Part shown: positions 1 through 64,000 of the stretch, piece after piece
How positions within the stretch are numbered: the first letter of the stretch is position 1
Layout: every line of letters starts with the position of its first letter
Assembly (NCBI GenBank): GCA_020381345.1
Contig: GCA_020381345.1_3636.1
Direction: 5' to 3' (one strand)
Length of the DNA stretch: 64,000 bases
DNA from: a phage
The notes under the pieces: generated by a model
Told to the model about the DNA's origin: nothing
Seen by the model: the letters and a program-made list of their open reading frames with translations, nothing else
The model's database searches: none
Made by a program: the position numbers and the translations under genes

Positions 1-1
1 C

Positions 2-556
2 TGGTATAATAATACATTTAAGACAGAGGGTCCAGTTGCCTCGCGTTATGTATGGCAGAGAGGTAATGAAGGGCTGACTGGTTGGTGGGAGATGGTAGAT
101 AACTCTAAGCTCCAGTCAAGATCTTTTGTTGCTGCGTGCCGCACAATCTATGAGCTCAAGAAACATAAAGAACCTGTTGATGAAAGATTATTCCTGTTCT
201 GCCAGAAATGGGCATGGTTTCTCAACAGATTCCAGTCATCTCATTCAGGAAATCTGCCTACAGACTTTAACACCTCTGGGGGATATTCTTATCAAGACAG
301 AGGGGACAGGATGTGGGTGGTAGGTGAATGGCTTGCAGGTTGCTGCTGGCTAGGTCTGTGCGGGTATTCAGAGACAATACCTCAAATAGATATTGTTGTA
401 GAAGCCTGTATGAAGCTACTGCAAAAGCACCACTTCATCAATGGGGATAATGTTTTAAACGGCTGCTGGGCAGTTTCTGATCCGGTGGGCTATCACTCTG
501 GCGAAATCCTTCGCGGTCTGGGCCTCTATGCTCAATACCGTGGATTGTACCTTTAA
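2..556 (+). CDS. hypothetical protein, C-terminal fragment (5-prime end lies upstream of window)
   Basis: Frame is open from position 2 with no stop until 556; Trp/Cys-rich; followed by hairpin and RBS of next gene. Confidence 0.4.
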   Translation, partial: WYNNTFKTEGPVASRYVWQRGNEGLTGWWEMVDNSKLQSRSFVAACRTIYELKKHKEPVDERLFLFCQKWAWFLNRFQSSHSGNLPTDFNTSGGYSYQDRGDRMWVVGEWLAGCCWLGLCGYSETIPQIDIVVEACMKLLQKHHFINGDNVLNGCWAVSDPVGYHSGEILRGLGLYAQYRGLYL

Positions 557-591
557 CATAGGGGGCTGTTTGCCCCCTTTCAGGAGAAAGA

Positions 592-3500
592 ATGGCTGAT
601 ATTAAAGTTGTCAGAATTGAATCTCTTCCTGCCACTACCGCAGTGACAGAGGATGATTACCTGGTTGTTCAACAACCAGACCTGACCCGTCGTGTAAAAA
701 TTGGCGATGTTGTCCATGTGGATGGGACTGTTTCTCATGTAATCTCCTTTAAGGAAGGTGGTAAGTTAAACGGCCCAATGGATTTTGCCTACTTCGAAGA
801 GGAAGACCTCTACCTGCGTTGGAAAGGCGAATTTCCACACACTGTTCCTGCACTATCTTCACCGTACGCTGATGGTGGGATTACTGACGCTGCATGGATG
901 GTATATACTGACCCGTCCTTAAGGGAGGAGTTGGAATCTACCATTGGCGCATCTATGATCATGACAGCCGAAGGGCAGTCTGTCCAGGATGTAATGGATG
1001 TTACTGTTCAGACAGCTAACGATGCTAAAGCCCTTGCACAGCGTGTAGATTTTGGTACAGTGCACACTGTAGGTGATGTTATCCACCTTGATAACTTTGT
1101 TGGCCCTGCAGTTATTGAAGAGGGAAGAACCACCAACTATCCCTCTGTAGCAGCTGGTGAAAAATTTCTGAACGGTGTGGTATCTCGTCGTGATACTACA
1201 ACTGTTGATGGTATTTTCCGTGGAGCTACCTCCGGAGCTATGTATACCATCTCAGTAACCAACGGTGTAGCGACAACAAAAAGAATAGCACTTCGTGATG
1301 AATTTAAACGCCTGGAGGCAAACAACCCAACAAGAACAGTTATCCGTGCTGGAGATGATTTAAACACGGCAGGGTACTTGCAGCTTGATGCAACAGGCCG
1401 TTGGGGTATGTGGAACCAACAAACAGCCTCGTGGCAACCTCTTGCTATAGAGCAAGGCGGTACAGGGGCCAGAGATGCCGCTGGAGTCCGTATCAATATC
1501 GGGGCTTTCTATAAGCAACGTGCAGCCCTTGAGCCAAATTTCAATATCAATAACTTGACTGGTAATCAGGATGGTGTATACTACCAGCCGATGACTGCTT
1601 ATGCAACTGAGGCAAATGGTTACCCTGCAGGTTCTGGTGCTGGTCACTTGATTGTTTGGCAGAACAATGCTAACGGCGGTACAGGTTGTCGTCAGGAATA
1701 CTACCCATTCTCTAACGTAGATGTTTGGTATTTGAGAACCTATCAGGCCAACACAAACCAGTGGACTGCATGGCAGCCGATGGTCAGACCTCGTAACGAT
1801 GATACCTTTAGAGCGCACATCGGTCTTGGGCCTAGAAATACCCCTACCTTCGGGCACATTTACCTGTCTCAAAGTTCTGCTGATGTTAAGTCAGCCTCGG
1901 GTATTGTTAACGGGGACAAATACAGCGCTGACGGTGTCCTTGAGCATGGATATAGGATCTATTCTGAGGTAAGAAACGACAATAAGGCTTGGTTGACAAT
2001 CCACCTGCACAAAGGTGCAAAAGGATCTGAAACTCACAGATATTTAGGTTTCCGCGAAGACGGCGTATTAGACTGTCCTAAATATATGCAGGTTGGGGAT
2101 CTTACTGGTCAGCTGACAAACTGGGGACTTGGAGAATGGATCCGTAGTTCAGGAGCAGAAAGAGGCTTTTGGGGGTCCAAGAAAGCCGCCAAGATGGTGG
2201 TCTGGGATGGAGGAATGGACGAATCCGGTAACGGCACTCTGGAATGGGGTGTTTATAACAACCGGAAGGCCAAGTGGGAACCTTTACCTCAAGCCGCAGG
2301 TGGCACTGGAGCTACAACTTTAGCAGATGCTCAGAATCTGTTCAAAGTTCCTGTAGCGGCAGGAGTAAAAGATTTCTTAACATTGCCAAGAACTGCAGGA
2401 ATGGAAGATGGGAAATACTACCCAATCATCGTTAGAACAGATCCATACTATGCGTCCACAACTGGTACTGATATTACTATAGTTACCAGATCGTCATCTG
2501 GAAATGACCCTATGAACTGTGCGACCTTACAGTGTCACTATAGAACTGGTGGTTGGACAGACAGAGGGGATTCTTTCCAAGGGGTTATTAATTTCTACCA
2601 AAACGAGAAAGCAATTCTTGGGTGTATAGCTCCAACCAGAGGAAGGCAGGAGTATGTTGCATTCTATGTTGAGTCGCGCGCTTTCCCTGTCAGTGTCTAC
2701 GCAAGCAGAAACGTTCTTGAGGTATTTACCAGAGAAAATGACTGGCAGGTAGGAAATGTGACTAACAACCAAGATGGTGTCAAGTTTTGCGCCCCTCTTG
2801 CGTCAGATAATTTAAGTCTTGCAATTAAAGGTGATGATGTAACAAACACCAGACCTCTTGCTGAGTTCAGGGGAACATCAGGGTTCTATACGGGTGGTGC
2901 TACAGGCTGGCACTATGTAGGCACACCTGACAGAATGGTTCTGATGAGTAAGACAGAGATGCCTCCTGTAGAGATGTGGTACAACGGTCTTAACTACATT
3001 TGCCCGGGTAGCCAAACCACTAGAAAAGCACTGTTCTCTAACGCAGGGTTCCAAGCTGCATCGGAAGGAACAGAGGATCTGATCAACAATACCTTTACCT
3101 CTAAATGCGGTAATGGCGCAAGACTGCAAGGACAGGCAGAGTTCAGATCCACCCCAGAGGCTGGTCAAGTTATTGTTCGTGATATTGTAGGCACAGCTCA
3201 TAGATTCTACAACTTCAACAAGGATGGTACTTTCTCAGCTCCTGGCGGTTTTGTATGTCATACTGGTGCTGACTGGAACAACCAGTTTGGTCCTAACAAC
3301 CCGTCAAAAATAATGGCTGGCAACGTCAACGGACCTGAAGGTTCAATGGTTGTTGGCGGGTTGTCTGTGGCATTTTCTGGAAACTACGCTTTCCAGATGG
3401 CAGGTCGTTTAGACCAGTTGTACACTCGTTCCATAGAGCAGGGAAACCACAGGGCGTGGAACAAAGTTATTCAGCACCGTGGTCAAGGTCTGGGGACAGA

Positions 3501-4404
3501 AGACCTTGATGCCTACGATGGTAGCCGTGAAGGTTTCTATCACCAGGGTTCAAACGCTGACGCACTTGTAATAGATCGCCACTACCCTGCTCCGTACGCT
3601 GGTACACTGCTTGTTTACAAAAACACAGCTAACAGACCTCAAGGTTGTGTGCAGGAATATATCACCTATTTTGGTGACAGATATACTCGTGCTGGTAACT
3701 ACGTTGGCGATGTCTTTACTTGGGAAGAATGGAGACACGATGCTGGTAAGGGCATTCAGTTAAGACCTAATTACACTTTCGGTGAAACCAGTACTCAACT
3801 GGAAATTCATGTCGGTGCTAATGGTCTTCCCTCCAACGCAGATGGCTTACCCAAGGATGATGCTGTACTCCATTATTGGGGTAACGGCAGCACAGGGGAT
3901 CGTCCAAACGTGTTAGAGTTTAAGGTTCGTGACGAGTCTCAAGCAAATTGGGTATGGCATTGCGGTACCTTGCCGGATAAATCAAGATATCTTTCTGTAA
4001 ACGGTGCTGTGAATTGCACATCTGTCAATCAGAGTTCTGACAGAGACCTGAAAGATAACATAGCTGTTATTCCTGATGCGTTAGAAGCTATCCGGAAGAT
4101 GAAGGGTTATACTTACACTCTTAAAGAGAACGGTATGCCTTATGCAGGTGTTATAGCACAAGAAGTGCTTGAAGCGCTGCCGGAAGCAGTTAGCTCTTTC
4201 GTGCAAAGAAAGGAAATCCCAAACCCTGATCAAGATGGAACTCCTTTGATAACAGAGGAAAGATTCTACAGCGTGGATTACGCAGCCGTAACAGGCTTGC
4301 TTGTCCAGGTTTGCAGGGAACAGGACGATAAAATAACCGCCCTTGAGGAGCAGGTTAAAAAATTGACAGAGGTTGTTACTGGGTTGCAAGAGAAACTGAA
4401 GTAA
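592..4404 (+). CDS. tail fibre/tailspike protein with C-terminal intramolecular chaperone (peptidase S74-like) domain
   Basis: RBS AGGAGA 7 nt upstream; 1270 aa; C-terminal ~120 aa (SSDRDLKDNIAVIP...GYTYTLKENGMPYAGVIAQEV...coiled coil) matches the autoproteolytic chaperone domain seen at the C-terminus of endosialidases and L-shaped tail fibres; rho-independent terminator follows. Confidence 0.7.
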   Translation: MADIKVVRIESLPATTAVTEDDYLVVQQPDLTRRVKIGDVVHVDGTVSHVISFKEGGKLNGPMDFAYFEEEDLYLRWKGEFPHTVPALSSPYADGGITDAAWMVYTDPSLREELESTIGASMIMTAEGQSVQDVMDVTVQTANDAKALAQRVDFGTVHTVGDVIHLDNFVGPAVIEEGRTTNYPSVAAGEKFLNGVVSRRDTTTVDGIFRGATSGAMYTISVTNGVATTKRIALRDEFKRLEANNPTRTVIRAGDDLNTAGYLQLDATGRWGMWNQQTASWQPLAIEQGGTGARDAAGVRINIGAFYKQRAALEPNFNINNLTGNQDGVYYQPMTAYATEANGYPAGSGAGHLIVWQNNANGGTGCRQEYYPFSNVDVWYLRTYQANTNQWTAWQPMVRPRNDDTFRAHIGLGPRNTPTFGHIYLSQSSADVKSASGIVNGDKYSADGVLEHGYRIYSEVRNDNKAWLTIHLHKGAKGSETHRYLGFREDGVLDCPKYMQVGDLTGQLTNWGLGEWIRSSGAERGFWGSKKAAKMVVWDGGMDESGNGTLEWGVYNNRKAKWEPLPQAAGGTGATTLADAQNLFKVPVAAGVKDFLTLPRTAGMEDGKYYPIIVRTDPYYASTTGTDITIVTRSSSGNDPMNCATLQCHYRTGGWTDRGDSFQGVINFYQNEKAILGCIAPTRGRQEYVAFYVESRAFPVSVYASRNVLEVFTRENDWQVGNVTNNQDGVKFCAPLASDNLSLAIKGDDVTNTRPLAEFRGTSGFYTGGATGWHYVGTPDRMVLMSKTEMPPVEMWYNGLNYICPGSQTTRKALFSNAGFQAASEGTEDLINNTFTSKCGNGARLQGQAEFRSTPEAGQVIVRDIVGTAHRFYNFNKDGTFSAPGGFVCHTGADWNNQFGPNNPSKIMAGNVNGPEGSMVVGGLSVAFSGNYAFQMAGRLDQLYTRSIEQGNHRAWNKVIQHRGQGLGTEDLDAYDGSREGFYHQGSNADALVIDRHYPAPYAGTLLVYKNTANRPQGCVQEYITYFGDRYTRAGNYVGDVFTWEEWRHDAGKGIQLRPNYTFGETSTQLEIHVGANGLPSNADGLPKDDAVLHYWGNGSTGDRPNVLEFKVRDESQANWVWHCGTLPDKSRYLSVNGAVNCTSVNQSSDRDLKDNIAVIPDALEAIRKMKGYTYTLKENGMPYAGVIAQEVLEALPEAVSSFVQRKEIPNPDQDGTPLITEERFYSVDYAAVTGLLVQVCREQDDKITALEEQVKKLTEVVTGLQEKLK

Positions 4405-4411
4405 CTGTTTT

Positions 4412-4440
4412 GCCCTCGCTTCGGCGGGGGCTTTTTGTTT
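4412..4440 (+). terminator. rho-independent terminator
   Basis: GC hairpin with TTCG loop then CTTTTTGTTT. Confidence 0.6.
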
Positions 4441-4503
4441 GTATTGCGTATTAACTTAAAATCTGGTAAAATAACTATCATGATTGTTTAACCTGGAGGC
4501 ACA

Positions 4504-5094
4504 ATGTTTTTATGGGAAAGGCCTAGATACCTTCCAGATATTAGATTGGAGCTGCTGGCAGATATTGTTACGTTTAAAAGTCCGTTTACAGGTAAAACGC
4601 AAAAAGTAACCTATGCCACACCTAACTGGAAAGGCACTTTGACGGTTTCCAATATCAGCGAGTCACAGTTGCTAGAGCTTAAGAGCTTTGTTGATCAGGT
4701 GTATAAAGATGGAAACATCTTTCTTATTAAAACTTACGGTCACTCAGTTGCAGCTAATGAGCCAATCGCCCTTGGGCCTACTGGTAACGACGATTTTTTG
4801 AAGACTGTTGGGTGGGAGCCAAACAGAGACATAGCCAGAGCTGGGGATAAGATATCTGTCAATGATGAATTGAAAGTGGTAACAGCTCCAGTGCGTAGCG
4901 ATGGTGTTGGGTCTGCTGTTATAAGCATATCTCCAAGACTTAGAAAACCTATTGCCGCAGGGGACACTATGAAGATAATAACTCAATCCCCGAAGGGTAG
5001 GTTTCATATCAGAGATATTTATAAAATTAAGCAAAAAGTCGATGCTATGCAAAAAGGCGATAATATAGTTATCAACTTCTTTGAGGATTTCTAA
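4504..5094 (+). CDS. tail-tip/baseplate assembly protein (hypothetical)
   Basis: GGAGG RBS; position in tail module; overlaps next gene start (translational coupling). Confidence 0.4.
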   Translation: MFLWERPRYLPDIRLELLADIVTFKSPFTGKTQKVTYATPNWKGTLTVSNISESQLLELKSFVDQVYKDGNIFLIKTYGHSVAANEPIALGPTGNDDFLKTVGWEPNRDIARAGDKISVNDELKVVTAPVRSDGVGSAVISISPRLRKPIAAGDTMKIITQSPKGRFHIRDIYKIKQKVDAMQKGDNIVINFFEDF

Positions 5095-5647
5095 GATGAT
5101 CAGAGCGCCATTAGATAATTTATTTCTTGAAAAGCTGGAGCTTGATGGTGTTGAGATCTTAATTGCTGCAAAGCTGGAGCTACCGACAGGAACTGTCAGG
5201 GTGTGCTCAGGCACTGGTGTTATAGTAATTGAGGGGCAACATTTTATAGGGATAGGGGGATCAGCAACATTAACTGCTGTGTCTGAGAAAGATGCCACCA
5301 ACTTCGGATCTGTGGTAGCAACATTGAACGGGTTTGATCCTAAGTATGTGGGTGATCTGCTGAAGACGGAGTATTCTGGTTGTCGTGCCACGTTGTACAT
5401 TACCGCTATGGAGAATGGTCTACCTGTCACAACTAATGGCTTGTTTGACGGCCTTATAACAGATATGGCTATTCAGACAGGTGAGAATAGTGCTTTGTCA
5501 ATATCCATCTCTTCCATCTTCAACAGTTGGTTAAGAGGTTTTCCTTATCGGTACACGGAGGAAAGCCACAGCTCAAGAAACGATAATGACAGATTTTTTA
5601 AATATGTGGATCAGGTGGCGAGCCGCCCGATCATTTGGGAGGTTTAA
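5081..5647 (+). CDS. tail-tip/baseplate protein (hypothetical)
   Basis: 188 aa ORF, coupled to neighbours, Gly/Thr-rich beta-type composition. Confidence 0.4.
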   Translation: MRISKMIRAPLDNLFLEKLELDGVEILIAAKLELPTGTVRVCSGTGVIVIEGQHFIGIGGSATLTAVSEKDATNFGSVVATLNGFDPKYVGDLLKTEYSGCRATLYITAMENGLPVTTNGLFDGLITDMAIQTGENSALSISISSIFNSWLRGFPYRYTEESHSSRNDNDRFFKYVDQVASRPIIWEV

Positions 5648-6072
5648 TGAGCACACACCCTCGTTTAGTGGATTGGCAAGAAAGATTGTGGAAAGTGTTT
5701 GACGAAGAGGCCACCATACCTTTTGAATGGGGATTCCACGATTGTTGCACCTTTGCGGCTAAGTGTGTTGATGCCCAATACGGAACAGATTTTCTTTCCA
5801 ACTTCGAAGGAACGTATAAAACAGAGTTGGAAAGCAAAAGATGGTGCATGCTTCGTTTCAAAACTACACACCTGCCTACTATTTTTGATCTCTTTATGAC
5901 TCGACTGGATACTCCTAAACAGGTTCAGCGTGGCGATATTGTTATTTTCGAAGGTCTGAACGGGCTCACCGCTGGTGTGTTCTGGAACAACCAGATTTGG
6001 GCGAAAGGTGATAAAGGGGTCTTTATGTTCGACATGAAAGATTCTATCGTTGTTGATGTCTGGAGGTATTAA
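5635..6072 (+). CDS. small tail protein with possible NlpC/P60-like fold (lambda gpK-like position)
   Basis: GGGAGG RBS; motif GFHDCCTF and GDIVIF reminiscent of NlpC/P60 Cys region; directly precedes the large tip protein. Confidence 0.3.
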   Translation: MGGLMSTHPRLVDWQERLWKVFDEEATIPFEWGFHDCCTFAAKCVDAQYGTDFLSNFEGTYKTELESKRWCMLRFKTTHLPTIFDLFMTRLDTPKQVQRGDIVIFEGLNGLTAGVFWNNQIWAKGDKGVFMFDMKDSIVVDVWRY

Positions 6073-9000
6073 TGCCAATTGCAATGATTGATAACATCGT
6101 TGCTTCTGCAAGATCTTCAAGTTATGACTGGAACGCATCCAAGGCAGCTCTGGCTGACAGCCTGAACACTGTGACCACCAGAACTTTGGATAAGATTTTT
6201 GAGGGCAACAAATCTTACAGAAGTCAGCAAGATAGACAAAAGCTTCTCAGATCTTCTGCTGCACCTTGCTCTGTAGTGTATGGAAAGACACGCACATCTG
6301 GATTGCTTGCGTTTTTGGAGCAGGATAGCGACAGAACCCTCCATTGTGCTATTGTTCTTGCCAATCACCCTCTGGAAGGTATAGAAGATATACTTATCGA
6401 CGGTAATCCTATTTCCTCGTATGGAGATCTGGTATCGTGGGAGCTACATAACGACAGAAAAACATCTGATCCTTTCATGGGTACACACTGCCCATCATGG
6501 TCACCCGACATGATAGGTAGAGGGATCAGTTGGCTACGTGCCAGCTTCAGGTTTGACCCTAACAAGTTTCCTTTTGGGTTGCCAAACGTTACACTTGTCA
6601 AGGTTGGTAAAAAATGCTATGATCCTCGTATCAGTAAAGAGGTGTATACCAATAACGCGGCCTTGGTGATCCTAGACTATTTAAGAACGTACCTTAAATG
6701 TCCTGACGAAACCATTAACTGGGAGTCCTTCAAGGAGGCTGCCAACATATGCGACGAGGCGGTAAAAAACGCTGACGGAACCAGTGAGCGACGTTACACC
6801 ATTAACGGTGAGTTTGACATGGATGAGGCCCCAGCAAGCATTATGGCAGAAATGCTGAAAGCTTGTGGTGCAGATCTCAGCTATGTAGCTGGTAAGTATG
6901 GTTTGCTGGTTGGTGCATACTATGGCCCAGCAACAATGACACTGAGTGAGGATTGTGTCTGTGGTGAGGTCAAGATCTATCCGGAAGCCTCATTTGACAA
7001 AAGATCCAACACAATAACTGGCAGATTCACCAGTCCTACCAAAGGGTATTCTGAAACAGATTTCCCATCAGTGTTTGTCCCAGAGTGGATAGAGAAGGAT
7101 GGAGAAAGAAAGATAATCGATATAGACTATCGCTTTGTTACCAGTCCTTATCAAGCTCAGCGTGTTTCTGCAATCTTCCTAAGACGTGCCAGAGCTGGCA
7201 GGATTATTGAAGTCACCTGCAATATGCGAGGTTTCAAATTTAAACCTGGTCGTTACGTTACAATGGACCTCCCAAGTATTGGTATAGTGGGCCAAGAAAT
7301 GAGAGTTCTTGAATGGGAGTTTACCAAAAAGGGTGGTGTCAAGGTAAAACTTCGTCAAGATGCTAAAGAGTGGAATGATGCCACAGGACAACTTCCGGAT
7401 TCTGGCGATGTAGATATTCCAATATCTCCATCTGGTGTAGCTCAACCGCAAAACTTCAGATATTCCGTTCTCCAAGCTGGAGAAGTAACTCACGGTGTTT
7501 TGGCTTGGGACAACGTTGGGACCTACGCTCAAAATATTGTGCAGGTAAGAAAGAACGGAGAGATTGTTTGGACAGCACAAACAGTTGAGCAGTTTGTCCG
7601 AGTAGAAGGCTTGACCAAAGGGTCATACACAGCAACCGTGGTTGCAACATCTTATAAAGGTGGCGTATCTCCGGAAGCATATTGTGAGTTCAACATTCAG
7701 GCACCTGAAGCTCCTGTTTCTGTGGAGGTTAAACAGGGATACTTTGCTATTACCCTGATCCCGCACAGCAGAGACTTGGCTAGTGTAAGCACCCAGTACG
7801 ACTTTTGGACATCTGGGATGACAAGATTGCCAGATACCAGTGATGCAACCGTTACTTCAAAAGCCACTCGTATGGGTGTTGGTTCAACTTGGACATCTGA
7901 AGGTCTGCAGAACGATAAGATTTATTACTGGTATATCAGGACAACAAATGCTTTTGGTTCATCTGCTTTTGTGGAGTGTGCAGCCCACTGTTACACATCC
8001 ATAGAAGATCTTATGCCACAGATTGATGCTGAGTTCAAAAAGACAGAGACTTATAAAGAGCTTACCGCCAATCTTGATAATGCAGTCAAGGAAATGGATA
8101 AAAATGTTGGTGCAGTCAATGACCGTGTTACTAGCATTTTTGAAGAGCTTGGGGATACAATAGAGGGTGTTGTCAGAGAGACGACAGAAAAATTTACAGG
8201 GGTTAATGGAGAAATTTCTGCCCTTAACAGTAAGCTGGTAGCAGCTCAGCAATCCTTTGACGATAAACTTGCAGCAGAGTCTGGTAGGCTTGGGTCACTA
8301 ATCGAGACAACAAATAGATCAACCGTTGATCTTGTTAATCGTAAAACTCAAGCATTGAGTGAGCAAATAACTGCAACTCAAGGTACTCTGCGGGAAGAGT
8401 TGAAGAACACTGAGAGCAAACTTAACTCCTCTATTCAAGAAACCAACAAGGCAACAACCGACCTGCTAAATAAGACAACGGAAGCTATTAAGCAGGATCT
8501 GGTGGCAGCTACAGGGAAGATCACCAAGCTGGAAGATGATGTGCAGAAAGAGGTTGCCAATCTGCAAGCATCTATTCAAGAAACTAATAGTACAACAGTT
8601 GATCTTGTTAATAATACAGCCACAGCGATCCGTCAAGAACTTACCTCTGCAAAACAAGAAATTGTTGACGAAATGGGTAATATTGATGAGCTTAGGGCTA
8701 CAGTATCTAATACCTCTAAAGCTGTAACAACACTTGAGGGTAAAATAGATGCTCAGTGGGGGGCTAAGATTCAGGTTGACAGCCATGGTAATAAATATGT
8801 GGCAGGTATCCAGCTGGGCATGGAGGGGTCTGGAGGACAAGTTCAATCATACTTTATGGTTAGTGCAAACAACTTTGCGGTGTACAACCCTGGTAACGGC
8901 ACAGCAACCCTTGCTTTCGCAATCAAGAATAACCAAGCGTTCTTGAAAGACGCTTTTATAGAGAATGGCACGATCTCCTCTGCCAAGATCGCACAAGAAA

Positions 9001-9671
9001 TTTCGTCAAACAACTACGATAGCAACGGGTACCATAACTACGGTTGGTATATTAACAAGAACGGGCACGCCCAATTTATGGATGTGTGGGTGAAAGGTAA
9101 CATCAACGCCAGTTCTGGTAACTTCACAGGGGCAGTTAACGCCACCAGTGGTACCTTCCGTGGTGATGTTTATGCCAATAATGGTAGCTTTAGAGGCACC
9201 ATAGATGCAACCGGAGGTACCTTCCGTGGTCGTGTAGAAGCTTCTGTTATCCGTGCTAACCAGTTCGAAGGTGCGATTGTTGCACACAGGACTTACGGAG
9301 ATTGTGCTCCAGTATATAACTCCCAGCAAAGGGTTTGCCGTTGGAGGTGGAGATACGTAGATAACGTTTCAGGTCAGGGTAAGAACGTAACATTCTTCTT
9401 TAAACTTAATGGTACTCTTGCCAGCTCCCAACTGAATGCATGGATAGCTGGTCATCAGATCCTTGCTGGCAAGAAGTATTTTAACGACAACAACGGCATG
9501 TGTGCGGTAGGGATAACAGGTCTGGGTGAACAAACTATAGACATTGTTATCGAGATTTACACACCGTGGTCAACGTCGAGCGTGACAGGTGTCACAATCT
9601 CCTGTCCTACTGTAATAGTAAGTCGTTCAAACTCTAGCTTCCAGGGACCTTGGAACGAGTCTCACGACTAA
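6072..9671 (+). CDS. central tail fibre / host-specificity (J-like) protein with coiled-coil shaft and Gly-rich C-terminal repeats
   Basis: GGAGG RBS; 1199 aa; globular N-terminal region, ~250-aa heptad-like region with repeated ETN..TVDLVN motifs, C-terminal repeats GNFTGAVNATSGTFRGDVYANNGSFRGTIDATGGTFRG; terminator follows. Confidence 0.5.
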   Translation: MPIAMIDNIVASARSSSYDWNASKAALADSLNTVTTRTLDKIFEGNKSYRSQQDRQKLLRSSAAPCSVVYGKTRTSGLLAFLEQDSDRTLHCAIVLANHPLEGIEDILIDGNPISSYGDLVSWELHNDRKTSDPFMGTHCPSWSPDMIGRGISWLRASFRFDPNKFPFGLPNVTLVKVGKKCYDPRISKEVYTNNAALVILDYLRTYLKCPDETINWESFKEAANICDEAVKNADGTSERRYTINGEFDMDEAPASIMAEMLKACGADLSYVAGKYGLLVGAYYGPATMTLSEDCVCGEVKIYPEASFDKRSNTITGRFTSPTKGYSETDFPSVFVPEWIEKDGERKIIDIDYRFVTSPYQAQRVSAIFLRRARAGRIIEVTCNMRGFKFKPGRYVTMDLPSIGIVGQEMRVLEWEFTKKGGVKVKLRQDAKEWNDATGQLPDSGDVDIPISPSGVAQPQNFRYSVLQAGEVTHGVLAWDNVGTYAQNIVQVRKNGEIVWTAQTVEQFVRVEGLTKGSYTATVVATSYKGGVSPEAYCEFNIQAPEAPVSVEVKQGYFAITLIPHSRDLASVSTQYDFWTSGMTRLPDTSDATVTSKATRMGVGSTWTSEGLQNDKIYYWYIRTTNAFGSSAFVECAAHCYTSIEDLMPQIDAEFKKTETYKELTANLDNAVKEMDKNVGAVNDRVTSIFEELGDTIEGVVRETTEKFTGVNGEISALNSKLVAAQQSFDDKLAAESGRLGSLIETTNRSTVDLVNRKTQALSEQITATQGTLREELKNTESKLNSSIQETNKATTDLLNKTTEAIKQDLVAATGKITKLEDDVQKEVANLQASIQETNSTTVDLVNNTATAIRQELTSAKQEIVDEMGNIDELRATVSNTSKAVTTLEGKIDAQWGAKIQVDSHGNKYVAGIQLGMEGSGGQVQSYFMVSANNFAVYNPGNGTATLAFAIKNNQAFLKDAFIENGTISSAKIAQEISSNNYDSNGYHNYGWYINKNGHAQFMDVWVKGNINASSGNFTGAVNATSGTFRGDVYANNGSFRGTIDATGGTFRGRVEASVIRANQFEGAIVAHRTYGDCAPVYNSQQRVCRWRWRYVDNVSGQGKNVTFFFKLNGTLASSQLNAWIAGHQILAGKKYFNDNNGMCAVGITGLGEQTIDIVIEIYTPWSTSSVTGVTISCPTVIVSRSNSSFQGPWNESHD

Positions 9672-9680
9672 CCTTTAAAG

Positions 9681-9706
9681 CCCCGCTTCGGCGGGGTTTA
9701 TTTTTA
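9681..9706 (+). terminator. rho-independent terminator
   Basis: CCCCGC TTCG GCGGGG then TTTATTTTT. Confidence 0.65.
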
Positions 9707-9776
9707 TGCTCAGATTGACTATTGTTACAAAATTTGGTAAAATACCTTGTAGAGATTTTCATACCGGAGGAGTGAC

Positions 9777-11267
9777 GTGGCTAAGTATGGATTGACAGAG
9801 GCTGGTTTCGTTATACCAACCCTAAATGACCTAATCGTTGAAACTAAGCAAAGCCTGATCCGTGCTTTTGGCGAAAACTTCAACGTACAGAGTAACTCCG
9901 TTGCAGATAAGCTGACCACTATCTTCAACGAGCGAGAGTATCAACTTATTCTTATGGCAGCATCTGTATACGCATCACAGACGCTGTATGGGGCAGAAGG
10001 TATTTACCTGGATGAGCTTCTTGGAAGACAGGGTATTTACCGAAGAGGCCGTTCTAAATCATCAGGTACCTGCCAGTTGACGATCAACACAACTGTGCCG
10101 TACAATATGATTTATGATTCCAAAACTTATACGCTGGATAGTGGCAACTTTGTTCTTAGCAATGATGTGCAAGTGGCAGGGAATCTTATTGCCCACAGAA
10201 TAAATGCTCCAGACCTGAGGATTGGTAAATACAACTTTCAAATTACCAACCAGACAGATGGAAGTATCAAAACAAAAAGTTTGGTTTTAACAGATAAGGC
10301 TCTGGACTCTTCTGATCTGCCAAGCTTTTACGGAGAGATTAAGCAATTCATTGTCGATAATACAACCCTGTTGAACGACGATTTGATTCAGATCGATATG
10401 TTGACAGGAACGTTGTGGATAGGGTACAATTCGAATCTTGATCAAGTTGGACTTAATAGTAGGGTAGATTTCAGAGTATCCCCGATTGTAGGGGAAAGAA
10501 CTATCACACTGGATGTTATCGCTAACGAGGCTGGTGAGCTGTCAAGAGAAGCAGAAACCGTGACAACAATGTCACCTACTCCTAGTGGATTTATCAAGCT
10601 TACCAACCGAGAAAGATTCAATGAGGGCAGGGATGTTGAGAAAGACTCAGAGTATCGCTTAAGAGCTTCCAGCACAAAACAGTTAACATCTAAGGCTACC
10701 CGTCCTGCAATCCTTAGCGCTGTAAGCGAGGTGAAAGGTGTTGAGAAAGTGAGAGTGTTCTCCAACAACACCGATAAAACTGATGCTAAAGGTATACCTC
10801 CTTACAAGTTCCAAGTGGTTGTGTTTGGTGGTGCAACGGAAGACATTTGCCAAGCACTTTACCAAACTATAGCCTGTACGAACAGGACTTATGGTAATAT
10901 TTTCTACGATGTCACTACATCTGACGGTCAAACTGAAAGAATTTATTACTCCAAGGCAAACACCTACCGCCTGGATATGAGAATTACCTACTCCGGTGCT
11001 GCGCTTTCTACAACCGAAAAAGATGCCATTATAGAGGCTCTTTTGCAGGTTGTTAACGGACTGGATGTTGCAGATACGTTGTATAATATCCAATTGGTAG
11101 GTGCTGCATCTGCTGCTGTGTCAATAGGCAGATTTAATAGACTGGTAATTCAAGTTAAATCCGTAGGAGCTTCTGATGAAGCTTACACTACAAACGATAT
11201 TGTTGCGAACATGACCGAGGTGTTTGACCTCGACGAAAGTAATATAACTTTCCAACAAACTATTTAA
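9777..11267 (+). CDS. baseplate J-like (wedge) protein
   Basis: GTG start with GGAGG RBS; N-terminal segment LDELLGRQGIYRRGRSKSSGTCQLTI resembles the conserved baseplate-J family motif; followed by I-like, fibre and Tfa genes as in P2-type baseplate modules. Confidence 0.5.
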   Translation: MAKYGLTEAGFVIPTLNDLIVETKQSLIRAFGENFNVQSNSVADKLTTIFNEREYQLILMAASVYASQTLYGAEGIYLDELLGRQGIYRRGRSKSSGTCQLTINTTVPYNMIYDSKTYTLDSGNFVLSNDVQVAGNLIAHRINAPDLRIGKYNFQITNQTDGSIKTKSLVLTDKALDSSDLPSFYGEIKQFIVDNTTLLNDDLIQIDMLTGTLWIGYNSNLDQVGLNSRVDFRVSPIVGERTITLDVIANEAGELSREAETVTTMSPTPSGFIKLTNRERFNEGRDVEKDSEYRLRASSTKQLTSKATRPAILSAVSEVKGVEKVRVFSNNTDKTDAKGIPPYKFQVVVFGGATEDICQALYQTIACTNRTYGNIFYDVTTSDGQTERIYYSKANTYRLDMRITYSGAALSTTEKDAIIEALLQVVNGLDVADTLYNIQLVGAASAAVSIGRFNRLVIQVKSVGASDEAYTTNDIVANMTEVFDLDESNITFQQTI

Positions 11268-11278
11268 GGCGGCGAGAT

Positions 11279-11965
11279 ATGGCAGAGATTAAGTCGGATG
11301 TTAACCACATCCACACTCTGCCAGATTTTGTTCAGGGAGGTCTTGACTACCTACCTGGAGATTTTCTGGCTGAGAAGGTTAATTTAGTCACATTCTTAAC
11401 CGTATACCTTAAAAGGTTGGAGGATGTTGATAAGATGCTGGTAGGTTTGGCTGAAGGAAGATTGCTTAACAATGCCAGCGGAAGATACCTTGACGAAGTT
11501 GGTAATCAACTTGGTATTCTTAGGAATGGACTTTCAGATGCTGATTTTCGTGCCACACTAATTATTCAGCAGGCCGCAGCATCAAGGGGCGGGACTCGCG
11601 AAGATGTCATCTCCACCTTGCGACAATTGTTCGGAAGAGACAATTTCGATACGTGGAAAGGAGACAACTTCAGGTTTGACATAAATATTAGAAAAACTTG
11701 CTTTGACATATTGCAGTCTATCGATCAGATCTTAGATATGCTACCATTACCTTGTCATTTACGTCTTACAGAATCGCAAGGGCAAGCTTTTGGTTTTGAA
11801 GGGGACTCTACAGCTCTTGGCTTCGGATCAGTGTGGGAAGAAAGCCAATTCGGAGTTGGTGGGCTGGCTACTTTGCTATATGTTCCTGACGTAAGACCTG
11901 ATTGGGACACCACAACCATTTATTGTGAAAGTATTACAGTAAACGCAACTAGACAGGAGGGTTAA
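11279..11965 (+). CDS. baseplate protein (gpI-like position), hypothetical
   Basis: 228 aa ORF immediately downstream of J-like gene. Confidence 0.35.
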   Translation: MAEIKSDVNHIHTLPDFVQGGLDYLPGDFLAEKVNLVTFLTVYLKRLEDVDKMLVGLAEGRLLNNASGRYLDEVGNQLGILRNGLSDADFRATLIIQQAAASRGGTREDVISTLRQLFGRDNFDTWKGDNFRFDINIRKTCFDILQSIDQILDMLPLPCHLRLTESQGQAFGFEGDSTALGFGSVWEESQFGVGGLATLLYVPDVRPDWDTTTIYCESITVNATRQEG

Positions 11966-14037
11966 TGGCAACAGCTGTTTTTAAACCTTACCGTGATTAC
12001 TCTACAATGGCTGCACAGTTTCATTACCGAACAGTTCAGGATACTGCCGTTCCTGGTAGGGATTATAATCATGTTGAGGGCGATGTAACTATCCCAATTG
12101 GGGCAACCAGTATTGAGATCCCCGTGGAAATTGTTGACAAATTACCCAACAGGTTGCCAAGAAGCTTCTTTATGGAGTTTTCATCAAAATCTCAAGGGGT
12201 GATGATTGGAACACAAAGGGCGAAATGTACAATAGTTTCAGATGAGAATCTTGACAGGATATCTTGGGATACTGTTGAGGAGAGAATGTTTCACCCAAGG
12301 TATTGGGTTACAACTACTCAGCAGACTGAAAGTACCTGTATTGTTGCAGATAACAACTGTTGTATTAACCGTTTAGTGTCAAGAACATATGGAGGTATGG
12401 CTGGGTGCATTTGGGAAACAGTTGACAAGTATGACCATTTCGGTATTGGGTTTGATGATCACTATGAGATGAGAAACACCAAGCTTTGGTTCAGAATGTC
12501 AATAACCAATGCCAGCAACTTCTCCACCCCTGAAAAGATGATTATGACTGTAGACCTTGTTGATGGCACAATCATCTATGTTCCTTTAGCTCAATATGCT
12601 GTCAGCATCTCAGAGGATAAGAATGTTGCAGAGATTCATATTGATTTCGAGGACTGCGTCGGGATGGATCAGAACAACAACATGATGGGTGTTGATCCTC
12701 GACAGGTGAGAAGGATTTTAATACCGCTTATGCCTAAAGACTGGGTAAGTAATAGCACAGACCCGAGAACGGAAAATGTAGAGTGTGAGTTACGCCTAGA
12801 TCTGCTTCAGCCAGACACAGGCTGGAAAATGATGCAACTTAACAATATTCAGGTTAAAGAGCACGACGTTGGGATCTGCACCGCATATGACGATATGTGG
12901 AACGTATCTCCTTTAAGGGTGTTGAACAATATCAAGCGTCTGGGCTATACCGGAACCATAAACCATTATGTTGGTATGAGTCATTATTATGACTACACAT
13001 GGTCAGGAACCCAATGGTCTATAAACAGAACAGGGGCGCTAAACGCTGCAGCTTATAAATGGCATGATGATTTTATGTACAATGCCAAACGACATAACTT
13101 CGACGTTATGCAGTCTGTAAGTTTTGAGCTTTATAGCGATGCCTGCCCGTTGGAATGGACCCAAAGAGACTGGAATGATAACTACGCTAAAACAGGATAT
13201 ACACCTTGTAGCTACCTCCTGTCTCCAACCATTGAAGAGGGTATGAATTTCCTTACTGCAGTATTTAAGAATTTTGCATCAGCCGCTATGAGAAACAACC
13301 TGCCAGTGATTATGCAGGTTGGTGAACCGTGGTGGTGGTACAATACCGATACTCGTAGACCTTGTATTTATGATTACCCTACAAAGCAGGCGTTTTATGA
13401 TGAGACAGGTGAGTATGCATTAGATATTGGGACTATTGACGATCCTAAAACTGGCGGTGTTTACGACAAGTATGTAGCATTTTGTCGTGGTAAGCTTGGC
13501 GCTCGTATTGCGGCTATTTCAAAGGCAATAAAGGCACACGCTGCATCAGCTCAGATGACAGCTTTGCTGTTTTTCCCAACCATCATGGAAACCGAGCTTA
13601 CGCAAAAGCTGAACCTTGCTGACCAATATAAAAAGGAAGCAGGTGCTCTTGATTTCTTCTGCACCGAGTGCTACGATTGGGTGATGCAGGGAGGTATTGA
13701 AAAGGCAAAAGAGTCTGTAAACATACCTATCGTTAAGTTAGGTTGGCAACCGTCTGAAATACAATACCTTGCAGGGTTCGTTCCTAGTAAAGAGCTTGCT
13801 CCGGTATATGGCTACGACCCAACCAGGAATTACCAAGAATTTTTATGGAGATGTATTTGCGGAAACATGGCAACTATAGAGTATAGATACCCTGAGGTAA
13901 AACAGTATGTGTGGGCATACCCGCAAGTAATGTCTGACAGCATCACTGTTACCGCTAGAGATTCTACCGTGCTTCATATGGGGCAGGTTGCTCTGAAAGG
14001 GTATGTAGAGGATGTTGTCCCGCCAGACTTCTCATAA
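11965..14037 (+). CDS. large baseplate/fibre-associated protein, Trp/Tyr-rich, possible carbohydrate-active domain
   Basis: GGAGGG RBS; 690 aa; aromatic-rich segments (VGEPWWWYN) suggestive of a sugar-binding or hydrolase fold, inference only. Confidence 0.4.
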   Translation: MATAVFKPYRDYSTMAAQFHYRTVQDTAVPGRDYNHVEGDVTIPIGATSIEIPVEIVDKLPNRLPRSFFMEFSSKSQGVMIGTQRAKCTIVSDENLDRISWDTVEERMFHPRYWVTTTQQTESTCIVADNNCCINRLVSRTYGGMAGCIWETVDKYDHFGIGFDDHYEMRNTKLWFRMSITNASNFSTPEKMIMTVDLVDGTIIYVPLAQYAVSISEDKNVAEIHIDFEDCVGMDQNNNMMGVDPRQVRRILIPLMPKDWVSNSTDPRTENVECELRLDLLQPDTGWKMMQLNNIQVKEHDVGICTAYDDMWNVSPLRVLNNIKRLGYTGTINHYVGMSHYYDYTWSGTQWSINRTGALNAAAYKWHDDFMYNAKRHNFDVMQSVSFELYSDACPLEWTQRDWNDNYAKTGYTPCSYLLSPTIEEGMNFLTAVFKNFASAAMRNNLPVIMQVGEPWWWYNTDTRRPCIYDYPTKQAFYDETGEYALDIGTIDDPKTGGVYDKYVAFCRGKLGARIAAISKAIKAHAASAQMTALLFFPTIMETELTQKLNLADQYKKEAGALDFFCTECYDWVMQGGIEKAKESVNIPIVKLGWQPSEIQYLAGFVPSKELAPVYGYDPTRNYQEFLWRCICGNMATIEYRYPEVKQYVWAYPQVMSDSITVTARDSTVLHMGQVALKGYVEDVVPPDFS

Positions 14038-14049
14038 TCAGGAGATAAA

Positions 14050-15090
14050 ATGTCAAAACCTAGTTTTCCATTAGAGATTTGGGCAGAGGAGGATCAGGTT
14101 CTGCCTAACACCCACAGACAGAACAGGCTACGCCCGATTGATGATTTGTGGAGAAAAGGTTGGGATCTTGGTCAAAAGCCCTCATGTGAAGAACTTAACT
14201 ATATTTTCAATATGCTCGGAACTTGGGCAAAATACATTGCTGACGAGCAGATCCCCGCTCAAGAAGGCCGTTATCTGGTACGTGATAATAACTTGAGTGA
14301 TCTTTTGAACATTCCTGTTGCCCGTAGAAACCTTGGGATTATTACTAAGGAAGAGGCAGACGCCAGGTATGTAAAAGTTACAGGTGATACAATGACAGGC
14401 CCATTGGGTTTGCAACGTATCAACTTTAAAGCTGCCGAGACAGATAAGGCTTGGATAGAGACAACTATTGGCCCAGATAAGACAACTCTCGACTTTGGGT
14501 TAAGTGATAATACCGGGTCGTTTGATGATGGTGGTACATCTACAGTAGATGCGTTTCGTTGGAGATTCCAGCCAACTCAGCCGGATATTAATCCAGAGTT
14601 CACTTTGATGTACCTTAACGCGATCACGGCTAACCGTGCGCTGTTGAAAGTGGTCGGCAATGTTGAAGTTGTCGATAACATGAGGTGTAATAACCTTACT
14701 ATCAGCAATACAGCAACATTCACCAACTGTAATGTGGCTAGTCAGTTGACGACTGGGTCAGTGTATGTTAATGGTGGTGCAAGTTGTGACAGTATGGTTG
14801 TAAGAAGTCAGCACTGTGTTGTCGGTAACAGAAATGTGGTGCGCTCTGTGAATGGAGTGACGGCTAACGGTAACGGTGATGTAACAATCACTATCCCGCA
14901 GACAGGTGTGCAAGACATCAGAATCGGTGCAAGACTTGTTGACGGCGTTTCTGAATCTCCAATTCGCAACGGCTACGTTGTCACAGGCTGGCATTTCGGT
15001 GACAAAAAAGAGATGCGTGGTTCAACCTACTGGGCAGGACCTTTACAAAAACTTGTAAATGGTCAATGGATCACTGTTAATTATGCATAG
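14050..15090 (+). CDS. tail fibre protein (P2 gpH-like C-terminus)
   Basis: RBS AGGAGA; C-terminus GPLQKLVNGQWITVNYA resembles the conserved C-terminal end of P2 H-type fibres (..IQKYINGTWYNVAQV); paralog of 16105..17148. Confidence 0.6.
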   Translation: MSKPSFPLEIWAEEDQVLPNTHRQNRLRPIDDLWRKGWDLGQKPSCEELNYIFNMLGTWAKYIADEQIPAQEGRYLVRDNNLSDLLNIPVARRNLGIITKEEADARYVKVTGDTMTGPLGLQRINFKAAETDKAWIETTIGPDKTTLDFGLSDNTGSFDDGGTSTVDAFRWRFQPTQPDINPEFTLMYLNAITANRALLKVVGNVEVVDNMRCNNLTISNTATFTNCNVASQLTTGSVYVNGGASCDSMVVRSQHCVVGNRNVVRSVNGVTANGNGDVTITIPQTGVQDIRIGARLVDGVSESPIRNGYVVTGWHFGDKKEMRGSTYWAGPLQKLVNGQWITVNYA

Positions 15091-15104
15091 ATCGGAGGAC
15101 TAGC

Positions 15105-15689
15105 ATGAAAATACTTCAAGAGTTTAAACTTTACCAACCGGGATCTGGCGAATACCACGCCAACAAGGAAACCAAGGAGCTGACCCCCCAAGAGGTTGAG
15201 GATTACACCGCATACACTGGGTATTTTTTACGTAATGATGATGGAGATTGGTATGTGCAGTCACGAACATTACGACAAGAAAATCCGGGTTGTATCTTCC
15301 TACTTGTTGACGAGAAGGGAATTCTTAAGACATCTACAGAAGAACCTGATGCCTTATGGCCTGCTCCAGGTCTTCGTGTGGTTATCGCCAAAAAAGAAGA
15401 GGTACCAGAAAACATTATGCTTCACCACGACGCTTTGCGTTTAGTTGGTGATGAATTTGTCACAGATAATGAATTCTTTGTTCAACAGGCAGAGGGTGTC
15501 ATAGAGACAGAACTTGCTTGGGCTACTGCTAGAATTGGTGCCTATCAAGACATGATTGACCTTGAATATGATCTTACTGATGACCAGAAACGTAACATCA
15601 GAGATTTGAAAATGTACAGGGTAAAACTTCTTGAAATAGATACATCTAAAGCCCCTGACATTTTCTTCCCGGAGCGACCTACCCTCTAA
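15105..15689 (+). CDS. tail fibre assembly chaperone (Tfa-like)
   Basis: Immediately downstream of fibre; C-terminal motif YRVKLLEIDTSKAPDIFFPERP matches the Tfa family signature (YR..L..D.S.APDI.WP..P). Confidence 0.55.
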   Translation: MKILQEFKLYQPGSGEYHANKETKELTPQEVEDYTAYTGYFLRNDDGDWYVQSRTLRQENPGCIFLLVDEKGILKTSTEEPDALWPAPGLRVVIAKKEEVPENIMLHHDALRLVGDEFVTDNEFFVQQAEGVIETELAWATARIGAYQDMIDLEYDLTDDQKRNIRDLKMYRVKLLEIDTSKAPDIFFPERPTL

Positions 15690-15700
15690 GAGGAGGTGTT

Positions 15701-16015
15701 GTGGAGTTGGATTTGGCGGCATTGTACGGTATCTGCATGGGTACCGTTGTCCCGATCTGTGTATGGGCTTTCAACCAGTGGCACACCAAATGGAAAGGCA
15801 TTTCCAAGAGGTTGGATGAACTGGAGAAAGACCTCATCTTAGTGAAAAACAGTATGGTTACAAAAGATAAACTTGATTCCGTTATCGAGACCCGGTTAAG
15901 CAAGCTAGAGGCCGATATTAACGACCTTAAGCAGGATGTCAGGACAGATGTCTCCGGTATCCGAGCTGATGTACAAAAGATTTTGCACATGCTCGTAGAG
16001 CATAGTAAAAGGTAA
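15701..16015 (+). CDS. membrane-anchored coiled-coil protein (holin/spanin-like?)
   Basis: GTG start 4 nt after AGGAGG; N-terminal hydrophobic helix then coiled coil; function inferred only. Confidence 0.3.
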   Translation: MELDLAALYGICMGTVVPICVWAFNQWHTKWKGISKRLDELEKDLILVKNSMVTKDKLDSVIETRLSKLEADINDLKQDVRTDVSGIRADVQKILHMLVEHSKR

Positions 16016-16104
16016 ACAAAGGTCAGAACGGAAAGGACTCCGTTCTTGCATTTTGTTCTCTAAAGTGTTAAAATAGTCCTAAGGAATTTTCTCAGGAGAA
16101 CGCG

Positions 16105-17148
16105 ATGACTAAACCAGTTATCCCTCTTGATATTTGGGCCAATCAGGATGTTGTGCTTGAAAATACGGGAGAGTTGAATAAGTCTCAACCAAAAAAAGAA
16201 GAGAGATTGAAAGGTTGGGATATGACACAAAGAGTGGCATGTGAAGTTGTTAACTTTGAACTTCACATGCTTTCTGCGTGGTTAAAGCATCTAACAGAAG
16301 ATGTTGTCCCAGGATGGGATAATAGATTCTTAAGGGTTACTAATAATCTAGCAGACGTTCCAGACAAAGCTGCTGCACGTCAAGTTCTCAATGTATACTC
16401 GCCTGAAGAAATGGACGATCTGTATGTTGACAAGTCTGGAGACATAATGACTCAGACTCAAACTTTGGGCCTTCAAAGAATCGAGTTTGCATCTGCGTCA
16501 ACAGACAATGCGGCAATATATACCACCATAACCTCAGACAAGACGATGATGGATTTCTGGATTATGGACAACATTGGTGGTGCTGACGGCACAGATCTTG
16601 ATGATCCTTCTCACCAAATAGACGGGTTCCGTTGGAGATTTCAGCCTTCTGGTGGGCAGCCTGTGTTTTCGGCTATGAAGCTCAATGCTATAACTGCCAA
16701 CCGTGCAAGACTGGCTATCCAAGGAAATCTTGAATGCAACGATGCAAAAAGTTCCTCTGCAAATGCCAATGCGGTCACGATACCAAGAGCCACTGTTAAC
16801 GGACAACAATCCTGCGGAAGCGCTCAAATAGGTGGAAGAGTTGATTGTAACGATGAAACCGTTAGAGGCCAATATGCAACAGTTGGTGGAAGAAACGTGG
16901 TCCGCAGGGTAAATGGTAACAGCGCAGACGGTAGTGGTAACCTTACTATCCCTATGCCTAGTAGAGGGGTTGACGATGTAAGGATAGCAAACCGTTTCAA
17001 AACCACCTACAGAGAGTCAAGAGTCTACCCTGGACATGTGATGTGCTCTGGTAACTACGCTTATAAACACCCTTATCAAGGTGATTACTGGACAGGTGCT
17101 ATCCAAAAACTTGTAAACGGTCAATGGATCACTATATCTTATGCTTAA
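16105..17148 (+). CDS. tail fibre protein, paralog of 14050..15090
   Basis: N-terminus (KPVIPLDIWANQD...LKGWDM) and C-terminus (IQKLVNGQWITISYA) match the first fibre, middle region divergent. Confidence 0.6.
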   Translation: MTKPVIPLDIWANQDVVLENTGELNKSQPKKEERLKGWDMTQRVACEVVNFELHMLSAWLKHLTEDVVPGWDNRFLRVTNNLADVPDKAAARQVLNVYSPEEMDDLYVDKSGDIMTQTQTLGLQRIEFASASTDNAAIYTTITSDKTMMDFWIMDNIGGADGTDLDDPSHQIDGFRWRFQPSGGQPVFSAMKLNAITANRARLAIQGNLECNDAKSSSANANAVTIPRATVNGQQSCGSAQIGGRVDCNDETVRGQYATVGGRNVVRRVNGNSADGSGNLTIPMPSRGVDDVRIANRFKTTYRESRVYPGHVMCSGNYAYKHPYQGDYWTGAIQKLVNGQWITISYA

Positions 17149-17159
17149 AAAGAGGGTAA

Positions 17160-17426
17160 ATGAAACTAACTCAGTTTTTATGGGGATTGGTTGCGGCATC
17201 TGATGACCCTACGAAAGTGTCCCAATCTAAGCTATGGTCGAACATAGGCATGGCGGTGATGACTGGGGTGTTTATTCATATGGGGTATAATGATACGCTT
17301 CCTGAATGGTATGCGTGGATATACGCGCCTTCAGTAGCTTGCCCCCAGCTTATTAGCAAATTCATCTCGCTCCGGTGGGGTTGCCAGCACCCTGACCACG
17401 TTAAAAACGAAGAGCAAAAAGCTTAA
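17160..17426 (+). CDS. small hydrophobic protein
   Basis: RBS AGAGGG; 88 aa with hydrophobic segments. Confidence 0.3.
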   Translation: MKLTQFLWGLVAASDDPTKVSQSKLWSNIGMAVMTGVFIHMGYNDTLPEWYAWIYAPSVACPQLISKFISLRWGCQHPDHVKNEEQKA

Positions 17427-17435
17427 GGAGAAATC

Positions 17436-19181
17436 ATGGCGCAAGACATGACAAGCTTTGAGCAGGCGGTAGATCAAGTAATTGTTGATTCTGAACGTTT
17501 GCACTTGGTTGTCAACGGCAACGCTGTGGATGAAGTTGTCGTAGAGGATGGAACCACCATCCCTACGGTACGAAAAGCCATGCTTGACAACCTTTATTTT
17601 AAAACGCCACCGATCCCTTGGGCGTATGGTGCATCCACAACAGTTTTTAACCAGCTGTACGAGTTTAAAGGAGATACAGGTCCTCAGTGGTGGTACGCTC
17701 CCGCAGCATCAAAATCTAACCCTGTTAGAATGCCAGCAGATCCTTCACAATCTCCAAACTGGAGATTATATACCGACTCTGCAGTAATGGCAAAATACTA
17801 CGCAAAACTTAACAGCCCTAGGTTCGAAGGTGACCCGCGAGTACCTACACCTCCAATGGACGATAAGTCAGAGTCCATAGCAAACACAGAGTTTGTTGTT
17901 GACTATGTTGATAGCATATTTAAAGCCATGGAGGGGATGAAAGTTACTGTAGGGTCTTTGGTGGTAAAAGGTCTTACAGAACTCGCTAACACCATAGTCG
18001 GTGGCACCCTCACCTTACATGGGCCTGTTAATGGAGCAGATTCTACTGCACGCTTCAGGAATCTAATCCTCACGGCAAATACTTCTACACTTACTTTTGC
18101 GTGGAGCGATCCTAAGCATGCAGACTGGAGAAGCACAGAGCTGCAACCTCATGAAGTGTCCACCCACAGGATTATAGCTGACACTATAACTTCTGGGAAA
18201 CCAGTGGCTAATAATAACGATGTGCATTTTGATGGTCTAGGTAATAACTTTTTTGACTACGTGTACATTCGTGGTAATGCCATGAAGGCAGCAACCGAAC
18301 CGACATTACAGGTTGATGGGACCACCAGGGTTAAGAACCTTGAGGTGACAGGTACTGTTACAGGGATAACCTACTCTGTCGATGGCACCATGATCTACCC
18401 TAGCTATATTGAAAGCACGGGTGACGCATTAATAAATGGTGATTTGGAGGTTGGTGGATCTGTAGTTATTCGAGGTACAGCCTCTATCCAAAACATAGCT
18501 CTGAATACCTTAAGAGTTAATGAGCGTGCAACTTTTGAAGGAGAAGGGCTTACAGCTAATAAAGGTACAATTACCGAGCTGACAACCACCACTTTAACTG
18601 CAACAACTACAAACTCTGAAAACTGCAACGTTACCCGAAACTTGCAGGTAAATGGAGATGTTAGTTTAAACGCAGCAGGTACGGGCACCACCTACCTTCA
18701 CAACCTTGAAATATCCGGCACAGTGACTGGGTGGCTGCCAGACTTCTCTAATGTCAACTTTGTTTGTAATGGCATTAACTCCAGCGGTAAGATAACCACC
18801 TCTCAAGAAATTGAGGCTGGTAAAACCATTACTGCCCCTACTTTCCACGCAGGAAAGGTAGATTTTGATTTAGAGGAGGTTGACGCGTCCAGTGGGACAT
18901 GGACACCTAACGGGCAGGCCAGTATGTATGTTGTCCACGCTAAAGGGGATTTTACAATAGGGCAGTGGCCTGGTACATCAGCGGAAGATAAACCTTATCC
19001 ATTCACTGCAGTTATCTATGTCATTCAGGATGCTGTAGGTCACAACGTGACTTTGCACGATAAGTATGCTATCCTGTCGGCAACACCTGTTATTAACAAC
19101 AAGGCTAACAGTGTTACCCTGCTGCAATTAACATATTGTGGTGTTGGTGATATCGTAGACGTAGTAATTGCACAACGTTAA
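17436..19181 (+). CDS. tail fibre / receptor-binding protein
   Basis: AAGGAG RBS; 581 aa; Thr/Gly/Asn-rich repetitive beta-type sequence typical of fibres; terminator follows. Confidence 0.5.
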   Translation: MAQDMTSFEQAVDQVIVDSERLHLVVNGNAVDEVVVEDGTTIPTVRKAMLDNLYFKTPPIPWAYGASTTVFNQLYEFKGDTGPQWWYAPAASKSNPVRMPADPSQSPNWRLYTDSAVMAKYYAKLNSPRFEGDPRVPTPPMDDKSESIANTEFVVDYVDSIFKAMEGMKVTVGSLVVKGLTELANTIVGGTLTLHGPVNGADSTARFRNLILTANTSTLTFAWSDPKHADWRSTELQPHEVSTHRIIADTITSGKPVANNNDVHFDGLGNNFFDYVYIRGNAMKAATEPTLQVDGTTRVKNLEVTGTVTGITYSVDGTMIYPSYIESTGDALINGDLEVGGSVVIRGTASIQNIALNTLRVNERATFEGEGLTANKGTITELTTTTLTATTTNSENCNVTRNLQVNGDVSLNAAGTGTTYLHNLEISGTVTGWLPDFSNVNFVCNGINSSGKITTSQEIEAGKTITAPTFHAGKVDFDLEEVDASSGTWTPNGQASMYVVHAKGDFTIGQWPGTSAEDKPYPFTAVIYVIQDAVGHNVTLHDKYAILSATPVINNKANSVTLLQLTYCGVGDIVDVVIAQR

Positions 19182-19188
19182 TATATCT

Positions 19189-19217
19189 AACCGCTCCTGA
19201 CGGGGCGGTTTTCTTAT
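19189..19217 (+). terminator. rho-independent terminator
   Basis: AACCGC...GCGGTT hairpin then TTTCTT. Confidence 0.5.
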
Positions 19218-19254
19218 CTGGAGAACACAATGCTTCCAATCCCTTTGCTAAAAC

Positions 19255-22200
19255 TTGGTCGTCATTTCCTCGATAAGAGGGGGTGGAATTAAGGAACTTG
19301 CTGTTCTGTCATACCCAATAGACAACAGTGATGGCACAAGCACTACAGTATCCTATGTAAATAGCTTAGCTATACTTTTTGATGATGGTCAGCTTAATAT
19401 CACGGGCTATAACAGGTTCGGGGAGTGCCGCACTGGGGATCTTGACACGATAAACTATCCCAACGAGGCTGCCTGGAACGTTGATCATGTGTGGAGAGCA
19501 GACCGTGCGTTTGTGATCCGAACTTTTGATAACCAGTTTTTCTACATCGGCTGCACTGCAGGACTTATTGGGTCGGATGCTGCAGGCGGTAATGATGTTT
19601 GTGTAAGAGAGTGGACACCTCTTCCTGAACAGATCGTTAAAGGGTTGCACCTTGACACCCACCCAGAGCGCCTTATTGAGGTGATGGGTGGTATTAACAA
19701 CACGGTCTGGGTTATTGCAGAGGCAGAAGGCACTGGCATACTTAACCTGTATGGGTCTGGTAACAACACCTACGGATCTTTACATGTAGATAAAAATCAG
19801 CATGCAACCCCTGTAAAGATTGGTGAGACATCGGAAAATCCTGAAACAGGCCCTTGGAAAAACCCAAGCATCAACTGTGAGGTGCATGACAACTCTGTTA
19901 TTTTCGGTGGTCCTAGGGGTTTCTGGGTTGCTGGACACGACTTTCTGAGAAATAACAGTAGAAACGACCTTGTTTGGCCTCCTGTGCAGATTACTCGTAA
20001 CGATTTGAGAGGCATTCCTGCAGATGAGGAGTGGAAAGGGTTTATGTGTGGTCCTAACGGGGCAGTAATTGCTACACAGAGGATGCATAGACCCGATGAC
20101 CAGCAGCTTGTTAACGTATTTTATGGTCAAAACATTTGGGGAGATGATACATGGCGGGAACTGAATATCACCTACACCCATGAGGTAATGATGGCTCGTG
20201 GGTACGGCACAAGTGGCATTTTCTTCAATAATGGCACTAAGCAGTACCGTGGGTTCTCTCGCAACTTATGTAATGATATTGGTGCACAATCTGCAAACAA
20301 TAGTCCTAGGGCCGATTTTATCCACTATCAAGCTCTTGCTACAGCTAAATATGTTGAGCAACGCCTGCCAGTCAGCTGGACAGAGAGTGTTTATTTCCAA
20401 GGCATCCACAGAGAAGGTTTCTTAGGGACCTTTACTGTTGTTAATGGTAAACTTTGGTGGTCAGGTATCCCAAGGGGAAGTTTTACAGGCTCTAATAACC
20501 TGTTTGGCGGCAGACTTAATAGTCAGGGGTTCACAGAGGTTCCTGAGAATTGGTATAAAAATGTCCCAGTAGACAGTTGGGGCGTTGATGATATTTTCGA
20601 CGTTAATGGTGTTAGCAGTGTTAGCAATATCTACATTGGTGACACGGTCAAGATGAAATTGAAGCCTCAGCCAGAGGGAGCTACGTTCATCATTGACAAG
20701 ATTGAACTGGTGAATGCTGCAGGTACGGTTGTTACAGATGCAAATTACCAATTCTCCACCAACTGGAACCACGGCGGGGCCAACGAAGTTGTTGTTACCC
20801 AGTATAACAGAAATGTTAACAGACGTGGCCTGTACTCTGTAAAAATAACCTATCATGACAAGCATGGCACAGGCAGAACTCACACGACAAGGACTTTGAA
20901 CTGGAACACCATAGTTCCTGCGTATCCGTCCAACGGCAAGTGGCATACCGTTGGTAGAAACAAGCAGTTCCATGTTAACGATACTGTATACTTTGGGCTG
21001 AATGGGACCCAGCCTGCAGTAGAAGGGGATACATCGTATATGGTCAGACTCCACAGAATGGATGCTGAATCAGTCACTTATGATGTGACCCAAGAGATCT
21101 ACGATCAAAGACGCGCCACGTATGACAATATTGTAAAAACACAAGCCTTGTGGGAGTTCAATCCTAATGGCAAGGGTGGTAAAATGTTGCAGGTTAATGA
21201 GCAGAACGGAACGTCGTTGACTGTTCACGAACACCCAGACCCTTGGCCTGATCCTGGAAAACCTCACCCGGGAGCTCGTACACTGAAAATTGTCAGCCAT
21301 GATGCAGGATATTTCGGAATACGCTGGGAAGCTACAGTAAGATATGTCGACGGGACAACAAACAACATAGGGATTACACTTGGCGGCACTAGTGAAGATA
21401 ACTCGCTGAAAATTGCCTACACGCCCAGAGGTATCTCTATTGATAATATGGATGTTGTTCGCAATGGTTACGGCGATGTGAATGTCAAAGTTACTCTTGG
21501 CGAACATCTTGGTGGGGAAAGGATCATCATGTATGCCTTTGATCATGATCCACGCACCAATGGAACTTATGCAAATCAGGCATGGAGTTACCTGATAAAT
21601 GCACCTGAGCCGAATACTAAAGAGTTCTACTATGGTATGAAGCGAGATGTGTGCAAGAAAACAGGAACACATGACTGGATTGCTATCTGCGTTAAAGATG
21701 AGCGCACAGCTTGGGATGAGCCTGTTAACAGATGGTTCATAGGTATTCCTACCAGAAGTGATAAGTATGTCGCAGAATATATTGTATGCATGGGCGGTAC
21801 CAACCTAAACATGTGTTGGAACGAAGATGTAAACAAATACTCTGATTATGACTATATGAGGGATTACTCTTGTAATTTGTGGTTTAACCAAACTACAGGT
21901 TACCCTCCGCGTCAGGCAAGGGTAAATCCTGCAATCTTTACAGATACGCAGGTTTTCTTGACAAAACAGGCCAACGAGGTTCAGACCTTCAAGAATAACT
22001 ATGACCCTAACAAATGGTTCTATAATTGTTACGGAGCATACTTTTGGGGGCCTGCTGAACTGCCTGACAGCGGTTCTTGCTTCGAGGCTGCAACCTACGG
22101 CAGCGACTATATTATGGGACAGGTCAAGAAGTACAAGATGATCCCAGGGCCTGAAACTTTAGGTAACGCTGTTGACCCATACATAAATTTCGCAGCTTTG

Positions 22201-24858
22201 CATGCGAATATGGATGGTGCAAGGTATCCGTTCGACGTTCCAGTTGCCAATGGGTACAGACGTGTCGTGATGATTATTAAATGCGATCTGATCGGAAAGC
22301 AAGTTCTTGCAGAAAACGGAACATCCACACATCCTTTTGAAGTTGCTCTGCACTACCAGTTTGCAGACTCACCATATGCGGGAGATAAAAGAATCTCCGA
22401 CACAGACTCTAAGCGCTGTAAGAAAGTTTTACTTGGAGCCGGGTGGTGGTGGTACGAGTTTGATTTAACAGATAAGTTCACAGATGATACCAAAACTCTC
22501 ACAGGTATCCGTCTGGACCTTGGTGAGGACATGCACAAAGCTGTTTGTGATGGCACCTACGGTGATCCTACAGTATACTTGAAGTATGTCTCTCTTGAGC
22601 ATCCAGAGGATGCCGTAATCGGTCCTAAACTGAAATTGTTCGGCTCATGGATTGCCGAGGATAGAGTAGGAATGGGTAAGAAAGTGAGAGGATTCCTGAT
22701 AGACGCAGGGACAGAGGACATGCTGGTTAATGCAGTGTGGCCTACGCTAGAAGGCACTGCCTACAACAATGCAGCCAGGTCTATAAATTGGTTCAACATT
22801 CACAGAGCTATGTGGACCACTAACTGCTACTTGTGGAGAGAGCTTAACGATCAGGCCTTTGGCTTTAGTGACGGCAGAAGGATGGCGATCATTTGCTGGA
22901 CAACATTGCAAAGATGTTATGACCATGACTACGAGATTGGCGGTAGAGCATGGAAAGATATCAGAGATAGGGTTATATACAATTTTGCAGACGATAACGG
23001 TGGAGGGGCATATAACTTTGGCACAAGCCGACTTATCCACTTGAACGGATCTTCAGCCTACAAGAAAGAAGGTTACTCTGGGTCCATGATCGAGTGGGGT
23101 CTGGTGAAAGATGCTCGTGTATTGATGGGCCAGCAACTTGCTGCTGCAATAGGGCCTAGTGCAGTGCAGTCTGCTAAACCAGCGTGGTTCGATATCCCAT
23201 TATGGTCCTCTGGAACACCAGGAGCTGCTGCAATCAACCCTACCACTGGGGATCTGGAAATCTCCTGGGAAGACCTGAAGCAGGTCGGTGGCTGGGATAA
23301 GACCGGGTACCAGGTGCAGTGGTGGAGGGCTGACGGATCTTTAGCCGCTGATGAGTTTGTTAAGGACAATTTCTACACCATGTCCTCTGCAAAAGCACAG
23401 GAATTGTTCGGTCAGGCAACTCCGTCAACGATCACCATGTCTATGTGCTGTAAAGACAACAGGACTGGAGCTTTGGGGCCAAGGGTTGCTAAGGTTTTCT
23501 CAGGTATTAAATGGAATCCCTCTGTTCAAAGTGTTTCATGGAAGCAAATAGGTGATAACAAGCTGCTAGTTACCCCAGCCTGTCAGTTCAACGCAACTCT
23601 TAACGTTGATCCTGCTGCTGCGGCAAACTCAGCTAAAGCTTCTGACTTCTCTGTGTCTAACACTGCTATGGCAGATGTGAGGAAGATTGACACGCTGAAC
23701 GCCAGAATTACCTGTAAAAACACTTATGGCACATTCCAGATCATCAACAACTTCACAGATGCTGATTCTAAGGTAGTGAGGACAGCAAGCCAGACTCTGA
23801 GTTTAGGAACTCTGGCCTATGCGGCACTGATCACCGAACAGTCGGCAACACTCCAAGGAGGCGGTGTAGGCAAGTCCATTGCAACACCTGTGTGGAAGCC
23901 GAATGAGTGGGTTGTGTTTGATTTGACTGTGGACTTCTCCAGTGATAATAACTGGACATGGGTAAGGAATTGTTTGTCACAGTTGATGGGCGGTCCAAGC
24001 TCCATTAGCGATAGTCACGACTCTACTGACCCGAGCGTGTTCCAGGTGGGTAAAACTCACCCAGAGACTGGAGAAACGTTGCCTGACAGGAAGTATGCTT
24101 TGGTTTGCATCTCCAACGGCAAGGCAGATGTCACATTCTCAGGCACACACGCTTATAACGGTACATATAACTTCTCAAGGAAGTATAGTCTCAAAGCAGG
24201 GAACATTATAGACGAGGTTGGTGTGCTGTATAATCCGGGAAACGGCATAGGGATTGTTGGTGGTAAACTGCAGATGCAGGAACCTTCTATTACCCCTTCC
24301 AACGTAGCCGGGATTAGAAAGACTTGGGAAAGTAGTAATACCAACATTGCAACAGTGGATGCCACCACAGGGCTGGTAACATTTAAAGCTACTGGGAATG
24401 TCACCATAAAGTTTGTAGTTACAGATGATGCAGGCCGCAAAACGTCTTCAACATCGTTTACTGTCAGACAGATGGCACCTCAGTGGTTTATTTGGGAAGG
24501 AAATCCTCTTGACGGGGCTTACCCTAGACCTGCAGGAACGTCCAATATGAGGGTCTTTACCGGTCCGGTCATGGACAATCCGACCACAACCACCAACCCT
24601 ACATTTTTTGGTGCTTACATACCTGAAATTATTGGCCTACCAAGGAACCAGATACAACTGCTTTTCGGAGCAGGTGTTGATGGTCTAGCCACCTTTGGGT
24701 ACAGTGACAACATCGATGCAGCCAGAAGCTCGGGCTGGATTGGATTTAAGTTCCAGTGGAACCCTGGTGGTAGAACATTAGGTCTTGCAAGTATAGGTAT
24801 TATGCTACCTGGTAACCAGCAATACCATCTCGAAGCTTATACAAACTTCCCTAGTTAA
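19255..24858 (+). CDS. giant virion-associated protein (1867 aa) with Big_2-like Ig domain; start codon uncertain
   Basis: Long uninterrupted ORF; C-terminal segment SSNTNIATVDATTGLVTFKATGNVTIKFVVTD resembles bacterial Ig-like group 2 domains; TTG start without RBS, while a well-placed ATG (19230) is in another frame; bidirectional terminator follows. Confidence 0.5.
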   Translation: MVVISSIRGGGIKELAVLSYPIDNSDGTSTTVSYVNSLAILFDDGQLNITGYNRFGECRTGDLDTINYPNEAAWNVDHVWRADRAFVIRTFDNQFFYIGCTAGLIGSDAAGGNDVCVREWTPLPEQIVKGLHLDTHPERLIEVMGGINNTVWVIAEAEGTGILNLYGSGNNTYGSLHVDKNQHATPVKIGETSENPETGPWKNPSINCEVHDNSVIFGGPRGFWVAGHDFLRNNSRNDLVWPPVQITRNDLRGIPADEEWKGFMCGPNGAVIATQRMHRPDDQQLVNVFYGQNIWGDDTWRELNITYTHEVMMARGYGTSGIFFNNGTKQYRGFSRNLCNDIGAQSANNSPRADFIHYQALATAKYVEQRLPVSWTESVYFQGIHREGFLGTFTVVNGKLWWSGIPRGSFTGSNNLFGGRLNSQGFTEVPENWYKNVPVDSWGVDDIFDVNGVSSVSNIYIGDTVKMKLKPQPEGATFIIDKIELVNAAGTVVTDANYQFSTNWNHGGANEVVVTQYNRNVNRRGLYSVKITYHDKHGTGRTHTTRTLNWNTIVPAYPSNGKWHTVGRNKQFHVNDTVYFGLNGTQPAVEGDTSYMVRLHRMDAESVTYDVTQEIYDQRRATYDNIVKTQALWEFNPNGKGGKMLQVNEQNGTSLTVHEHPDPWPDPGKPHPGARTLKIVSHDAGYFGIRWEATVRYVDGTTNNIGITLGGTSEDNSLKIAYTPRGISIDNMDVVRNGYGDVNVKVTLGEHLGGERIIMYAFDHDPRTNGTYANQAWSYLINAPEPNTKEFYYGMKRDVCKKTGTHDWIAICVKDERTAWDEPVNRWFIGIPTRSDKYVAEYIVCMGGTNLNMCWNEDVNKYSDYDYMRDYSCNLWFNQTTGYPPRQARVNPAIFTDTQVFLTKQANEVQTFKNNYDPNKWFYNCYGAYFWGPAELPDSGSCFEAATYGSDYIMGQVKKYKMIPGPETLGNAVDPYINFAALHANMDGARYPFDVPVANGYRRVVMIIKCDLIGKQVLAENGTSTHPFEVALHYQFADSPYAGDKRISDTDSKRCKKVLLGAGWWWYEFDLTDKFTDDTKTLTGIRLDLGEDMHKAVCDGTYGDPTVYLKYVSLEHPEDAVIGPKLKLFGSWIAEDRVGMGKKVRGFLIDAGTEDMLVNAVWPTLEGTAYNNAARSINWFNIHRAMWTTNCYLWRELNDQAFGFSDGRRMAIICWTTLQRCYDHDYEIGGRAWKDIRDRVIYNFADDNGGGAYNFGTSRLIHLNGSSAYKKEGYSGSMIEWGLVKDARVLMGQQLAAAIGPSAVQSAKPAWFDIPLWSSGTPGAAAINPTTGDLEISWEDLKQVGGWDKTGYQVQWWRADGSLAADEFVKDNFYTMSSAKAQELFGQATPSTITMSMCCKDNRTGALGPRVAKVFSGIKWNPSVQSVSWKQIGDNKLLVTPACQFNATLNVDPAAAANSAKASDFSVSNTAMADVRKIDTLNARITCKNTYGTFQIINNFTDADSKVVRTASQTLSLGTLAYAALITEQSATLQGGGVGKSIATPVWKPNEWVVFDLTVDFSSDNNWTWVRNCLSQLMGGPSSISDSHDSTDPSVFQVGKTHPETGETLPDRKYALVCISNGKADVTFSGTHAYNGTYNFSRKYSLKAGNIIDEVGVLYNPGNGIGIVGGKLQMQEPSITPSNVAGIRKTWESSNTNIATVDATTGLVTFKATGNVTIKFVVTDDAGRKTSSTSFTVRQMAPQWFIWEGNPLDGAYPRPAGTSNMRVFTGPVMDNPTTTTNPTFFGAYIPEIIGLPRNQIQLLFGAGVDGLATFGYSDNIDAARSSGWIGFKFQWNPGGRTLGLASIGIMLPGNQQYHLEAYTNFPS

Positions 24859-24870
24859 CAGGAGGCAAAT

Positions 24871-24900
24871 AAAAAAGGGGCCGTTTGGCCCCTTTCTTTT
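24871..24900. terminator. bidirectional rho-independent terminator between convergent operons
   Basis: AAAAAA GGGGCC GTTT GGCCCC TTTCTTTTT. Confidence 0.65.
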
Positions 24901-24905
24901 TATAG

Positions 24906-25106
24906 TTAGTAATACTCCCAACATGCCCCATCTTCAGACGGCTTGACGCGCTTACCTTTATGGTCAACATAGGTATAGCCACAACCTTCACAAATAACAG
25001 GTGCTGCATAGCCTTCCTTCCACTGATCCTCAGTGATCAGACCTTCCAAATCTTTGCAGTCAAAGCCAAACAACTCTTCAGAGCAATCTTTACAAAAATC
25101 AGCCAT
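24906..25106 (-). CDS. small zinc-ribbon protein
   Basis: 66 aa with CxxC...CxxC (CKDCSEE...CEGCGYTY). Confidence 0.4.
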   Translation of the reverse strand: MADFCKDCSEELFGFDCKDLEGLITEDQWKEGYAAPVICEGCGYTYVDHKGKRVKPSEDGACWEYY

Positions 25107-25109
25107 TTC

Positions 25110-25517
25110 TCAGTCCTCGCATTTAACAAATTTTTCTACAGATCCACCAAGCACAGCTTGTTGTTTGATGGCACTTTCTTCATCATAGTGAATAGACTTA
25201 TGTTCCGTACCTCCAAACTTACCTGTGTGGAAGGTGTGCACCCAAATCTCTTTAGGAAGGGATTTATTCTCTTCTTCCACCAACTCCCACATTCCCCATA
25301 AGTGATCTGTGATATCTCTGATGAAATATCCCTCGCCTAGGTTTGTATTCACACTATAAGCTGATTCGTGATCTCCACAAATATAACGGAAGGCTGTGTA
25401 CTCTTTACCTGGTGTGAAGTGGGTATCCATTAGTATAGCTGTTAAAGAATAAGGGTCTCGAAAGCCCAAGAACTTTAGTTTAACAATTTCGACATTCACA
25501 CTTGCAAGATTCTCCAT
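25110..25517 (-). CDS. hypothetical protein
   Basis: 135 aa ORF in leftward operon. Confidence 0.4.
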   Translation of the reverse strand: MENLASVNVEIVKLKFLGFRDPYSLTAILMDTHFTPGKEYTAFRYICGDHESAYSVNTNLGEGYFIRDITDHLWGMWELVEEENKSLPKEIWVHTFHTGKFGGTEHKSIHYDEESAIKQQAVLGGSVEKFVKCED

Positions 25518-25680
25518 GGCAGTCTCCTCTGTTTGGTTGGTGAGATAATCCTATACAAATCTGTTGTTGGTGTCAAGATTAATTTTAAGAGATCTGAGAG
25601 GGTATTTTATTCAGGAAGGCAATCGCACAGGGTGGGGCAATTTATGAAGGCACAGGCCTCGTTTGAGGCCTTAAATTCTA

Positions 25681-26061
25681 TTATGACACTTTGACATAGC
25701 GCTCTGACAAAGCTGGGAAGCCAAAAGTAGTGCCTATACTACCATAGGCTATCCACCATTGAAGTTCATCGTGACACCATTTTCCGATCAGGAAGGTGCT
25801 GGGATAGCGGGTCAGTATTTTGGCATAAGCTTTAGGATCTGCATCTTCTGGGATAATGATGCTTGGAACATCTTTGTTATGACCACAGCAGCAGTTTAGC
25901 GTTTTCAAACCTGCTGCCCACAAACTCATGATAGGCTTAGCCATACACTTATCAAGGCACACACGTTTTTTGCCGTCACGGAGCTTTTTAGGCACATCAA
26001 CGATAACATTTTGATGCTTGGCACCTTTCACTTTCCAATTATAGGATTTACACTTGCACAT
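25681..26061 (-). CDS. Cys-rich hypothetical protein
   Basis: 126 aa; multiple Cys incl. NCCCGHN. Confidence 0.4.
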   Translation of the reverse strand: MCKCKSYNWKVKGAKHQNVIVDVPKKLRDGKKRVCLDKCMAKPIMSLWAAGLKTLNCCCGHNKDVPSIIIPEDADPKAYAKILTRYPSTFLIGKWCHDELQWWIAYGSIGTTFGFPALSERYVKVS

Positions 26062-26091
26062 TTAGTCAGTCTCCATCTAGAAAGCTATACT

Positions 26092-26298
26092 TTACTTAAA
26101 GTCTTTATCACCTGCCACGATTGCATGAATCCACTCATTGTGATGCTCAATAGCGGTGAGATGTAACATGATGTAGTGATCGTCATTGCCAAACATGATA
26201 TGATAGGCTTTGGCAGCATTTTGATATAACTTCCACATCAGGTAATGATATCTTCGCCTCATGGCCTTACTCCGGTTCAGGATCTGGGTAATCTTCAA
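26092..26298 (-). CDS. hypothetical protein
   Basis: 68 aa ORF in operon. Confidence 0.3.
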   Translation of the reverse strand: MKITQILNRSKAMRRRYHYLMWKLYQNAAKAYHIMFGNDDHYIMLHLTAIEHHNEWIHAIVAGDKDFK

Positions 26299-26737
26299 TA
26301 ATAAAGGGCCATCCGTTCCGCTTAGCCGCAGACTTATACTCGATCTCCTTCATTGCAAACTCTAACTGATTCTTAGCCGGAATACATGCCGGAGAATCAT
26401 CAATCCAGATATCTGGGTAGATATCAAACTGCGCCAGATAGGCTGCCTTCTGGACACCACCAGTATAAAACACACCAACATCGAGATCCTTACGCCAATA
26501 CTCAATGTCTACATTATCTTGAGTAATGAATCGGAAAGTCACAAGGTATACTGTCCACCCTTCCTTTTTCAAGTCCCTAATCAGGCGGGAGAAGATGAAA
26601 GGACTCGCATTAAATGTTCCATCAAAGTCAATGGCAATGATGTGTGTGCCGTGGCGTGTCTCATATGGATTGCTTGTGGTAAGATTGCTGTAGTTAAAAG
26701 GGACCTCTTCCCCGCAGTAGCTGTAGTCCATATTCAC
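26267..26737 (-). CDS. HAD-superfamily phosphatase-like protein
   Basis: Motif IIAIDFDGTF (DxDGT, HAD motif I) near N-terminus. Confidence 0.5.
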   Translation of the reverse strand: MNMDYSYCGEEVPFNYSNLTTSNPYETRHGTHIIAIDFDGTFNASPFIFSRLIRDLKKEGWTVYLVTFRFITQDNVDIEYWRKDLDVGVFYTGGVQKAAYLAQFDIYPDIWIDDSPACIPAKNQLEFAMKEIEYKSAAKRNGWPFIIEDYPDPEPE

Positions 26738-27009
26738 ACCTTCTCGTTGATAAATTTACGGGCGGTTTGGTGAGTTGTTTCTGCTGTCTTCAGAATGATA
26801 TTAATTTTATCGTCAAGATCATTCATCTCAGCAGTTAATTCAGGAATCTCTCCGGCATGCATGGTGAAATCATACATAGACATACCCAGGATCTCATTGA
26901 TTCGGCGGTTGCATTCTGCAGCACGCTGGTTCATTTTCCAAGCCAACACCAGAGCCTCTTGCGTAGCCTCCAGTGCAAAGTCTAATACGTCAGCTTCTTC
27001 TTTCGTCAT
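26734..27009 (-). CDS. hypothetical coiled-coil protein
   Basis: 91 aa ORF. Confidence 0.35.
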   Translation of the reverse strand: MTKEEADVLDFALEATQEALVLAWKMNQRAAECNRRINEILGMSMYDFTMHAGEIPELTAEMNDLDDKINIILKTAETTHQTARKFINEKV

Positions 27010-27064
27010 CTCAGTCTCTCTTGTTGTATTGTTAGTAGGTGCATGAACACCTTATATCTCACTT

Positions 27065-27631
27065 TTATTCAAACTGCAATAGCAAGTCCACCACCGCGCT
27101 AGGTCTGTCAACAAATTCCCCAGGTCCACATGCCCACAGAGGGTATCCGTCCACATACCGCCAAATCCAACCTGCAGTGTGGAGTTCGAGCAGGGCAGCA
27201 CCGTCCTTACTGTCAACCACTCTTTCCCACAGTGTTGGGCAGCGAAGCTTGAGAATCGGATCACCTCCCTTATACCCGTCCATGTAGATACCCATTGCAA
27301 AGTTCAGCATCATCTTTTTGTGCACTGATCTCTTACTGAGGGTGCTCATCACTTCCTCTTTGTGAATGTTTGTAAGCTTCTCTTTGGCTACCCGCAGATC
27401 GTTGCAACCATTGTTCAGCAGATCTTCCAGACACTTGATCCGAAGGTCGTGAATGTCTTTGTCGTGTACCGTTGGCACAGGGTCGTAGCGGTATAGCACT
27501 GTTGATACAAGGTTGCTCGGGTGTGGGTCTGACAGCAACCCATAACCCCAATACTCTTCTGTATCTGAAAGGACAAGACACCCAATGTCTCTGTCAAGCT
27601 TTCCTGTGTTGTAAGCCACATTGACCGCCAT
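27065..27631 (-). CDS. hypothetical protein
   Basis: 188 aa ORF. Confidence 0.4.
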   Translation of the reverse strand: MAVNVAYNTGKLDRDIGCLVLSDTEEYWGYGLLSDPHPSNLVSTVLYRYDPVPTVHDKDIHDLRIKCLEDLLNNGCNDLRVAKEKLTNIHKEEVMSTLSKRSVHKKMMLNFAMGIYMDGYKGGDPILKLRCPTLWERVVDSKDGAALLELHTAGWIWRYVDGYPLWACGPGEFVDRPSAVVDLLLQFE

Positions 27632-27633
27632 GA

Positions 27634-27879
27634 CTATAGCTCCACTAGCAAAGTGCTTTCAAAGTGCCGTTCATGCAGACCGTTGTAAGGGACCACTTCC
27701 ACAACGCCATCACGGACATATGGGGCCATCATGGTGGTATAATCTCCAAACGGGTTGGTATTGTCACTAACCACAACCACCTTCTGCCCTTCCTTGGCAG
27801 AGTGCCAAATAGATCTGCACTTCATCAGGTGTTCGAGAGCTCCAGGTAAAATTTTGTTACGTTCTTTACGGGTCTTCAT
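27634..27879 (-). CDS. hypothetical protein
   Basis: 81 aa ORF, coupled. Confidence 0.35.
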   Translation of the reverse strand: MKTRKERNKILPGALEHLMKCRSIWHSAKEGQKVVVVSDNTNPFGDYTTMMAPYVRDGVVEVVPYNGLHERHFESTLLVEL

Positions 27880-28325
27880 AACAGATATAGCTCCTTATGA
27901 AAGTGGTCTTTTAATTTCTCACTGAGAAACTTCTTGATACCTTCCTCTAAAGTGTTTTCGATGTAGTCCAGCTTAACTGCTTCGATGGACATATCATAGA
28001 TCGCCAGCTCTAAGCTGTCAAGTCCCATCATAGCATGAACCATAAGATTTTCATCTTCAGATACATTCAGGGGACTTCCTATAACATCTGTAGGTAGGAT
28101 AGTTTCCCAATTATTCTGGGGGGTAGTTCTCCCACCATCCACTTTACGGCGCAGTTCGAAGGTGTTCTTAGTGTAGAACACTTCATAAGAAACGATACGA
28201 CTATCGCTCTCATAATAAACGAAGTTCAGGTAGGAGCCTAGCCGCAGTCGGCAAACTTCTACCCCAAACCATTGTTTCTTATAAGAATTCAGGCTAATGC
28301 TGTCGCATTCACGCTTGCTCAACAC
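27876..28325 (-). CDS. hypothetical protein
   Basis: 149 aa ORF. Confidence 0.4.
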   Translation of the reverse strand: MLSKRECDSISLNSYKKQWFGVEVCRLRLGSYLNFVYYESDSRIVSYEVFYTKNTFELRRKVDGGRTTPQNNWETILPTDVIGSPLNVSEDENLMVHAMMGLDSLELAIYDMSIEAVKLDYIENTLEEGIKKFLSEKLKDHFHKELYLL

Positions 28326-28341
28326 GGCTATCTCCTTTTTG

Positions 28342-28575
28342 TTAATCTTCGTAAATCAAGATTTCTGCTTTAGGTTTTCGTGCTTTCAAGTCCAGCTCTA
28401 TCCAGTGCACCATAGCTGTTTCAAGAAAAACAGCTTGGATGCATCCGTCCTCAGCGTGCCCCACCAACATAACAAGATCTTCACCTTCGTCATCTGCATC
28501 ACGAACATACAGAATCTCTCCAGATTCAAAGTCTTTCACAACCTGATTGCTGGATAATTTACGAATTTTTGCCAT
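28342..28575 (-). CDS. small hypothetical protein (possible member of a 3-gene paralog set)
   Basis: 77 aa; similar size and composition to the next two genes. Confidence 0.35.
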   Translation of the reverse strand: MAKIRKLSSNQVVKDFESGEILYVRDADDEGEDLVMLVGHAEDGCIQAVFLETAMVHWIELDLKARKPKAEILIYED

Positions 28576-28576
28576 A

Positions 28577-28840
28577 TCAGAAACCCTCTAAAAAGCTCTT
28601 GTAGAAAATAATTTCAGTGTCCACACCTGTCACGATCTTATCGTTTCGGATCTCATCTGTGAGGTAGGTATCGAAACGTAGTACTTGTGTGGTATTGTTA
28701 CACATCCACTCAGCTGTGACCATTGCGAAAATCTTAGCATCTTCATTATCTGGTGTGAATGTTACCACCTCGCCGCACTTAAACTTTTCGATAGGTTGAG
28801 TGTTAGCTTTCGGTTCTGCGATAGTGATTTTCGTGGTCAT
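28577..28840 (-). CDS. small hypothetical protein
   Basis: 87 aa. Confidence 0.35.
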   Translation of the reverse strand: MTTKITIAEPKANTQPIEKFKCGEVVTFTPDNEDAKIFAMVTAEWMCNNTTQVLRFDTYLTDEIRNDKIVTGVDTEIIFYKSFLEGF

Positions 28841-29106
28841 TACTCTTCCTCCATAGTTTCACCAAATACTTCGATACGAGCATCGAGCTCGGTTGCTTTC
28901 AGCTCCCCAACAAAATCTTTTAGTTCTTTCTCGTCCAGATCGTAAGCCCACACACAAGAAGAACATGCAGATTTCACAATCAGCAGCGTAGATACACGGC
29001 CTGACTCTGTGATCATGCTCACAATGGTTCCAACAGGGAACGTGTTGATAGCTTTTTTAACTGGTCGTTCAGCTTTGATTACTACCTCTGTTGCCATAAA
29101 TAACAT
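28840..29106 (-). CDS. small hypothetical protein
   Basis: 88 aa. Confidence 0.35.
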   Translation of the reverse strand: MLFMATEVVIKAERPVKKAINTFPVGTIVSMITESGRVSTLLIVKSACSSCVWAYDLDEKELKDFVGELKATELDARIEVFGETMEEE

Positions 29107-29112
29107 CCTCTC

Positions 29113-30573
29113 TTACTTAGCGTACTCAATTAATTCCACAGTTTTCCCAAAGCTCGGGATATAATTTTTATTATACCCCTCGGTGAGAACCCATAAAGTA
29201 TCGTACTTTTTCCACTTGTTGTCAACAGCCTTTTGTTCAAAGTTATGCTCAAAGTATAGGTCTGTCAATACGATGACATCTTTTGCATTCGGTATGTTGG
29301 CATCCAGATACTCGAACACGCAAGCAGCTGTTGTGCCCCATGTTGAGTGGACCTCATAGTTGATCATCTCATCTATGTTACCGCGAGTGTATACTTTAAC
29401 CTCTCCAACCTCAGTTGACCAACAGAACATTGTAACCTTAAACTCTTTATACAGATTGCACAATCCGGTGATTTCATTGAACATTTTCTTTAAAGTTCTT
29501 TGAGAGATCGAGCCAGAAACGTCTAAAGCTACCACAATATCTATGGTGTTTTCCGGATTACGACCAGGAACAATAACGTGCTGGTTCTTGTTTATAGCCC
29601 CAACTTTTCGCATTGTGCTGGTCAAAGACCCAGATCGGCGACCAGGTTTTCTGTAGGTCAGTTCAGCCTTTCGTTTAGACAACATGCGTTGCTTGATGAT
29701 GTCTATATAATTGATTACAGGCTTACCTCTATTCTTGACAAACTCACGAACCGCCTCAGGGCAACGGCCTCCGGAAGCTTGCATTGCTGCCTCCAGCATG
29801 TCACCAGAGTCCTGCATGGCCTGATCTTTATCAGATTGACTGATTACAGGTTGTGGCTGATCATACCCCATAGCCTTTCCAAGATCATCACTGGTGCCAC
29901 CGTTACCACTCATGTGATCATCGGTTTGTCGCTTATCTCCTTGAGAGTTCTCACCTTTACCGCTCTTACTTTTACCGTTATTCTGATCTCTTTGCTTATC
30001 AAGAACTGCATAGACGTTCTCAGCAATCCATCCATGAAACTTCATGTCGCAGTAGCAGCTGGCTAAGAATCCAAAAGGCTTACCTTTCACGAACGTAGTG
30101 CTTTTCCCCTTCGGGAAGAAAACACAAGGGGGCTTGCTAAAGTCAACCACAAGACCTGTGTTGATAACGTGATCACAAGCAATATTGAACAGTTCCGGCT
30201 CAAAGCTTTTACCACGGACCAGGTGATCACAGATAATATGTCCCACCTCATGTGACAGAAGGAAGGCCACCTCTTTCACAGATTTTGGGGAATAGAAAAC
30301 TTCAGCCATCTCAAACTGCTTGTCAGTTAGAGAAGCCTTAAGAATAGCCTTGCGTTCATCAGCCAATCCCATAATGAACTCAGGACTGTAATAAATGCGT
30401 TTATGGTCGGTTGCCATGGTGGAGCACCATGTGTGGTTTTCTACGAACTGCAACCCTGACAGCAGTGTGCCATAAAACGGCAGCTTTTCAAGGAGATACA
30501 TACGTGCAGCCTGCAACATTCTCAGGGCATCATCTTTTTGTGAGGCAATGATTTCTGAACTTCTGCTATCCAT
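29113..30573 (-). CDS. metallopeptidase-like (HExxH) + von Willebrand factor A domain protein
   Basis: HEVGHIICDH zinc-protease-type motif in N-terminal half; VALDVSGSIS (DxSxS MIDAS) in C-terminal half; start placed at the second ATG (MDSRSSEI) which has a GGAG RBS; the track start at 30594 lies inside a hairpin. Confidence 0.6.
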   Translation of the reverse strand: MDSRSSEIIASQKDDALRMLQAARMYLLEKLPFYGTLLSGLQFVENHTWCSTMATDHKRIYYSPEFIMGLADERKAILKASLTDKQFEMAEVFYSPKSVKEVAFLLSHEVGHIICDHLVRGKSFEPELFNIACDHVINTGLVVDFSKPPCVFFPKGKSTTFVKGKPFGFLASCYCDMKFHGWIAENVYAVLDKQRDQNNGKSKSGKGENSQGDKRQTDDHMSGNGGTSDDLGKAMGYDQPQPVISQSDKDQAMQDSGDMLEAAMQASGGRCPEAVREFVKNRGKPVINYIDIIKQRMLSKRKAELTYRKPGRRSGSLTSTMRKVGAINKNQHVIVPGRNPENTIDIVVALDVSGSISQRTLKKMFNEITGLCNLYKEFKVTMFCWSTEVGEVKVYTRGNIDEMINYEVHSTWGTTAACVFEYLDANIPNAKDVIVLTDLYFEHNFEQKAVDNKWKKYDTLWVLTEGYNKNYIPSFGKTVELIEYAK

Positions 30574-30606
30574 TAAAACTCCAGAAGGGGCCATTGGCCC
30601 CTGTCA

Positions 30607-31650
30607 TTATTTAACGTGTTTGAAAATACCTGCCAACTCGGTCATTGTCATGCGGGTGGTCTTCATAAGATCTGTCATAGCTTTCTCCATAATTGGAGAT
30701 ACTACCATAAAGTTTCCTTTAGTGAAACCTTTATTCCAGTCGGTCACCAACAGCGGTTTAAGTCCAGCTCCGAGACGTTTACCAGTTAAAGCACAGCATT
30801 TGCGAATATACGAACTCTTAAATTGGCTGAACGATAGATCAACTTTCATACCTGCATCGTAGAACGTTTGACAATAGAAAGTGTAAGCCTTAGCAATCTC
30901 AACATCATCAGGTAGTGCAGGAACCTCTTCTGCAATCTCCTCTTCAACCACCTGAGGCTCTTTTTCCTCTTCAGAGGTCTGTTCTTCAATTTCTTCTGTC
31001 ACAGTCTCGTTTACGATGTCTGAAATGTGTTTGTTGGCTGCACGATCAGCCATGAAATTTTTAAAATCCTGCATCGGTGACATATCTTCTTCCTCTTCGT
31101 CAAATAGTGCTAGTTTATCTTCTTCTGACCCGTATTGCAAGATGAAATCTTCAAAAGTATATTCATCTTTTAATTCCTCCATACGCTCTTCGCTCAGGTG
31201 GAGCATCATCTGCTGGACAATTTTTCGATCAGTTTTGTCTTTAATCAGGATTGCAGTCTTTTTATCTACCAGACAGTCCTTCAGAGCGTTGCACCTCAAC
31301 CCTACCACACAACAATTATCAATTGCGTAAGGACCTTCATCATCTATCCGCTCCAGAGATGGGTAGAAAGGATTTCCCAGTCCGTTTTCATCTGTGTGCA
31401 TGTCGAAAGGTATAAGGGTATAGTCGCATACCCCCTCTCCTAAAAGTTTTTTACCAAATAGGAGGTATTCTTCCCACGACAGGTCGAACTCTATATCTCG
31501 TTTCCGTGCGTTATTCTGTTTGCGTCTATATTTTTTGAGCAAGCGCTCTAACTCTTCTGGTGTATAATATTTTTCAAGATTCATGAGTCGTCTCTCGTGC
31601 TCTGTAAGTGAAGAAATCGTATCAATTGTCTCAACAGATGTCAACATCAA
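30607..31650 (-). CDS. hypothetical protein with acidic linker
   Basis: 347 aa; first gene of leftward operon; glutamate-rich central segment. Confidence 0.45.
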   Translation of the reverse strand: MMLTSVETIDTISSLTEHERRLMNLEKYYTPEELERLLKKYRRKQNNARKRDIEFDLSWEEYLLFGKKLLGEGVCDYTLIPFDMHTDENGLGNPFYPSLERIDDEGPYAIDNCCVVGLRCNALKDCLVDKKTAILIKDKTDRKIVQQMMLHLSEERMEELKDEYTFEDFILQYGSEEDKLALFDEEEEDMSPMQDFKNFMADRAANKHISDIVNETVTEEIEEQTSEEEKEPQVVEEEIAEEVPALPDDVEIAKAYTFYCQTFYDAGMKVDLSFSQFKSSYIRKCCALTGKRLGAGLKPLLVTDWNKGFTKGNFMVVSPIMEKAMTDLMKTTRMTMTELAGIFKHVK

Positions 31651-31657
31651 AAACGTG

Positions 31658-31686
31658 TTGACTTTACTCTAACTCCACAATATAGT
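31658..31686 (+). promoter_or_regulatory. sigma70-like promoter for rightward middle operon
   Basis: TTGACT-17-TATAGT, ~40 nt upstream of ATG 31727 in divergent intergenic region. Confidence 0.5.
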
Positions 31687-31726
31687 GCACCCATTCGAAA
31701 GAAAACTAACATAGGAGCACTTACTT

Positions 31727-32626
31727 ATGGCAAATCTTAACAGTTTTAGTACGCGGTGGAAACAGGACATAACAACCAATCTTTCAGCTGGGGACATCCT
31801 TTCTGCAATTTACGAGGCTTTAGATGATAAAGCTACTTCAAAAGCGGTTTGTACCAACCCACTAATTCCTGTAGTGATGAAGGTTATTGAGCGTAGATTG
31901 GTATCTGGGTCTGATAAGTGGACATATTTAGATAATGAAGGACACACCTATTCCAATGGGTACGTCGATATAAAAGTAGAATACGCGGTATCATACCGCC
32001 GGAGCGGTTCTGTAACTTTCAACTTCTCTGGAGGTTTTCGATCTCTGGCTACCTCACCTTTTGTTTCCTCAGAGGAGAAGTATGAGCTGCCATTTCTTTG
32101 GATGATGGCTAACGCGACAGGAAAAACCCCCGTTAGCATCCGAGTAAAATACAACTACAACGGATCTAGTAAGATCTATGCCGAAAGTGTCTCAGCAAGT
32201 TTTTATTTTGTGATGGGGGATGGAATCCTCAAACATATAAAGATGTGCGATATGCATGATGTTATAAATGAAGTGACTGATAAGAATGTTCTAGTGAAAG
32301 ACCTCAACAATTTTTATACACCCGGAGACTATTACGTCAGCCGTCCACTGTGCATCTTTAATGCCGCACACCCTCTAGGTGAGTATTTGATCGCCAATAG
32401 CGATATTGCCAATAACCGCTTCGAGGTAGCAAGAGTTCAGAATGAGGTATTGACATCCTGCAAAAGTGGTGATAAATTTACTGATGAAGAGATGGGTGTT
32501 TTAGAAATGATGGGGTATAAATGCAGTCTTTGGGTAGATGAGGTGTTTAATGACTACATCTCCGGACAGGATATTTACCCGTTAAAGAAGTATACTGATA
32601 CAAGTTTAATTTATGCGGGGATTTGA
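31727..32626 (+). CDS. hypothetical protein
   Basis: AGGAG RBS 9 nt upstream; promoter TTGACT-17-TATAGT upstream. Confidence 0.45.
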   Translation: MANLNSFSTRWKQDITTNLSAGDILSAIYEALDDKATSKAVCTNPLIPVVMKVIERRLVSGSDKWTYLDNEGHTYSNGYVDIKVEYAVSYRRSGSVTFNFSGGFRSLATSPFVSSEEKYELPFLWMMANATGKTPVSIRVKYNYNGSSKIYAESVSASFYFVMGDGILKHIKMCDMHDVINEVTDKNVLVKDLNNFYTPGDYYVSRPLCIFNAAHPLGEYLIANSDIANNRFEVARVQNEVLTSCKSGDKFTDEEMGVLEMMGYKCSLWVDEVFNDYISGQDIYPLKKYTDTSLIYAGI

Positions 32627-32901
32627 CTATGATGAAGACATGTGGTAATGTATATTACGTCGGTGAGCATGTTCAGGCAGACAGTGTGTGGAAATCTATT
32701 AAGTCCACCACTGACGATGCCTTTCTGAGTGGACTATGTTTCCCCAATCCGGGAGACATCCTCCCTCACCCTGGAGATTTTGTTGTCAACAAGATGGACG
32801 GTTATACCGTGTGCCTGATGGTTGAGAAAATCTTTTTAGACACTAGGCACAATCACCGTCTTGTGTTAAAATTTCAAGAATGTAAAATGACAATTGCCTA
32901 A
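32623..32901 (+). CDS. hypothetical protein
   Basis: 92 aa coupled ORF. Confidence 0.3.
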   Translation: MTMMKTCGNVYYVGEHVQADSVWKSIKSTTDDAFLSGLCFPNPGDILPHPGDFVVNKMDGYTVCLMVEKIFLDTRHNHRLVLKFQECKMTIA

Positions 32902-32914
32902 GGAGGCCTTACCT

Positions 32915-33271
32915 ATGTCTAAAGTTACTTATCGTGCAGCTATTTACTGCAATGAACACCCGATCAATAATGATGGTCACTGCCTTTTTAAAGAAAATCA
33001 GTTGGGCTGTATTGTCCTACCTGATGAAGGGGAAGGTTATCTGATTGCATTGACAGGGTTTGAGCCTGAAGCTCTGGAAGCCAATCTGGACTACCTGGTA
33101 GAAGAGGGTGCTGCAGACCTGGTTGCCAATGGCTTCTCCGTAAGCCTTGACGAAGTGGAGCGCTTCATGGGTAATTACCGTGTAGTGCGTGAGTTTACTA
33201 TCGAGGTTGAAACTCCAGAGTGGGGCAGCCCTGAAACCAATGTCGAAGAAAAAGAAGAGGAGGTAGAATAA
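32915..33271 (+). CDS. hypothetical acidic protein
   Basis: AAGGAGG RBS before ATG at 32915. Confidence 0.4.
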   Translation: MSKVTYRAAIYCNEHPINNDGHCLFKENQLGCIVLPDEGEGYLIALTGFEPEALEANLDYLVEEGAADLVANGFSVSLDEVERFMGNYRVVREFTIEVETPEWGSPETNVEEKEEEVE

Positions 33272-33528
33272 TGAAAGTGCAGATCTTGACTAATGCCGAG
33301 AAGATGTTTATTGAAGATACACCTTTTGAAGCTGGTGAGCTACAGTTTGTTTATTTTGTTGACTTAGATAAGGTGTTTCCTGCACTGAATCTGGGTCTGG
33401 ATGAAGTTCCTCATAAGGTTTTGTGCCAAGTTGTTCGTGCCTTGGCGGCAGAGGGGGAGTTCCACACCCTTCAAAATGTCCAGACCTACGGGTATCTTGA
33501 ACTACAACGAGAAGAAGAGGTGGACTGA
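33271..33528 (+). CDS. hypothetical protein
   Basis: GGAGG RBS. Confidence 0.35.
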   Translation: MKVQILTNAEKMFIEDTPFEAGELQFVYFVDLDKVFPALNLGLDEVPHKVLCQVVRALAAEGEFHTLQNVQTYGYLELQREEEVD

Positions 33529-33530
33529 TA

Positions 33531-33911
33531 ATGGCACGGTGGAAGACAACAGTTGACCTTCATGATCAGTGGTTAGGACGCATCACTGAAGACGGGAAAC
33601 TAGTGGAGTGGGACAATAAGCATGTTAGCGAGTTGGCAAGCATTGTGGCTGGCAAGTTACGCTCCAAGTTCCCTGAACAACTGGATCCTGATAATTCAAA
33701 GTTCGATCCTGAGTTGGAGGATGTTGTATACTACTTCGATACCGTGGATGACTACGATGCGTGGTTTGCAGCACGAGAGCTTTACCCACAAGGCTCTGCT
33801 ATGCGCCAGATGGAAGAAGATTATCCTCCGTGCGAGCAATTTAATAGCGCAATGACTTGCCTCTACGATTGGGCAGATAAGAACCTTGTCTGGATTCGGA
33901 CTGTATTCTAG
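33531..33911 (+). CDS. hypothetical protein
   Basis: 126 aa ORF. Confidence 0.4.
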   Translation: MARWKTTVDLHDQWLGRITEDGKLVEWDNKHVSELASIVAGKLRSKFPEQLDPDNSKFDPELEDVVYYFDTVDDYDAWFAARELYPQGSAMRQMEEDYPPCEQFNSAMTCLYDWADKNLVWIRTVF

Positions 33912-33917
33912 CAGGTA

Positions 33918-34220
33918 GTGGCAAGGATGCCACTTAAAAGAGTAATAAACATGTTATACCAGAAACACGAACTTTGTGCAGAAAAAGAGTTAAATTTTGA
34001 CAAAGCTATCCACAGATATTGTTATGGAAAAACCGGAAGACAAGTAAGAAGATGCACTCCAGCATTCTTTCACCCCAGCAGGCGGCTAAGTCCTGAAGAG
34101 GCGACAGCAGAAAGGGTTGCATACAACTGGGAAGTTGTGTACGATATTGACAGATCCGATGTGACATCTGTTTTGGAAAACTTTGAAAACACTTACACAC
34201 AAGTAGAGGACTTTTACTAA
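33918..34220 (+). CDS. hypothetical protein
   Basis: 100 aa ORF, start uncertain (GTG 33918 or ATG 33927). Confidence 0.3.
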   Translation: MARMPLKRVINMLYQKHELCAEKELNFDKAIHRYCYGKTGRQVRRCTPAFFHPSRRLSPEEATAERVAYNWEVVYDIDRSDVTSVLENFENTYTQVEDFY

Positions 34221-35404
34221 TGTCAAGAAACGTATTTGAAAGTGGTCAAATCACTGTCCGTGAGTTGCCAGCTATCATTCAGTTTGCCCAGCGTCATAAC
34301 CGATCTGTCCTGATTTTAGGACCAATGGGTGTGGGAAAGAGTCAGGTGATGAAGCAGATCGCTGATAATATGTTCGGTGAGCGAGATGACAACCTGGTTG
34401 ACGTGCGGCTGTCAGATAAAGATCCTGCCGACTTATCTGGGCTACCTATCCCTGTAGAAGCGGATGGGACTACACGTACAGTGTTTGCAATCCCAGAATT
34501 TTGGCCTGCGGATCCTGACTGGAGCGGAATTGTCTTTCTGGATGAGCTCACTCATGCAGATAACTACCTGCAAAAGGTTGCAATGCAGATTATGCTCGAC
34601 CACAAGTGCGGCACCTATGCATTCCCTAAGGGCTCTGTTTTTGTAGCTGCAGGTAACCGTTCTACAGATGGTGCTGTTCTTTCGGCGCTCGAAGCCCCTC
34701 TGGCTAACCGCTTTATCATTGTAGAAGTTACAAGCAACGCAGAGGTGTTTATTGAGGACTACGCATTCCTTAATGGGGTGCACTCCTCTGTAATTGGATA
34801 TCTGAAAAGAGTTCCATCAGCTATTGATAATTATGAGGCCATGGCTGAGATTAATTGTCCATCTTTTGCCACACCGCGATCTTGGGTTGCTGCATCTGAT
34901 ATCTTGCACGATTTTGACAGCGGTATTATTTCTGACGCTATGGCCCGTGTTCTTCTGCAAGGTGCTATTGGTCACACTGCAGCGGTAGAGATCTGGACTT
35001 ACCACACCAAGAAACGCAATTTACCGGAAATCGGTCGGATTATGGCAGGTGGCTGCAAAGAATACGTAGGCCCTAAGCAGCCAGACATTTTGTGGATTCT
35101 TGGATCTGAAGGTTGTATCGCTATTCGTAATATGATGGAAAATGCAAGTATCTCAGACGAAGATCTTGTCAGCTGCGTGGCAAACTTCCTCGATTTCCTT
35201 TGGGAAAACTTCAAGGACGAGAACCGAGATTTTGTATTCTCAGTCTTTATGGCGATGATGAAACCTAATGCCTTAGGAAATGCCTTGCTTATCGGTAAAG
35301 GGCGTGACAAGATTGTTGCTCAGCTGATCAAAGCATACCCAAACCTGATGAAGATTGTAAAAGAGTTTGGTGAAGAGTTTAGCGCCATTTTGGCTAAAGC
35401 TTAA
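34220..35404 (+). CDS. MoxR/AAA_5-like AAA+ ATPase
   Basis: Walker A GPMGVGKS, Walker B IVFLDEL, sensor AAGNR. Confidence 0.65.
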   Translation: MSRNVFESGQITVRELPAIIQFAQRHNRSVLILGPMGVGKSQVMKQIADNMFGERDDNLVDVRLSDKDPADLSGLPIPVEADGTTRTVFAIPEFWPADPDWSGIVFLDELTHADNYLQKVAMQIMLDHKCGTYAFPKGSVFVAAGNRSTDGAVLSALEAPLANRFIIVEVTSNAEVFIEDYAFLNGVHSSVIGYLKRVPSAIDNYEAMAEINCPSFATPRSWVAASDILHDFDSGIISDAMARVLLQGAIGHTAAVEIWTYHTKKRNLPEIGRIMAGGCKEYVGPKQPDILWILGSEGCIAIRNMMENASISDEDLVSCVANFLDFLWENFKDENRDFVFSVFMAMMKPNALGNALLIGKGRDKIVAQLIKAYPNLMKIVKEFGEEFSAILAKA

Positions 35405-35413
35405 GGGGGTTGT

Positions 35414-35794
35414 ATGGCTAAAGTAGGTAAGCGGGGAAACTACCTGGTGGTATTGACCGAGGAGCCGGAGAAGGAGTACGAATGCAGCTCCACTTGCGTG
35501 ATCGATATCCGAGAAAAAGATGTAGATGAAATCTGGTTTAAAATATTGGACGCTTGCGATAGCAGTGATTATTTCTTCATCTATGTCAACGATAAGGCTG
35601 GGTTCTTCCATGACGACGGAGAGTTGCCGTATGAAATCTATGAACTTGTAGAGGCTTGCCATCGTGGAGATGCGGAGTTGTTTGGCTTACGGCTGAAAAG
35701 CGGTAAATTCTTCTATCAAGATGAGTGCATGAATCTTCATAACTTTGTAGAGGGAACTTGCAACGATGGAGAGATTTTGGCACACTACGATTAA
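35414..35794 (+). CDS. hypothetical protein
   Basis: 126 aa ORF; terminator follows. Confidence 0.4.
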   Translation: MAKVGKRGNYLVVLTEEPEKEYECSSTCVIDIREKDVDEIWFKILDACDSSDYFFIYVNDKAGFFHDDGELPYEIYELVEACHRGDAELFGLRLKSGKFFYQDECMNLHNFVEGTCNDGEILAHYD

Positions 35795-35806
35795 TTTCTA
35801 AGACCT

Positions 35807-35832
35807 CCCCCGCTTCGGCGGGGATTTTCTAT
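35807..35832 (+). terminator. rho-independent terminator
   Basis: CCCCGC TTCG GCGGGG then ATTTTCTATTT. Confidence 0.6.
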
Positions 35833-35843
35833 TTGGAGTTATT

Positions 35844-36344
35844 GTGAAAATTAAGATCTTTGCTATTATTTTGAGCGCATTTTTATCGCTGCCTGTTGTT
35901 GCAGCACCAAAACAAAAAGTATATCATACTTGCAAGCCCTCAGATACTAAGGAAAACATTCTGGCATGCAATATCTACAGGGAGGCTAGAGGGGATGGCA
36001 CGATGGGTATGCTGGCATCCGGGTTTGCCACACTAAACAGGAAATCTCACCCCAAATACCCAGACACTATAAGAAAGATTGTCTACCAACCTAACCAGTT
36101 TTCGTGGACAAACCACGGCAAAACTTTTAAGGTGACAGAAAAAGATTCATGGGATCACGCTAAAAGTCTTGCAAAGATGCTTCTAAAGGTCTATAATAAC
36201 AACCATGTTGCATACATGGCTATGGACATAACAGGTGGAGCAACACACTACCATACAACCAAAGCACGACCGAAATGGGCAAAAAAGATGCAGAGGACAG
36301 CTCAATTCGGGAGTCATATCTACTACAAGGAGCGCAATAAATGA
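35844..36344 (+). CDS. secreted cell-wall hydrolase (SleB/Hydrolase_2-like), candidate lysin
   Basis: GTG start after GGAG; N-terminal signal peptide-like segment MKIKIFAIILSAFLSLPVVAAP; motif NIYREARGDG...ATLNR resembles the SleB-family signature. Confidence 0.5.
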   Translation: MKIKIFAIILSAFLSLPVVAAPKQKVYHTCKPSDTKENILACNIYREARGDGTMGMLASGFATLNRKSHPKYPDTIRKIVYQPNQFSWTNHGKTFKVTEKDSWDHAKSLAKMLLKVYNNNHVAYMAMDITGGATHYHTTKARPKWAKKMQRTAQFGSHIYYKERNK

Positions 36345-38323
36345 TTGTAAACAGTAATGAAACTAAAGCAGTACTAACCGGAAATATGGAGGTCACCAGG
36401 GGCTCAATTTCTCTGAACAAAGAGACTTTTGGGCTAATCATTAAAGGGATTTACGAAGATAAGGTGCTGGCAAGCTGCCGTGAACCAATCTTCAATGCTG
36501 TGGACTCCCATGTTGAGTCTGGACGGGGTGATGTACCGATCATCATTCACTCCCCTACAGACCTTGAACCATACTTCTTTGTGCAGGACGTTGGATTGGG
36601 CATGTCAGAAGAGATGGTCCGCAACACTTTCATGAACCTCGGGGAGTCAACCAAGCGCAACAGCAACGCTCTGGTAGGTAATAAAGGTGTTGGTTCAAAG
36701 GCTCCGTTCAGCATGGTGGACACTTTCGATGTTATCAGTGTGCACAATGGTGTTGAAAGCACATATCTATTGTTCTTGGATCAGGGTATCCCAAACGTTA
36801 CCAAGATCCGCGAGCGGAAGACTGAAGAGCACAACGGGGTAAAAGTTCAGTTTCATGTTAAGAAAGAGCATGTCCTGAAATATCGCACTGCTATTGCATC
36901 GTGCTTACGCTATGCGAAGTTTCCGTTCACCGTCACCGATCCCATGACTAGTAAGATGTTAGAAGGTGACAAGGTTGAGGCGCAGTATCGCTACGAGAAA
37001 GATGGTTGGAAAATGACTATCCTGAAAGGTTATACCAGCTCTGATGAGAGCCGTGTGGTGATGGGACACCAACCTTACCGCTCTAAGTTTCTGGAAACAT
37101 TGACCGATTACCCTGCAATCTGCGTGGAAATTCCTATTGGGGATTGCAATATTAACCCTGGGCGTGAATGGACCATAGAGGGCCATGACGACGGTGGATT
37201 CCAGGATCGCCTGGAGGCCTTTGTCAAAGAAGGTATACGTCTTCGCGGGGCAGAAGTTGTTGCAGAACTGGAGACGGCAAAAACCTCCGCAGAAGCACGT
37301 GAAATGATGAAGAATAGTGGAGTGTTCGGACACATCTTCGGCAAAAACTTTATGTGGAACCGTTGGGAAGAAACAGGGCTTGGCGACTTAGGCGATTGTG
37401 AAATTTTCGCTGGCGGCTTAAATAAAGGCCGCATAGGCTATGCCAGTTACGGAAAGTCGGAGTTCTTACGAGGCGTATACCTTGTATTTAACGACGGAGA
37501 CGGCAAATATAACCGAAATAAGTGTAACTACTTAAGCGAGATCACCGGACGCAACGTTTTCTATTGCCGTAACACGGATCTGGTGGAAGAGTTTAAAGAA
37601 GCGGCACACCACCCGTTCTTTGCAGATACGGTCAAATTGTTATCAGAACTCCCTCGCCGACCTGTCAAGAAAGGTGAAACAAAAACTCGTTATGAGCCAG
37701 GCTATTGGGTTAAAAAACTTGAGAAGGATGGTTACTTCCGCCGTGAGCGTATTACTAAGGCAGAGTTCCGGAAGATTAAACACTGCATCCCTTATGAGGG
37801 TGATATCCAACGTGGAAGTTGTTGGCTGGGGCAGATGAGTAACATCTACCAGCAAGATTATGACCGTGTACGTGCGGCACTTCAGATTCCTGAAGGTGAA
37901 GATCTGTATCTGGTATCTGAATCTCGTCTGCTTTGGACTGATCCTGATTGCCAGTATGTTACAGAGAAGAATGTGGAGCACCTGTTGAAAGAGGATGCTT
38001 GGAAATTCTTACTGACCCGTGCAGCAAATGAGACTTCTTATGACAGCCTGTATAGACAATTAGGGAAAATTATTCCCATGCAAGATTTTGGAAATTATCG
38101 GCCACATTTCCACAAGTGGGAAGGTAACACCACGTGGAAGCACAGTGAGCTAAATCATCGTGCCAAAATCTTAATCGCCAACCGAGTTAAATGCGGGAAG
38201 GCCTATATTGCAAGATTGGAAAAGAAATACCCGCTTTTGAAGCATGTAGGCTTGAAATATTGGGACACTCCTGCTATGATTGAATACCGTGAACTGATCG
38301 ATACAAAGAATAACATCAAATAA
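36341..38323 (+). CDS. Hsp90/MORC-like GHKL ATPase domain protein (660 aa)
   Basis: Bergerat-fold motifs in order: N-box EPIFNAVD (ExxxNAxD), G1 DVGLGM, G2 GNKGVGSKAPF (cf. Hsp90 GQFGVGFYSAF); AAGGAG RBS. Confidence 0.6.
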   Translation: MIVNSNETKAVLTGNMEVTRGSISLNKETFGLIIKGIYEDKVLASCREPIFNAVDSHVESGRGDVPIIIHSPTDLEPYFFVQDVGLGMSEEMVRNTFMNLGESTKRNSNALVGNKGVGSKAPFSMVDTFDVISVHNGVESTYLLFLDQGIPNVTKIRERKTEEHNGVKVQFHVKKEHVLKYRTAIASCLRYAKFPFTVTDPMTSKMLEGDKVEAQYRYEKDGWKMTILKGYTSSDESRVVMGHQPYRSKFLETLTDYPAICVEIPIGDCNINPGREWTIEGHDDGGFQDRLEAFVKEGIRLRGAEVVAELETAKTSAEAREMMKNSGVFGHIFGKNFMWNRWEETGLGDLGDCEIFAGGLNKGRIGYASYGKSEFLRGVYLVFNDGDGKYNRNKCNYLSEITGRNVFYCRNTDLVEEFKEAAHHPFFADTVKLLSELPRRPVKKGETKTRYEPGYWVKKLEKDGYFRRERITKAEFRKIKHCIPYEGDIQRGSCWLGQMSNIYQQDYDRVRAALQIPEGEDLYLVSESRLLWTDPDCQYVTEKNVEHLLKEDAWKFLLTRAANETSYDSLYRQLGKIIPMQDFGNYRPHFHKWEGNTTWKHSELNHRAKILIANRVKCGKAYIARLEKKYPLLKHVGLKYWDTPAMIEYRELIDTKNNIK

Positions 38324-38333
38324 GGAGACCAAG

Positions 38334-39539
38334 ATGATTTTCATCTACGAACATTTCAAAACTCGTAAAGAAGCACGCGACCGCCGTGCAGAACTTGAGA
38401 AGAAGGGTTTCACATGTGCCATTGAGAAAGGTGACACAACCTGGACACTGGCAGTGGGTGCCCCAGAATTGTTCGATCCTGACCGTGACAGCGTCTGCTA
38501 CACCCGTGAGGATTTTGAAACCCGTGAAGAGGCACGTCTATTTCGATATGGGCTGGAAGATAACGGTAAGTACGCCATGATCTTAGACTTAGGCGAAGGT
38601 TCCGTTAAACGTTGGGGCGTGATATACCCACTGTGTGTTGTTCACGGTGTGGGGTTCACCGGGGTGGCAATCAAGTCAGAAGAACCTTTAGTAGAAGTCA
38701 AAGACCCGGTGCTGGAGGTGGTGAGCAGTGTGTCTCAGCAACAGACTCGAAGCATCGAGCCTTTAGTAGTTATTTGTGGGGAACTCCTCCAGATCACCTG
38801 CAACGAAGGCATTTTTGAAATTCGCCGCAGCGAAAGTGAGGAAGTTTACCAGAAAGTCTTCGACCATATCTCTGTTCAGGAATATGATGAGGCAATTGGT
38901 GAAATCCTTGTCTGGCTGGAACGCAAGAATGAGTTCACCACACTTGCAGACAACCTGATCATGAAAGATGGTAAGCTCTACTACTACGGTGTAGAGATGC
39001 GATCCACCATTGCAAAGAAAATTGAGAAAGACTATGCAGACGGAACACTGGATGACCGCTATGTGAAATTCCTCGTTCGCCTGCTACGCAATCCTTCTGC
39101 AAAATCTGTAAACATGCTCTACGATTTTATGCAGGCCAACGATATCCAGATTGCAGAAGATGGTCGAATCATTTGCTACAAAGGGGTTCAGTTTAACGGC
39201 AGCAAGTGGGTGGATTGGCACAGTGGTAAAGTTCCACAATACCAGGGTGCTTTTGTATCCATGCCTCGTAACTTTGTAGAGGATGATCCTGAAGCTGCGT
39301 GCTCCTATGGCTTACACTGCGCCAGCAAGGAGTATGCAAAGAGCTACGGCACTGTAATGACTGTCATGGTTGACCCTGCAGATGTGGTTAGTGTGCCATA
39401 CCAACACAATAGCGCTAAGTGCCGTGCATGCCGCTATGAGATTGTGGTAGCTCCGGAAGCACGCAAGGACGGAGACCCGATTGAATACGTGGTTGACCGA
39501 GACGGTAACACTATCGACATTCTTTACGAGGAGGCGTAA
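38334..39539 (+). CDS. hypothetical protein, likely partner of the GHKL ATPase
   Basis: AAGGAGA RBS; 401 aa; start 10 nt after upstream stop. Confidence 0.45.
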   Translation: MIFIYEHFKTRKEARDRRAELEKKGFTCAIEKGDTTWTLAVGAPELFDPDRDSVCYTREDFETREEARLFRYGLEDNGKYAMILDLGEGSVKRWGVIYPLCVVHGVGFTGVAIKSEEPLVEVKDPVLEVVSSVSQQQTRSIEPLVVICGELLQITCNEGIFEIRRSESEEVYQKVFDHISVQEYDEAIGEILVWLERKNEFTTLADNLIMKDGKLYYYGVEMRSTIAKKIEKDYADGTLDDRYVKFLVRLLRNPSAKSVNMLYDFMQANDIQIAEDGRIICYKGVQFNGSKWVDWHSGKVPQYQGAFVSMPRNFVEDDPEAACSYGLHCASKEYAKSYGTVMTVMVDPADVVSVPYQHNSAKCRACRYEIVVAPEARKDGDPIEYVVDRDGNTIDILYEEA

Positions 39540-40909
39540 TGGAAAAAGGGCAGTATGATGTAGGCACAGATGCTGCCCTCGTTGCAATCATGAGCGGTGA
39601 GAATGTCTTCGTTTCAGGACCCGCAGGTTGTGGGAAGACGTACCTCATCAACATGATCCAGTCAATGTATGGAGACTCTTGCATAACGGTTGCCCCGACA
39701 GGGGTAGCCGCTTTAAACGTTAATGGAGCAACAGCACACCGAACCTTCGATCTTGCAGCAGGTGTGAGCATGGAGTCAGACTGGACCGCAATAAGGGCAA
39801 AAACAGCAAAGCCTTTGAAAAGCAAGGCATTTACCATCCTAATTATCGATGAAATCTCTATGATCCGTGCTGATAAGTTTATAGAGATGGATAGGAAACT
39901 CCGCTTCCTTCGAAAAAATGACAAACCTTTCGGAGGCATACAGGTCATATTGTTTGGCGATTTTTACCAGGCACCTCCTGTTGTCTCTTCTATGGAGAAG
40001 GAAGCCTACTTCAACTTCTACCATACGGACCTGTGTTGCTACACCGAATCTTGGAAAGAACTTGACCTCCACAACATAGCTCTAATAGATCAGTTCCGAC
40101 AGGAGTCTATTCGATTTGCCACAATGCTCAACTGTGTTCGTGAGGGTCGTCGCATAAAAGAGGTTGTAGCAGAACTTAATGCTCGCTGTTACAAAGGCGG
40201 TGTACCAACAGACGCTCTCACAATTTGCGCCACCAACAAACAAGCAGAGGAAGTGAACAGAAGGTTCTATGATGCCATCAACGCCCCAGAGAAGGTATAC
40301 ACTGGTGAAATGAAGGGTAAGTTTCCCTCCACCCTGCCAGTTGAGCAGGAGATGAAGTTGAAAATTGGCATGAAAGTTATGATAACCGCCAACGATGTTG
40401 ACCCGACGCACAAAGTACCTTATTATGTTAACGGAACACGTGCCACAATTGTTAAATTTAAGAACAAGGCAGTGGTGGTAGAGCTTGAAGATGGAACACA
40501 GGTTGACATAGAGCAGAGGTTGTGGGAGAATAACGAGTATAAGCCCTCTCAGAGATACAACATTGCAGAAAGGAAGATGGAGAAGTTTATAGAGAGGGTA
40601 GTGATTGGGTCATACAAGCAACTTCCTCTGAAATCTGGGTACGCCGTAACATCTCATAAAAGTCAAGGACTTACTCTAGATTGTTACAACCTAGACCTTG
40701 GAAAGAACGGAGCTTTCTCTCCTGGGATGACGTATGTCGCTTTGAGTAGAGTTAAGACAATACAGGGAATAAACTTGTTGCGTCCACTAAGAGAAGTTGA
40801 CATTATTGTTGACCCGCGAGTCGTAGAGTTTTACAATACAACATTCCCTGACTTAGACAAAATTGTCAGGAAAGATTTTGAAACCAGAGCAGAAGAGGGG
40901 GACGTATGA
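39539..40909 (+). CDS. dda: Dda/RecD/Pif1-like superfamily 1 DNA helicase
   Basis: Walker A GPAGCGKT, Walker B ILIIDEISM, C-terminal motif AVTSHKSQGLTLD, motif VALSRV. Confidence 0.75.
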   Translation: MEKGQYDVGTDAALVAIMSGENVFVSGPAGCGKTYLINMIQSMYGDSCITVAPTGVAALNVNGATAHRTFDLAAGVSMESDWTAIRAKTAKPLKSKAFTILIIDEISMIRADKFIEMDRKLRFLRKNDKPFGGIQVILFGDFYQAPPVVSSMEKEAYFNFYHTDLCCYTESWKELDLHNIALIDQFRQESIRFATMLNCVREGRRIKEVVAELNARCYKGGVPTDALTICATNKQAEEVNRRFYDAINAPEKVYTGEMKGKFPSTLPVEQEMKLKIGMKVMITANDVDPTHKVPYYVNGTRATIVKFKNKAVVVELEDGTQVDIEQRLWENNEYKPSQRYNIAERKMEKFIERVVIGSYKQLPLKSGYAVTSHKSQGLTLDCYNLDLGKNGAFSPGMTYVALSRVKTIQGINLLRPLREVDIIVDPRVVEFYNTTFPDLDKIVRKDFETRAEEGDV

Positions 40910-41247
40910 GTTTGTGGAGAAATATCGTTAACTACGTGTGTGGCAATCCAACTCCTGAAGAGAAGGATGTTGTGATTCACGATTTTACTAAAAGATCTCG
41001 TGAAAAAGATCTACTGCTAACAAAGGTGACTGATAAAGATCCTGCAGTAGGGGACTGGGCAGGTTTTGCGTTTACATCGGACGAATACACCTTTAACAAA
41101 GGTGACTACCTTGTTGTGGATTTTAACGAAGACATTGAGGGTGCTGAACCTTACTATCAAACCCTTATTGTTGCAGGGTGTGTTAATCTCTCTGCAGGTA
41201 TGCACAGTTTGATTCTTTTTGAGCTTGACTCTGAAGACCTTCAGTAG
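40906..41247 (+). CDS. hypothetical protein
   Basis: 113 aa coupled ORF; hairpin follows. Confidence 0.35.
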   Translation: MSLWRNIVNYVCGNPTPEEKDVVIHDFTKRSREKDLLLTKVTDKDPAVGDWAGFAFTSDEYTFNKGDYLVVDFNEDIEGAEPYYQTLIVAGCVNLSAGMHSLILFELDSEDLQ

Positions 41248-41307
41248 TAAGATGTAAGTCTAAAGGGGAGGCACTCCTCCCCACAAAAACTAAGGAAGCA
41301 CTAAACG

Positions 41308-42633
41308 ATGAGTAAAACCAAATTAGAACTTACCTGGATAGGTAAAAACGAGCGCAAAAAGTTAGAGCCGCACATTTTGTTAGAAGATTCTAGCAAATCT
41401 TACCACAGCCAGAAAGTGACCGAAAACGATATTTTTGATAATAAACTGATTTTTGGAGATAACTTATTAGCATTGAAGGCGCTAGAGCAAGAGTATGCAG
41501 GCAAAGTGAAGTGTGTTTACATAGACCCGCCATTCAATACCGGGAGGGCTTTTGAGCACTACGATGATAGCCTGGAGCATTCCATTTGGCTGGGCTTAAT
41601 GAGGGATAGGTTAGAAATAATTCGTAATCTTCTAAGTGATGATGGGGTAATATTCGTTCACTTAGATGATTGCGAAATGGCGTATTTAAAAGTTTTGATG
41701 GACGAGATTTTTGGTCGTGCAAATCAGTTAAATACCATATCGATGACCACAAATTCCCCTTCGGGATTTAAGGCAACAGGAGCCACAGTTTTCTCCACAG
41801 CAAACTTTTTGCTTGTATATGCAAAAGATCGCACCCAGAAACCGCTTAACAAAATCTATATACCTAAAGGGTATGATACAGGATATAACAAATACCTATT
41901 AAACCCGGATGACCATTATAAAAATTGGACGTGGTGCGGTATTGCCGATGCGTTTGCAAAGGCCAATGGCTATAAAGATGCAAAAGAAGCCAAGAAAAAA
42001 CTGCCTGATACATTCGATGATGAATTAGCACAATTCGCAATTGATAATGCAGAACGTGTATTTCAATCTGTTGCAATTGGCGGTGGTGCTAAAATAAAGA
42101 GAAAAGAAACTATCGAGAAGTCAAAGAAAGATAGGGATAAGGTTTATGTACATCCAAATGAAGATGTTGAAGGATTTTATATCGCAAATGGTAGGCAAAT
42201 GGTCTTTTACTCCAACAGGCTTTTGGAAATTGACGGTGATATGCAACCTGCGGAACTAATAACTGATGTTTGGACAGACATTAGTTGGAATGGAATAGCA
42301 AATGAAGGCGGCGTTAGTTTCAAAAATGGGAAAAAACCAGAAGCGCTTTTGAAGCGAATTTTCGAAATGTGTACGCGAGAAGGCGATTTGGTATTGGATT
42401 CATTCGGTGGTTCGGGAACTACTGCTGCTGTAGCTCACAAGATGAAAAGACGTTGGATCTCCATCGAGATCGGTGATCATTGCCATACCCATATTATTCC
42501 GCGCTTGGAAAAAGTGATCGATGGGGAAGATCAAGGTGGTATTTCTAAGTCTGTAAACTGGCAAGGTGGTGGTGGCTTCCGTTATTACAAACTTGCCCCG
42601 ACCTTAATTGCGAAAGATAAGTCTGATCAATAA
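41308..42633 (+). CDS. DNA N6-adenine (or N4-cytosine) methyltransferase, beta class
   Basis: Catalytic motif IDPPFNT precedes the AdoMet motif DSFGGSGTT (beta-class order). Confidence 0.7.
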   Translation: MSKTKLELTWIGKNERKKLEPHILLEDSSKSYHSQKVTENDIFDNKLIFGDNLLALKALEQEYAGKVKCVYIDPPFNTGRAFEHYDDSLEHSIWLGLMRDRLEIIRNLLSDDGVIFVHLDDCEMAYLKVLMDEIFGRANQLNTISMTTNSPSGFKATGATVFSTANFLLVYAKDRTQKPLNKIYIPKGYDTGYNKYLLNPDDHYKNWTWCGIADAFAKANGYKDAKEAKKKLPDTFDDELAQFAIDNAERVFQSVAIGGGAKIKRKETIEKSKKDRDKVYVHPNEDVEGFYIANGRQMVFYSNRLLEIDGDMQPAELITDVWTDISWNGIANEGGVSFKNGKKPEALLKRIFEMCTREGDLVLDSFGGSGTTAAVAHKMKRRWISIEIGDHCHTHIIPRLEKVIDGEDQGGISKSVNWQGGGGFRYYKLAPTLIAKDKSDQ

Positions 42634-42646
42634 AGAGTACAATCAA

Positions 42647-42952
42647 ATGATGAAACGTTATAAACCATACACTTTTGAAATCGATTTCGAACTTGACGAT
42701 ATGTTTACTGTAGAAGCTCAGGCAGTTGTCCAGTTACCAGACTCGGATTGCCGGGATTCTGATGTTGACTATTACGGATTTAGACAAATCACCGATGTGC
42801 ATGTTTACCACAACGGTGAAGAGGTGGACTTCCACCAACTGCCAAACGATATGCGTCACTCAATTTACAAACGTGCAGCCCGTGAACTAGAGTCCTATCT
42901 GGATGCAGCGACGACAGCAGCTGCATTTGCTGAAGAAGTGGGAGGTTTCTGA
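42647..42952 (+). CDS. hypothetical protein
   Basis: ORF; start chosen at ATG beyond the methyltransferase stop. Confidence 0.3.
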   Translation: MMKRYKPYTFEIDFELDDMFTVEAQAVVQLPDSDCRDSDVDYYGFRQITDVHVYHNGEEVDFHQLPNDMRHSIYKRAARELESYLDAATTAAAFAEEVGGF

Positions 42953-43341
42953 TGATTACAGGTGTGAAGATTATCCAATACCACTTAACCAAATTGGAAG
43001 ATGCTGAAAAAGAGCTTGCAGAAGTTCTGAATAGTGGATATACTTTGCTATCATGCGCCTGCTCAGACACCTACGCTGTGTGGACACTTATCCGGAAGGA
43101 AGAGCCTGCAGGGATCTTGGTGCCAAACCCTAAGATTATTAGTGAGGTGGATGACTATCCCCAGGACGAAGGCTGGGAAGTATGGGAAGGTGGTGAAAAC
43201 CCTGCACCAGGTAAGTGGGTAAAATATAAACTACGTAGTGGTGCACAGTACGCTGACTACTCTGATGACCTAGACTGGAGTCATTCTTCACCAGGATCGT
43301 CTGCAAGTTCATATGATATCGTTGCTTTTCAGGAAGAATAA
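42952..43341 (+). CDS. hypothetical protein
   Basis: 129 aa ORF. Confidence 0.35.
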   Translation: MITGVKIIQYHLTKLEDAEKELAEVLNSGYTLLSCACSDTYAVWTLIRKEEPAGILVPNPKIISEVDDYPQDEGWEVWEGGENPAPGKWVKYKLRSGAQYADYSDDLDWSHSSPGSSASSYDIVAFQEE

Positions 43342-43353
43342 GGAGATAGTGTT

Positions 43354-43836
43354 ATGTCAGATTTTATGTGGAAAGTAGGTTACGCAGCTCCTGAAATGTG
43401 TGAGGCTTGCTTTGTGAAAATAGGCCGCGAGGATATCGACAAAGTGATCCTTAAGTTTCGTGATGTAGCTGTGATCGGCAACCGAGTGCTTAAGCACTTA
43501 AAGAATCTGAAGCTCACCAAAAAGAAGTTCTTCGGACTTTTCGAAGAGAAAGTTGATGCTTGGACCCATTGCATTCAGGAAGCTAAATCTCACTACAGTG
43601 CTATCGTTACCCCAGAACGGGTAGCCAAGATGGAAGGACTCATCAACAGCACAGAGTTTGAGTGCCTAAAGGCTGCCCTTGATAGTTATCCGAAATGCCT
43701 CAAGCACTTGGACAAGTATGTAGAAAAGGATGGGGAAATGTATCTCACCCTGGATGCATACTATGAGATGCAAGAAATTTTAAATTTAGATTTGACATTG
43801 GTATCCACCGAGTATACAATAGGTATCCGGGTTTAA
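43354..43836 (+). CDS. hypothetical protein
   Basis: 160 aa ORF; terminator follows. Confidence 0.4.
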   Translation: MSDFMWKVGYAAPEMCEACFVKIGREDIDKVILKFRDVAVIGNRVLKHLKNLKLTKKKFFGLFEEKVDAWTHCIQEAKSHYSAIVTPERVAKMEGLINSTEFECLKAALDSYPKCLKHLDKYVEKDGEMYLTLDAYYEMQEILNLDLTLVSTEYTIGIRV

Positions 43837-43842
43837 CACTAG

Positions 43843-43870
43843 GCCCTGCCCGAAAGGGTGGGGCTTTTTG
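43843..43870 (+). terminator. rho-independent terminator (repeated element, copy 1)
   Basis: GCCCTGCCCGAAAGGGTGGGGC then TTTTT; identical 22-mer at 54265. Confidence 0.55.
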
Positions 43871-43887
43871 CATTAGGAGACAGCAAA

Positions 43888-44652
43888 TTGAAATTTATCT
43901 ATAAAGAACACTACCACAAAGGTGTTGTGTGGAGTCTATTTGACGGATCTGGCGGTGCAGTCATTGACTGGGCAAAAGCTGGATATCTGTGCCTGTGCTT
44001 TAACGCAGAAGGTGCTGACCACGGCAGTTATGCAGAGGTGATCACCGATCATCCAAATATTCACTATGTAGATTATTGGATTGATCCATGGTTCCCTCAG
44101 GAAACTTTCTGCATGTACCCAGCTCCGGACTTTGTTCTTGCATTTCCTCCGTGCACCCACTTAGCGGTGTCAGGTGCTGCACACTTTAAGAAGAAGCTGG
44201 CTAAGGACCCGCTGATCCAGATTAATGCTGTAAAGGATGCTCGGGTTGCAGAAGAGTTGGGAGAGATTTACGATTGCCCGTGGCATGTAGAGAATCCTGT
44301 GGGTGTTATGTCCACACTGTGGCGCAAACCTGATTACCGTTTTCACCCTTCTGACTATGGCGGGTATTTACCGGAGGATGATGTAAACCCCTGGTTTCCT
44401 GAATTTATAGCTCCACGTGATGCCTATCCAAAAATAACTTGCGGCTGGATAGGTAATGGATTTATAATCCCGGCCACAAAACCTGTCCCGCAAATAGTTG
44501 ACGCGGTTAGCGGGTATTCCATGCAACACGCCAAGCTGGGTGGAAAGAGTGCAAGAACGAAGATGATCCGAAGCCTCACACCACGTGGCTGGGCAAAAGC
44601 CGTATTCTTAGCAAACGAGCCTGTAGTAAGGAGCAGAATTAATGGGAAGTAA
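43888..44652 (+). CDS. compact DNA cytosine-5 methyltransferase-like protein
   Basis: Motif I LFDGSGG (FxGxGG), motif IV FPPCTHLAVSGA (PC), motif VI HVENPVG (ENV); TTG start after GGAGA RBS proposed because the track start lies inside the terminator hairpin; only ~255 aa so target-recognition region is minimal. Confidence 0.45.
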   Translation: MKFIYKEHYHKGVVWSLFDGSGGAVIDWAKAGYLCLCFNAEGADHGSYAEVITDHPNIHYVDYWIDPWFPQETFCMYPAPDFVLAFPPCTHLAVSGAAHFKKKLAKDPLIQINAVKDARVAEELGEIYDCPWHVENPVGVMSTLWRKPDYRFHPSDYGGYLPEDDVNPWFPEFIAPRDAYPKITCGWIGNGFIIPATKPVPQIVDAVSGYSMQHAKLGGKSARTKMIRSLTPRGWAKAVFLANEPVVRSRINGK

Positions 44653-46720
44653 ATTTATGGCATCTGCATACAACCGTTTCGGTGAGCCAAACCCGAAAGC
44701 AACTAAGTATAAAAGTGGGGGAAGTGTGAAACGAGACTATCGTGATGAAAAAGAGGTTGAAACTGTAGAGACTGTTTTAGAAAATACTAAAATTGTCCCT
44801 GTTCCACAACAAAATATCGGTCTGATGGCTGCACAATATTTTGGTGTGCGATCAGCATTGTCTCAAGAAGACGGTGTGACAGTTACTGCAACATATTTCC
44901 CATATTACGACCGCTACGGAAATCTGTCAGGTTTCAAAAAGCGTGACTGGACGATTCCTAAAGAGCAAAGGGGCCATTTCTCAGTTGTTGGCATAGTAAA
45001 GGCTAACTCCCAGATGTTTGGTCAAAAGCTGTGTGCATCTTCCAACAACCGTAAGCAGATTAATGTTTGTGAGGGAGAAGGTGATGTTATTGCAGCATGG
45101 CAGGCTGCATATCAGATACAAGTAAAAGGGATTCTCACCAACGCTAAAGCCCCGGCAAAGGTGAAACAGTGGGCTAAAGAGGTCCAGGACGGGATCGATG
45201 CAGTTATCAACGGGGGTGATCTGGCAGGAAAACCCTGCCTGCCTTTTGTTGGAATTAACTGTGGATGTGCAAACGCAGTAGACACTTTTGCAAACAATGA
45301 GAAATTTATCCGTAGCTACGGAACAGTGGTCCTTGCAATGGACAACGATGCAGCTAACGAGGTAGAGAAGCAAAAACACGTTATCAAAGGTGTTGAAGCC
45401 ACACATAATATCGCGGCATTTTTGATGGCGGATAACGTTTACCACGTAGAATATCCTGGTGAAGTAAACGATCCTGACGGTGTAAAAGATATCCGTGACA
45501 TGCTGAAGGCTAAAAAGCTGGAAGATATTGTAAACATGTTCCGGCATCCTGTTAAGTATGTGCCTGATGCTGTGTCGGATTTAGAAGACTTCTCTATCGA
45601 ATCTTTGCGGAAAAAGACTTCCAACGGGGTAGATATTAGCGCAGAGTTCCCAAAACTGCAAAAAATGCTAAAAGGCTTGCACAAAGGGACACTCGTAATG
45701 CTTACAGGTCCATCAGGGGGTGGTAAAACAACTGTAGCTAAAAAACTGGAACACTGTATTGCAAGATACTTAATGGACCCGACATGCCCGAAGGCCGATG
45801 ACTACGAAGAAGATGATCGTCTATGCATGATCCATCTTGAGGAGGACCCAGAGGAAGCAATTAACTCCTTGTATGCAAACCAGTTAGGGTTTGATGTTAA
45901 AGAGTTTGTTGAAGATCCTAGCCAGTTTTTAACTGATCAAGAACACGCAGAGATTCACCAATCATGGGCAAAAGCTGGAAAAATCAAAGTGTTCAAACAT
46001 TTCGGATCTATTCCGGTGGACGAGTTGATTACCAAGCTTAAGCAAATGGTTTGCCTGTACCATTGTCGTTATATTGTGCTGGATCACCTGTCCATGGTAA
46101 TTTCAGGTCTTAATGTTAAGGATGAGCGAAAAGAACTGGACATAGCTATGACCCAACTGGCTGCGTTTTGTAAGCAGTTTAATGTGTTTATCTTGGTGAT
46201 CGCTCACCTCAAACGTACAGAGATTGTGCCTCCTAAAGACAAGGATGGTAACCCGTTACCTTTCTGGTATCCTGTGCGAAAAGAGAATTTGCGAGGATCG
46301 GCTGGGCTTGAACAGTTGAGTTGGGTAGTCATAGGTGTCGAGGCCGAAGAAATGGTGGATCGTTCTCGTGGGCGTGTCCGTTTAGTAGGTCTTAAAAACC
46401 GTCCAGCAAAAACATTGGGTATTGCAGACACTTTGGTTATGGACCCACATACAGGTAAGTTCCATGATGCCAGTAATTGGTACTGGGACAAAGAAATGCA
46501 AATGTTTACAGATGGAGAAGGTGGGGAGGTTGTTTGGAGACCTCAGGCTATGTTTGAGGATCAGGAGCATGCAGTTGTAGAAACACCTATGGGCAAGGTT
46601 GTGGCTGATAAGGTTGTAACTCCTACTGTTAAGCCTGTTGACACGCAGGAAGACCTCCAGTACGATGATCCGTCCTCTGACCATGTTCCTGGTTTTGAGG
46701 ATGATGAAACACCTTTTTAA
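44642..46720 (+). CDS. bifunctional TOPRIM primase / DnaB-type helicase (T7 gp4-like) lacking N-terminal zinc ribbon
   Basis: TOPRIM Glu (VCEGEGDVIA) and DxD (LAMDNDAANE); Walker A LTGPSGGGKTT; acidic C-terminal tail ending FEDDETPF. Confidence 0.7.
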   Translation: MGSKFMASAYNRFGEPNPKATKYKSGGSVKRDYRDEKEVETVETVLENTKIVPVPQQNIGLMAAQYFGVRSALSQEDGVTVTATYFPYYDRYGNLSGFKKRDWTIPKEQRGHFSVVGIVKANSQMFGQKLCASSNNRKQINVCEGEGDVIAAWQAAYQIQVKGILTNAKAPAKVKQWAKEVQDGIDAVINGGDLAGKPCLPFVGINCGCANAVDTFANNEKFIRSYGTVVLAMDNDAANEVEKQKHVIKGVEATHNIAAFLMADNVYHVEYPGEVNDPDGVKDIRDMLKAKKLEDIVNMFRHPVKYVPDAVSDLEDFSIESLRKKTSNGVDISAEFPKLQKMLKGLHKGTLVMLTGPSGGGKTTVAKKLEHCIARYLMDPTCPKADDYEEDDRLCMIHLEEDPEEAINSLYANQLGFDVKEFVEDPSQFLTDQEHAEIHQSWAKAGKIKVFKHFGSIPVDELITKLKQMVCLYHCRYIVLDHLSMVISGLNVKDERKELDIAMTQLAAFCKQFNVFILVIAHLKRTEIVPPKDKDGNPLPFWYPVRKENLRGSAGLEQLSWVVIGVEAEEMVDRSRGRVRLVGLKNRPAKTLGIADTLVMDPHTGKFHDASNWYWDKEMQMFTDGEGGEVVWRPQAMFEDQEHAVVETPMGKVVADKVVTPTVKPVDTQEDLQYDDPSSDHVPGFEDDETPF

Positions 46721-46778
46721 TGTTTAACAAAGAGTGGGAGGGGTAGTACAACCGCCTCCCCTTTAAGGAGAACTGTAT

Positions 46779-49202
46779 ATGAGCATGTGGTCGTTCGATT
46801 TTGAGTCATCCGGTTTACTGGAAGACCCAGATCTTTATTATCACTGCGGTCTGTTTAAAGAGCTGAATAAGAACCGTTTTATGCTGTTCCTTCCTCTAAA
46901 TGACCGCACACACTACTCCGAGGAGGATATAGAAAAGGCTAAGAACTTCATTCTGGCAAAGAAAACTCTTTATAAAGATTTTGAAGTTCGCATAGCAGAT
47001 TTTTCGGAGTTGGAAGGTTGGCTTACAGGCAATTCCGACTGGTCACCAACAGCTTTGAACTGCCATAACTGCTACAGTTATGACTTTATGCTGATGGAAA
47101 GATTATCCGGTATTCATTTTGACATGTTCCGTGATCCTAAATGCATGGGGACTATCAACGACCACCAGGTTAACCTGTTTGATACGTTGGCGATGAGTCG
47201 AATCTTGTGGCCTGATCGCCCTTTACCAAAAGGTTGTCCGGACTCTGTATTCAACCCGGTCACTAAGAAAATGCAGCCTGTTGGTCCTCACGGCCTTATG
47301 GCATGGGGCTATGCTCTTGGTAACCAGAAAGTTCAAATTGATGACTGGCGCGATCTTCCGTTGTGGAAGTATGTGGATCGTGTATTTGAGGACGTTATCA
47401 TCCAGGAGCTGCTCTGGAAAGAACTGGTAGCGGAATCAAAAGGTGTATTCTACGGCAAGTCTGACATGCAGAACTTTATGTACGATCCTGCCAAAGAGAA
47501 GCCAAAAGGGTTCAAGAAGATCACCTGGAAGAACGCATTACGCCGAGGCATGCTGCAGCACTTCCTGATGGAGCTGCAGGCCCGTCAGGGTGTGTATTTC
47601 GACATAGACGGGGCTATTGCTTTACGTGACCGCTGTGATGCGTGGATGAAAGAGATCGCTGATCGTGTTGAACCTCAACTTCCTTTAAAAGAGTTATCAA
47701 TATCTCAGCGGCCTAAATTCCCTGAAAAGCCGTTCAACCAAGATGGGACAATTTCCAATAATGGCTGGAAATGGTTAAAAGATAAGCTTGGCTATCCTGT
47801 AGATATGAGCGCTTTAGAGTTCAAAGCCCCGCCTAAGCGAGCATTTACCTCCACAGGAGATGTCAGTAAGATGGGGATAAAATGGTGTGAAGAGATGGGC
47901 TGCAAAGACCCCGATAAGATGGCTGATTTCTTGAGAGGCTATATTAAGGGCACCTCAACACCACAACCTTTACCTAAAGAGCTAATGGATCAGGCAATAA
48001 GTGATCTACAGCAGAAGCGAATGCCGGACTGCAAGATACCTATGAAAATCAGCAATCAGGACGACATTAAGCGATACCTGATCAGTGCTGGTTGGCTTCC
48101 GACAATGTGGAGAACTAAGGATGTAACTAAAGACAGCAAGAAGAAAGCTCTACCTGATGCAGATGTTGATGCACGAGTATATGCATATATGGACGAGCTT
48201 TTAGAGTCAGAGTATTGTGACCTGATTATCAACTTCTGGAACAAAACTGATGCTAAGTTCCAGACAACCGTGCACAAGTTCCGAAGCTTTCCTAACTCCG
48301 AAAGGATTAAAAAGGAAGTATTCGGGAAAATACGTAGAAAAGCCAGGGCACTTATTACTTCTCCGCAACTGAAAGATACGTTTGGACACCTATGTCCGAA
48401 TCTTGAAAAATTGAACGGAGAGATGGCTAAAGATATCGTCTTGTGGTTATCATTGCGAAACCGCAGATCGGTCCTTGATCCAATCAAGGAGGATAAGGTT
48501 GATACTGGTCTTCTTAATCACCCACGCTTGAAGATTGACCATAAGCTTCCTGCTAAAAGTTCTGGGCTAACAAACACTTCCAGACAGAAACACAGTATTT
48601 GTGCAAACATGCCTAAACCATCTCCTAAAGTGGTTATGGGTAAAGAGATGCGTAGTCTATGGGGTGTTCCTCCGGGATACTTTGAGATCGGTATTGACGG
48701 GTCCAACTTAGAGCAGCTTATCGGAGCTTGGGGTGCCTTTGAGTTCGACAACGGCTTGTATTATGATGTTGTAAGTAACGGGGACGCACACCAAAACAAT
48801 GCTGAGGCATATACAAAAGTAGCAGGTAGAGAGGTGTCTCGTAACGACGGTAAACCTATCACGTATGGGGTTATGTACGGGGCACAAAAAGATAAAGTTG
48901 CAGACATGCTGGATATCTCTCCAGAGTTGGGACAAAGGGTAATCGATGCACTCTGGGATGCCAACCCTGGTCTTAAGGGGCGCAAAGAGGATCTGGAGAA
49001 ATTCTGGGAAGCAACAGGTAAGAAGTTTATCTACTCTTTTGATGGTCATGCTATCTGGACCCGATCTAAACACTCTTTACTTAATGCATACCAACAGAAT
49101 GGTGGTGCATCGCTGTGTGACTTAGTTGGGATACTCATGCACCACCAAATGGTGAAGCGTGGGTGGTACGATGAAGGTGTTCGTCGTATTATTTATTACC
49201 AT
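46779..49202 (+). CDS. DNA polymerase, family A (T7 gp5-like), exon 1
   Basis: Exo I FDFESSG, Exo II-like NCHNCYSYD, motif A EIGIDGSNLE, motif B KPITYGVMYGAQ; ORF stops 1 codon after the His of motif C (..IIYYH K stop). Confidence 0.7.
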
Positions 49203-49478
49203 AAATAACATTGTGGCTTCATAGAGTAATCTATGTCGAATAACCTCTTTAACTGCGGGAAGCCTAAACCTTATGGCAAGGTAATCCGCAACGAAGCGCT
49301 CAAAAGAGCGAACGCTCAGAGGCCATTCCGAAAGGAAGTAGACCAGCAAGTGCGGTCGAAATGGGAGGATTCCTGTGGTTGCTTATCATAGGAATATGAG
49401 ATGGTCCGATCCTACGTGAAAACGTATGGCTATGCACGTAATGGTGCGGGGTAGCTTAACGACCTACCTGAACTATTG
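49203..49478 (+). ncRNA. group I self-splicing intron (no ORF) interrupting DNA polymerase motif C
   Basis: P-like AACTGCGGGAAG (49251), Q-like AATCCGCAAC (49283), R-like GCTCAGAGGCC (49314) in canonical order; P/Q complementary; upstream exon ends in T, intron ends in G; three in-frame stops; joining exons restores ..YYHDEYQLQV (H-D-E motif C). Confidence 0.6.
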
Positions 49479-49832
49479 GATGAGTACCAACTTCAGGTCC
49501 CTGACACACCTAAGTATAAGACTGTGTACACCTTCGACACAATTGAAGAACTGGAAGCATTTAAGGCAGAGCAGGAAGCCAAACTTCATGTGTTCGACGG
49601 TCATAAGTACAAAAAGGCACGCAAGGATGAAAACGGAAACGAGGTGGTTGACAGAGACGGAAACACGGTGTACGATCCTATCCTGAACGATGACGGAAAG
49701 CTTGAACTTATCTGGAGCCCTGTGGGCGAGATGGTGGTACATTGCTTCTGGCAAGCTTCTAAAATGATGGGAGTCCCGTTCCAGATCACAGGTGAATACT
49801 TGTGTGGTCGTAACTGGGGTGATTGTCACTAA
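49479..49832 (+). CDS. DNA polymerase, family A, exon 2 (C-terminal segment)
   Basis: Same frame as exon 1; begins GAT GAG (D-E of HDE); C-terminus ..CGRNWGDCH resembles T7 pol C-terminus ..GPNWAICH. Confidence 0.6.
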   Translation, partial: DEYQLQVPDTPKYKTVYTFDTIEELEAFKAEQEAKLHVFDGHKYKKARKDENGNEVVDRDGNTVYDPILNDDGKLELIWSPVGEMVVHCFWQASKMMGVPFQITGEYLCGRNWGDCH

Positions 49833-49881
49833 TGTAAACTATCAGCACAGGGAGGTGCTGTTGAGCAAAGAGGAGACTTTT

Positions 49882-50166
49882 ATGGTAGTAGAGCCAACAA
49901 AAACATTTACATCCATGACCATTCCTGTTATTATGCAGGTGGAGTGTGTTCAGGTATCTCAAGTGTGGCCTGGCACCAAAATCCCAACAGGGCCTGATTT
50001 CTTTCAGGTTGGGAAAGTGTACAATGTCTGGAAGGCACCAGATTGTTACCCTTTCATTAAAGATGACCGTGGGATGCTGTGGTATCTTGGAAATGACTTG
50101 ACACTGCACCTTGGGAATGCTATTATTGCAGTATTCAGACTTAACAAGAAGGAGACCGATCAATGA
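49882..50166 (+). CDS. small protein, member of tandem paralog family (KDD.G..W motif)
   Basis: AAGAGGAG RBS; motif FFQVGKVYNV ... PFIKDDRGMLWYL. Confidence 0.4.
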   Translation: MVVEPTKTFTSMTIPVIMQVECVQVSQVWPGTKIPTGPDFFQVGKVYNVWKAPDCYPFIKDDRGMLWYLGNDLTLHLGNAIIAVFRLNKKETDQ

Positions 50167-50390
50167 CAACTTTGGTTAAAGCTACTTTTGTAGAAGAAAA
50201 GATGACAGACCTGTCCTTCTTTAAAGAAGGAAAGACCTACGAGGTTTATTACGATAAAAATCGTGCAAACAAGATGATTAAAGACGAGGAAGGGATTGCC
50301 TGGTTTATCTCCCATCTGGCAAACGGTGAGTATCATATCTACGGAACCGCCCTGCTTGCCAAGTTTGTAGCTGTTGAAGAGGGCCTATGA
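50163..50390 (+). CDS. small protein, paralog family member
   Basis: AAGGAGA RBS; FFKEGKTYEV ... MIKDEEGIAWFI. Confidence 0.4.
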   Translation: MTTLVKATFVEEKMTDLSFFKEGKTYEVYYDKNRANKMIKDEEGIAWFISHLANGEYHIYGTALLAKFVAVEEGL

Positions 50391-50581
50391 AAGTAAAGTA
50401 TCTGGCTGAGGGTATGAGTAGGTATTTCACCCTTGGTGAAGAATATTGGCCCTTTACAAGCAACGGCGATGTCTACGTGAAAGATAATTTCGGCACGCCG
50501 TGGTTTCTGCACTCTAATGGGTTGGGATATTCCATTTACTGCGGTGCAGTGAACAACACAACTCTTGCAGAGTTCGTTTAG
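50387..50581 (+). CDS. small protein, paralog family member
   Basis: FTLGEEYWPF ... YVKDNFGTPWFL. Confidence 0.35.
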   Translation: MKVKYLAEGMSRYFTLGEEYWPFTSNGDVYVKDNFGTPWFLHSNGLGYSIYCGAVNNTTLAEFV

Positions 50582-50591
50582 AGGAGGTAGG

Positions 50592-50963
50592 ATGTTAGTA
50601 AAAGGTACCCACACAGTCAAACAACGTATCGAAGTTGAGATCGATGACTGCGAGCTGAAGCATATTTTACGGTCATGTTCTAACGTTTTGCTACTCAGTA
50701 TTCTCCAGGAGCGAGCGGAGAACGAGTTCTTAAATGCATTGGCAGGCCGTCCTGGTGACTTCTGCGTGCGTAAACGTGAAGGTCATAAGTCATGGTTGTG
50801 GGAAATCGATGCCGACTGGGATTACCACAAAAATGAGGGTATAGATGAGCCTATTCGTGAACTGACGGACAAAGAGATTCAGATGTACAATGAAGTTTGT
50901 CATTGGGCAACACGCCAACAAATTTACCTCGACCCTGTGTGGCTGATTGAAAATAGCCATTGA
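50592..50963 (+). CDS. hypothetical protein
   Basis: GAGGAGG RBS before ATG 50592. Confidence 0.4.
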   Translation: MLVKGTHTVKQRIEVEIDDCELKHILRSCSNVLLLSILQERAENEFLNALAGRPGDFCVRKREGHKSWLWEIDADWDYHKNEGIDEPIRELTDKEIQMYNEVCHWATRQQIYLDPVWLIENSH

Positions 50964-50988
50964 CAAGAAGTAAGATTAGATATAAGAT
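50960..50988 (+). promoter_or_regulatory. sigma70-like promoter
   Basis: TTGACA-17-TAAGAT upstream of 51040. Confidence 0.35.
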
Positions 50989-51039
50989 GCTTCACACAAA
51001 CAGAGCGTTGATTTTTAAATAACTAAGGAGACTGCCAAG

Positions 51040-51294
51040 ATGAAAATTACTTTGAAGCCAGAATGCGTTGCAAATGACCGAGCTTTTAAAGATTGCACAG
51101 TCGGTGCAATTTATGAAGCAGAGTTTTGTGAGAACCCTCTGGTAAAAGCCCTTCTGGAAGAAGGGGCCCCTTTATCACAAGAAGAGATCGATGAGCTGGA
51201 AAACTCAGCACAGTGCCTTACCTTTAAAGATGATGAAGGAGACTCTGTCTGGTGCACTGTTAATGAAGTCGTTTTTGTAAAACCTGAACATTAA
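51040..51294 (+). CDS. small protein, paralog of 51358..51630
   Basis: AAGGAGA RBS; KPECVANDRAFKDCTVGAIYEA ... TFKDDEGDSVWCTV. Confidence 0.45.
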   Translation: MKITLKPECVANDRAFKDCTVGAIYEAEFCENPLVKALLEEGAPLSQEEIDELENSAQCLTFKDDEGDSVWCTVNEVVFVKPEH

Positions 51295-51297
51295 TAC

Positions 51298-51335
51298 TTG
51301 ACAACAGCGATAGGACCTAATACAATGGTCCTATC
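51298..51335 (+). promoter_or_regulatory. sigma70-like promoter with overlapping 9-bp-arm palindrome (operator-like)
   Basis: TTGACA-17-TACAAT; inverted repeat GATAGGACC / GGTCCTATC flanks the -10. Confidence 0.45.
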
Positions 51336-51357
51336 AAAACGAAAGGGGACCACAACA

Positions 51358-51630
51358 ATGACCAAACAATACCAACGAATTAAAGCCAAGGTTAAGCCAG
51401 ACTATCTGGAGAAGGACTCTGCTTTTCGGGACTGCACAGCTGACAAAGTTTACACAGGGGCCGTCCTGTTGAACGATGAACTTGAAGTATATATTCTTGG
51501 TAAAGAGGCCACTATTAAGGACGACCAAGGCGATTATGTTTGCTGCACCACACGGGAGCTAGAAATCTTAGAATACTTCGGTGAAATCTTCACCTCTCTT
51601 GATGATTACTTAGATGACGAGGAAGCGTAA
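51358..51630 (+). CDS. small protein, paralog of 51040..51294
   Basis: KPDYLEKDSAFRDCTADKVYTGA ... TIKDDQGDYVCCTT; promoter TTGACA-17-TACAAT with palindrome upstream. Confidence 0.45.
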   Translation: MTKQYQRIKAKVKPDYLEKDSAFRDCTADKVYTGAVLLNDELEVYILGKEATIKDDQGDYVCCTTRELEILEYFGEIFTSLDDYLDDEEA

Positions 51631-52019
51631 TGAAAAATATTTGGGATATTGATATCTTTGAAGCCTCTAAGCTTGACGGTGCTGATGGAGTGATTATGGT
51701 GTCTGATGGCAAGGCAACACTAACTTCCGGAGATATCATCTATGCCTTGGACGAGCTGGCGCTTCTGAAGTCTACCGGTAACACTCTAGAGGAGCGTCTT
51801 CAAGGCTTCGCCTTCAAAGAAGGCACAAATACCGCCATGATGTGCACCACACGGACAGTTCAGGTGGGTAACGGTGTCTATATGATCATTGCTGTGTGTC
51901 CTAAATTCAGCAACGTCAACAAAGATGATACTGACGCTGTCAACGATGTGGTTGTTCTCTTCGTTGGTGACGCTATGGCAGATCTGATGAATGCAGGAGA
52001 GGCAGCAAATGAAGACTGA
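51630..52019 (+). CDS. hypothetical protein
   Basis: GAGGAAG RBS; 129 aa. Confidence 0.4.
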   Translation: MKNIWDIDIFEASKLDGADGVIMVSDGKATLTSGDIIYALDELALLKSTGNTLEERLQGFAFKEGTNTAMMCTTRTVQVGNGVYMIIAVCPKFSNVNKDDTDAVNDVVVLFVGDAMADLMNAGEAANED

Positions 52020-52311
52020 AAACATCACCCCCGCAGGGTTCTTAAAAGTATACCGTGAACTGCTATACACTACAGAGGACAGTATTCTAGAGTATCCAGA
52101 GTATCTTTTGCTGTATAAGTATCTGCAGGAGGCTGGTGAAAATCTGCCAGTTAGTGCAGAAGGTGGTCCGAACTGGATATACAGCGCATGGAGAAAGGTT
52201 GACATTCTCCCAGACCCAGGTAAAGATATGGTAGTTTGGCAGCTTATCAACAACATCGGGATTCCAATCTTTGATGAAGCTGTTAAAATCTATTTTGAAC
52301 TTGACGATTAA
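52009..52311 (+). CDS. hypothetical protein
   Basis: GGAG RBS before ATG 52009. Confidence 0.35.
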   Translation: MKTENITPAGFLKVYRELLYTTEDSILEYPEYLLLYKYLQEAGENLPVSAEGGPNWIYSAWRKVDILPDPGKDMVVWQLINNIGIPIFDEAVKIYFELDD

Positions 52312-52328
52312 TATCAGGAGACCTTAAG

Positions 52329-52574
52329 ATGGCTGAAGTAGTTGCTCGCGCAGGACAGAAAGTACGTTGTGTGGAAGTAGGTTTTGGTGGCAAAGGGTGT
52401 CAAAACTTGACTCAAGGTAAGGAATACGCTGTTATTTCTGGTGGTGGCGACGAGAGTATTGTGTTCGAGGGCCACATCCTGGATGCTGAAAACTTTGAAA
52501 TCTTTGACGACGATGGAGATCCGATCACCTGCCTGCTGGACGGGAATTGGGGAACTTTCGAAGTGATTGGCTAA
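52329..52574 (+). CDS. small protein, paralog family member
   Basis: CAGGAGA RBS; LTQGKEYAVI ... IFDDDGDPITCLL. Confidence 0.4.
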   Translation: MAEVVARAGQKVRCVEVGFGGKGCQNLTQGKEYAVISGGGDESIVFEGHILDAENFEIFDDDGDPITCLLDGNWGTFEVIG

Positions 52575-52657
52575 CAAATACCTATTGTAATTTACAGAAG
52601 GGGATGCTAAAATAGTGTCTCCTTTTATGTTGTTCAAATAAAATCGGAGATTCCATA

Positions 52658-53023
52658 ATGGAACAAATGAACGATCAAGCGTCGGTTGCGATGAACGAGC
52701 AAGAACAACCTCAAGAATTTTTCTTAGGGTTAAGTAAAGATCAAGTGTCTCTTCTGCTAGTGCTTTCTTCTTTCATGGGAAGACTTCAGGAGCTCACACA
52801 ACAGCCAGAGGCTGAACAATTATTCCAAGCTTTGCGTGAAGAAGAAAAATATCGTCGTTTGGACTATGCCTTAGGTTGGGTAGCTCAACAACGGGATATG
52901 CTGATGGCCCTCTCTGGGACCACAAGTTTTGCAATGGGCCTGTTGGCTCAAGTTCAGGACAAATTAATTCAAGCAGGGTTCGCACACACGGCAAGCACTA
53001 ACGAAGAACAAGGAGACAAATAA
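52658..53023 (+). CDS. hypothetical protein
   Basis: GGAGA RBS; 121 aa. Confidence 0.4.
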   Translation: MEQMNDQASVAMNEQEQPQEFFLGLSKDQVSLLLVLSSFMGRLQELTQQPEAEQLFQALREEEKYRRLDYALGWVAQQRDMLMALSGTTSFAMGLLAQVQDKLIQAGFAHTASTNEEQGDK

Positions 53024-54249
53024 TGAGCGTTATTCAACAATTCGCTAACCCAATGAATCCGCGTGAAACTGTTTTACTAGCTCACGGCATGATTAAACGT
53101 GTTAGCATCAAGCCTATTAAAGGTGCTGATCCTACAACAGGTATTAAAACCACTGTGTGGCAAGGTAAGAAAATTGAATCCAGCCACACCATCTCTTTAC
53201 TGATTTCTGAACTGGATTCCTCTGATAACCTGCTTCAAGGTGGTGAAGAAGTCTGGATCAGCATGGGTGATAAGCTGCTTAAACCAGGTCATCAAGACTC
53301 TGTCTCTGTTAAGATTGATGACAAGTGGGAAACCGTAACGCCAGGATGGATCGTAAATATCCCTTTGAAGGCAAACGAGCATAACGGTAAGACCTATTAC
53401 AAGGGCTCACTGGCTAAGATGGTTAAGCTGGGTGCAGGAGAGGCTCCAGCAGCGACTCAGCAGCAAAAACAGCAACAAGGTGCACAATCACAAGGCCAGA
53501 AGCAGAAACCTCAGCAGAATGCCAATCAGGACGTTTTACGCATCTATGGTGATGTGACTCAGATTGTTGGCAACGTGGTTACTGTTAATGACCACAAGAT
53601 TGGCGAAGGTGCTATGGTTGTAACTGATGAGCAGCTTAAAGACCTGGTGGTAGGTGGTCGTGTTGCAGCCATTGTTGACAAAGACACCGGAAACATTATC
53701 AGTGGTTTCAAGGCCTATCCCCCTAAGGCAGAGAACGGCACTCAAGGATCTGGTGGCAAGCGTAAATCCTCTTACGACCCTATCGGTGTGGAAACGGGGC
53801 ATAGCATCAATGCGTTGCAGATCATCCTGGATCGCGGGTTTAAGGTAGACGACCCACTGGGCGTGGCTAAAACACTGCACGTAGTCACCATTGAGCTTAA
53901 GAAAGAGTATGCTCAAGCCACCAACCGAACTGAAGATGAAGTAGGTGCCAGTGTCGGTAATGCGGTGTTGAACGCTTGTCGCCGTATTGACAAGAAAACG
54001 AAAGTTGATGATTTTGCAGCGGCAATTACTGCAGAAGCAAAAGATGTCTTGACTAATCTGGCTGAACCGTTGTACGATTGGATCAAGAACGGTGCTGGGT
54101 CAACCGACCATCAAGAACCTCAGGCTGCCAAACAGGAAGCAGCTCCACAGCAAAACACTGTAGACGCTCCTCCTGTAAATGATGCGGAAGATGACCCAAT
54201 GGATCAGAATCCAGCACAGTACGCCTTTGATGATGACATCCCTTTTTAA
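53023..54249 (+). CDS. ssb: single-stranded DNA-binding protein with acidic C-terminal tip
   Basis: C-terminus ...AQYAFDDDIPF matches the canonical SSB tail (DDDIPF); Gln/Gly-rich linker; AAGGAGA RBS. Confidence 0.6.
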   Translation: MSVIQQFANPMNPRETVLLAHGMIKRVSIKPIKGADPTTGIKTTVWQGKKIESSHTISLLISELDSSDNLLQGGEEVWISMGDKLLKPGHQDSVSVKIDDKWETVTPGWIVNIPLKANEHNGKTYYKGSLAKMVKLGAGEAPAATQQQKQQQGAQSQGQKQKPQQNANQDVLRIYGDVTQIVGNVVTVNDHKIGEGAMVVTDEQLKDLVVGGRVAAIVDKDTGNIISGFKAYPPKAENGTQGSGGKRKSSYDPIGVETGHSINALQIILDRGFKVDDPLGVAKTLHVVTIELKKEYAQATNRTEDEVGASVGNAVLNACRRIDKKTKVDDFAAAITAEAKDVLTNLAEPLYDWIKNGAGSTDHQEPQAAKQEAAPQQNTVDAPPVNDAEDDPMDQNPAQYAFDDDIPF

Positions 54250-54264
54250 CAATTAGTTAACATA

Positions 54265-54292
54265 GCCCTGCCCGAAAGGGTGGGGCATTTTT
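54265..54292 (+). terminator. rho-independent terminator (repeated element, copy 2)
   Basis: GCCCTGCCCGAAAGGGTGGGGC then ATTTTTG, after SSB gene. Confidence 0.55.
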
Positions 54293-54311
54293 GTATAAGG
54301 AGATCTGAAAA

Positions 54312-54728
54312 ATGACATTAGAAGATATCATTGTTAAACCTGAGAACTATGACCAATACAACCTGTCAACTCAATCTGTAGACCTCGGATGCGCCACAGT
54401 CAGTGCATGGCTGGTTAACGGAAAAGAGCTTGACGAGTGCCTGGAAGCACACATGTCGGTGAATAAATTTCTTGATGAAAATACCCACTGGCTAGAGGGT
54501 GCAGGAGTATATGCTTCATGGTTGGAGAGTATGGGATTCGACTACCAATCTGAAGAGGGGTGGTGGAGCTATTTAGCTATCTGCCCAGAGACGCTGCAAT
54601 GCTTCATGAAATATTCTGAAGATTTGGAGTACCGGGCGGTGGTTGATAGTGCCATTGCCCGTTATAGCCGTAAACCTTTTTCCCACGACATTAAAACTGT
54701 GGAAGAATTTGTTGAAGTTTTCTGTTGA
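54312..54728 (+). CDS. hypothetical protein
   Basis: AAGGAGA RBS; 138 aa. Confidence 0.4.
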   Translation: MTLEDIIVKPENYDQYNLSTQSVDLGCATVSAWLVNGKELDECLEAHMSVNKFLDENTHWLEGAGVYASWLESMGFDYQSEEGWWSYLAICPETLQCFMKYSEDLEYRAVVDSAIARYSRKPFSHDIKTVEEFVEVFC

Positions 54729-54824
54729 CACAGGTTGAAAGGTGTGCAATTATAACTTCATATAACGGGAGGACGCGATGAACGAAGAAAACTGGGATGT
54801 ATAACTAACAGGAGGCCACTGCCC

Positions 54825-55022
54825 ATGATTTATCGAATCCGTGTAAGAGAAGATGCACCAGGCTGTTACTTTGACTGGCGTGGGTGGTGGTTTCTCCACC
54901 CAATGGATGGACTCACAGATAGAATGCTGGATGCTGCCCTTTACACAGATACCGACATAGAATATAATCTCTATCTGAAGGACGGTATAGATAACGGCCT
55001 GTTTGAAGCAATTCCTGTGTAA
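54825..55022 (+). CDS. hypothetical protein
   Basis: AGGAGG RBS; preceded by an 8-codon mini-ORF with its own RBS. Confidence 0.35.
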   Translation: MIYRIRVREDAPGCYFDWRGWWFLHPMDGLTDRMLDAALYTDTDIEYNLYLKDGIDNGLFEAIPV

Positions 55023-55090
55023 GAGACTGTGATAACTATGTTTTATGATCTTCCTGTAGCGCCACCACCTGTTGAACCCGGAGAACTAAG

Positions 55091-55516
55091 ATGATCTATG
55101 AAATGCCAAAACTGATTCGTGACGATGCCCAAAACGCTCACACCATTATTATGGGCAAACGCATGGATATTATTTGTCATAAAGATTTCTGGGAAGGAAG
55201 TTACTTCACAGAGTATTTTGGTAAACTGGACAATGGTCTGCTGATCCAGTTCTACACCGATGCGGAAAACAATATCTGCTGGGAGTTCGAAACTGAAGAT
55301 ATCCATAAACTTTTCACCTTCCTCGGTATTAAGGTTGAGGCCAAGTTTGAAGAAGGTGAGTGCGACGATTGTGGATTCTACGAGGTAACAGATTTCTACC
55401 TCCCGAGCGGTGAGAACCTTTACTATGAAAGCCACTTCGGTAACTCCAATATGCCACAGTGCTGGACTGAGTTTTTTGAAATTGCGGAAGAGGAGCTGGC
55501 ATACCGTGATTATTGA
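55091..55516 (+). CDS. hypothetical protein
   Basis: GGAGA RBS; 141 aa. Confidence 0.4.
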   Translation: MIYEMPKLIRDDAQNAHTIIMGKRMDIICHKDFWEGSYFTEYFGKLDNGLLIQFYTDAENNICWEFETEDIHKLFTFLGIKVEAKFEEGECDDCGFYEVTDFYLPSGENLYYESHFGNSNMPQCWTEFFEIAEEELAYRDY

Positions 55517-55964
55517 TACTGTAGGGGGAGATCTAATCTCTCTTTTCAAGAAAGGGTCGGGCCACATGATCCACGGTTGTAACTGCTTTCACACAATGGG
55601 TGCAGGCATAGCGAAAGACATTGCCCGTGAGTTCCCTCAAGCACTGGCAGCCGACAAAGAGACTGCTTATGGTAATCTAGACAAGCTGGGTATGTTTTCT
55701 TGTTGGGAGCATTTTGCCAAGAACAGGGTCGTATATGGAATCAACCTGTATACCCAGTTCTACCCAGGGCCCAATGCTGAATACTTCTCAATCATGAAAG
55801 GTTTTGAGCGAGTCAACGAGGTATTCAAAGGTGTGTCATTGCCGTTCTACATTCCTAAAATCGGATGCGGTATTGGCGGTCTAAAGTGGGAACATGTAGA
55901 AGATGTAATTAATCTTGCAACCACAGATATTGATGTGGTTGTAGTAGAGTACAAAAAGTGTTGA
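55506..55964 (+). CDS. macro domain (ADP-ribose binding/hydrolase-like) protein
   Basis: VIIDTVGGDLIS...HMIHGCNCFHTMGAGIAKDI...IPKIGCGIGG resemble macro-domain N-terminal strand, Gly-rich loop and C-terminal loop; GTG start overlapping upstream stop proposed (an upstream in-frame ATG at 55410 would overlap the previous gene extensively). Confidence 0.5.
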   Translation: MIIDTVGGDLISLFKKGSGHMIHGCNCFHTMGAGIAKDIAREFPQALAADKETAYGNLDKLGMFSCWEHFAKNRVVYGINLYTQFYPGPNAEYFSIMKGFERVNEVFKGVSLPFYIPKIGCGIGGLKWEHVEDVINLATTDIDVVVVEYKKC

Positions 55965-56018
55965 CGACCATCTTCTGAGGTGATATAGTCTCCACAACAA
56001 CTAAGAGAGGAGAGCACT

Positions 56019-56189
56019 GTGGAGACTAAAATCTTAATTCTTGCTGTGGTAGATACAACCGAAGGAGCTATATTCGAATCTGCAGGAGGGTATTTCTACC
56101 TACCATACGGAAAAAGAACTTCCGAGCCAAGTAAAGATTCAATCCGCAAAGTGTTCCCGTGTGCTTTCTGGCTGGAGATTTTGGTATAA
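56019..56189 (+). CDS. small hypothetical protein (56 aa, below track threshold)
   Basis: GTG start 7 nt after GAGGAG. Confidence 0.25.
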   Translation: METKILILAVVDTTEGAIFESAGGYFYLPYGKRTSEPSKDSIRKVFPCAFWLEILV

Positions 56190-56215
56190 GATTGCAGAGG
56201 ATTTGGGAGAGAATT

Positions 56216-56410
56216 ATGAGAAACAAGAAAGAGCTTTACTCTGGTGAGTGGATCAACGATCAACAGGTGGGAGAGGTAACCTGCTTCCGATGTTTTACCA
56301 GGTACAATCTTAAAACTGCACCAAAAAGTGTTCCAAAGACTGATGGTTATTACATAAAAGAACCTTATTGCCCAAAATGTAAATGCCGATTATACTGGAG
56401 TAACCTGTAA
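56216..56410 (+). CDS. small zinc-ribbon protein
   Basis: GGGAGAG RBS; CFRC ... CPKCKC. Confidence 0.4.
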   Translation: MRNKKELYSGEWINDQQVGEVTCFRCFTRYNLKTAPKSVPKTDGYYIKEPYCPKCKCRLYWSNL

Positions 56411-56473
56411 AAGATTGACATCTGAAAACTGCAGTGTATAATATATGCATAAACTAACAGAGAGTGATGTATT

Positions 56474-56665
56474 ATGGTAATTTTTAACCGGGATGGTATC
56501 ATAGTTAGACAGCACCCGTTCCTTGAATACTATCAAATTGAGCAATGGTGCTACGGGGATTGCAGTCACTCCTATGGGCAAAGTTGGGGATATCGTACAG
56601 TTTTTGAATCCACAGACCTTGACAAAGTAAGACAGAAAGTTTTAGAACTTATTAACAACAAGTGA
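56474..56665 (+). CDS. hypothetical protein
   Basis: 63 aa ORF. Confidence 0.35.
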   Translation: MVIFNRDGIIVRQHPFLEYYQIEQWCYGDCSHSYGQSWGYRTVFESTDLDKVRQKVLELINNK

Positions 56666-56672
56666 GTATGAT

Positions 56673-57005
56673 ATGGTAACATTAGAAAGACGTAAAGCTA
56701 TCGCCGCCACACTGGCAGACATCTTTTGGGAGTGCAATTTAAAAGATACTAGATATTGTGGCGCATCTGTAGATGCATTGTTCCCACGGCCTACTATTGT
56801 TGCAATGGGCAACCTGCTCGATGTGGTATATGGAGCATGGGACAAGGAAGGTGGATTCTATATCTGGCAACCTGACTACGGGACTTGGAAAGAGGTTAGT
56901 GGTTCTTCGGACTTCACTCCTGCAGTGGCTAAAATGGATGGCTGGAAAATCTATGTCGGTAACGACATGGAACTGAAAGGCGAAATTGTTTACTGGTTAC
57001 CTTAA
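56673..57005 (+). CDS. hypothetical protein
   Basis: 110 aa ORF. Confidence 0.4.
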   Translation: MVTLERRKAIAATLADIFWECNLKDTRYCGASVDALFPRPTIVAMGNLLDVVYGAWDKEGGFYIWQPDYGTWKEVSGSSDFTPAVAKMDGWKIYVGNDMELKGEIVYWLP

Positions 57006-57026
57006 GAAAGTCCAGGAGATAAAGTT

Positions 57027-57272
57027 ATGAACAAAGGGTGGACATTTGTAGACGGCGTTAAAAACATGCCTCTAGGAAAGTATATTGTAGCCATGGCAGA
57101 TGAGAATGGCAATGTGGATTTCGGAGCTTGCGAGGTTGTTCTTGCAGGATCTGGTAACTATGTGGACAAAACCGGGATAATTAACGGTCAGTTCTACTTT
57201 GATCACAACCCTGTTGTAGCGTATATGGCTATGCCAGAGTTCAAGTTCCCAAAGGAGGGTGCAGATGTTTAA
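57027..57272 (+). CDS. hypothetical protein
   Basis: CAGGAGA RBS. Confidence 0.4.
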   Translation: MNKGWTFVDGVKNMPLGKYIVAMADENGNVDFGACEVVLAGSGNYVDKTGIINGQFYFDHNPVVAYMAMPEFKFPKEGADV

Positions 57273-57462
57273 GCTTAAATCTGCATGGAACATCGCTGTG
57301 GGGGACGAGATCCGTATCCCAGGTGGAAAGACCATTATGAAGATATCTCGTATCGAGTACGAAGGTGATCGTGTATTTCATATCTTTGCAGAGGATGGTC
57401 GAGAAATTTATATACAGGCAGGCTCTCACATCTATATTCGTAAGAAAGGGGACGACAAATGA
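57259..57462 (+). CDS. hypothetical protein
   Basis: AAGGAGGG RBS. Confidence 0.35.
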   Translation: MQMFKLKSAWNIAVGDEIRIPGGKTIMKISRIEYEGDRVFHIFAEDGREIYIQAGSHIYIRKKGDDK

Positions 57463-57788
57463 CAGAGATCATCATTTCAACTGCAGGGTATGTGTTCCTG
57501 ACAATCATTGCACTGACCATTCTGGTGGTGGTATATGGAATTGTTATTCTCCCTATTCTTGAGACAATTAGTTTGTGTCGGTGTTGGAGAAAGGCTTACG
57601 GTCCACAGCCGTGGAAGGACTGGCCCCACCTGGTGCACATAGCGTTCTCTTATGCTTATGATCACGCCAGCAGTGCATGCATAACCGGGTATCACGCCCA
57701 CAACTGGAGCTGGGAAGGGTTGAGGAAATGGAATGTTACAAAGACCATACCTCTGCGCATGTACAAACCTAAAAACAAAGACAGCTGA
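57459..57788 (+). CDS. membrane protein (N-terminal transmembrane helix)
   Basis: AAAGGGGA RBS; hydrophobic N-terminus IIISTAGYVFLTIIALTILVVVYGIVILPIL. Confidence 0.4.
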   Translation: MTEIIISTAGYVFLTIIALTILVVVYGIVILPILETISLCRCWRKAYGPQPWKDWPHLVHIAFSYAYDHASSACITGYHAHNWSWEGLRKWNVTKTIPLRMYKPKNKDS

Positions 57789-57819
57789 TACTTGAAAATT
57801 CCTGGCATATCAAGTATAA

Positions 57820-58300
57820 GGGGGATTTCTAAAATGGATTTCCTCCTTTTGATATTTCACCGGGCCGGATATTTTAAAATTCTTAGAAAATCAGAAAATG
57901 GATCGAAAACTAAAATGGATTTTTCAGAGTAGGCGCGACAAGCTGAATAACTCATCCTATCGTTTGCACCATATTCCAGGCCACCATTATAGATTTCCCA
58001 CACATGCTAACCTCTCTCTACTAGAACTTCCTCCACTTACCCTTGACCTTCTATGGTAACAATCTAACCGCTATCTTGAAGTTGCGGTGCAGCTTTCCAG
58101 GTACTCGATCTACTTTTCATTTCAGGGCTTGGATTTTCTGAAAATTTTTCTCGATAAATTTCTCAGTACTCGATCTGTTTTTCGTTTTCTGAATCGGATT
58201 TTCTGGAAATCGTTCCGGCTCTCAACCTGAAATTTTTGGGGACGAAATCGATTTTTCGTTTTCAGAAATGGATTTTTAAAATTTCTATATGGGAATATTT
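57820..58300. repeat. AT-rich non-coding region with recurring AAAATGGATTT / GGATTTTCTG / ATCGAAAAC motifs
   Basis: No credible ORF; motif recurs at ~57833, 57896, 57913, 58131, 58196, 58270. Confidence 0.5.
58098..58210. repeat. imperfect ~48-bp direct repeat, two copies, ~66-bp period
   Basis: CAGGTACTCGATCTACTTTTCATTTCAGGGCTTGGATTTTCTGAAAAT vs CAGTACTCGATCTGTTTTTCGTTTTCTGAATCGGATTTTCTGGAAAT. Confidence 0.55.
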
Positions 58301-58392
58301 TAGTGGATACTATTTTATAGTAAATTGTTACGGAGGGTAATTAGCGTGCTAATTAAATTTATTAAATGCGAGGAGTTCTCATTTAGAATTTT

Positions 58393-58650
58393 GAATGATA
58401 ATCATTCTCGTTTGCAGAATAACGGGCAGGCCCAGTGATTGTCTCCCGGCCCCTGTTGCCCCGGCTTGTTATTATAGTATCACACAGGACAAAGAAAGCA
58501 AGGATTTTTTGCATAAATTTTTAAATGATAATGATAACCGTTCTCATTTTATGCAGCGCCCATCCCCGGTGGTTGTCTCCCCCGTCACCGGTGCCTGCCG
58601 TCCTTTCGATAGGTATATTGTGCCACCTGGCGGGGCCGCTGTCAACACTT
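58393..58650. repeat. two paralogous GC-rich units in otherwise AT-rich spacer
   Basis: Both start AATGATAAT, then TTCTC, GCAG, TTGTCTCCC, GTGCC; second unit followed by direct repeat CCTGGCGGGG. Confidence 0.4.
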
Positions 58651-58742
58651 TTCAAAAAATTTTTCTAACCTGATGCGCTAACCGCTGCAACCTGGCGGGG
58701 GCGGCAGGTGGATTCTATCATAAAAATAATTTAAAATAGTCG

Positions 58743-58771
58743 TTGACAACAAGGTTAATCATGGTATTATT
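58743..58771 (+). promoter_or_regulatory. sigma70-like promoter (early)
   Basis: TTGACA, ~16-17 nt spacer, TATTAT. Confidence 0.45.
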
Positions 58772-58820
58772 ACCCTACAAGGTGAACAACACCGCACTAA
58801 CCAGTAAAGAGGATAAATTT

Positions 58821-59018
58821 ATGAACGCATACGGGATCAAAGTACGTCGCAACACTCGCCAGGTGGTCACCAATCAAGTGATTTGCCGGGTGGATGTAAC
58901 CATCAACAACGGGCAAGGCCTTTATAAATTTCGTCGCGGTCATAGCTATACCCTGCAACAGCTTAATCGTTGCGCCCTGACAAAAGGTCAGATCAACCAC
59001 TGGTTTAATAAAAAATAA
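58821..59018 (+). CDS. small early protein
   Basis: AAGAGGA RBS before ATG 58821; 65 aa; basic. Confidence 0.45.
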   Translation: MNAYGIKVRRNTRQVVTNQVICRVDVTINNGQGLYKFRRGHSYTLQQLNRCALTKGQINHWFNKK

Positions 59019-59020
59019 AT

Positions 59021-59049
59021 ATTGACATGTAGTCTGACACAAAATATAC
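59021..59049 (+). promoter_or_regulatory. sigma70-like promoter (early)
   Basis: TTGACA-17-TATACT. Confidence 0.55.
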
Positions 59050-59082
59050 TGAAATCACAAAAGACACTAAGAGGATAAAATC

Positions 59083-59481
59083 ATGAAAACCACAACCTTT
59101 AATTTTGATAATGCCAACTTTTCTTTTTCTGATGTCAAGAACTGCCGCCGTGATCGTGGATTTTACAAGGCTTATAATCTGGTGGGCCTGGACGATGACA
59201 ATAATTTGCACGAAGTAGCTGAGATCCGGTATTATGCCGCCGCCAGCGGGAACACTTACTACTGCGTTTTTTGGATACACGACAACAAGAACAATAAGTA
59301 CGGCTATACTGGCGGCAAGGCGAGCGGTCACGGTTATGATAAAGCTAACGCAGCACTTGAGAGCGCATTAAATGCTATGGGGATCACTGCCGACGGCTGG
59401 ATCTACGAAGAAGAGTTTTTGTCGGCACTTGCTGACCACCTAGGCTATAAAAAGCACATTGTAACATGCGCCCACGAATAA
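59083..59481 (+). CDS. early protein, hypothetical
   Basis: AAGAGGA RBS; 132 aa. Confidence 0.45.
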   Translation: MKTTTFNFDNANFSFSDVKNCRRDRGFYKAYNLVGLDDDNNLHEVAEIRYYAAASGNTYYCVFWIHDNKNNKYGYTGGKASGHGYDKANAALESALNAMGITADGWIYEEEFLSALADHLGYKKHIVTCAHE

Positions 59482-59487
59482 AAATCA

Positions 59488-59515
59488 TTGACACGCTGCA
59501 AAATTTAAGTAAACT
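59488..59515 (+). promoter_or_regulatory. sigma70-like promoter (early)
   Basis: TTGACA-16-TAAACT. Confidence 0.45.
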
Positions 59516-59563
59516 AGACACAAAAGGCGGGAATGTTTCCCGCCAGCACAAAGGAAAAAGATC

Positions 59564-59968
59564 ATGAATAAGAACGTACGCCGCATCATGAACGAGTTGG
59601 CAAACGATGAAAAAATTATTGACATGCATTTGATCAACATTTGCCGCCGTTGTGTAACATATAACAACCGCGCCGCAAAAGCGCGTGAGATGAACGCAAA
59701 AGGCACCTTAAAGCCATTCCAGGTGGTGGTAAAGGCCATTAAAGATGTAACTAATACGGCAAACCAGGTACAGGGGAACACCAACGAGAGTACCAACATT
59801 GATCCGGCTTACATCATGAAACGGATCCGGACCTGCAAGAACAAAGAGCAAGTGTATAATGTCATAGACTGGTTGGATTCTATGGGCGATGTGGTTTACA
59901 ATAGGTTTTCTGCAGCTATCGAGATCCAGCTTGACAGGTTGGACGGTAAAGTACTGAAAACTTACTAA
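59564..59968 (+). CDS. early protein, hypothetical
   Basis: AAAGGAAAAAG RBS; 134 aa. Confidence 0.45.
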   Translation: MNKNVRRIMNELANDEKIIDMHLINICRRCVTYNNRAAKAREMNAKGTLKPFQVVVKAIKDVTNTANQVQGNTNESTNIDPAYIMKRIRTCKNKEQVYNVIDWLDSMGDVVYNRFSAAIEIQLDRLDGKVLKTY

Positions 59969-59979
59969 GTTTATTTTTA

Positions 59980-60016
59980 GATGGCCTTGACTTCAGGGCC
60001 ATCAATAAAGTAAACT
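59980..60016 (+). promoter_or_regulatory. promoter cassette: 7-bp-stem hairpin enclosing -35 (TTGACT) then TAAACT
   Basis: GATGGCC TTGACTTCAG GGCCATC inverted repeat; near-identical copy at 60604-60640. Confidence 0.5.
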
Positions 60017-60051
60017 AATCTCAACTAAGCGAAAAAAAAGGGGGCTTTAAG

Positions 60052-60171
60052 ATGAGCACTACACGCCAATACACAAAGGTAACTATTATCGTTTGCGTTG
60101 TCGGTTACATCCTGGCGCAAATGTTAATGAGTAGCGCTAACAGTTTTGCAAAATTTTTCTTAAATTTTTAA
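60052..60171 (+). CDS. 39-aa hydrophobic peptide (below track threshold)
   Basis: GGGGG RBS 7 nt upstream; MSTTRQYTKVTIIVCVVGYILAQMLMSSANSFAKFFLNF; own promoter. Confidence 0.4.
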   Translation: MSTTRQYTKVTIIVCVVGYILAQMLMSSANSFAKFFLNF

Positions 60172-60172
60172 T

Positions 60173-60199
60173 TGACAAACTAACTTAGATCGATATACT
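60173..60199 (+). promoter_or_regulatory. sigma70-like promoter (early)
   Basis: TTGACA-15-TATACT. Confidence 0.4.
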
Positions 60200-60250
60200 T
60201 AAACACGTAAACGGGAAAACTTCCCAGAGCACACAAAAGGAGAAAACACC

Positions 60251-60592
60251 ATGACTACTATGACCGCCGCAGAAAAAGCTATGCAGATCGCCGCGCTGAA
60301 AAAACAGATCGCAGACCTTGAGAACAAGATCGATAACTTTGAAATCGACGAGGACAAGTACGACGAAAACTATGATGAATGGTTAGACGAGATCTACGGC
60401 GAAATTATGATCGGAAACATTTCTTTTCTTCCGTCGCGTATCCTCAAGGAGCTAGATCCTATCGCTTACCGCTGCGGATTTAGCGACTACATTGACAGCC
60501 TGGATATTGAGGACGATGAAGAATACCAGGAACTACAGACAGAGTTAGAAGAAGCAAAAGAAGAGCTTGCGGAGCTGGAAGAAAACGAGTAA
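60251..60592 (+). CDS. very acidic early protein, candidate DNA-mimic anti-restriction protein (Ocr-like by composition and context)
   Basis: AAAGGAGA RBS; 113 aa, Asp/Glu-dominated, ends EELAELEENE. Confidence 0.45.
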   Translation: MTTMTAAEKAMQIAALKKQIADLENKIDNFEIDEDKYDENYDEWLDEIYGEIMIGNISFLPSRILKELDPIAYRCGFSDYIDSLDIEDDEEYQELQTELEEAKEELAELEENE

Positions 60593-60603
60593 GATTATTT
60601 TTA

Positions 60604-60640
60604 GATAGCCTTGACTTCAGGGCCATCAATAAAGTAAACT
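60604..60640 (+). promoter_or_regulatory. promoter cassette copy (hairpin + TTGACT ... TAAACT)
   Basis: GATAGCCTTGACTTCAGGGCCATCAATAAAGTAAACT. Confidence 0.5.
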
Positions 60641-60681
60641 TTATACTGTTAACACTGAACTAATTCAGAGGAGTTAAAACC

Positions 60682-60927
60682 ATGGCAGCACTAATCACCA
60701 AATATTACGCCCCTACCAACACCAAAAGCGCCCGTATCATGGTAAAAGGCTTCGGACGTAAAAAGGTTTACACCTGGGATTATTCCCTAGACATGGAAGA
60801 CAACTACACCAACGCGATGACCGATTTTATTAACGAGCTGAATACGCGGATCTTAACAAATTATAAAATTACCGACATTGCTTATATAGGTGAAGGCGGG
60901 ATCTGTTTTGTAGGCATTGTGAAATAG
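60682..60927 (+). CDS. early protein, hypothetical
   Basis: AGAGGAG RBS; 81 aa. Confidence 0.4.
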   Translation: MAALITKYYAPTNTKSARIMVKGFGRKKVYTWDYSLDMEDNYTNAMTDFINELNTRILTNYKITDIAYIGEGGICFVGIVK

Positions 60928-61002
60928 TTATTTTTTCGGTGGTCCTTGCTGCAGGGCCATCTATAAAGATAATTTACTAACACCATGAAAGGAGAAAGTA
61001 AC

Positions 61003-61356
61003 ATGATCAGCGGGGCTAGTTTTATTATTGGCGCTATTGCTACGGCTTTAATTGTAAACAAGATCCAGGATAAAAAGGAAAGAGGAAGTACCGCCCTTGC
61101 AGAATATCCATTTTGGACATTCAACGATAACGAAGATTATATTGTAAAGTATAAAAATAAAGAAGGTGACCAAGTAACACCGCGACCGATCCCCGCTTAC
61201 AAGATGCAGGAAACACTATACCGCCTGGAGGCGGGGGGCGCAAAAATTGTAGACTTTTGGGGATACGATCACACAGATCAGGAAGCTATAAAGCGACGTA
61301 TCAGGGCTATTCAGGCCAATATTGAAGTTAGCAAGGGGGGAATATATGAAGATTAA
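61003..61356 (+). CDS. early membrane protein
   Basis: AAAGGAG RBS 8 nt before ATG 61003; N-terminal TM helix. Confidence 0.4.
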   Translation: MISGASFIIGAIATALIVNKIQDKKERGSTALAEYPFWTFNDNEDYIVKYKNKEGDQVTPRPIPAYKMQETLYRLEAGGAKIVDFWGYDHTDQEAIKRRIRAIQANIEVSKGGIYED

Positions 61357-61543
61357 TTTTGAGAAAATTGTAAAGCGATCTCATGATTCCGAAGAGCTGC
61401 CGGAACGCCGCCAGCGTAACAATAAACTGAATAAGCCAAAAAGATTTGGGAAGATCTGGCGGAATCATTATGATCGTAAATTGCCGGGCCTCCTTTTGGA
61501 ACGTGAACGGCAGGCGGAACGATACCGCCACAAAGGCAACTAA
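61346..61543 (+). CDS. small basic protein
   Basis: AAGGGGGG RBS; Arg/Lys-rich; terminator follows. Confidence 0.35.
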   Translation: MKINFEKIVKRSHDSEELPERRQRNNKLNKPKRFGKIWRNHYDRKLPGLLLERERQAERYRHKGN

Positions 61544-61551
61544 CAACCAAC

Positions 61552-61580
61552 GCCCCGCCATCGTGCGGGGCTTTTTATTT
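61552..61580 (+). terminator. rho-independent terminator
   Basis: GCCCCGC CATCGT GCGGGGC then TTTTTATTT. Confidence 0.6.
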
Positions 61581-61702
61581 CTATCCTATGAATAGCGCCC
61601 CTGGTTGGCCCCACAACGCCCTAAAGGCCCCCTGCCCATGCAATCCCCTTTCTTAACCTGAAAACATCGTCAAAGGCTGTTTTAAAGCGTTAAAAAATAT
61701 TG

Positions 61703-61730
61703 TTGACATCTAAAAATACTCTAGATATAC
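61703..61730 (+). promoter_or_regulatory. sigma70-like promoter (early)
   Basis: TTGACA-16-TATACT. Confidence 0.5.
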
Positions 61731-61766
61731 TAACCACATCAAAGCAAGAAGGAAGGAGTAAACGCC

Positions 61767-62027
61767 ATGCGTAAATTAAAAAATTTTGATAAAGTTGATG
61801 TTGTCCTGAATAATTTTTACTACTGCAATAACAAGGCCATTTGGTGGCGTGATAGTTCCACCGATAAGGTTAAGGCGCGCTTTCTCCAGGGGCACTGGCA
61901 AGGCCGCCCAGTGATTAAAATCATGGGGCAATTGGTAGCGTTTAAAAATTGCCGCCGTGTTGATGACGTTGAAGAGATTTTAAACATTTTGCGCCACAAT
62001 AATTTAAAAAATAGTGTTGACAAGTAA
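61767..62027 (+). CDS. early protein, hypothetical
   Basis: AGGAAGGAG RBS; 86 aa. Confidence 0.4.
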   Translation: MRKLKNFDKVDVVLNNFYYCNNKAIWWRDSSTDKVKARFLQGHWQGRPVIKIMGQLVAFKNCRRVDDVEEILNILRHNNLKNSVDK

Positions 62028-62044
62028 ATCTCGATAAGTATACT
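62017..62044 (+). promoter_or_regulatory. sigma70-like promoter (early)
   Basis: TTGACA-16-TATACT. Confidence 0.5.
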
Positions 62045-62101
62045 TAAACACACAGGCGGGAAAACTTCCAGCCACTAACAAAGAAAACAGGAGAAAATAT
62101 C

Positions 62102-62725
62102 ATGACCACCGTTAACATTACCACAGGTTGCAATTTATCTTTCGACGTGCTGACCGACGAACAAAAAGAAAAAGCTATTGAAATGGTCCGCGAAAGAGAA
62201 GAACACAGCGGAGAGGATTTTTTCGCAGAAAGTGTAATTGAATATTATAAAGAACAAGTTTTTCCAGAGTACGGCCTTGAAGATACCGATGTACATTGGT
62301 CCGGATTTTGGTGTCAAGGCGATGGCGCGTCAATTAGTGCTGAAAATGTAGACTTAGAAAAATTCTTGCGTAAAGTCAAGGCCCTGACCAAGTTCCGATC
62401 AATTCGTCACTTGTTTGGCACAATGCACGATGGCGAACTATCAGCCAGTGTTGAACGCGACAAGTACAGCCATTATAGCCATGAAAACACTGTAAGCGGA
62501 TACATTGATACTACATGGCTAGACCTGACCACCAAGCAAGAAAACAAAGTGGAAGATCTGGAAGAGCTGATCACCGAGACGGTACGGGAGTTATCCCGCA
62601 AGGTTTACGTAGACCTGGAGGAGGCCTATCTTGAACAATTCACCGCCGAAAACTTGATCGGCCTTATCGAGGCCAATGATTGGCGGTTTGATGTCGATGA
62701 ATATGGTGAGATGACTTTTTCATAA
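62102..62725 (+). CDS. acidic early protein, hypothetical
   Basis: CAGGAGA RBS; 207 aa, acidic. Confidence 0.45.
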   Translation: MTTVNITTGCNLSFDVLTDEQKEKAIEMVREREEHSGEDFFAESVIEYYKEQVFPEYGLEDTDVHWSGFWCQGDGASISAENVDLEKFLRKVKALTKFRSIRHLFGTMHDGELSASVERDKYSHYSHENTVSGYIDTTWLDLTTKQENKVEDLEELITETVRELSRKVYVDLEEAYLEQFTAENLIGLIEANDWRFDVDEYGEMTFS

Positions 62726-62813
62726 ATAAAGTGTTGCAATAACCTAAAAACCTGCTATATTAAAACTCAAGGGGCAAGACGTTTGCCCCACATAGAATAA
62801 AGAGGGAAACATC

Positions 62814-63194
62814 ATGAAAAACACTACTAAAGCTATTGACACCGTTATGTTTAACCTGGTTACCTTTCGCGAGGATATGAAAGATCTTCCACGTGAAACA
62901 GTGTGCGATCACATTGAAAACTATCGCAAACTAATCAAAGAGTTGCCTTTAAAACGTGACCAGTATGCGGCTAACGCTATGCTCAACGCCATGATCAAAA
63001 AGATGATCCAGTGTGATTTAACTTTGGCCTATGATTATGCAGGAGGTCGTTTTGCAGTATACAATCAGCCCGTGCCTGGTATGGGCACCACCGAAGAATT
63101 GCACGCGCTCAATCTAAAACAAGACGTGTGGGATAGTATGCCCCGCGTGGTGGTGTGGGCAGAAAGCGGAAAGATTTACGGCGATAATTTTTAA
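62814..63194 (+). CDS. early protein, hypothetical
   Basis: AAGAGGGA RBS; terminator follows. Confidence 0.4.
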   Translation: MKNTTKAIDTVMFNLVTFREDMKDLPRETVCDHIENYRKLIKELPLKRDQYAANAMLNAMIKKMIQCDLTLAYDYAGGRFAVYNQPVPGMGTTEELHALNLKQDVWDSMPRVVVWAESGKIYGDNF

Positions 63195-63204
63195 TCAGGT
63201 AACA

Positions 63205-63230
63205 GGCGGCATATTTGCCGCCTTATTGTT
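63205..63230 (+). terminator. rho-independent terminator
   Basis: GGCGGC ATATTT GCCGCC then TTATTGTT. Confidence 0.55.
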
Positions 63231-63258
63231 AAACAGAACTGCAAAAGAGGTACATAGA

Positions 63259-63630
63259 ATGGAATTTATTATTTTGGCTGTATTGGTTGCCTTGTTTAAC
63301 GCCTGGATCGCTGGCAAGATGGGCAGATCCGCCTTTTTATGGTTTATTATATCTATTTTCCTGGGGGTGGTTGCAACTATTGTATTGGTTATCCTTGCAA
63401 TTGTTGACAAGGGGAATAATAGAAAGGGTAAAGTATTTTCAGACCTGTACGACGCTCAAACGTTTGTCAACGCCTATTATAGTGATCTTCCAGTCTCCCT
63501 ACGCTGCAGCCTGGCACAACAGGTTTTTGATGAGGCTAAAACCAGAGATCAAGCCCATGAGATATGTTTAACTGAGGCGGATCGCCTATTTGAGAGGAAT
63601 AGAAAATATGTGGGCCAACCGTTTAAATAA
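63259..63630 (+). CDS. early membrane protein (two TM helices)
   Basis: AAGAGG RBS before ATG 63259; MEFIILAVLVALFNAWIAG...FLWFIISIFLGVVATIVLVILAIV. Confidence 0.4.
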   Translation: MEFIILAVLVALFNAWIAGKMGRSAFLWFIISIFLGVVATIVLVILAIVDKGNNRKGKVFSDLYDAQTFVNAYYSDLPVSLRCSLAQQVFDEAKTRDQAHEICLTEADRLFERNRKYVGQPFK

Positions 63631-63740
63631 TGCCACGTTAATTAATCCTTTTAGTGAAGATTTGAAGCCAGCCGCCTGGCGTGACGGATTCAATAACGAA
63701 CGCTTTATTTTCAGGCCTGATCTTGAGGAATTTTATAACA

Positions 63741-63866
63741 ATGGATCGAACAACAGCGGAGATAATTTTTCTTGTGGTGTGTGTCGTGATAGGACTCCTG
63801 GGGGCCATTGTAGATCGCGTCACCACTACCAGGAGGAAAGGGGGAGACGATGACAACCAAGGATAA
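63741..63866 (+). CDS. 41-aa single-TM peptide (alternative to overlapping 63608..63853 frame)
   Basis: MDRTTAEIIFLVVCVVIGLLGAIVDRVTTTRRKGGDDDNQG; the overlapping frame has low-complexity C-terminus; uncertain which is expressed. Confidence 0.25.
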   Translation: MDRTTAEIIFLVVCVVIGLLGAIVDRVTTTRRKGGDDDNQG

Positions 63867-64000
63867 GCCATGCACCGATAAGGTGCGCCGCGTTATGGTA
63901 TAGCTTGAGATTATCGCCCTTGAAATATTGCTAGGCGTAGGGATGTACTTTATCGCTGTAAGTAACTAGGAACGGCCCCCGATCATGGGGGCCTATCTTT

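Follow-up and report, generated by a model that had tools for sequence, protein, structure and literature searches.

Two methyltransferase genes in the replication module of an rV5-like phage

The window, by which we mean the whole stretch of 64,000 nucleotides of phage DNA analysed here (contig GCA_020381345.1_3636.1), comes from a Vequintavirus, that is, an rV5-like E. coli myophage. It encodes two DNA methyltransferase genes, designated ORF A and ORF B, in the company of a PIF1/Dda-like helicase, four small ORFs of unknown function, a primase-helicase and a DNA polymerase. Both genes and the features between them are as follows, with positions counted from the first nucleotide of the window:

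41308 to 42633, plus strand: ORF A, a type III Mod-like beta-class N6-adenine DNA methyltransferase of 441 aa lacking the C-terminal domain (CTD), assigned by PF01555 and PADLOC MTase_III
42650 to 42952, plus strand: small ORF of 100 aa (phrog_4240), unknown function, whose start codon is the cassette insertion point
42952 to 43836, plus strand: ORFs of unknown function at 42952-43341 (phrog_11995) and 43354-43836 (phrog_12900), between both methyltransferase genes
43841 to 43872, plus strand: intrinsic-terminator-like hairpin (43841-43866) and T run, directly upstream of ORF B, from the sequence and a terminator scan
43888 to 44652, plus strand: ORF B, 254 aa from a TTG start codon, compact Dcm-like C5-cytosine methyltransferase; ribosome-binding site (RBS) AGGAGA at 43875-43880

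Judged by homology, both genes are genuine rather than chance motif matches, since ORF A matches the PADLOC model MTase_III (PDLC03636) at E 6.9e-205 and ORF B matches phrog_757 at E 7.3e-87. An earlier note on this DNA had proposed two DNA methyltransferases that differ in chemistry and have no restriction partner nearby, and both points were borne out, the first by these homology matches and the second by the lack of a nuclease gene in the window: no restriction partner was found among the window ORFs and no res gene in the phage, and the two ORFs at 42952-43341 and 43354-43836 gave no nuclease or defence match with Pfam, PHROG or PADLOC profiles. Adenine and cytosine methylase labels for ORF A and ORF B are already present in GenBank and in two papers, and the pair as such is not new; the new detail is the origin of ORF A from an E. 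coli restriction system. The rV5 genome paper is silent on the methylases, and a literature search found no methylome for any Vequintavirus. A scan of the window for promoters and terminators gave numbers close to the shuffled expectation (11 promoters vs 10.1; 5 terminators vs 4.7), and from it only the hairpin at 43841-43866 enters the argument.

Origin and insertion site of ORF A

The features that bear on the origin of ORF A are these:

41265 to 41282, plus strand: intergenic hairpin GGGGAGG-CACT-CCTCCCC upstream of ORF A, identical at the HeinrichReichert empty site
41308 to 42649, plus strand: cassette of bacterial mod sequence, 1342 nt, placed exactly on the ATG of the small ORF according to the empty-site alignment
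41524 to 41535, plus strand: ORF A motif IV, DPPF (catalytic), aa 73-76
42403 to 42423, plus strand: ORF A motif I, FGGSGTT (AdoMet binding), aa 366-372
42623 to 42649, plus strand: ORF A 3' truncation zone with residual mod sequence GATCAATAAAGAGTACAA, from DNA alignments

ORF A runs from motif IV through the target-recognition domain (TRD) to motif I, the beta-class arrangement, and PF01555 (N6_N4_Mtase) matches residues 67-393 at E 1.5e-42 (146.5 bits; Pfam gathering cut-off 26.7); the motif positions and this match uphold the beta-class assignment previously made from DPPF before FGGSGTT. No other window ORF of at least 150 aa carries a [DNS]PP[YFWH] motif. The top PDB matches are the Mod proteins 6k0w and 4zcf (EcoP15I), and the likeness to type III Mod extends to the beta-class order, with the N-terminal domain (NTD, dimerisation), the MTase core and the inserted TRD all retained, and to the genomic setting, the nearest relatives of ORF A adjoining a Res-like helicase-nuclease. 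It differs from EcoP15I in having neither the Res-binding C-terminal domain of ~130 residues nor a phage res gene: only positions 2-444 of the 575 in the MTase_III model are covered, the bacterial homologues are longer by ~130 residues, and the 3' end aligns at about residue 521 of EcoP15I Mod, in the linker just ahead of the CTD. In EcoP15I Mod the MTase domain ends at 516 and the CTD (539-644) contacts Res (PMC4490356); this role of the CTD is borrowed from EcoP15I, a distant relative of ORF A (E 2.7e-24, partial alignment).

Bacterial homologues of ORF A measure 540-620 aa and have, next downstream in the same orientation, an ORF of ~890-950 aa, identified as REase_III at E 3.7e-191 and 4.3e-197 in the two loci scanned (L007 and L011), whose upstream ORF gives a match to a DrmD-like SNF2 helicase. 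Among 5426 complete E. coli genomes, 29 have a match to the cassette, and in 24 of these it is a chromosomal mod gene with 90-95% nucleotide identity across at least 80% of the query. The cassette aligns with E. coli chromosomal mod at 95% nucleotide identity across 1318 nt, and the proteins differ at ~15 of 438 residues (~96% identical), with five of the differences in the central region/TRD; it is also close to Catenovulum and a gammaproteobacterial MAG. In one E. coli locus the island adjoins tRNA-Sec and encodes a Mod of 568 aa and a DEAD/DEAH helicase of 912 aa. The donor islands depart from type III systems in carrying the DrmD-like SNF2 helicase and, additionally, Abi or OLD genes, and may therefore behave in a non-classical manner. 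An assignment to MADS or DISARM was rejected: the MADS1 HTH score lies barely over the cut-off (81.3 vs 80) and that of DrmD under it (697 vs 950), so that we name the donor only a type III-like Mod+Res island with an SNF2 helicase.

The boundaries of the cassette are fixed to a single nucleotide by the empty site of phage HeinrichReichert, and a clean empty site without ORF A is found in about a quarter of Vequintavirus genomes. Both ends show (G)ATG microhomology. Upstream, the hairpin is followed by an RBS-like AAGGAAG at 41292-41298; where ORF A is absent, this hairpin and RBS serve the small ORF instead, and as the cassette lies exactly on the start codon, ORF A uses the ribosome-binding site of that gene. 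Downstream, an 11-nt deletion relative to bacterial mod, between 42623 and 42624, shifts the frame into the stop TAA at 42631-42633, and the residual mod sequence GATCAATAAAGAGTACAA provides the next ORF with an AAAGAG RBS-like element. Two distinct types of 3' junction occur in the phages, and in both the ORF terminates 3-9 codons past KDK; their pairwise distances are compatible with two separate captures as well as with remodelling after a single one. By these alignments, the cassette is shown to correspond to the first ~438 codons of mod from an E. coli type III(-like) Mod+Res island, and to have entered by illegitimate recombination right at the start codon of a phage gene. Like other phage orphan methyltransferases of restriction–modification (RM) origin, for example the Dam-like ones, ORF A is nuclease-free, resides in a lytic phage and presumably methylates the progeny in advance; it differs from them in that donor gene, insertion site, empty site and lost domain are all readable from the sequence, and our literature search found no capture event resolved comparably for a phage orphan methyltransferase.

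ORF B and the compact C5 family

The motifs of ORF B are listed here:

43939 to 43956, plus strand: motif I, FDGSGG, aa 18-23
44146 to 44154, plus strand: motif IV, PPC, aa 87-89, with Cys89, from the sequence and family alignment
44290 to 44298, plus strand: motif VI equivalent, ENP in VENPVG, aa 135-137, with Glu135, from the sequence and family alignment
44428 to 44439, plus strand: PKIT, with Lys182 and Thr184 at the presumed place of the canonical motif VIII R-x-R, from the sequence and comparison with K42 Dcm
44566 to 44589, plus strand: IRSLTPRG, motif IX-like, ~40 residues past the motif VIII strand, from the sequence and family alignment

The likely start of ORF B is TTG at 43888, 7 nt past AGGAGA, giving 254 aa as annotated in phage MaxBurger; the GTG at 43858 given previously falls within the terminator hairpin (43841-43866). 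The C5-like motifs proposed by the earlier note stand as far as FDGSGG and PPC are concerned, but the ENV string does not occur in ORF B, which has ENP instead. Alignment, the check suggested there for the catalytic cysteine, found it present: Cys89 and Glu135 are invariant in 79 diverse family members, at least 90% of which also have N136 and P137. Residues K182-I-T184 are placed on the motif VIII strand, with R177 and D178 conserved nearby, by sequence comparison.

The family is large and consistently compact. Searches found 3522 homologues and 2018 cluster representatives, mostly of 210-260 aa, and the family occurs in 1502 phage records, among them essentially all of the ~117 Vequintavirus records; the shortness that had been taken as an oddity of ORF B is thus a trait of the family, and activity as a 5mC writer is reported for a compact member 53% identical to ORF B (bioRxiv 10.1101/2023.08.16.553469). 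ORF B may, as the note also suggested, have a lowered specificity.

Scans of ORF B with Pfam (E up to 0.1), NCBIfam and PADLOC gave no match, PF00145 included, and phmmer against PDB returned noise only. A close-family profile (A1) matched DNMT3B and M.HaeIII in PDB at only E ~0.1; with a broad profile of 79 members (A4) these weak matches were lost and no C5-MTase was found. The family aligned with E. coli Dcm by hhalign over only 26 columns around PPC, at a probability of 0.3%, and a Pfam scan of nine longer or fused family members and P0121 yielded one HNH domain and nothing else. Relative to the canonical C5-MTases (E. coli Dcm, M.HhaI, M.HaeIII, PF00145) and DNMT3A/B, ORF B has ENP for ENV and probably K-x-T for R-x-R, lacks a recognisable GN motif X, and shares with its family a conserved insertion of ~20 residues in the motif VIII hairpin; motif IX follows the motif VIII strand after a gap of only ~40 residues, so that the target-recognition region is minimal. 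The closest structural matches are the DNA enzymes DNMT3A/B, and ORF B is shown to be a core gene of the replication module with a C5-cytosine methyltransferase fold, resembling the DNMT3 catalytic domain.

The functional reference is the Dcm-like protein of phages K42 and KarlJaspers. ORF B is 53% identical to KarlJaspers bas06_0055 over 235 aa (E 4e-86), both belong to the same compact family with the same Cys/Glu/Lys spacing, and a DNMT3A-like model was used by the K42 authors as well. K42 Dcm raised 5mC in msDNA as measured by LC-MS, and a quadruple mutant of C82, E128, K175 and K176, positions mutated only together, did not (bioRxiv 10.1101/2023.08.16.553469). The KarlJaspers protein has all four residues; in ORF B, the counterparts C89, E135 and K182 are conserved, whereas K176 is replaced by Ile183, and the phages differ as well, a 51-kb siphovirus against the 137-kb myovirus that encodes ORF B. 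K42 Dcm triggered retron Ec86, and escaper phages had lost the dcm gene; its CCWGG site was assumed, not mapped, and a dcm+ MG1655 host gave no retron trigger (bioRxiv 10.1101/2023.08.16.553469), which speaks for a site or substrate of the phage enzyme distinct from that of host Dcm. By homology to K42 Dcm, ORF B would move a methyl group from AdoMet onto cytosine C5; such a modification would be expected to protect against cytosine-sensitive nucleases and may make the phage visible to defences that sense foreign methylation, for example retron Ec86.

Separate histories and the probable role of the captured methylase

We consider it probable that ORF A and ORF B are two independent orphan DNA methyltransferases with different histories, a captured Mod without its CTD and a core compact C5 enzyme. 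ORF A is evidently maintained, as dN/dS among its phage alleles, which differ at up to 8% of nucleotides, is 0.07-0.16; 88 records preserve its open frame, at 441-447 aa. In EcoP15I, Mod2 is a stand-alone methyltransferase (PMC4490356), and by analogy ORF A would act as a stand-alone Mod dimer, N6-methylating one strand of the donor-system site on replicating phage DNA; progeny would then reach donor-system hosts already protected, with ORF A itself presumably unable to recruit Res. We infer that its role is protection against that single donor system. The restriction evasion proposed by the earlier note is strengthened for ORF A, a ~95% nucleotide copy of mod from an E. coli Mod+Res island.

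The same note had further seen in the two genes a coordinated, multi-layered self-modification. Both are orphan methyltransferase genes of the replication module with a common direction of transcription, and papers on related genera reach the same conclusion (PMC7344957, PMC11370258). Such a deliberate arrangement giving broad restriction evasion is nevertheless unlikely: the histories are separate, ORF A being an accessory 1.34-kb cassette of about three quarters of the genus and not co-inherited with ORF B, which is genus-wide, and three unrelated ORFs and a terminator lie between them. Moreover, the BASEL assays, with six RM systems tested, found the Vequintavirinae 'exceptionally susceptible' to every one of them (PMC8594841), which suggests that any protection is narrow and site-specific; the six exclude the donor system of ORF A, and the result limits the breadth of protection without refuting the model. 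Of all 5-mers in the window, CCWGG is depleted most strongly (110 observed vs 158 expected, O/E 0.70), which full self-protection at that site would not predict; GATC and the products of inner-C deamination occur about as often as expected. These k-mer statistics are too weak and ambiguous to assign a methylated site.

Other readings concern the truncation of ORF A. It is doubtful, though conceivable, that loss of the CTD was itself selected, leaving a Res-blind ORF A that could also act as a dominant-negative partner to the ~96%-identical Mod of the host; in that case the phage would have converted the recognition subunit of a defence system into an inhibitor of the same system. Somewhat less probable again is that ORF A is mainly a subunit poison, whose heterodimers with host Mod hold Res poorly and disarm the system at first contact, an activity compatible with, and possibly additive to, that of a methylase. 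The truncation takes away precisely the CTD in two different junction variants, identity to host Mod is very high, and EcoP15I dimerises via its NTD and MTase domains and contacts Res via the ModA CTD (PMC4490356); but a pure decoy would not need the constraint seen on the whole protein, catalytic motifs and TRD included, a heterodimer would keep one CTD, and ORF A, expressed after DNA entry, would come late for the infecting genome.

For ORF B, a function other than writing 5mC in DNA, be it an RNA/tRNA target as for DNMT2, a carboxy-SAM-type cofactor or a part in replication or regulation independent of restriction, is improbable given the DNA 5mC raised by the 53%-identical K42 enzyme and the structural matches to DNA enzymes. 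That ORF A is a functionless, decaying remnant is hardly credible: its 3' end was cut by a frameshifting deletion and natural phages dispense with it, but its frame is open across the 88 records, the divergent alleles are under constraint and every catalytic motif is intact.

Under the preferred reading of two independent methyltransferases, what the analysis adds is the capture event, with the donor system present within the phage's own host species. Phages with and without the cassette exist in nature, several of them in the public BASEL collection, providing a ready-made natural experiment that could measure the worth of one stolen methylase against one defence island and ask whether loss of the Res-binding domain is adaptive. 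The compact Dcm-like family, which has been connected with the activation of retron Ec86, likewise belongs to the core genes of the large rV5-like myoviruses. Such phages, which are components of therapy and biocontrol cocktails, may therefore be sensed by methylation-triggered defences.

A pair of methyltransferase genes in rV5-like phages

The 4-kb region that carries the beta-class amino-methyltransferase gene (ORF A, 41308-42633, + strand, 441 aa) and the compact Dcm-like C5-cytosine methyltransferase gene (ORF B, TTG 43888 to 44652, + strand, 254 aa) is 97-98.5% identical to its counterpart in over 80 complete genomes from the genus Vequintavirus (rV5-like E. coli myophages), including nomo, MaxBurger, PDX and rV5 itself. 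In MaxBurger the two counterparts are annotated as "putative N6 adenine methyltransferase" and "Dcm-like C5 cytosine methyltransferase", flanked by a DNA helicase on one side and by a primase-helicase and DNA polymerase on the other. Papers on the related genera Certrevirus and Septuagintavirus state that an adenine and a cytosine methylase are encoded and that both marks are probably carried (PMC7344957, PMC11370258). As an observation the pair is correct, and it is already known because of this annotation and these papers.

The observation in the earlier note was confirmed apart from two small corrections. The motifs named for ORF A are present (DPPF at aa 73-76, FGGSGTT at aa 366-372), and the protein matches PF01555 (E 1.5e-42). 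FDGSGG and PPC were correctly read in ORF B; the ENV motif is found nowhere in it, the actual motif being ENP within VENPVG. The proposed GTG start at 43858 (264 aa) lies inside a terminator-like hairpin (43841-43866), and AGGAGA at 43875-43880 is followed by TTG 43888, giving the 254-aa protein annotated in relatives. Scans with Pfam, PHROG-type and PADLOC profiles found no nuclease gene near either methyltransferase, in line with the reported absence of a restriction partner. Adenine-type methylation by ORF A and cytosine-C5 methylation by ORF B are putative assignments from sequence.

Some records closely matching this region carry other labels. Sixteen GenBank records (MG0656xx, about 135-143 kb) titled "Campylobacter phage" and giving C. 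jejuni as host match window positions 41000-45000 at 97-98% identity; they are apparently rV5-like E. coli phages that were mislabelled or came in as contaminants. An E. coli "plasmid" in PLSDB from pooled cattle faeces (CP057073.1, 137,565 bp) encodes a 441-aa truncated Mod 98.9% identical to ORF A; its size matches a Vequintavirus genome, and the record probably represents either a phage genome submitted under a plasmid label or a phage in the carrier state.

ORF A as a captured, truncated type III Mod

ORF A is a captured and truncated Mod, the methylating and recognition subunit of type III restriction-modification systems. The PADLOC model MTase_III PDLC03636 matches it with E 6.9e-205, covering only model positions 2-444 of 575, and its closest solved structures are the Mod subunits 6k0w and EcoP15I 4zcf. 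Scanning bacterial genomes, one per species, yielded 80 loci with homologues of 540-620 aa, whose alignment with the phage protein spans residues 1 to about 438 of the latter. Next downstream, on the same strand, comes an ORF of 890-950 aa, and one of about 950-990 aa usually lies upstream. Profile scans of two of these loci identified REase_III (E 3.7e-191 and 4.3e-197) in the downstream position and a DrmD-like SNF2 helicase in the upstream one, separated by Abi or OLD genes.

The closest bacterial loci share 92-95% protein identity with ORF A, and their DNA identity runs from the start codon through window position about 42646, where it ends. A chromosomal match occurs in 29 of 5426 complete E. 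coli genomes, and in 24 of these it covers 80% or more of the query at 90-95% nucleotide identity. About 15 of 438 residues distinguish the phage protein from the E. coli Mod. The mod gene of E. coli 2014C-3011 lies on an island adjoining tRNA-Sec that also holds an HTH gene, a SNF2 protein, an Abi protein and a 912-aa DEAD/DEAH helicase beside the 568-aa methyltransferase; the preceding HTH just passes the MADS1 model. Coordinates of this island and of the phage cassette:

E. coli 2014C-3011 mod island (L087): NZ_CP027591.1 5062284-5071633
ORF A cassette: 41308-42649, + strand, 1342 nt, with (G)ATG microhomology at both ends, from the empty-site comparison

Islands of this kind recur in many phyla (loci L007-L050 and L087), combining a DrmD-like SNF2 helicase, variable Abi/OLD/AbiU genes, a type III-like Mod and a Res-like helicase-nuclease; they fit cleanly neither classical type III restriction-modification nor DISARM.

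In about a quarter of the Vequintavirus records a 3-kb query matched in two pieces spanning only 1665 nt, and these records therefore lack ORF A. The empty site of HeinrichReichert reads ...AAGGAAGCACTAAACG-ATG-AAACGTTAT..., in which the ATG is the start of a small 100-aa ORF; the window has the same left flank followed by ATG-AGT-AAA of ORF A, and the ATG-AAACGTTAT of the small ORF at 42650, a comparison that fixes the insertion to the exact nucleotide and gives the cassette its length. The cassette borrows the resident ribosome-binding site, and a residual AAAGAG lies upstream of the displaced small ORF. Compared with the bacterial gene, ORF A has lost 11 nt between 42623 and 42624, which causes a frameshift and a stop at 42631-42633. 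YN3 and ECP2309 (L088, L089) share the left junction but have a second type of 3' junction: the protein terminates in ...KDKFDSEEDLE*, and beyond it the hairpin and ribosome-binding site from upstream recur as a diverged direct repeat. The cassette is here bracketed by repeats of about 50 nt, a sign, perhaps, of an intergenic recombination hotspot or else of a second capture. In both junction types the protein ends 3-9 codons from the same KDK.

This KDK aligns to about residue 521 of EcoP15I Mod, which comprises methyltransferase segments (62-262 and 390-516), a target-recognition domain (263-384) and a C-terminal domain (CTD, 539-644) (PMC4490356). EcoP15I Mod dimerises through its N-terminal and methyltransferase domains, Mod2 is a stand-alone methyltransferase, and an extensive interface joins the CTD of ModA to Res, the nuclease-motor subunit (PMC4490356). 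Judged by this domain map, ORF A keeps all that would be needed for dimerisation, recognition and methylation and has lost the Res-binding domain. It is not a pseudogene: dN/dS (Nei-Gojobori) among phage alleles 1-9% apart in nucleotides is 0.07-0.16, the same range as among bacterial mod alleles, and the 88 phage copies with at least 90% identity can each be aligned along practically all 441 residues. The loss of the CTD may have been selected, and ORF A would protect against the donor-type system only. Reading ORF A as a Res-blind Mod from an E. coli defence island adds modestly to the known pair; natural phages with and without the cassette make this reconstruction directly testable.

The Campylobacter phage CP8 (KF148616.1 40075-41253) encodes a 392-aa Mod-like methylase, 38% identical to ORF A, that has neither a CTD nor any res gene; such CTD-less Mod orphans may recur in unrelated phages.

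ORF B and the compact Dcm-like family

ORF B matched no model in Pfam, NCBIfam or PADLOC; it matches phrog_757 (E 7.3e-87). Homologues at E 0.001 or better number 3522 in a 90%-clustered database, mostly of 210-260 aa (2018 representatives at 50% clustering), and a tblastn search of 50,697 phage records detected family members in 1502, among them Drexlerviridae, Dhillonvirus, Kagunavirus, Klebsiella siphoviruses and Vequintavirinae; the gene often adjoins one for a helicase. Across 79 diverse members C89, E135, P154, Y180, W187 and P195 are invariant, so that the catalytic Cys is present on alignment, and F86, P87, N136, P137, D178, K182, T184, R228, S229, P232 and G234 are at least 90% conserved. 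In contrast to canonical C5 enzymes, ORF B has ENP for ENV, K-x-T where R-x-R is expected, a conserved insert of about 20 residues (YGGYLPEDD..P.FP..I..RDAYPK) between the motif VIII hairpin strands, and only about 40 residues from this hairpin to the motif IX-like IRSLTPRG. Given this short spacing and the family-wide sizes, the small size of ORF B reflects a minimal target-recognition region; it is common to the whole family rather than the special trait that had been proposed.

A homologue has been characterised in work on the retron Ec86: mutants of phage K42 (95% identical to KarlJaspers/Bas06) that escaped the retron had without exception lost a 711-bp "Dcm-like C5 cytosine methyltransferase" (bioRxiv 10.1101/2023.08.16.553469). 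When the protein was expressed, LC-MS showed an increase of 5mC in msDNA, and toxicity arose only in the presence of the retron; a C82A/E128A/K175A/K176A mutant was inert (bioRxiv 10.1101/2023.08.16.553469). The product of the 711-bp KarlJaspers gene, which has these four residues at the same positions, shares 53% identity with ORF B across 235 residues (E 4e-86). ORF B has C89, E135 and K182 as the first three equivalents and Ile as the fourth. The CCWGG site of K42 Dcm was assumed by analogy to host Dcm and tested only via msDNA mutation; dcm+ MG1655 did not trigger the retron (bioRxiv 10.1101/2023.08.16.553469), and the phage enzyme for this reason probably differs from host Dcm in site or substrate.

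Relation of the two genes and other features of the window

The two genes do not appear to form a unit. Within the genus ORF B occurs in all of roughly 117 records and ORF A in 88, and between them lie three ORFs of unassigned function and a terminator. Any protection they confer would be narrow, because Vequintavirinae proved "exceptionally susceptible" in the BASEL assays to restriction systems of types I, II and III, two of each (PMC8594841). Of the multi-layered self-modification proposed earlier, the two orphan methyltransferases stand, and the separate distribution and narrow protection speak against a coordinated unit.

CCWGG is the most depleted 5-mer in the whole window (110 sites vs. 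158 expected), and GTAC and CTAG are the most depleted 4-mers; GGATCC has 4 sites vs. 15.7 expected, with GATC at expectation. GC skew is negative at about 24000-32000 and positive elsewhere, which indicates a block of minus-strand genes.

The DNA polymerase gene (46779-49832) contains a group I intron at 49193-49428 on the + strand (Rfam RF00028, 64.7 bits vs. a gathering score of 50, E 4.4e-16). The polymerase reading frame is cut off at 49208, having encoded 809 aa, and continues in the ORF 49476-49832; the MaxBurger polymerase is an uninterrupted 925 aa without the roughly 276-nt insert.

What the first reader, a model, noticed from the sequence alone, without database searches (positions are those of the whole stretch)
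44642..54249. T7-style replisome design: acidic Phe-terminated tails on both primase-helicase and SSB, and a primase with no zinc-binding domain
The primase-helicase ends ..GFEDDETPF and the SSB-like protein ends ..AFDDDIPF. In T7 the acidic C-terminal tails of gp4 and gp2.5 (both ending in Phe) dock on the polymerase. Unlike T7 gp4, this primase has TOPRIM motifs but no N-terminal Cys4 zinc ribbon, so template recognition may be supplied in trans; small zinc-ribbon proteins are encoded at 56216 and 24906.
Basis: partly seen in the sequence, partly recalled or inferred. Interest (0 to 1): 0.45.

Follow-up and report, generated by a model that had tools for sequence, protein, structure and literature searches.

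The report
T7-type phage replisome, zinc-finger-less primase
This rV5-like E. coli phage has a T7-type replication module whose primase-helicase has no zinc finger and whose single-strand-binding-like protein ends in an exact copy of the host SSB docking tip; this is a moderately interesting variant of a known design, and the proposed helper zinc-ribbon proteins are not supported.

Summary
The window is an rV5-like Vequintavirus. ORF 44642-46720 ends GFEDDETPF. ORF 53023-54249 ends AFDDDIPF. These are the only two of 328 long reading frames that end in PF.

The primase-helicase matches the 56-kDa, zinc-finger-less form of T7 gp4 (Foldseek E 1e-29), and T7 gp5 is the polymerase's only solved relative, so "T7-style" holds. 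This was already published for the related phage ICP1.

No zinc-binding domain exists. The N-terminus has no Cys and no upstream frame, and a ZBD profile finds nothing in about 132 kb of genome. The loss is shared by about 100 related clusters, while the TOPRIM acidic residues stay invariant, so the primase is probably still active.

Both zinc-ribbon candidates also occur in T4-like, T5-like and FelixO1-like phages, so a trans role is unsupported.

About one third of sequenced relatives carry a 15-residue extension after the terminal Phe, brought in by a homing endonuclease.

Verdict: new variant of a known kind, moderate interest.

The parts
44642..46720 (+). gp4-like primase-helicase, 692 aa, with no zinc-binding domain
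   Evidence: PHROG 239 DNA primase/helicase, 7.5e-160, matching from profile position 86. Pfam DnaB_C and AAA_25. PDB T7 gp4, 5.7e-16. AF2 plus Foldseek best hits are T7 gp4 5ikn and 1q57, E 1e-29.
44642..44761 (+). N-terminal 40 residues: basic, Cys-free, predicted disordered; this segment sits where T7 has its Cys4 ZBD
   Evidence: No Cys. pLDDT below 50 for residues 1-36. Aligned against the T7 ZBD it is a gap.
44762..45556 (+). RNA-polymerase (TOPRIM) primase domain, residues 41-305, with a two-helix insertion at 146-189 that T7 lacks
   Evidence: pLDDT about 90. E144, E146, D234, D236 and D283 are invariant in 25 sequences down to 43% identity. They align to T7 EGE(157), D207xD209 and D237.
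45599..46546 (+). SF4 (DnaB/gp4-type) helicase domain, residues 320-635
   Evidence: Pfam DnaB_C 3.1e-13 and AAA_25 5.4e-15. T7 gp4 helicase alignment. Foldseek.
46556..46717 (+). Disordered acidic C-terminal tail of the primase-helicase; the last 9 residues, GFEDDETPF, are at 46691-46717
   Evidence: pLDDT below 50 for residues 639-692. A terminal [DE]x[TSE]PF is conserved across 120 clusters.
46779..49202 (+). Family-A, T7 gp5-like DNA polymerase, exon 1 (ends ...IIYYH)
   Evidence: PHROG 17 and 8888. PDB hits are T7 gp5 only, 7e-16. Spliced product is 925 aa.
49203..49478 (+). Group I intron interrupting polymerase motif C
   Evidence: Rfam RF00028 at 49193-49428, 64.7 bits against a gathering score of 50. 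The 5' exon ends in U, the intron ends in G, and splicing restores YHDEYQLQV, compared with T7 VHDEIQV. RudolfGeigy annotates the polymerase as a join of two pieces.
49479..49832 (+). DNA polymerase exon 2 (DEYQLQV...NWGDCH, then stop)
   Evidence: PHROG 8888 profile positions 185-295, 1.6e-58. The C-terminus aligns to T7 ...NWAICH.
52658..53023 (+). 121-aa acidic helical protein of unknown function whose stop overlaps the start of the SSB-like gene
   Evidence: ORF list. PHROG 7310, unknown function. Annotated 'putative SSB' in JLBYU08 without supporting evidence.
53023..54249 (+). SSB-like protein, 408 aa: OB fold (residues 1-140), Q-rich disordered linker (141-169), small beta domain (170-236), four-helix bundle (253-355), disordered acidic tail (359-408)
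54223..54246 (+). Tip AFDDDIPF; the last 7 residues are identical to the E. coli SSB C-terminal tip
   Evidence: The last nine residues of E. coli SSB are MDFDDDIPF (PMC3632105). P407 and F408 are invariant in the family.
54265..54292 (+). Intrinsic-terminator-like hairpin plus T run directly after the SSB-like gene. This is the allele without the homing-endonuclease insertion.
   Evidence: 61 phage records share this junction; 32 instead carry a 15-codon extension plus an endonuclease gene.
56216..56410 (+).
   Evidence: Pfam PF23903 Phage_zn_bind_2, 7e-22. Homologues in T4-like and jumbo phages. No match to the gp4 ZBD profile.
24906..25106 (-). 66-aa Cys4 protein (second candidate); not linked to the primase
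   Evidence: PHROG 2210, unknown function. 836 phage records carry it, mostly FelixO1-like and T5-like.

Best explanation
This is the replication module of an rV5-like myovirus, built on the T7 plan. It has a hexameric gp4-type primase-helicase, a gp5-type family-A polymerase (here split by a group I intron) and a phage-encoded OB-fold ssDNA-binding protein. No sliding clamp or clamp loader is annotated.

Shown:
- The homology and fold of the helicase-primase and the polymerase.
- The OB fold, linker and acidic tip of the 408-aa protein.
- Conservation of both tails.
- Absence of any gp4-type zinc-binding domain in the gene or elsewhere in the genome.
- Loss of the ZBD across a large clade, with the TOPRIM metal-binding residues invariant.

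Inferred:
- The two disordered acidic tails ending in Pro-Phe are docking peptides for basic or hydrophobic pockets on partner proteins. By analogy with T7, they couple helicase and SSB to the polymerase.
- Because the SSB-like tip is a copy of the host SSB tip, it can also engage the host's SSB-binding proteins.
- The primase domain is still catalytic and works without a ZBD. Template contact would come from the RNA-polymerase domain itself, perhaps helped by its clade-specific helical insertion or the basic N-terminal peptide. A separately encoded zinc ribbon is not the likely source.
For: - The window is 96-99% identical to Vequintavirus genomes.
- Primase-helicase: PHROG 239 at 7.5e-160; PDB T7 gp4 at 5.7e-16; AF2 plus Foldseek at 1e-29 to the T7 56-kDa form over about 570-590 columns.
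- Polymerase: the only PDB hits are T7 gp5, 7e-16.
- A carefully annotated, near-identical genome lists no clamp, clamp loader, second primase or canonical SSB.
- The SSB-like gene sits 1-4 genes downstream of Toprim-DnaB_C plus PolA, even in relatives that are 29-33% identical.
- TOPRIM residues E144, E146, D234, D236 and D283 are invariant.
- The ZBD-less architecture is shared by 120 close clusters and by roughly the 100 nearest 50%-identity representatives out of 1.84 billion.
- 48 of 97 distant full-length representatives end in F, Y or W.
- T7 precedent for tail-to-polymerase docking: PMC12339929.
- The ICP1 homologue is already described as a T7-like replisome: PMC7145576.
Against: - No binding or activity was measured. 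Tail-to-polymerase docking is analogy only.
- T7's front basic patch K587, K589, R590, R591 aligns to 'GKK' here, in a weakly aligned loop.
- T7's own ZBD-less 56-kDa form lacks template-directed primer synthesis (PMC2910064). A self-sufficient ZBD-less primase would therefore be unprecedented for this family.
- About one third of sequenced close relatives (32 against 61 records) make an SSB-like protein whose Phe is followed by 15 more residues. A free C-terminal Phe on this protein is therefore not strictly required for viability.
- Foldseek support for the OB fold is weak (E at least 0.02), and no sequence profile calls the protein an SSB.
Confidence: 0.6

Rival explanations
1. One reading: the ZBD-less primase receives template recognition in trans from a small phage zinc-ribbon protein (56216-56410 or 24906-25106).
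For: - Both ORFs are real Cys4 proteins.
- In bacterial DnaG, crosstalk between primase subunits can regulate primer synthesis in trans (Corn et al. 2005, listed in the references of PMC2910064; that the ZBD of one subunit serves the catalytic domain of another is from my own knowledge of that paper).
- From my own knowledge, not checked here: separated T7 ZBD and RNA-polymerase-domain fragments cooperate in vitro.
Against: - The 56216 protein has 75-77% identical homologues in T4-like phages (RB49, Phi1, GEC-3S) and in jumbo phages whose replication machinery is unrelated. It has no hit in the Vibrio phages (ICP1, 277E43-1) that share the ZBD-less primase.
- The 24906 protein is found in 836 records, mostly FelixO1-like and T5-like, and lies next to tail-fibre genes on the opposite strand.
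- An HMM built from 18 gp4-type ZBDs scores nothing better than E 0.18 in 3262 six-frame ORFs from the window plus 132 kb of a sister genome.
Confidence: 0.05
2. Host-hijack model. The tails mimic the host SSB C-terminal tip so as to recruit the host's SSB-binding proteins. In particular they would recruit DnaG primase, which carries its own ZBD and binds the SSB tip through its C-terminal domain. Lagging-strand priming would then be done by the host enzyme, and the phage TOPRIM domain would serve mainly in helicase loading or as scaffold.
For: - The SSB-like tip FDDDIPF is identical to the E. coli SSB tip. [quoted passage not shown]
- The helicase tail DDETPF is a close variant.
- ZBD-less T7 gp4 cannot prime on templates.
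- Residues in the T7 primase domain are needed for helicase loading (PMC9198812; title and abstract only).
Against: - The metal-binding TOPRIM residues and the N-terminal subdomain motifs are invariant over a deep clade. This argues that catalysis is under selection, unlike in metazoan Twinkle, which has helicase activity only because of sequence changes in its primase domain (abstract of PMC3610141).
- The HEG-linked 15-residue extension would block pockets that need the terminal carboxylate, yet it is common.
- Distant phages with the same SSB-like family and the same DDDIPF tip do have a ZBD-containing primase-helicase. The tip is therefore not a compensation for ZBD loss.
Confidence: 0.2
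3. The tails are mainly autoregulatory. They fold back onto the protein's own DNA-binding surface (the OB fold, or the helicase) and compete with ssDNA, as described for T7 gp2.5 and E. coli SSB. They would not be replisome docking peptides.
For: - Both tails are long, disordered and acidic.
- AlphaFold places the gp2.5 tail in its own positively charged binding groove, and tail deletion increases ssDNA affinity (PMC12339929).
Against: - Electrostatic competition does not explain strict conservation of the terminal Pro-Phe and the exact host-type tip when the rest of the tail drifts freely.
- In the known systems the same tail does both jobs, so this is more a complement to the main explanation than an alternative.
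Confidence: 0.1

Closest known systems
Bacteriophage T7 gp4 primase-helicase, especially its 56-kDa form (gp4B)
   Same: Same two-domain fold: TOPRIM RNA-polymerase domain plus SF4 helicase (Foldseek 1e-29 over about 570 columns at 22-23% identity). The catalytic acidic residues align. Both have an acidic C-terminal tail ending in Phe.
   Different: - T7 makes both a ZBD-containing 63-kDa form and a ZBD-less 56-kDa form. Here only a ZBD-less protein can be made.
- The tail ends DDETPF rather than SNDTDF.
- There is a 44-residue helical insertion in the TOPRIM domain and a 54-residue disordered tail.
Vibrio phage ICP1 ORF57/ORF58 replication module (Barth et al. 2019, NAR, PMC7145576)
   Same: - ORF57 is a 48% identical homologue. 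It also lacks a ZBD and ends DQDGDEPF.
- It is followed by a homologous PolA and, a few genes later, by a 388-aa protein ending DLDDSIPF.
- The published description calls this a T7-like replisome.
   Different: - ICP1's tail-bearing 388-aa protein (PHROG 2544) shows no detectable homology to the 408-aa protein beyond the tip.
- The passages of the paper retrieved here do not mention the missing ZBD or the tails.
Bacterial SSB (E. coli SSB: OB fold, disordered linker, DDDIPF tip)
   Same: - A low-complexity disordered linker.
- The last 7 residues are identical to those of E. coli SSB.
   Different: - No Pfam SSB match.
- Two extra domains, a small beta domain and a four-helix bundle, lie between the OB fold and the tail.
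- The oligomeric state is unknown.
T7 gp2.5 ssDNA-binding protein
   Same: A phage-encoded protein with an OB fold and an acidic tail ending in Phe, in a T7-type module. In T7 both tails dock on the polymerase.
   Different: - No sequence relationship (hhalign probability 0.2%).
- The gp2.5 tail ends DEDGDF.
Metazoan Twinkle (mitochondrial gp4-like helicase)
   Same: A gp4-like protein (Foldseek hits at about 1e-17). That metazoan Twinkle lacks the Cys4 zinc finger is from my own knowledge; it was not checked here.
   Different: Animal Twinkle has helicase activity only, because of sequence changes in its primase domain (abstract of PMC3610141). Here the catalytic primase residues are invariant.

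Membership tests
T7 gp4-type bifunctional primase-helicase | C-terminal SF4 (DnaB/gp4) RecA-type helicase domain with Walker A and the H-motifs | tested here: met
   Pfam DnaB_C 3.1e-13 and AAA_25 5.4e-15. T7 gp4 helicase alignment, 5.7e-16. Foldseek.
T7 gp4-type bifunctional primase-helicase | TOPRIM RNA-polymerase domain with the conserved Glu, DxD and Asp metal ligands | tested here: met
   The Foldseek alignment to 1q57 and 5ikn spans the primase domain. E144, E146, D234, D236 and D283 are invariant. Pfam Toprim_2 and Toprim_4 are only sub-threshold, E 0.02-0.06.
T7 gp4-type bifunctional primase-helicase | N-terminal Cys4 zinc-binding domain (template recognition) | tested here: not met
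   No Cys in residues 1-130 and no upstream frame. Residues 1-36 are disordered. A ZBD HMM finds nothing genome-wide.
T7 gp4-type bifunctional primase-helicase | Acidic C-terminal tail ending in an aromatic residue that contacts the polymerase | tested here: inconclusive
   The tail is present and conserved. Contact with the polymerase cannot be tested with these tools.
T7 gp4-type bifunctional primase-helicase | Template-directed oligoribonucleotide synthesis | not testable with these tools
   Needs a biochemical assay. ZBD-less T7 gp4 lacks this activity (PMC2910064).
T7 gp2.5-like SSB | Sequence or profile homology to gp2.5 | tested here: not met
   hhalign probability 0.2%. No Pfam hit. 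gp2.5-like structures (DUF2815 4klk, Enc34 SSB) appear only as weak Foldseek hits, E 0.03-0.2.
T7 gp2.5-like SSB | OB fold plus an acidic C-terminal tail ending in Phe | tested here: met
Bacterial SSB family (PF00436) | SSB-type OB fold recognisable by profile | tested here: inconclusive
   [not shown]
Bacterial SSB family (PF00436) | Intrinsically disordered linker followed by the amphipathic tip DDDIPF | tested here: met
   Ends FDDDIPF. Consensus and E. coli sequence from PMC3632105. Residues 359-408 are disordered.
Bacterial SSB family (PF00436) | ssDNA binding and homotetramer formation | not testable with these tools
T7 gp5-type replicative family-A DNA polymerase | PolA motifs A, B and C, with T7 gp5 as the closest solved relative | tested here: met
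   The only PDB hits are T7 gp5, 7e-16. Motif C, YHDEYQ, is restored by splicing.
T7 gp5-type replicative family-A DNA polymerase | Thumb insertion that binds thioredoxin and the acidic tails | tested here: inconclusive
   A larger, Lys-rich insertion conserved with ICP1 lies at the same place, before the segment that aligns to T7 335-360. It has no sequence similarity to the T7 thioredoxin-binding domain.
T7 gp5-type replicative family-A DNA polymerase | Front basic patch K587, K589, R590, R591 | tested here: not met
   It aligns to a shortened loop reading 'GKK' in both this phage and ICP1. The alignment is weak in this region.
Group I intron (Rfam RF00028) | Covariance-model score above gathering; 5' exon ends in U; intron ends in G; splicing restores the reading frame | tested here: met
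   64.7 bits against 50. Junctions read from the sequence.

The most novel reading that the evidence does not exclude
A large, previously unremarked clade of gp4-like primase-helicases (Vequintavirinae, ICP1-like and many metagenomic phages) primes DNA synthesis with a TOPRIM domain alone, with no zinc-binding domain either in cis or in trans. This would overturn the working rule that TOPRIM primases need a ZBD for template-directed initiation. In the same module, a new OB-fold protein family carries the host SSB tip and ties the phage replisome to the host SSB interactome.
Probability: 0.35. Interest if true: 0.65.

Novelty: new variant of a known kind. Interest (0 to 1): 0.42.

Why it matters
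In the T7 and DnaG paradigm, the zinc-binding domain is what lets a TOPRIM primase read its template. T7's own ZBD-less form cannot prime on a template.

Here the ZBD-less form is the only form made. It is shared by roughly a hundred sequence clusters, and the catalytic residues are invariant. Either these enzymes prime in a new way, or the phages obtain primers elsewhere. Both possibilities can be tested directly with E. coli phages that are already in culture (the BASEL collection, rV5) and with the well-studied phage ICP1.

The 408-aa protein gives a function to a PHROG family of unknown function. It is also a clean example of a phage copying the host SSB docking tip.

Practically, the module's genes carry an intron here, and homing endonucleases and inteins in relatives. 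Automatic annotation splits or mislabels them.

Tried and rejected
- **Chance occurrence of the tails.** Rejected. Only these 2 of 328 long frames end in PF, and the tails are conserved.
- **A hidden ZBD.** Rejected. There is no upstream in-frame sequence, no Cys, and PHROG 239 matches only from profile position 86. A home-made HMM of 18 gp4-type ZBDs found nothing in six-frame ORFs of the window plus RudolfGeigy 1-132 kb (best E 0.18). Bacterial DnaG-type CHC2 fingers were not profiled, and the last 5 kb of the sister genome was not scanned.
- **A second primase or a canonical SSB elsewhere in the genome.** None is annotated in RudolfGeigy. This rests on annotation, not on my own profile scan.
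- **The SSB-like protein as a gp2.5 homologue.** Rejected by hhalign.
- **Homology between the SSB-like protein and ICP1 ORF68.** Only the 15-residue tip aligns.
- **Zinc ribbons as primase partners.** Rejected on distribution across phages.
- **The 15-residue extension APVGLQY... as a functional peptide module.** More simply explained as read-through into the ribosome-binding and start region of an inserted endonuclease gene. KpS8, however, has the extension without the endonuclease, which remains unexplained.
- **Literature searches.** Searches for ZBD-less phage primases and for rV5 replication proteins found nothing specific.
- **Co-folding the polymerase with the tails.** Not possible with the single-chain tool.

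Full report
**What the window is**

The 9.6-kb region is 96-99% identical to more than 100 Vequintavirus (rV5-like) genomes, including RudolfGeigy, FFH2, JLBYU08 and PDX. It also matches a set of records labelled 'Campylobacter phage'. Published annotations name 44642-46720 as DNA primase/helicase and 46779-49832 as DNA polymerase. They name 53023-54249 either 'hypothetical' or 'putative SSB'.

**Checking the observation**

ORF 44642-46720 (692 aa) ends GFEDDETPF. ORF 53023-54249 (408 aa) ends AFDDDIPF. Among 328 stop-to-stop frames of at least 60 aa in all six frames, these are the only two that end in PF. They are also the only two that end in Phe with at least 3 acidic residues in the last 8.

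Both tails are under selection:
- In 22 SSB-like sequences down to 29% identity, P407 and F408 are invariant and the consensus tip is DFDDDIPF, while the linker before it is hypervariable.
- In 120 primase-helicase clusters down to 43% identity, nearly all end [DE]-x-[TSE]-P-F.

AF2 predicts both tails to be disordered: residues 359-408 and 639-692.

**Is the module T7-style?**

Yes, by homology.
- Primase-helicase: PHROG 239 at 7.5e-160, and T7 gp4 is the best solved relative at 5.7e-16. The AF2 model (pLDDT 78) superposes on the T7 56-kDa primase-helicase (5ikn, 1q57) over 570-590 columns, E 1e-29, with Twinkle next.
- Polymerase: once spliced, its only PDB hits are T7 gp5, at 7e-16.
- A carefully annotated sister genome lists no clamp, clamp loader, second primase or canonical SSB.

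The idea is not new for this lineage. Vibrio phage ICP1 ORF57 is a 48% identical homologue, and Barth et al. describe the ICP1 replisome as T7-like (PMC7145576).

**The missing zinc-binding domain**

The first 130 residues contain no Cys. Only four in-frame codons precede the ATG, and the upstream gene is a Dcm-like methylase. Aligned with T7 gp4, the ZBD region is simply absent, and the chain enters the RNA-polymerase domain after a disordered, basic stretch of about 40 residues.

A profile built from 18 gp4-type ZBDs found nothing better than E 0.18. It was run against 3262 six-frame ORFs from the window and from 132 kb of RudolfGeigy.

The loss is ancient and widespread:
- All 120 close clusters lack the ZBD.
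- An exhaustive phmmer search of 1.84 billion representatives gave 191 hits. The nearest ~100 have no room for a ZBD.
- Cys4 motifs appear in only 17 of 147 listed proteins, all of them weaker hits with E above 1e-12.

The catalytic residues are invariant: E144/E146 (T7 E157 region), D234xD236 (T7 D207/D209), D283 (T7 D237), and K99, D102, K107 in the N-terminal subdomain. This is the opposite of animal Twinkle, which has helicase activity only because of sequence changes in its primase domain (abstract of PMC3610141). I therefore infer that catalysis is retained.

T7's own ZBD-less 56-kDa protein lacks template-directed synthesis (PMC2910064). How these phages prime is a real open question.

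**The zinc-ribbon-in-trans idea**

Both ORFs exist and carry CxxC...CxxC.
- The 56216 protein (Pfam PF23903) has 75-77% identical homologues in T4-like phages (RB49, Phi1, GEC-3S) and in jumbo phages. It has none in the Vibrio phages that share the ZBD-less primase.
- The 24906 protein occurs in 836 records, mostly FelixO1-like and T5-like.
- Neither resembles a primase ZBD.

There is no co-occurrence signal. I give this model about 5%.

**The SSB-like protein**

No Pfam family matches it, and its PHROG (4477) has no assigned function. It is unrelated in sequence to gp2.5 (hhalign probability 0.2%). The AF2 model (pLDDT 74) has five parts:
- a beta-barrel, residues 1-140
- a Q-rich disordered linker, 141-169
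- a small beta domain, 170-236
- a four-helix bundle, 253-355
- a disordered tail, 359-408

Its last seven residues, FDDDIPF, are identical to the tip of E. coli SSB, whose last nine residues are MDFDDDIPF (PMC3632105). [quoted passage not shown]

In two distant metagenomic relatives (29-33% identity) the gene sits 1-4 genes downstream of a Toprim-DnaB_C protein and a PolA. This ties the family to the replication module. In those relatives the primase-helicase does have a Cys4 ZBD, so the tip is not a compensation for ZBD loss.

ICP1 has a non-homologous 388-aa protein ending DLDDSIPF in the syntenic position.

**T7 tails compared with these tails**

T7 gp2.5 ends DEDGDF and T7 gp4 ends SNDTDF. 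The tails here are of the bacterial-SSB type, D-D-x-(I/T)-P-F.

The T7 docking surface K587/K589/R590/R591 (PMC12339929) aligns to a shortened 'GKK' loop in this polymerase. A larger Lys-rich insertion, conserved with ICP1, lies where T7 has its thioredoxin-binding domain. Docking on the phage polymerase is therefore plausible but unshown. Engagement of host SSB partners is equally plausible.

**Natural variation bearing on 'tails dispensable'**

In 32 close relatives, against 61 with the allele seen here, the stop codon after ...IPF is replaced by 15 codons (APVGLQYGKSRIHAL). These run into an inserted 207-aa PHROG-1035 'endonuclease VII' gene. Its Shine-Dalgarno-like GGTGGG and its ATG lie inside those 15 codons.

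The same extension occurs on canonical phage SSBs and on some primase-helicases. It suggests a homing endonuclease that targets the conserved DDDIPF-coding 3' ends. Viable phages therefore exist in which this Phe is not C-terminal.

**Mechanism and likelihoods**

- Best explanation (0.6): a T7-plan replisome in which two Pro-Phe-tipped acidic tails act as docking peptides, and a ZBD-less but catalytically intact primase works without a separately encoded zinc ribbon.
- Rival, host hijack including DnaG recruitment: 0.2.
- Rival, mainly autoregulatory tails: 0.1.
- Rival, zinc ribbon in trans: 0.05.

**Verdict**

This is a new variant of a known kind. The architecture was known. The clade-wide ZBD loss with conserved catalytic residues, and the host-SSB tip on a new OB-fold family, were not described in the literature I could search. 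Interest is moderate (0.42).

Noticed in passing
window 49203-49478 (+): The DNA polymerase gene is interrupted in motif C by a 276-nt group I intron (Rfam RF00028, 64.7 bits). The 5' exon ends in U and the intron ends in G. Splicing joins ...IIYYH to DEYQLQV. Many GenBank records annotate the two exons as separate 'DNA polymerase' genes. Some relatives also carry an HNH endonuclease in this region.
   Followed up: yes
window 54247-54249 (stop of the SSB-like gene); L007 2525-3167 (Shigella phage CM1): There are two alleles at the stop codon. 61 records match the window: stop, then terminator. 32 records replace the stop with 15 codons (APVGLQYGKSRIHAL) that overlap the ribosome-binding site and ATG of an inserted 207-aa 'endonuclease VII'-type gene. 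The same extension is found on canonical phage SSBs (Salmonella phage g341c, SCS31) and on some primase-helicases (KpS8, P0070, P0079). This points to a homing endonuclease that targets DDDIPF-coding gene ends. KpS8 has the extension without the endonuclease.
   Followed up: partly
homologues P0062, P0064, P0105, P0115 of window 44642-46720: Many relatives of the primase-helicase are 975-1025 aa because of inteins of 308-335 aa. One insertion site is in the Walker A loop, after window residue 359. The other is after residue 552 (RG|S). The inserts start with Cys and end ...GN. The window copy has no intein.
   Followed up: partly
window 52658-53023 (+): A 121-aa acidic helical protein (PHROG 7310, unknown function) has a stop codon that overlaps the start of the SSB-like gene, so the two may be translationally coupled. 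One GenBank record calls it a 'putative SSB' without visible support.
   Followed up: no
window 53779-54087 (+), residues 253-355 of the SSB-like protein: A confidently predicted four-helix bundle (pLDDT about 90-95) carries the family's most conserved residues (G255, G259, H260, N263, G312, L316, N317, C319, R320). Its function is unknown. Short family members keep the OB fold, this bundle and the tip, and lack the middle beta domain.
   Followed up: no
window 45077-45208 (+), residues 146-189 of the primase-helicase: A two-helix insertion lies inside the TOPRIM domain, between the catalytic Glu and the DxD motif. It is absent from T7 and from the Vibrio 277E43-like subgroup. It could be an extra DNA- or protein-contact element in a primase that has no ZBD.
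   Followed up: no
search hits H1, H2, H3, H5 and others (MG0656xx records): Sixteen GenBank records named 'Campylobacter phage', with host Campylobacter jejuni, are 96-99% identical to E. coli rV5-like phages across this region. The host attribution looks doubtful.
   Followed up: no
window 43858-44652 (+): A Dcm-like C5-cytosine methyltransferase gene overlaps the primase-helicase start by 11 nt. An N6-adenine methyltransferase lies at 41308-42633. DNA-modification genes are thus embedded in the replication operon.
   Followed up: no

Follow-up and report, generated by a model that had tools for sequence, protein, structure and literature searches.

An ORF-less IA2 group I intron, very probably self-splicing, at motif C of the family-A DNA polymerase gene of an rV5-like phage

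Positions 49203-49478 of the window (the whole stretch of 64,000 nucleotides that was analysed) very probably form a self-splicing group I intron (subgroup IA2) within the pre-mRNA for the essential family-A DNA polymerase. The region 48600-49900 shows 98% identity to phages PDX and V5/rV5, and the phage of the window is an rV5-like coliphage of the genus Vequintavirus. A preliminary description, made by reading the letters of this DNA, had proposed that a group I intron without an ORF splits motif C of a T7-like polymerase between H and DE, and that an annotation as two separate genes would be wrong. As detailed below, the intron identity, the absence of an ORF and the place of the split were all supported, and public records do list two polymerase genes.

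The primase-helicase gene (44642-46720) precedes the polymerase ORF, whose ATG is preceded by an AAGGAG Shine-Dalgarno sequence. Translation of this ORF (46779-49208) ends with ...RRIIYYHK and a TAA stop at 49206-49208. This is one codon past the histidine of motif C (His808, codon CAT, 49200-49202), in agreement with the preliminary description. After a gap of 276 nt (3 x 92), the downstream part opens at 49479 with GAT GAG, its frame unchanged, and runs through 117 codons that end with NWGDCH and a stop codon at 49830-49832, again as described. The 276-nt gap has four in-frame stops, namely the one that terminates the ORF and three more, which are the three that had been counted before. The terminal bases also turned out as announced, since exon 1 ends with U (U49202, the 5' splice-site uridine) and the intron with G (49478). 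From the translation of both exons, the correct product is predicted to be a polymerase of 925 amino acids encoded by join(46779..49202, 49479..49832). The features are collected in Table 1.

Table 1. Features of the interrupted polymerase gene and of its predicted intron, in window positions
Feature	Position	Strand	Description and basis
Polymerase exon 1	46779..49202	+	Family-A (T7-like), 808 codons, ends ...RRIIYYH; ORF translation, partial Pfam DNA_pol_A match
Group I intron (predicted), IA2, without ORF	49203..49478	+	276 nt; Rfam RF00028, intron-less allele, covariation, MFE fold
Polymerase exon 2	49479..49832	+	DEYQLQVP...NWGDCH and stop, 117 codons, frame as exon 1
P1 hairpin and P10 strand	49199..49216	+	Rfam alignment; P1 pairs invariant in 11 sequences
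P2 hairpin	49220..49235	+	CAUAG/CUAUG; 5/5 pairs with double-sided changes in relatives, 100% of cells paired
Catalytic core, with P, Q, R and S elements	49244..49406	+	Rfam alignment, helix assignment, covariation
P3	49244-49249 / 49363-49368	+	Core
P4 (P/Q elements)	49254-49259 / 49285-49290	+	Core
P5	49262-49265 / 49279-49282	+	Core
P6 and P6a	49292-49314	+	Core; P6a is a 14-nt hairpin
P7 (R/S elements)	49321-49325 / 49402-49406	+	Core; pseudoknotted with P3
P7.1-GUA-P7.2	49326..49357	+	UUCC-GAAA-GGAA, GUA linker 49338-49340, GACC...GGUC
P8	49370-49377 / 49387-49394	+	Core
3' domain	49411..49478	+	P9 49411-49429 with GAAA tetraloop; P9.1 49434-49447; P9.2 49450-49468; ωG 49478
52-aa ORF inside intron	49233..49391	+	gp222 in the rV5 RefSeq record; overlaps P2-P8; no Pfam match

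The exact boundaries are given by alleles that lack the insertion. Intron-less sisters read contiguously ...TATTACCAT/GATGAGTAC... (here and below, the slash marks the insertion point), and only the boundaries 49203-49478 reproduce that sequence. At the DNA level, the joined exons are the same as the uninterrupted allele of phage JohannBauhin from -21 to +71 (...TATTACCATGATGAGTAC...), and the match is lost if either boundary is moved by a single base. Ligated exons would encode the junction peptide ...IIYYHDEYQLQVPDTPK, which is found contiguous, with 99-100% identity, in JohannBauhin, nimi, slur16, Pr121LW and others. When compared by phmmer with T7 gp5 structures (6n7w, 2ajq, 1skr; E 1.4e-13, spliced product only), 'IYYHDEYQL' aligned with 'AWVHDEIQV' of T7 gp5, which contains H653-D654-E655. 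Because the alignment with T7 gp5 and the intron-less alleles both place the junction there, the intron is assigned to the boundary His808/Asp809, after the histidine of motif C and before its catalytic Asp-Glu (H653/D654-E655 in T7 gp5), where the preliminary description had put it. The acidic residues of motif C are catalytic in family-A polymerases, and an unspliced exon-1 product would lack them.

The covariance-model search that had been suggested as a check was run, and Rfam family RF00028 matched positions 49193-49428 with 64.7 bits (E 4e-14), above its gathering score of 50 bits and over model positions 1-253 of 253. Even at E <= 0.05, no other Rfam family was found in the whole 64-kb window, and a sensitive Rfam scan together with a tRNA scan of the same DNA gave nothing beyond the group I intron. 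The P-, Q- and R-like elements of the preliminary description were recovered in the order in which it had listed them. In the Rfam alignment, AACTGCGGGAAG (49251-49262) is the 5' strand of P4 (P), AATCCGCAAC (49283-49292) its 3' strand (Q) and GCTCAGAGGCC (49314-49324) the 5' strand of P7 (R). P1 is formed by CCAU/AA (49199-49204) and the internal guide sequence UUGUGG (49211-49216), with a U49202·G49213 wobble that marks the 5' splice site, and exon-2 GAUG (49479-49482) has the potential to form a 4-bp P10 with CAUU (49209-49212). Introns of subgroup IA2 are recognised by two extra helices, P7.1 and P7.2, which a G-U-A linker connects in the stretch from P7 to P3 (PMC3428280), and by its P7.1-GUA-P7.2 the intron of the window is assigned to IA2. 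An MFE fold of 49195-49486, computed without structural input (z = -2.58), found 12 helices (P1, P2, P3, P4, P5, P6a, P7.1, P7.2, P8, P9, P9.1 and P9.2) and missed P6 and the pseudoknotted P7. Counting against the reading as a self-splicing intron, P5 of the window copy is short, P7 contains a G·U pair and a U is bulged out of P9. A promoter and terminator scan of 46500-50300 yielded nothing above shuffle expectation, and a terminator-like match on the minus strand inside the intron was discarded, as it is the P7.2 hairpin.

The structure was also evaluated by covariation in an alignment (A1) of 11 intron cores, made with MAFFT without structure input and with a mean column identity of 70%. 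Phages phiTE and CB7 were omitted, since the P4-P6 region around their HNH insertion could not be confidently delimited. In the structure derived from the window, 96.2% of cells pair versus 35-40% when the 3' partners were slid by 1-3 columns, and changes on both sides occur in 34 of 71 pairs versus 1-11 in the slid controls, which retain the relatedness of the sequences; the tested structure came from a member of the alignment itself, and the comparison with its slid versions is biased in its favour, but double changes are numerous all the same. The covariation score was 0.401 compared with 0.172 for shuffles, which ignore phylogeny, and none of the 500 shuffles reached the observed values. 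Compensatory changes were found in every pair of P2, in several pairs each of P3, P6a, P7.2, P8, P9 and P9.2, and also in P9.1. In P7, the window has C-G where most copies have U-A, a change that is compensated on both strands and common to SSE121. All six P1 pairs are invariant in the 11 sequences, including the U·G wobble at the splice site (11/11), as are the GUA linker in alignment A1 and the terminal G (ωG) in all copies. This pattern indicates that the structure of the intron is under selection.

By standard group I chemistry, the guide sequence UUGUGG of the window copy would pair with CCAU at the end of exon 1 to give P1, with the U·G pair at the splice site, and free guanosine bound in P7 would attack after U49202. 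P10 (exon-2 GAUG with CAUU) and G49478 would next align the 3' splice site for exon ligation, which would restore ...Tyr-Tyr-His/Asp-Glu-Tyr... and, with it, motif C with its catalytic acidic residues in the 925-aa polymerase. On an unspliced transcript, translation would end one codon past His808, and the product would be devoid of the catalytic Asp-Glu.

Other explanations of the interruption were considered. That the gap is an ordinary spacer between two unrelated genes, with a chance resemblance to an intron, has a practically negligible probability. The existing two-gene annotation is all that speaks for it, and it is refuted by the E value of the Rfam match, by the exact colinearity with uninterrupted homologues and by the covariation. 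It is also very unlikely that the polymerase is a split enzyme made without splicing, its two exons being translated separately and assembled into an active enzyme, although public records list two CDSs, an in-frame TTG is present at 49476, one codon before exon 2, and a non-spliced split enzyme is known as a precedent in NrdA of Aeromonas phage Aeh1, divided by the insertion of mobE (PMC7344957). The break falls within a single motif, between the histidine and the catalytic Asp-Glu. Moreover, TTG 49476, the sole in-frame start for exon 2, is without a Shine-Dalgarno sequence ahead of it and lies in a region occupied by P9.2 and P10, and separate translation would leave a complete ribozyme core with 34 compensated pairs without a reason for its conservation. 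The homologous intron in the polymerase gene of CB7 does splice, as demonstrated by RT-PCR on RNA from infected cells and cDNA sequencing (PMC7344957).

We also regard as very unlikely a crippled or factor-dependent intron, that is, one that self-splices poorly, needs a host or phage protein, or throttles the polymerase by partial splicing. The window copy is the most reduced of the Vequintavirinae copies examined and obtained the lowest Rfam score among the ORF-less copies scored (64.7 versus 72-91 bits). It has no P5 extension, its P7.1 region is shorter than in JLBYU08, JEP1 and 19-1-2, and P7 contains the G·U pair, all of which would fit an impaired ribozyme. However, the core helices are all intact, the change in P7 is compensated on both strands and the GAAA tetraloop of L9 has been kept. 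In addition, a copy at least 99% identical is present in 23 phage records, and the intron is therefore compatible with viability. A self-splicing intron remains our preferred reading of the window copy.

Related introns are located at the same H/DE site in the Vequintavirus phages JLBYU08, JEP1 and rV5_ev146 (FV3-type), Avunavirus 19-1-2, Certrevirus phiTE, CB7 and CR9, Seunavirus SSE121 and PVP-SE1, phage A5-4, and the Vibrio phages K412, 10AMN and qdvp001. Pseudomonas Pakpunavirus SPA01 (L015 789-1580) has a full relative of the intron at AYH/DEAQ in a polymerase that is only ~25% identical. The site is polymorphic for presence and absence, as JohannBauhin, nimi and slur16 are intron-less where close relatives are occupied. 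At 276 nt, the window copy is the shortest in the Vequintavirinae, and the Vibrio copies measure 253-254 nt. The lineage has members in the Vequintavirinae, in Vibrio phages and in Pseudomonas Pakpunavirus, and the introns of the T7-like phages ΦI and W31 probably belong to it too. Similarities were also seen at other sites: nrdB of Vibrio phage 1.161.O (L016 ~1480-1584) is split by an intron-like gap that contains the P9-P9.2 3' domain with ~80% identity, and the terminase-gene intron of Av-05 (L018) and Vequintavirus has 73% identity to the 5' core.

The relatives differ in the endonuclease genes that they carry, whose products match Pfam HNH_3 or LAGLIDADG_2. An HNH gene of 163-172 aa lies in the P6 loop of the rV5_ev146/FV3-type, CR9, SSE121 and A5-4 introns, and SPA01 carries a homologous 154-aa HNH of the CR9 type. 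A different HNH of 127 aa is found in the P6 region of phiTE and CB7, and a LAGLIDADG gene in the P7.1/P7.2 region of PVP-SE1. JLBYU08 and JEP1 have ORF-less FV3-type introns with a small P6a hairpin in place of the HNH gene. At about positions 100-155 of the phiTE and CB7 introns we observed a near-consensus sigma-70-like TTGACA-17-TATGAT and, just before the HNH ORF, a GGGAGGA Shine-Dalgarno sequence, which suggests that expression of their endonuclease does not depend on the polymerase transcript.

No homing endonuclease was detected in the window intron, whose sole internal ORF, of 52 aa, has no Pfam match; since none is carried, the window copy would not be autonomously mobile. This small ORF is most likely spurious. 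It overlaps P2-P8, and the record of JLBYU08, a different ORF-less intron variant and the one other such record checked, has no CDS in the gap, so that the intron can be called ORF-less as the preliminary description had it. By Pfam, no endonuclease was found in the four ORFs downstream of the polymerase gene in the window. The ORF that follows the polymerase (49792-50166) begins at a GTG that overlaps exon 2 and is without a Pfam domain; the 94-aa CDS (285 nt) of JohannBauhin suggests that the real start of this gene is an ATG near 49882.

Between alleles, the exon sequences beside the junction show synonymous differences that are clustered (in JLBYU08 at +5, +8, +11, +17, +20 and +32), a pattern that would be expected from gene conversion during homing. 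We envisage a lineage that is always inserted at H/DE in very different polymerases and that would gain and lose endonuclease genes (two HNH types, one LAGLIDADG) in its P6 and P7.1/P7.2 loops. Tentatively, an ORF-less intron, instead of being a mere relic, might be retained because it shields H/DE from the HNH and LAGLIDADG endonucleases of co-circulating relatives, and it might itself be copied in trans into intron-less alleles in mixed infections, a form of collaborative homing; we consider this possible rather than likely. If it were true, H/DE would be a natural system for studying the cycle of intron and endonuclease gain and loss, because intron-less, ORF-less and HNH-bearing alleles coexist in one genus, synonymous changes beside the junction are mosaic, three different endonuclease genes sit in separate loops of a single ribozyme lineage and at least three unrelated phage groups carry the intron. 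ORF-less phage introns with neighbouring free-standing homing endonucleases have reportedly been described under the name of collaborative homing. The window resembles these systems in that its intron is ORF-less while related alleles of the site are intron-less or endonuclease-bearing, and the arrangement in phage 241Ecol014PP is similar as well, but, unlike them, the window has four ORFs following the polymerase in which no endonuclease domain is present.

In 241Ecol014PP (OR062943.1; L003 5223-5870), which has the same ORF-less rV5-type intron, a free-standing gene with NUMOD4, HNH_3 and HTH domains directly follows exon 2. In K412 (L010 1994-2641), a gene annotated as 'HNH endonuclease' and of the same length as that of 241Ecol014PP also comes after exon 2, without a Pfam match. 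A kinship of these two free-standing genes was rejected (BLASTP E 0.36), and the window has no counterpart of a free-standing endonuclease after exon 2.

The closest system with known splicing is that of CB7, where exon CB7_51 ends with ...IIYYH, exon CB7_49 starts with DEYQLEVP, and a 687-nt intron with the HNH gene CB7_50 lies between them. CB7 and the window share the phage subfamily, an orthologous polymerase and the YYH/DEYQ junction. Their introns are homologous in P1 and the internal guide sequence, P2, P3, P7, P7.1-GUA-P7.2, P8 and P9-P9.2. The identity is only ~75%, across 73% of the length of the window intron, and the CB7 intron bears an HNH gene, which limits its weight as a precedent for the window copy. 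The two differ in that the CB7 intron contains its 127-aa HNH gene in the P6 region, whereas the 276-nt window intron has no ORF and a 14-nt P6a. Motif B of the CB7 polymerase gene is interrupted by a further intron, and the window has none there.

We take His881 of E. coli Pol I to be the motif-C histidine. For the T7-like phages ΦI and W31, the IA2 introns are placed 'at the site 881' by E. coli Pol I numbering, and 'site 674' of the same paper is a Pro/Asn boundary (PMC3428280). Since 'site 674' denotes the boundary between these two residues, 'site 881' would be the position after His881 of H-D-E, and by this convention the insertion in ΦI and W31 is apparently at the same His/Asp boundary (PMC3428280). 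Both cases involve a family-A phage polymerase, subgroup IA2 and, apparently, site 881. They differ in that ΦI and W31 are podoviruses with a 704-aa polymerase and an ORF in the intron, while the window comes from a myovirus with a 925-aa polymerase and an ORF-less intron. The introns of ΦI and W31 are said to encode the HNH endonuclease I-TslI in P6a. An HNH gene in P6a is also the arrangement of the FV3/rV5_ev146-type relatives of the window intron. When the window and 19-1-2 introns were used as queries in blastn, no T7-like phage appeared among the matches listed; beyond the family, other phage introns were matched there in short stretches of the core. The intron of SPO1 gene 31 shows such a short core similarity. 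The intron of Pf-WMP3 is comparable in being IA2, with P7.1-GUA-P7.2 and a 4-bp P10 (PMC3428280), but the introns of its comparison group interrupt the fingers subdomain (Pol I site 674) and not motif C, and all of them encode nicking HNH endonucleases.

In the RefSeq record of the type phage, rV5 (NC_011041.1), where L001 1282-4233 corresponds to window 46779-49832, the polymerase is annotated as two CDSs, gp223 and gp220, with no intron or join. The first of them, gp223, begins at a later ATG and has 775 aa, and the hypothetical CDSs gp222 and gp221 lie within the intron or overlap it. Several of the related records inspected also give the polymerase in pieces, and some call exon 2 'hypothetical protein' or 'Phage protein'. 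In the rV5 genome paper, introns are reported only in the terminase gene and the polymerase is given as gp228, a truncated protein of 775 aa (PMC3606486). The polymerase intron is mentioned neither in that paper (PMC3606486) nor in the database records inspected, and full-text literature searches retrieved no paper describing a polymerase intron of rV5. The kind of element, its subgroup, its host gene and its insertion site are already known from CB7 (PMC7344957) and from ΦI and W31 (PMC3428280). The main value of the present analysis is, accordingly, the correction of the annotation and the comparative view of evolution, with no concept changed. It adds an ORF-less member to an intron lineage that targets motif C of family-A polymerases, and the swapping of endonucleases in the intron loops provides material for studying the evolution of introns and endonucleases and the competition between phages.

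Some further observations were made on the same gene and its relatives. A second intron site is situated in motif B (KPITYG/VMYGAQ), which in the window is residue 697/698 (about 48869/48870). It is occupied in 19-1-2 (L006 1596-2329), phiTE (L007 2620-3332), CB7 (L008 1455-2167) and SSE121 (L013 367-1007 approx.), and uninterrupted in the window, CR9 and A5-4. An ORF is annotated in every one of these motif-B gaps, and Pfam identifies it as HNH in CB7 and SSE121; the gaps of phiTE and SSE121 are covered by Rfam matches. In 241Ecol014PP (L003 1180-4578), JEP1 (L009), YP-6 and EPFV3-03/2025, exon 1 contains an in-frame insertion of 323 aa at His671/Gln672 (window numbering), which is absent in the window. 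The insertion starts with Cys, ends with ...VAVCGN and gives weak matches to Hint_2 (E 8e-4, below cut-off) and to the AceL NrdHF intein (E 1.8e-4); the residue that follows it is Gln, not the Cys, Ser or Thr of a canonical intein. Finally, 16 records of 'Campylobacter phage' (host C. jejuni, MG0656xx) are 95-98% identical across the region to rV5-like phages of E. coli, and the C. jejuni host labels of these records look doubtful, as would result from contamination or mislabelling.

Follow-up and report, generated by a model that had tools for sequence, protein, structure and literature searches.

The gene at positions 55,506-55,964 (plus strand) of the 64,000-nt stretch of DNA analyzed here (hereafter, the window) encodes a well-conserved, full-length phage macrodomain protein of 152 residues. 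Judged by its sequence, the product represents, in Vequintavirus, the phage family of Tk.4 (T4 AdfM, PHROG_335), and it is best explained as a stand-alone macrodomain of the ALC1/TARG1-like class with predicted catalytic competence. By analogy with its studied relatives, we infer that it probably acts as an early-expressed orphan antitoxin-like hydrolase, which would reverse DarT2 ADP-ribosylation of phage DNA.

Read directly, the sequence at 55,506-55,964 gives an open translation of 152 amino acids (aa) from a GTG start, followed by TGA. A Shine-Dalgarno-like GAGGAG (55,491-55,496, plus strand) is located 10 nt upstream of the GTG, within the 3' end of the upstream gene (55,091-55,516, plus strand), which suggests translational coupling of the macrodomain gene; the 11-nt overlap of the two genes is also present in JLBYU08, Bas51, and Bas54. 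Homologs of the protein are 151-155 aa long and align from residue 1, the first residues being MIVKYIKGDIV in T4 Tk.4 and MIIDTVKGDLI in a Krischvirus copy with an ATG at the same position, and strand beta-1 is predicted at residues 2-8 with a pLDDT of about 97. Taken together, the position of GAGGAG, the end of the upstream gene at 55,516, the length and alignment of the homologs, and the confidence of the beta-1 model indicate that 55,506 is the real start. Two other starts were rejected: the program-made open reading frame (ORF) extends back to a GTG at 55,410, but this would overlap the conserved upstream gene, while homologs begin at the position of 55,506; and a start at the ATG of Met21 would remove the conserved, confidently modeled first strand. 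The gene is under purifying selection, with a dN/dS of 0.11 against two Vequintavirus alleles.

A macro domain had been proposed for this gene in the sequence-only reading on the basis of three motifs, and the assignment was borne out. All three motifs are present exactly: VIIDTVGGDLIS (residues 1-12, 55,506-55,541, plus strand), HGCNCFHTMGAGIAKDI (residues 23-39, 55,572-55,622, plus strand), and IPKIGCGIGG (diphosphate-binding loop 2, residues 116-125, 55,851-55,880, plus strand). The HMM search suggested there as a check matched the Macro family (Pfam PF01661, E=1e-5, 25.9 bits, above the gathering cut-off of 22), and a precomputed PF01661 hit exists for 59 among the homologs listed. The attribution to Gly-rich loops also stood for two of the motifs, which align column for column with the TARG1 loops MGAGIA and IGCGL, and with their counterparts in DarG, SCO6735, and BT1257. 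The match to PHROG_335 (E=1.2e-59) spans residues 1-151, while DarG models are matched in their macro part only, both in PADLOC (E=1.5e-12, positions 9-143 of 329) and in NCBIfam (E=1.2e-11, 44.5 bits, below the cut-off of 250, positions 8-144 of 338). The predicted structure of the 152-residue protein has the three-layer alpha/beta/alpha macro fold, with a pLDDT of 96. No second macro copy was found in the six-frame translation of the window. In tblastn searches the macrodomain protein matched 2741 phage records, and the gene is kept in 116 of the 120 Vequintavirus records matched. With the Pfam and PHROG scores, this count puts the similarity well outside what chance would give. Historically, PHROG_335 and the T4 record have been annotated as "phosphatase / A1pp motif."

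Residue conservation was counted in 86 homologs, with columns taken from HMM alignments to PDB chains and named proteins. In loop 1, which carries the active-site motif H23-G-C-N26-C-F-H-T30-M-G-A-G-I-A36 (55,572-55,613, plus strand), residues G24, N26, M31, G34, and A36 are invariant, H23 is found in 85/86 homologs, and position 33 is Ala in 80/86. N26 sits in the column of the DarG VNC motif and is aligned with N22 of DarG and N27 of SCO6735; H23 is aligned with H24 of SCO6735 and H23 of Poa1p (residue roles are taken from PMC9411070, PMC13309987, and PMC12846349). Position 50 (55,653-55,655, plus strand) is Asp in all 86 homologs, as against Tyr in DarG and BT1257 and Trp in SCO6735. All four of N80, Y82, T83, and Q84 are invariant (86/86) in the N80-L-Y82-T83-Q84 motif (55,743-55,757, plus strand). 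According to the HMM alignments, Gln84 falls in the column that holds the catalytic Lys in DarG (K80) and TARG1 (K84), and the essential Gln85 in SCO6735; the corresponding segments are FPTKK in Mtb DarG, FPTKD in E. coli DarG2 and PhiKZ gp104, LITKK in TARG1, and NMIGQH in SCO6735 and BT1257. In loop 2, P117, G120, and G122 are invariant and G125 occurs in 85/86 homologs, with Gly124 aligned to the catalytic Asp125 of TARG1 (loop IGCGLDRL). The Gly-rich loops predicted to clamp the ADP-ribose diphosphate, M31-G-A-G34 and I119-G-C-G122-x-G-G125, are invariant or nearly so in the 86 sequences, and the signature of the Tk.4 family (H23, G24, N26, D50, N80-x-Y-T-Q84, P117, G120, G122) is complete both here and in T4 Tk.4. 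The isoelectric point, tried as a proxy for DNA binding, did not discriminate (family median 6.4, PDX protein 6.2); it is uninformative, since the DNA-active PhiKZ gp104 has a pI of 5.05.

A mechanistic parallel in these columns is SCO6735 of Streptomyces coelicolor (PDB 5E3B), whose Q85, N27, and H24 align to Q84, N26, and H23. This enzyme cleaves DarT-made T-ADPr off single-stranded DNA (ssDNA) and rescues cells from DarT, and its Q85A and N27S variants are inactive or nearly so (PMC9411070). The likeness has limits. SCO6735 and Bacteroides BT1257 (2FG1/2AFC) are cellular rather than phage genes, share about 21-24% identity with the phage protein, and have a mobile loop after the Gln that is 5-6 residues longer and without counterpart here. 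The DNA-contacting Lys34 and Lys89 of SCO6735 are missing, Ala33 occupying the position of Lys34, and its Val25 is replaced by the invariant Gly24. Because the DarG/TARG1 Lys is absent, Lys34 corresponds to Ala33, and the longer mobile loop is missing, the transfer of substrate from SCO6735 is an analogy. The Lys84-Asp125 dyad of human TARG1/OARD1 (PDB 4J5S; dyad according to PMC9411070) is missing as well, its positions being taken by Gln84 and Gly124.

Absence of the canonical catalytic Lys would also suit a protein that does not hydrolyze anything, i.e., an ADP-ribose "reader" or sponge, or a direct block of DarT2 by protein contact; the dead variants SCO6735 Q85A, DarG K80A, and TARG1 K84A do still inhibit DarT in vitro (PMC9411070). 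However, purifying selection has kept the full set for SCO6735-type catalysis (H, N, Q, and the Gly loops) invariant across the 86 homologs, which is unexpected for a mere binder, and the C-terminal DarT-binding domain of DarG is missing from the 152-aa protein, which matches only positions 8-144 of the 338 in the NCBIfam DarG model. We regard a non-catalytic role as highly improbable.

One basis of the DarT2 reading is T4 Tk.4. This 155-aa protein is a full-length homolog (BLASTP, E=1e-43 at 39% identity), and a profile of homologs of the PDX protein, built without T4 Tk.4, gives it 166 bits; all family-invariant residues are common to both, including HGCNCFHTMG, NLYTQ, and the P-x-IG-x-GIG loop. 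A 68%-identical protein occupies the tk.4 slot of Krischvirus UPWr_E1. In a HIDEN-SEQ screen on a DarTG2 host described in a 2025 preprint, T4 tk.4 was the single significant hit, with fewer insertion reads, and a clean tk.4 knockout became sensitive to DarTG2; the preprint renamed Tk.4 AdfM, anti-DarT factor macrodomain. On K-12, T4 tk.4 is non-essential and so, judged by the Bas54 ortholog, is the Vequintavirus gene; both proteins are single-domain and stand-alone. The two differ in 61% of residues and belong to Straboviridae and Vequintavirinae, respectively, and their loci are different: the PDX gene follows DNA polymerase and SSB-like genes, whereas T4 tk.4 lies between vs and tk. Within the Tk.4 family, the anti-DarTG2 phenotype is that of T4 only; the data on T4 are purely genetic and were reported in a preprint, and no published biochemistry was found in the literature for any Tk.4-type protein.

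The proposed mechanism is as follows. The gene, which lies in the phage arm that carries the replication genes, would probably be read early by way of host-type promoters. The two Gly-rich loops would bind the ADP-ribose moiety, and the N-glycosidic bond that joins the distal ribose to thymine N3, a mark set by host DarT2 on phage ssDNA at replication forks, would be hydrolyzed, yielding free ADP-ribose and a template that can again be replicated. Catalysis is predicted to follow the scheme of SCO6735 rather than the lysine scheme of DarG and TARG1: Gln84, held by Asn26, would position the distal ribose and the transition state, with participation of a backbone-held water. The phage would thereby carry an orphan "antitoxin" against DarTG2-type defense; E. 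coli strains do carry DarT2-DarG2 loci. The suggestion of the sequence-only reading that a phage macro domain could reverse ADP-ribosylation-based defense gains support as the likely role, extended to the PDX protein from its T4 homolog, which is needed against DarTG2. Several observations point the other way: T4 Tk.4 and the PDX protein share no more than 39% identity; the Lys on which DarG and TARG1 depend is absent; H23, N26, and T30 also fit the set of Poa1p, which acts on small ADP-ribose derivatives; and the homologs on cellular and giant contigs are orphans, not located beside darT. As a separate line, darT linkage of cellular homologs was uninformative, both the Pelagimonas chromosomal copy and the copy on a 648-kb metagenome contig being orphans.

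Two known kinds of DarT2 antagonist differ from the protein in several respects. The DarG proteins (Mtb, 5M3I; T. aquaticus, 5M31/5M3E; E. coli DarG2) share its active-site Asn (Asn22, conserved as Asn26) but use catalytic Lys80, where the phage family has the invariant Gln84. They are also about 320-340 aa long, with the C-terminal DarT-binding domain, and are encoded next to darT, as in the E. coli pair, whereas the phage gene has no adjacent darT. PhiKZ gp104, the "AdfM" of a chimallivirus, is, like the PDX protein, a phage-encoded stand-alone macrodomain; it strips DarT2 ADP-ribose from DNA in vitro and neutralizes DarT2. The relationship is distant, the pairwise alignment of 127 aa having 22% identity (E=1e-4) and the score against the family profile being 40 bits; gp104 retains the DarG-type Lys (FPTK78D) and is imported into the phage nucleus. 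Since gp104 is distant and of the Lys type, the name AdfM spans two separate macrodomain clades.

Some features of the active site recall Poa1p, the yeast ADP-ribose-1''-phosphate phosphatase (PDB 6LFQ; 177 aa with long insertions, about 22% identity), which has small-molecule substrates in the eukaryotic context of tRNA splicing. A Poa1p-like enzyme would hydrolyze small soluble ADP-ribose derivatives, thereby detoxifying a molecule or quenching a signal. Candidate substrates are ADP-ribose-1''-phosphate (e.g., from RES/MbcT-type NAD+ phosphorylase toxins or Tpt1-type RNA 2'-phosphotransferase), O-acetyl-ADP-ribose, and an ADP-ribose-based immune signal, and free ADP-ribose for NAD+ salvage is possibly the product. 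In the catalytic set His23/Asn26/Ser30/Gly33 of Poa1p (PMC12846349), the first two residues are identical here and Ser30 is matched by Thr30, but Gly33 is replaced by Ala33; moreover, the His and Asn belong to the SCO6735 set as well. Such a function would agree with the historical annotation of the family and with the gene being far commoner than the one DarTG2 allele that was counted. The same argument has been made for a Pakpunavirus homolog near NARP1 genes (PMC12846349), and Iyer et al. argue that soluble ADP-ribose derivatives are the main targets of phage macrodomains. Nevertheless, no Tk.4-type protein has been tied by experiment to a substrate of this size class, the only phenotype known in the family is specific to DarTG2, and the family profile scores E. 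coli DarG2 (73.6 bits) above Poa1p (49.6 bits), so the family is nearer to DarG2. Nor is a Tpt1, NARP1, or RES-related gene annotated among the ten neighbors or in positions 1-59 kb of the record of the relative JLBYU08. We consider a small-molecule hydrolase unlikely.

The gene neighborhood is otherwise poor in functional hints. All ten neighboring ORFs belong to PHROGs of unknown function, and the sole Pfam hit among them is a phage zinc-binding domain (56,216-56,410). No ADP-ribosyltransferase, NADAR, Nudix, or NAD-salvage gene was found among the ten, and none is annotated in positions 1-59 kb of the JLBYU08 record. The upstream gene, whose stop overlaps the macrodomain start, encodes a 141-aa protein of PHROG_8157 (E=6e-82) with no Pfam hit, and is absent from the tk.4 neighborhoods of T4 and Krischvirus. 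Ahead of the two-gene unit there is a sigma-70-like sequence, TTTACA-17-TATAAT (54,940-54,968, plus strand, 11/12 matches), which is a weak candidate for an early promoter; the consensus scan gave 19 sites against 12.0 +/- 3.6 in shuffles. Early expression is predicted from such consensus matches. A terminator-like hairpin is located at 54,265-54,286, 3' of the preceding gene. In bas54_0092, the positional ortholog of the macrodomain gene, insertions were tolerated at 31/31 TA sites on K-12; together with the neighbors lacking an ADP-ribosyltransferase and the single macro copy, this supports an accessory character of the gene.

The prevalence of DarTG2 was estimated from the published primer and locus: the allele used in the phage work occurs in at least 10 of 5426 complete E. 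coli genomes, a lower bound, because a DNA-level search misses divergent DarT2 families. The counted allele is thus found in about 0.2% of E. coli genomes, whereas roughly 5% of the phage genomes sequenced so far keep the Tk.4-type clade. The rarity of the allele against the breadth of the phage gene hints that selection on the gene may be broader or of another kind. One candidate is a broad-specificity eraser acting on RNA or protein, instead of or besides DNA, with uracil-, phosphate-, or 2'-OH-linked RNA ADP-ribose and Glu/Asp-linked protein ADP-ribose from other host ADP-ribosyltransferase defenses or toxins as possible targets. The wide phage distribution would fit such a generalist; the Gln-type SCO6735 also cleaves Glu/Asp-linked protein ADP-ribose (PMC9411070) and uracil-linked RNA ADP-ribose, and enzymes of the TARG1 class are multi-substrate. 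On the other hand, no E. coli anti-phage system is known for RNA-uracil or protein-Glu ADP-ribosylation, adenine modification of the CmdT type is reported to be irreversible, DarG-like macrodomains have been reported to be DNA-specific, and no phenotypes speak for this option, which appears rather improbable, somewhat more so than a Poa1p-like activity.

In a wider and tentative extension, for which we would claim a modest chance at best, the Tk.4-type macrodomains, with Gln84, Asp50, and His23, could be a mechanistically distinct clade, for which DarT2-modified DNA is one of several substrates. Their broader job, which the gap in prevalence would then reflect, would be to erase ADP-ribose on DNA, RNA, or small molecules produced by several host systems, some of them undescribed, and T4 Tk.4 and PhiKZ gp104 would then be independent recruitments of different macrodomain lineages.

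As the family occurs in thousands of phages and its T4 member has recently been given an anti-DarT role, the assignment of the PDX gene is correct but ordinary. Two points are blurred in the literature: the T4-type AdfM has the SCO6735-type Gln and lacks the catalytic Lys of DarG, and its kinship with the PhiKZ protein of the same name is remote. Both leave the overall picture as it is, phage macrodomains directed against ADP-ribosylating toxins being an established idea. For the phage itself, a function is now proposed for a gene that the record of phage PDX leaves unannotated and that most Vequintavirus genomes list as "hypothetical." Vequintaviruses are candidate therapeutics against pathogenic E. 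coli, and knowing which defenses they disarm helps to predict their host range.

Over 54000-58000 the window matches Escherichia phage PDX (MG963916.1), a 138-kb Vequintavirus (rV5-like myovirus), at 100% identity and shares 90-99% identity with more than 110 further Vequintavirus genomes. The PDX record contains 10 annotated features only, the macrodomain gene being absent from them; in close relatives the gene is labelled "hypothetical protein", "phosphatase" or "putative macro domain-containing protein". The interval named in the sequence-only reading, 55506-55964, coincides exactly with one coding sequence on the plus strand (GTG start, 152 codons, TGA stop), and all three peptides quoted there were found in its translation. 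A start at 55410, given by a mechanical ORF, was rejected; the start at 55506 is favoured by GAGGAG located 10 nt 5' of it, by the upstream gene (55091-55516) running 11 nt into the macrodomain gene, an overlap identical in JLBYU08, Bas51 and Bas54, and by homologues of 151-155 aa aligning from residue 1. The Krischvirus copy has ATG at the position equivalent to this GTG. Compared with two Vequintavirus alleles the gene showed dN/dS of 0.11; it genuinely encodes a protein and evolves under purifying selection.

The encoded protein (PDX protein) belongs to the TARG1-like class of the macro superfamily and, within it, to the phage Tk.4 family (PHROG_335). The macro assignment had been proposed from motifs and is borne out by a Pfam Macro match exceeding the gathering score, while PHROG_335 matches the full length (E=1.2e-59). 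T4 Tk.4 aligns end to end (39% identity, E=1e-43) and receives 166 bits from the profile of PDX protein's homologues. The family was found by tblastn in 2741 of the 50,697 phage records; most of these belong to large myoviruses of Enterobacteria, Pseudomonas, Vibrio, Acinetobacter and Aeromonas; the T-even match adjoins the vs gene and is T4 gene tk.4. The family is abundant, annotated in sister genomes, and has a T4 member with a published function. A 174-aa member was also observed in ENA metagenome contig_31011 (648 kb; 5001-5525 of the comparison stretch), amid numerous small ORFs without annotation and several proteins with ankyrin repeats; this contig could belong to a giant virus or to a very large phage. 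The NCBIfam and PADLOC DarG models match only the macrodomain portion (E ~1e-11 to 1e-12), far under the NCBIfam equivalog cut-off. PDX protein is not a DarG, because the catalytic Lys and the DarT-binding domain are both missing and its gene has no darT neighbour. No ADP-ribosyltransferase is annotated near the macrodomain gene, nor in positions 1-59 kb, the part examined, of the record of the relative JLBYU08.

Residues G24, N26, M31, G34, A36, D50, N80, Y82, T83, Q84, P117, G120 and G122 are invariant in 86 homologues, and H23 is kept in 85 of them. A non-catalytic, merely binding protein is unlikely, because the catalytic constellation is invariant. In HMM alignments the Gln84 column is occupied by Lys80 of DarG (FPTKK), Lys84 of TARG1 (LITKK), the Lys of E. 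coli DarG2 (FPTKD) and Lys78 of PhiKZ gp104 (FPTKD), and Gly124 stands at the position of TARG1 Asp125, the second catalytic residue, so that, judging from the aligned residues, DarG/TARG1 lysine chemistry cannot apply. Streptomyces coelicolor SCO6735 and Bacteroides BT1257, the best PDB sequence matches, have Gln at the same column (NMIGQH); H23, G24, N26 and Q84 of PDX protein correspond to H24, V25, N27 and Q85 of SCO6735. Despite this similar pattern, the DNA-clamp features of SCO6735 are missing: its DNA-contacting Lys34 is replaced by Ala33, and its longer mobile loop is absent. Asp50 is specific to the PDX family, being Tyr or Trp in the other proteins aligned. T4 Tk.4 carries the same NLYTQ motif, and the chemistry of T4 AdfM, whatever its kind, would be common to PDX protein.

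SCO6735 efficiently cleaves thymidine-linked ADP-ribose off single-stranded DNA and rescues cells from DarT; either Q85A or Q85E abolishes the activity, N27S nearly abolishes it, and a water held by the residue-25 backbone was proposed as the proton donor (PMC9411070). Earlier work had demonstrated that T4 must possess an anti-DarTG2 factor, then unidentified. In a HIDEN-SEQ preprint of November 2025, tk.4 was the sole significant hit on a DarTG2-expressing host, with reduced insertion read counts, a clean tk.4 knockout sensitised T4 to DarTG2, and the gene was named adfM for structural similarity to M. tuberculosis DarG (10.1101/2025.11.20.689424). The gene is non-essential on K-12 (45 of 46 TA sites hit), and its positional Vequintavirus orthologue bas54_0092, of the same length and with the same 11-nt overlap as the PDX gene, tolerates insertions at 31/31 TA sites. 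Independently, the name AdfM was given to PhiKZ gp104, which strips DarT2-made ADP-ribose off a TNTC oligonucleotide and neutralises DarT2 (PMC13309987).

Fold, family membership and residue pattern are demonstrated for PDX protein itself. Carrying over the genetic link of T4 to DarTG2 and the chemistry of SCO6735, we infer that PDX protein is probably an orphan antitoxin-like glycohydrolase. By SCO6735-type, Gln-dependent catalysis it would strip the ADP-ribose attached by DarT2 off thymidines of single-stranded phage DNA, so that replication could proceed. The suggestion of the sequence-only reading, that the protein counters ADP-ribosylation-based defence, thereby gains support. A Poa1p-like hydrolase of small molecules is a rather improbable alternative. 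In its favour, the catalytic residues reported for Poa1p likewise correspond to H23, N26 and T30 and a Pakpunavirus homologue lies near NAD+-reconstitution genes (PMC12846349), an old family label is "phosphatase", and Iyer et al. argue generally for soluble ADP-ribose derivatives as targets of phage macrodomains. Somewhat less probable still is an eraser of wider scope that targets RNA or protein, substrates on which SCO6735 and TARG1 are active. Both alternatives could draw on the contrast between the DarTG2 allele of phage studies, which just 10 of the 5426 complete E. coli genomes contain (always at ≥99% identity), and the macrodomain gene, retained in essentially every Vequintavirus record matched; this contrast is only suggestive, because the DNA-level search would miss divergent DarT2 families. 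The published DarT2-DarG2 pair (3622-5179 of the E. coli O22:H8 RM10809-3 chromosome stretch) directly follows P2-like prophage genes (replication endonuclease, DinI-like protein) and precedes an IS5/IS1182-family transposase remnant, which fits prophage-borne defence cargo.

The window contains one macrodomain copy, surrounded by genes for small proteins of unknown function. Candidate sigma-70-type promoters on the plus strand were found at 54940-54968 (11/12 consensus), 55961-55989 (10/12) and 56415-56442 (TTGACA-16-TATAAT, 12/12, ahead of a 63-aa gene at 56474); a consensus scan of 6 kb gave 19 sites versus 12.0 ± 3.6 expected from shuffles. Near-consensus sites precede other small genes, and such promoters are frequent in this arm of the genome. 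The layout looks like a cluster of early genes with separate promoters, and the sites, as a sequence pattern, are compatible with early transcription by host RNA polymerase. Two genes 3' of the macrodomain gene, a 64-aa protein (56216-56410, plus strand) strongly matches Pfam "Phage zinc binding domain" (PF23903, E=7e-22). An insertion site lies at ~54250-54310, where the 408-aa SSB-like gene is followed by the gene at 54312: several relatives (Bas51 WalterGehring, Bas54, navn, SophiaRose and 12A_SA_NWU) carry an inserted homing endonuclease/endonuclease VII gene of about 0.6 kb there, PDX does not, and matches to the carriers' genomes break into two pieces that span 4.6 kb rather than 4.0 kb.

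Against phage vB_EcoM_12A_SA_NWU, the macrodomain gene forms a local divergence island (55567-56064), with nucleotide identity of 68-86% across the gene versus 88-99% in the flanks; dS of the gene is 1.1. Together with two bands of tblastn identity, 95-100% (44 records) and 80-90% (62 records), this island shows that Vequintaviruses carry two alleles of the gene, presumably exchanged by recombination. Krischvirus UPWr_E1 (PP418985.1, 2501-2956 of the stretch compared), which belongs to the Straboviridae, carries its copy exactly at the tk.4 slot, flanked by regB/vs on one side and tk on the other (gene order regB, two ORFs, macro, three small ORFs, tk); at 68% identity it is much nearer to PDX protein than T4 Tk.4 is. 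This copy ties the Vequintavirus and T-even versions together and suggests lateral gene exchange between unrelated E. coli myovirus families.

PhiKZ gp104 shares only 22% identity with PDX protein (pairwise E 1e-4), and BLASTP aligns it with T4 Tk.4 over 23 residues only (E=0.005), the key catalytic column being Lys in gp104 versus Gln in Tk.4. From this low identity and short alignment, the two AdfM proteins are assigned to different clades. What goes beyond the literature surveyed is the Gln-for-Lys swap in the T4-type AdfM clade, the invariant Asp50 specific to the Tk.4-type family, and the use of one name, AdfM, for two remotely related lineages.
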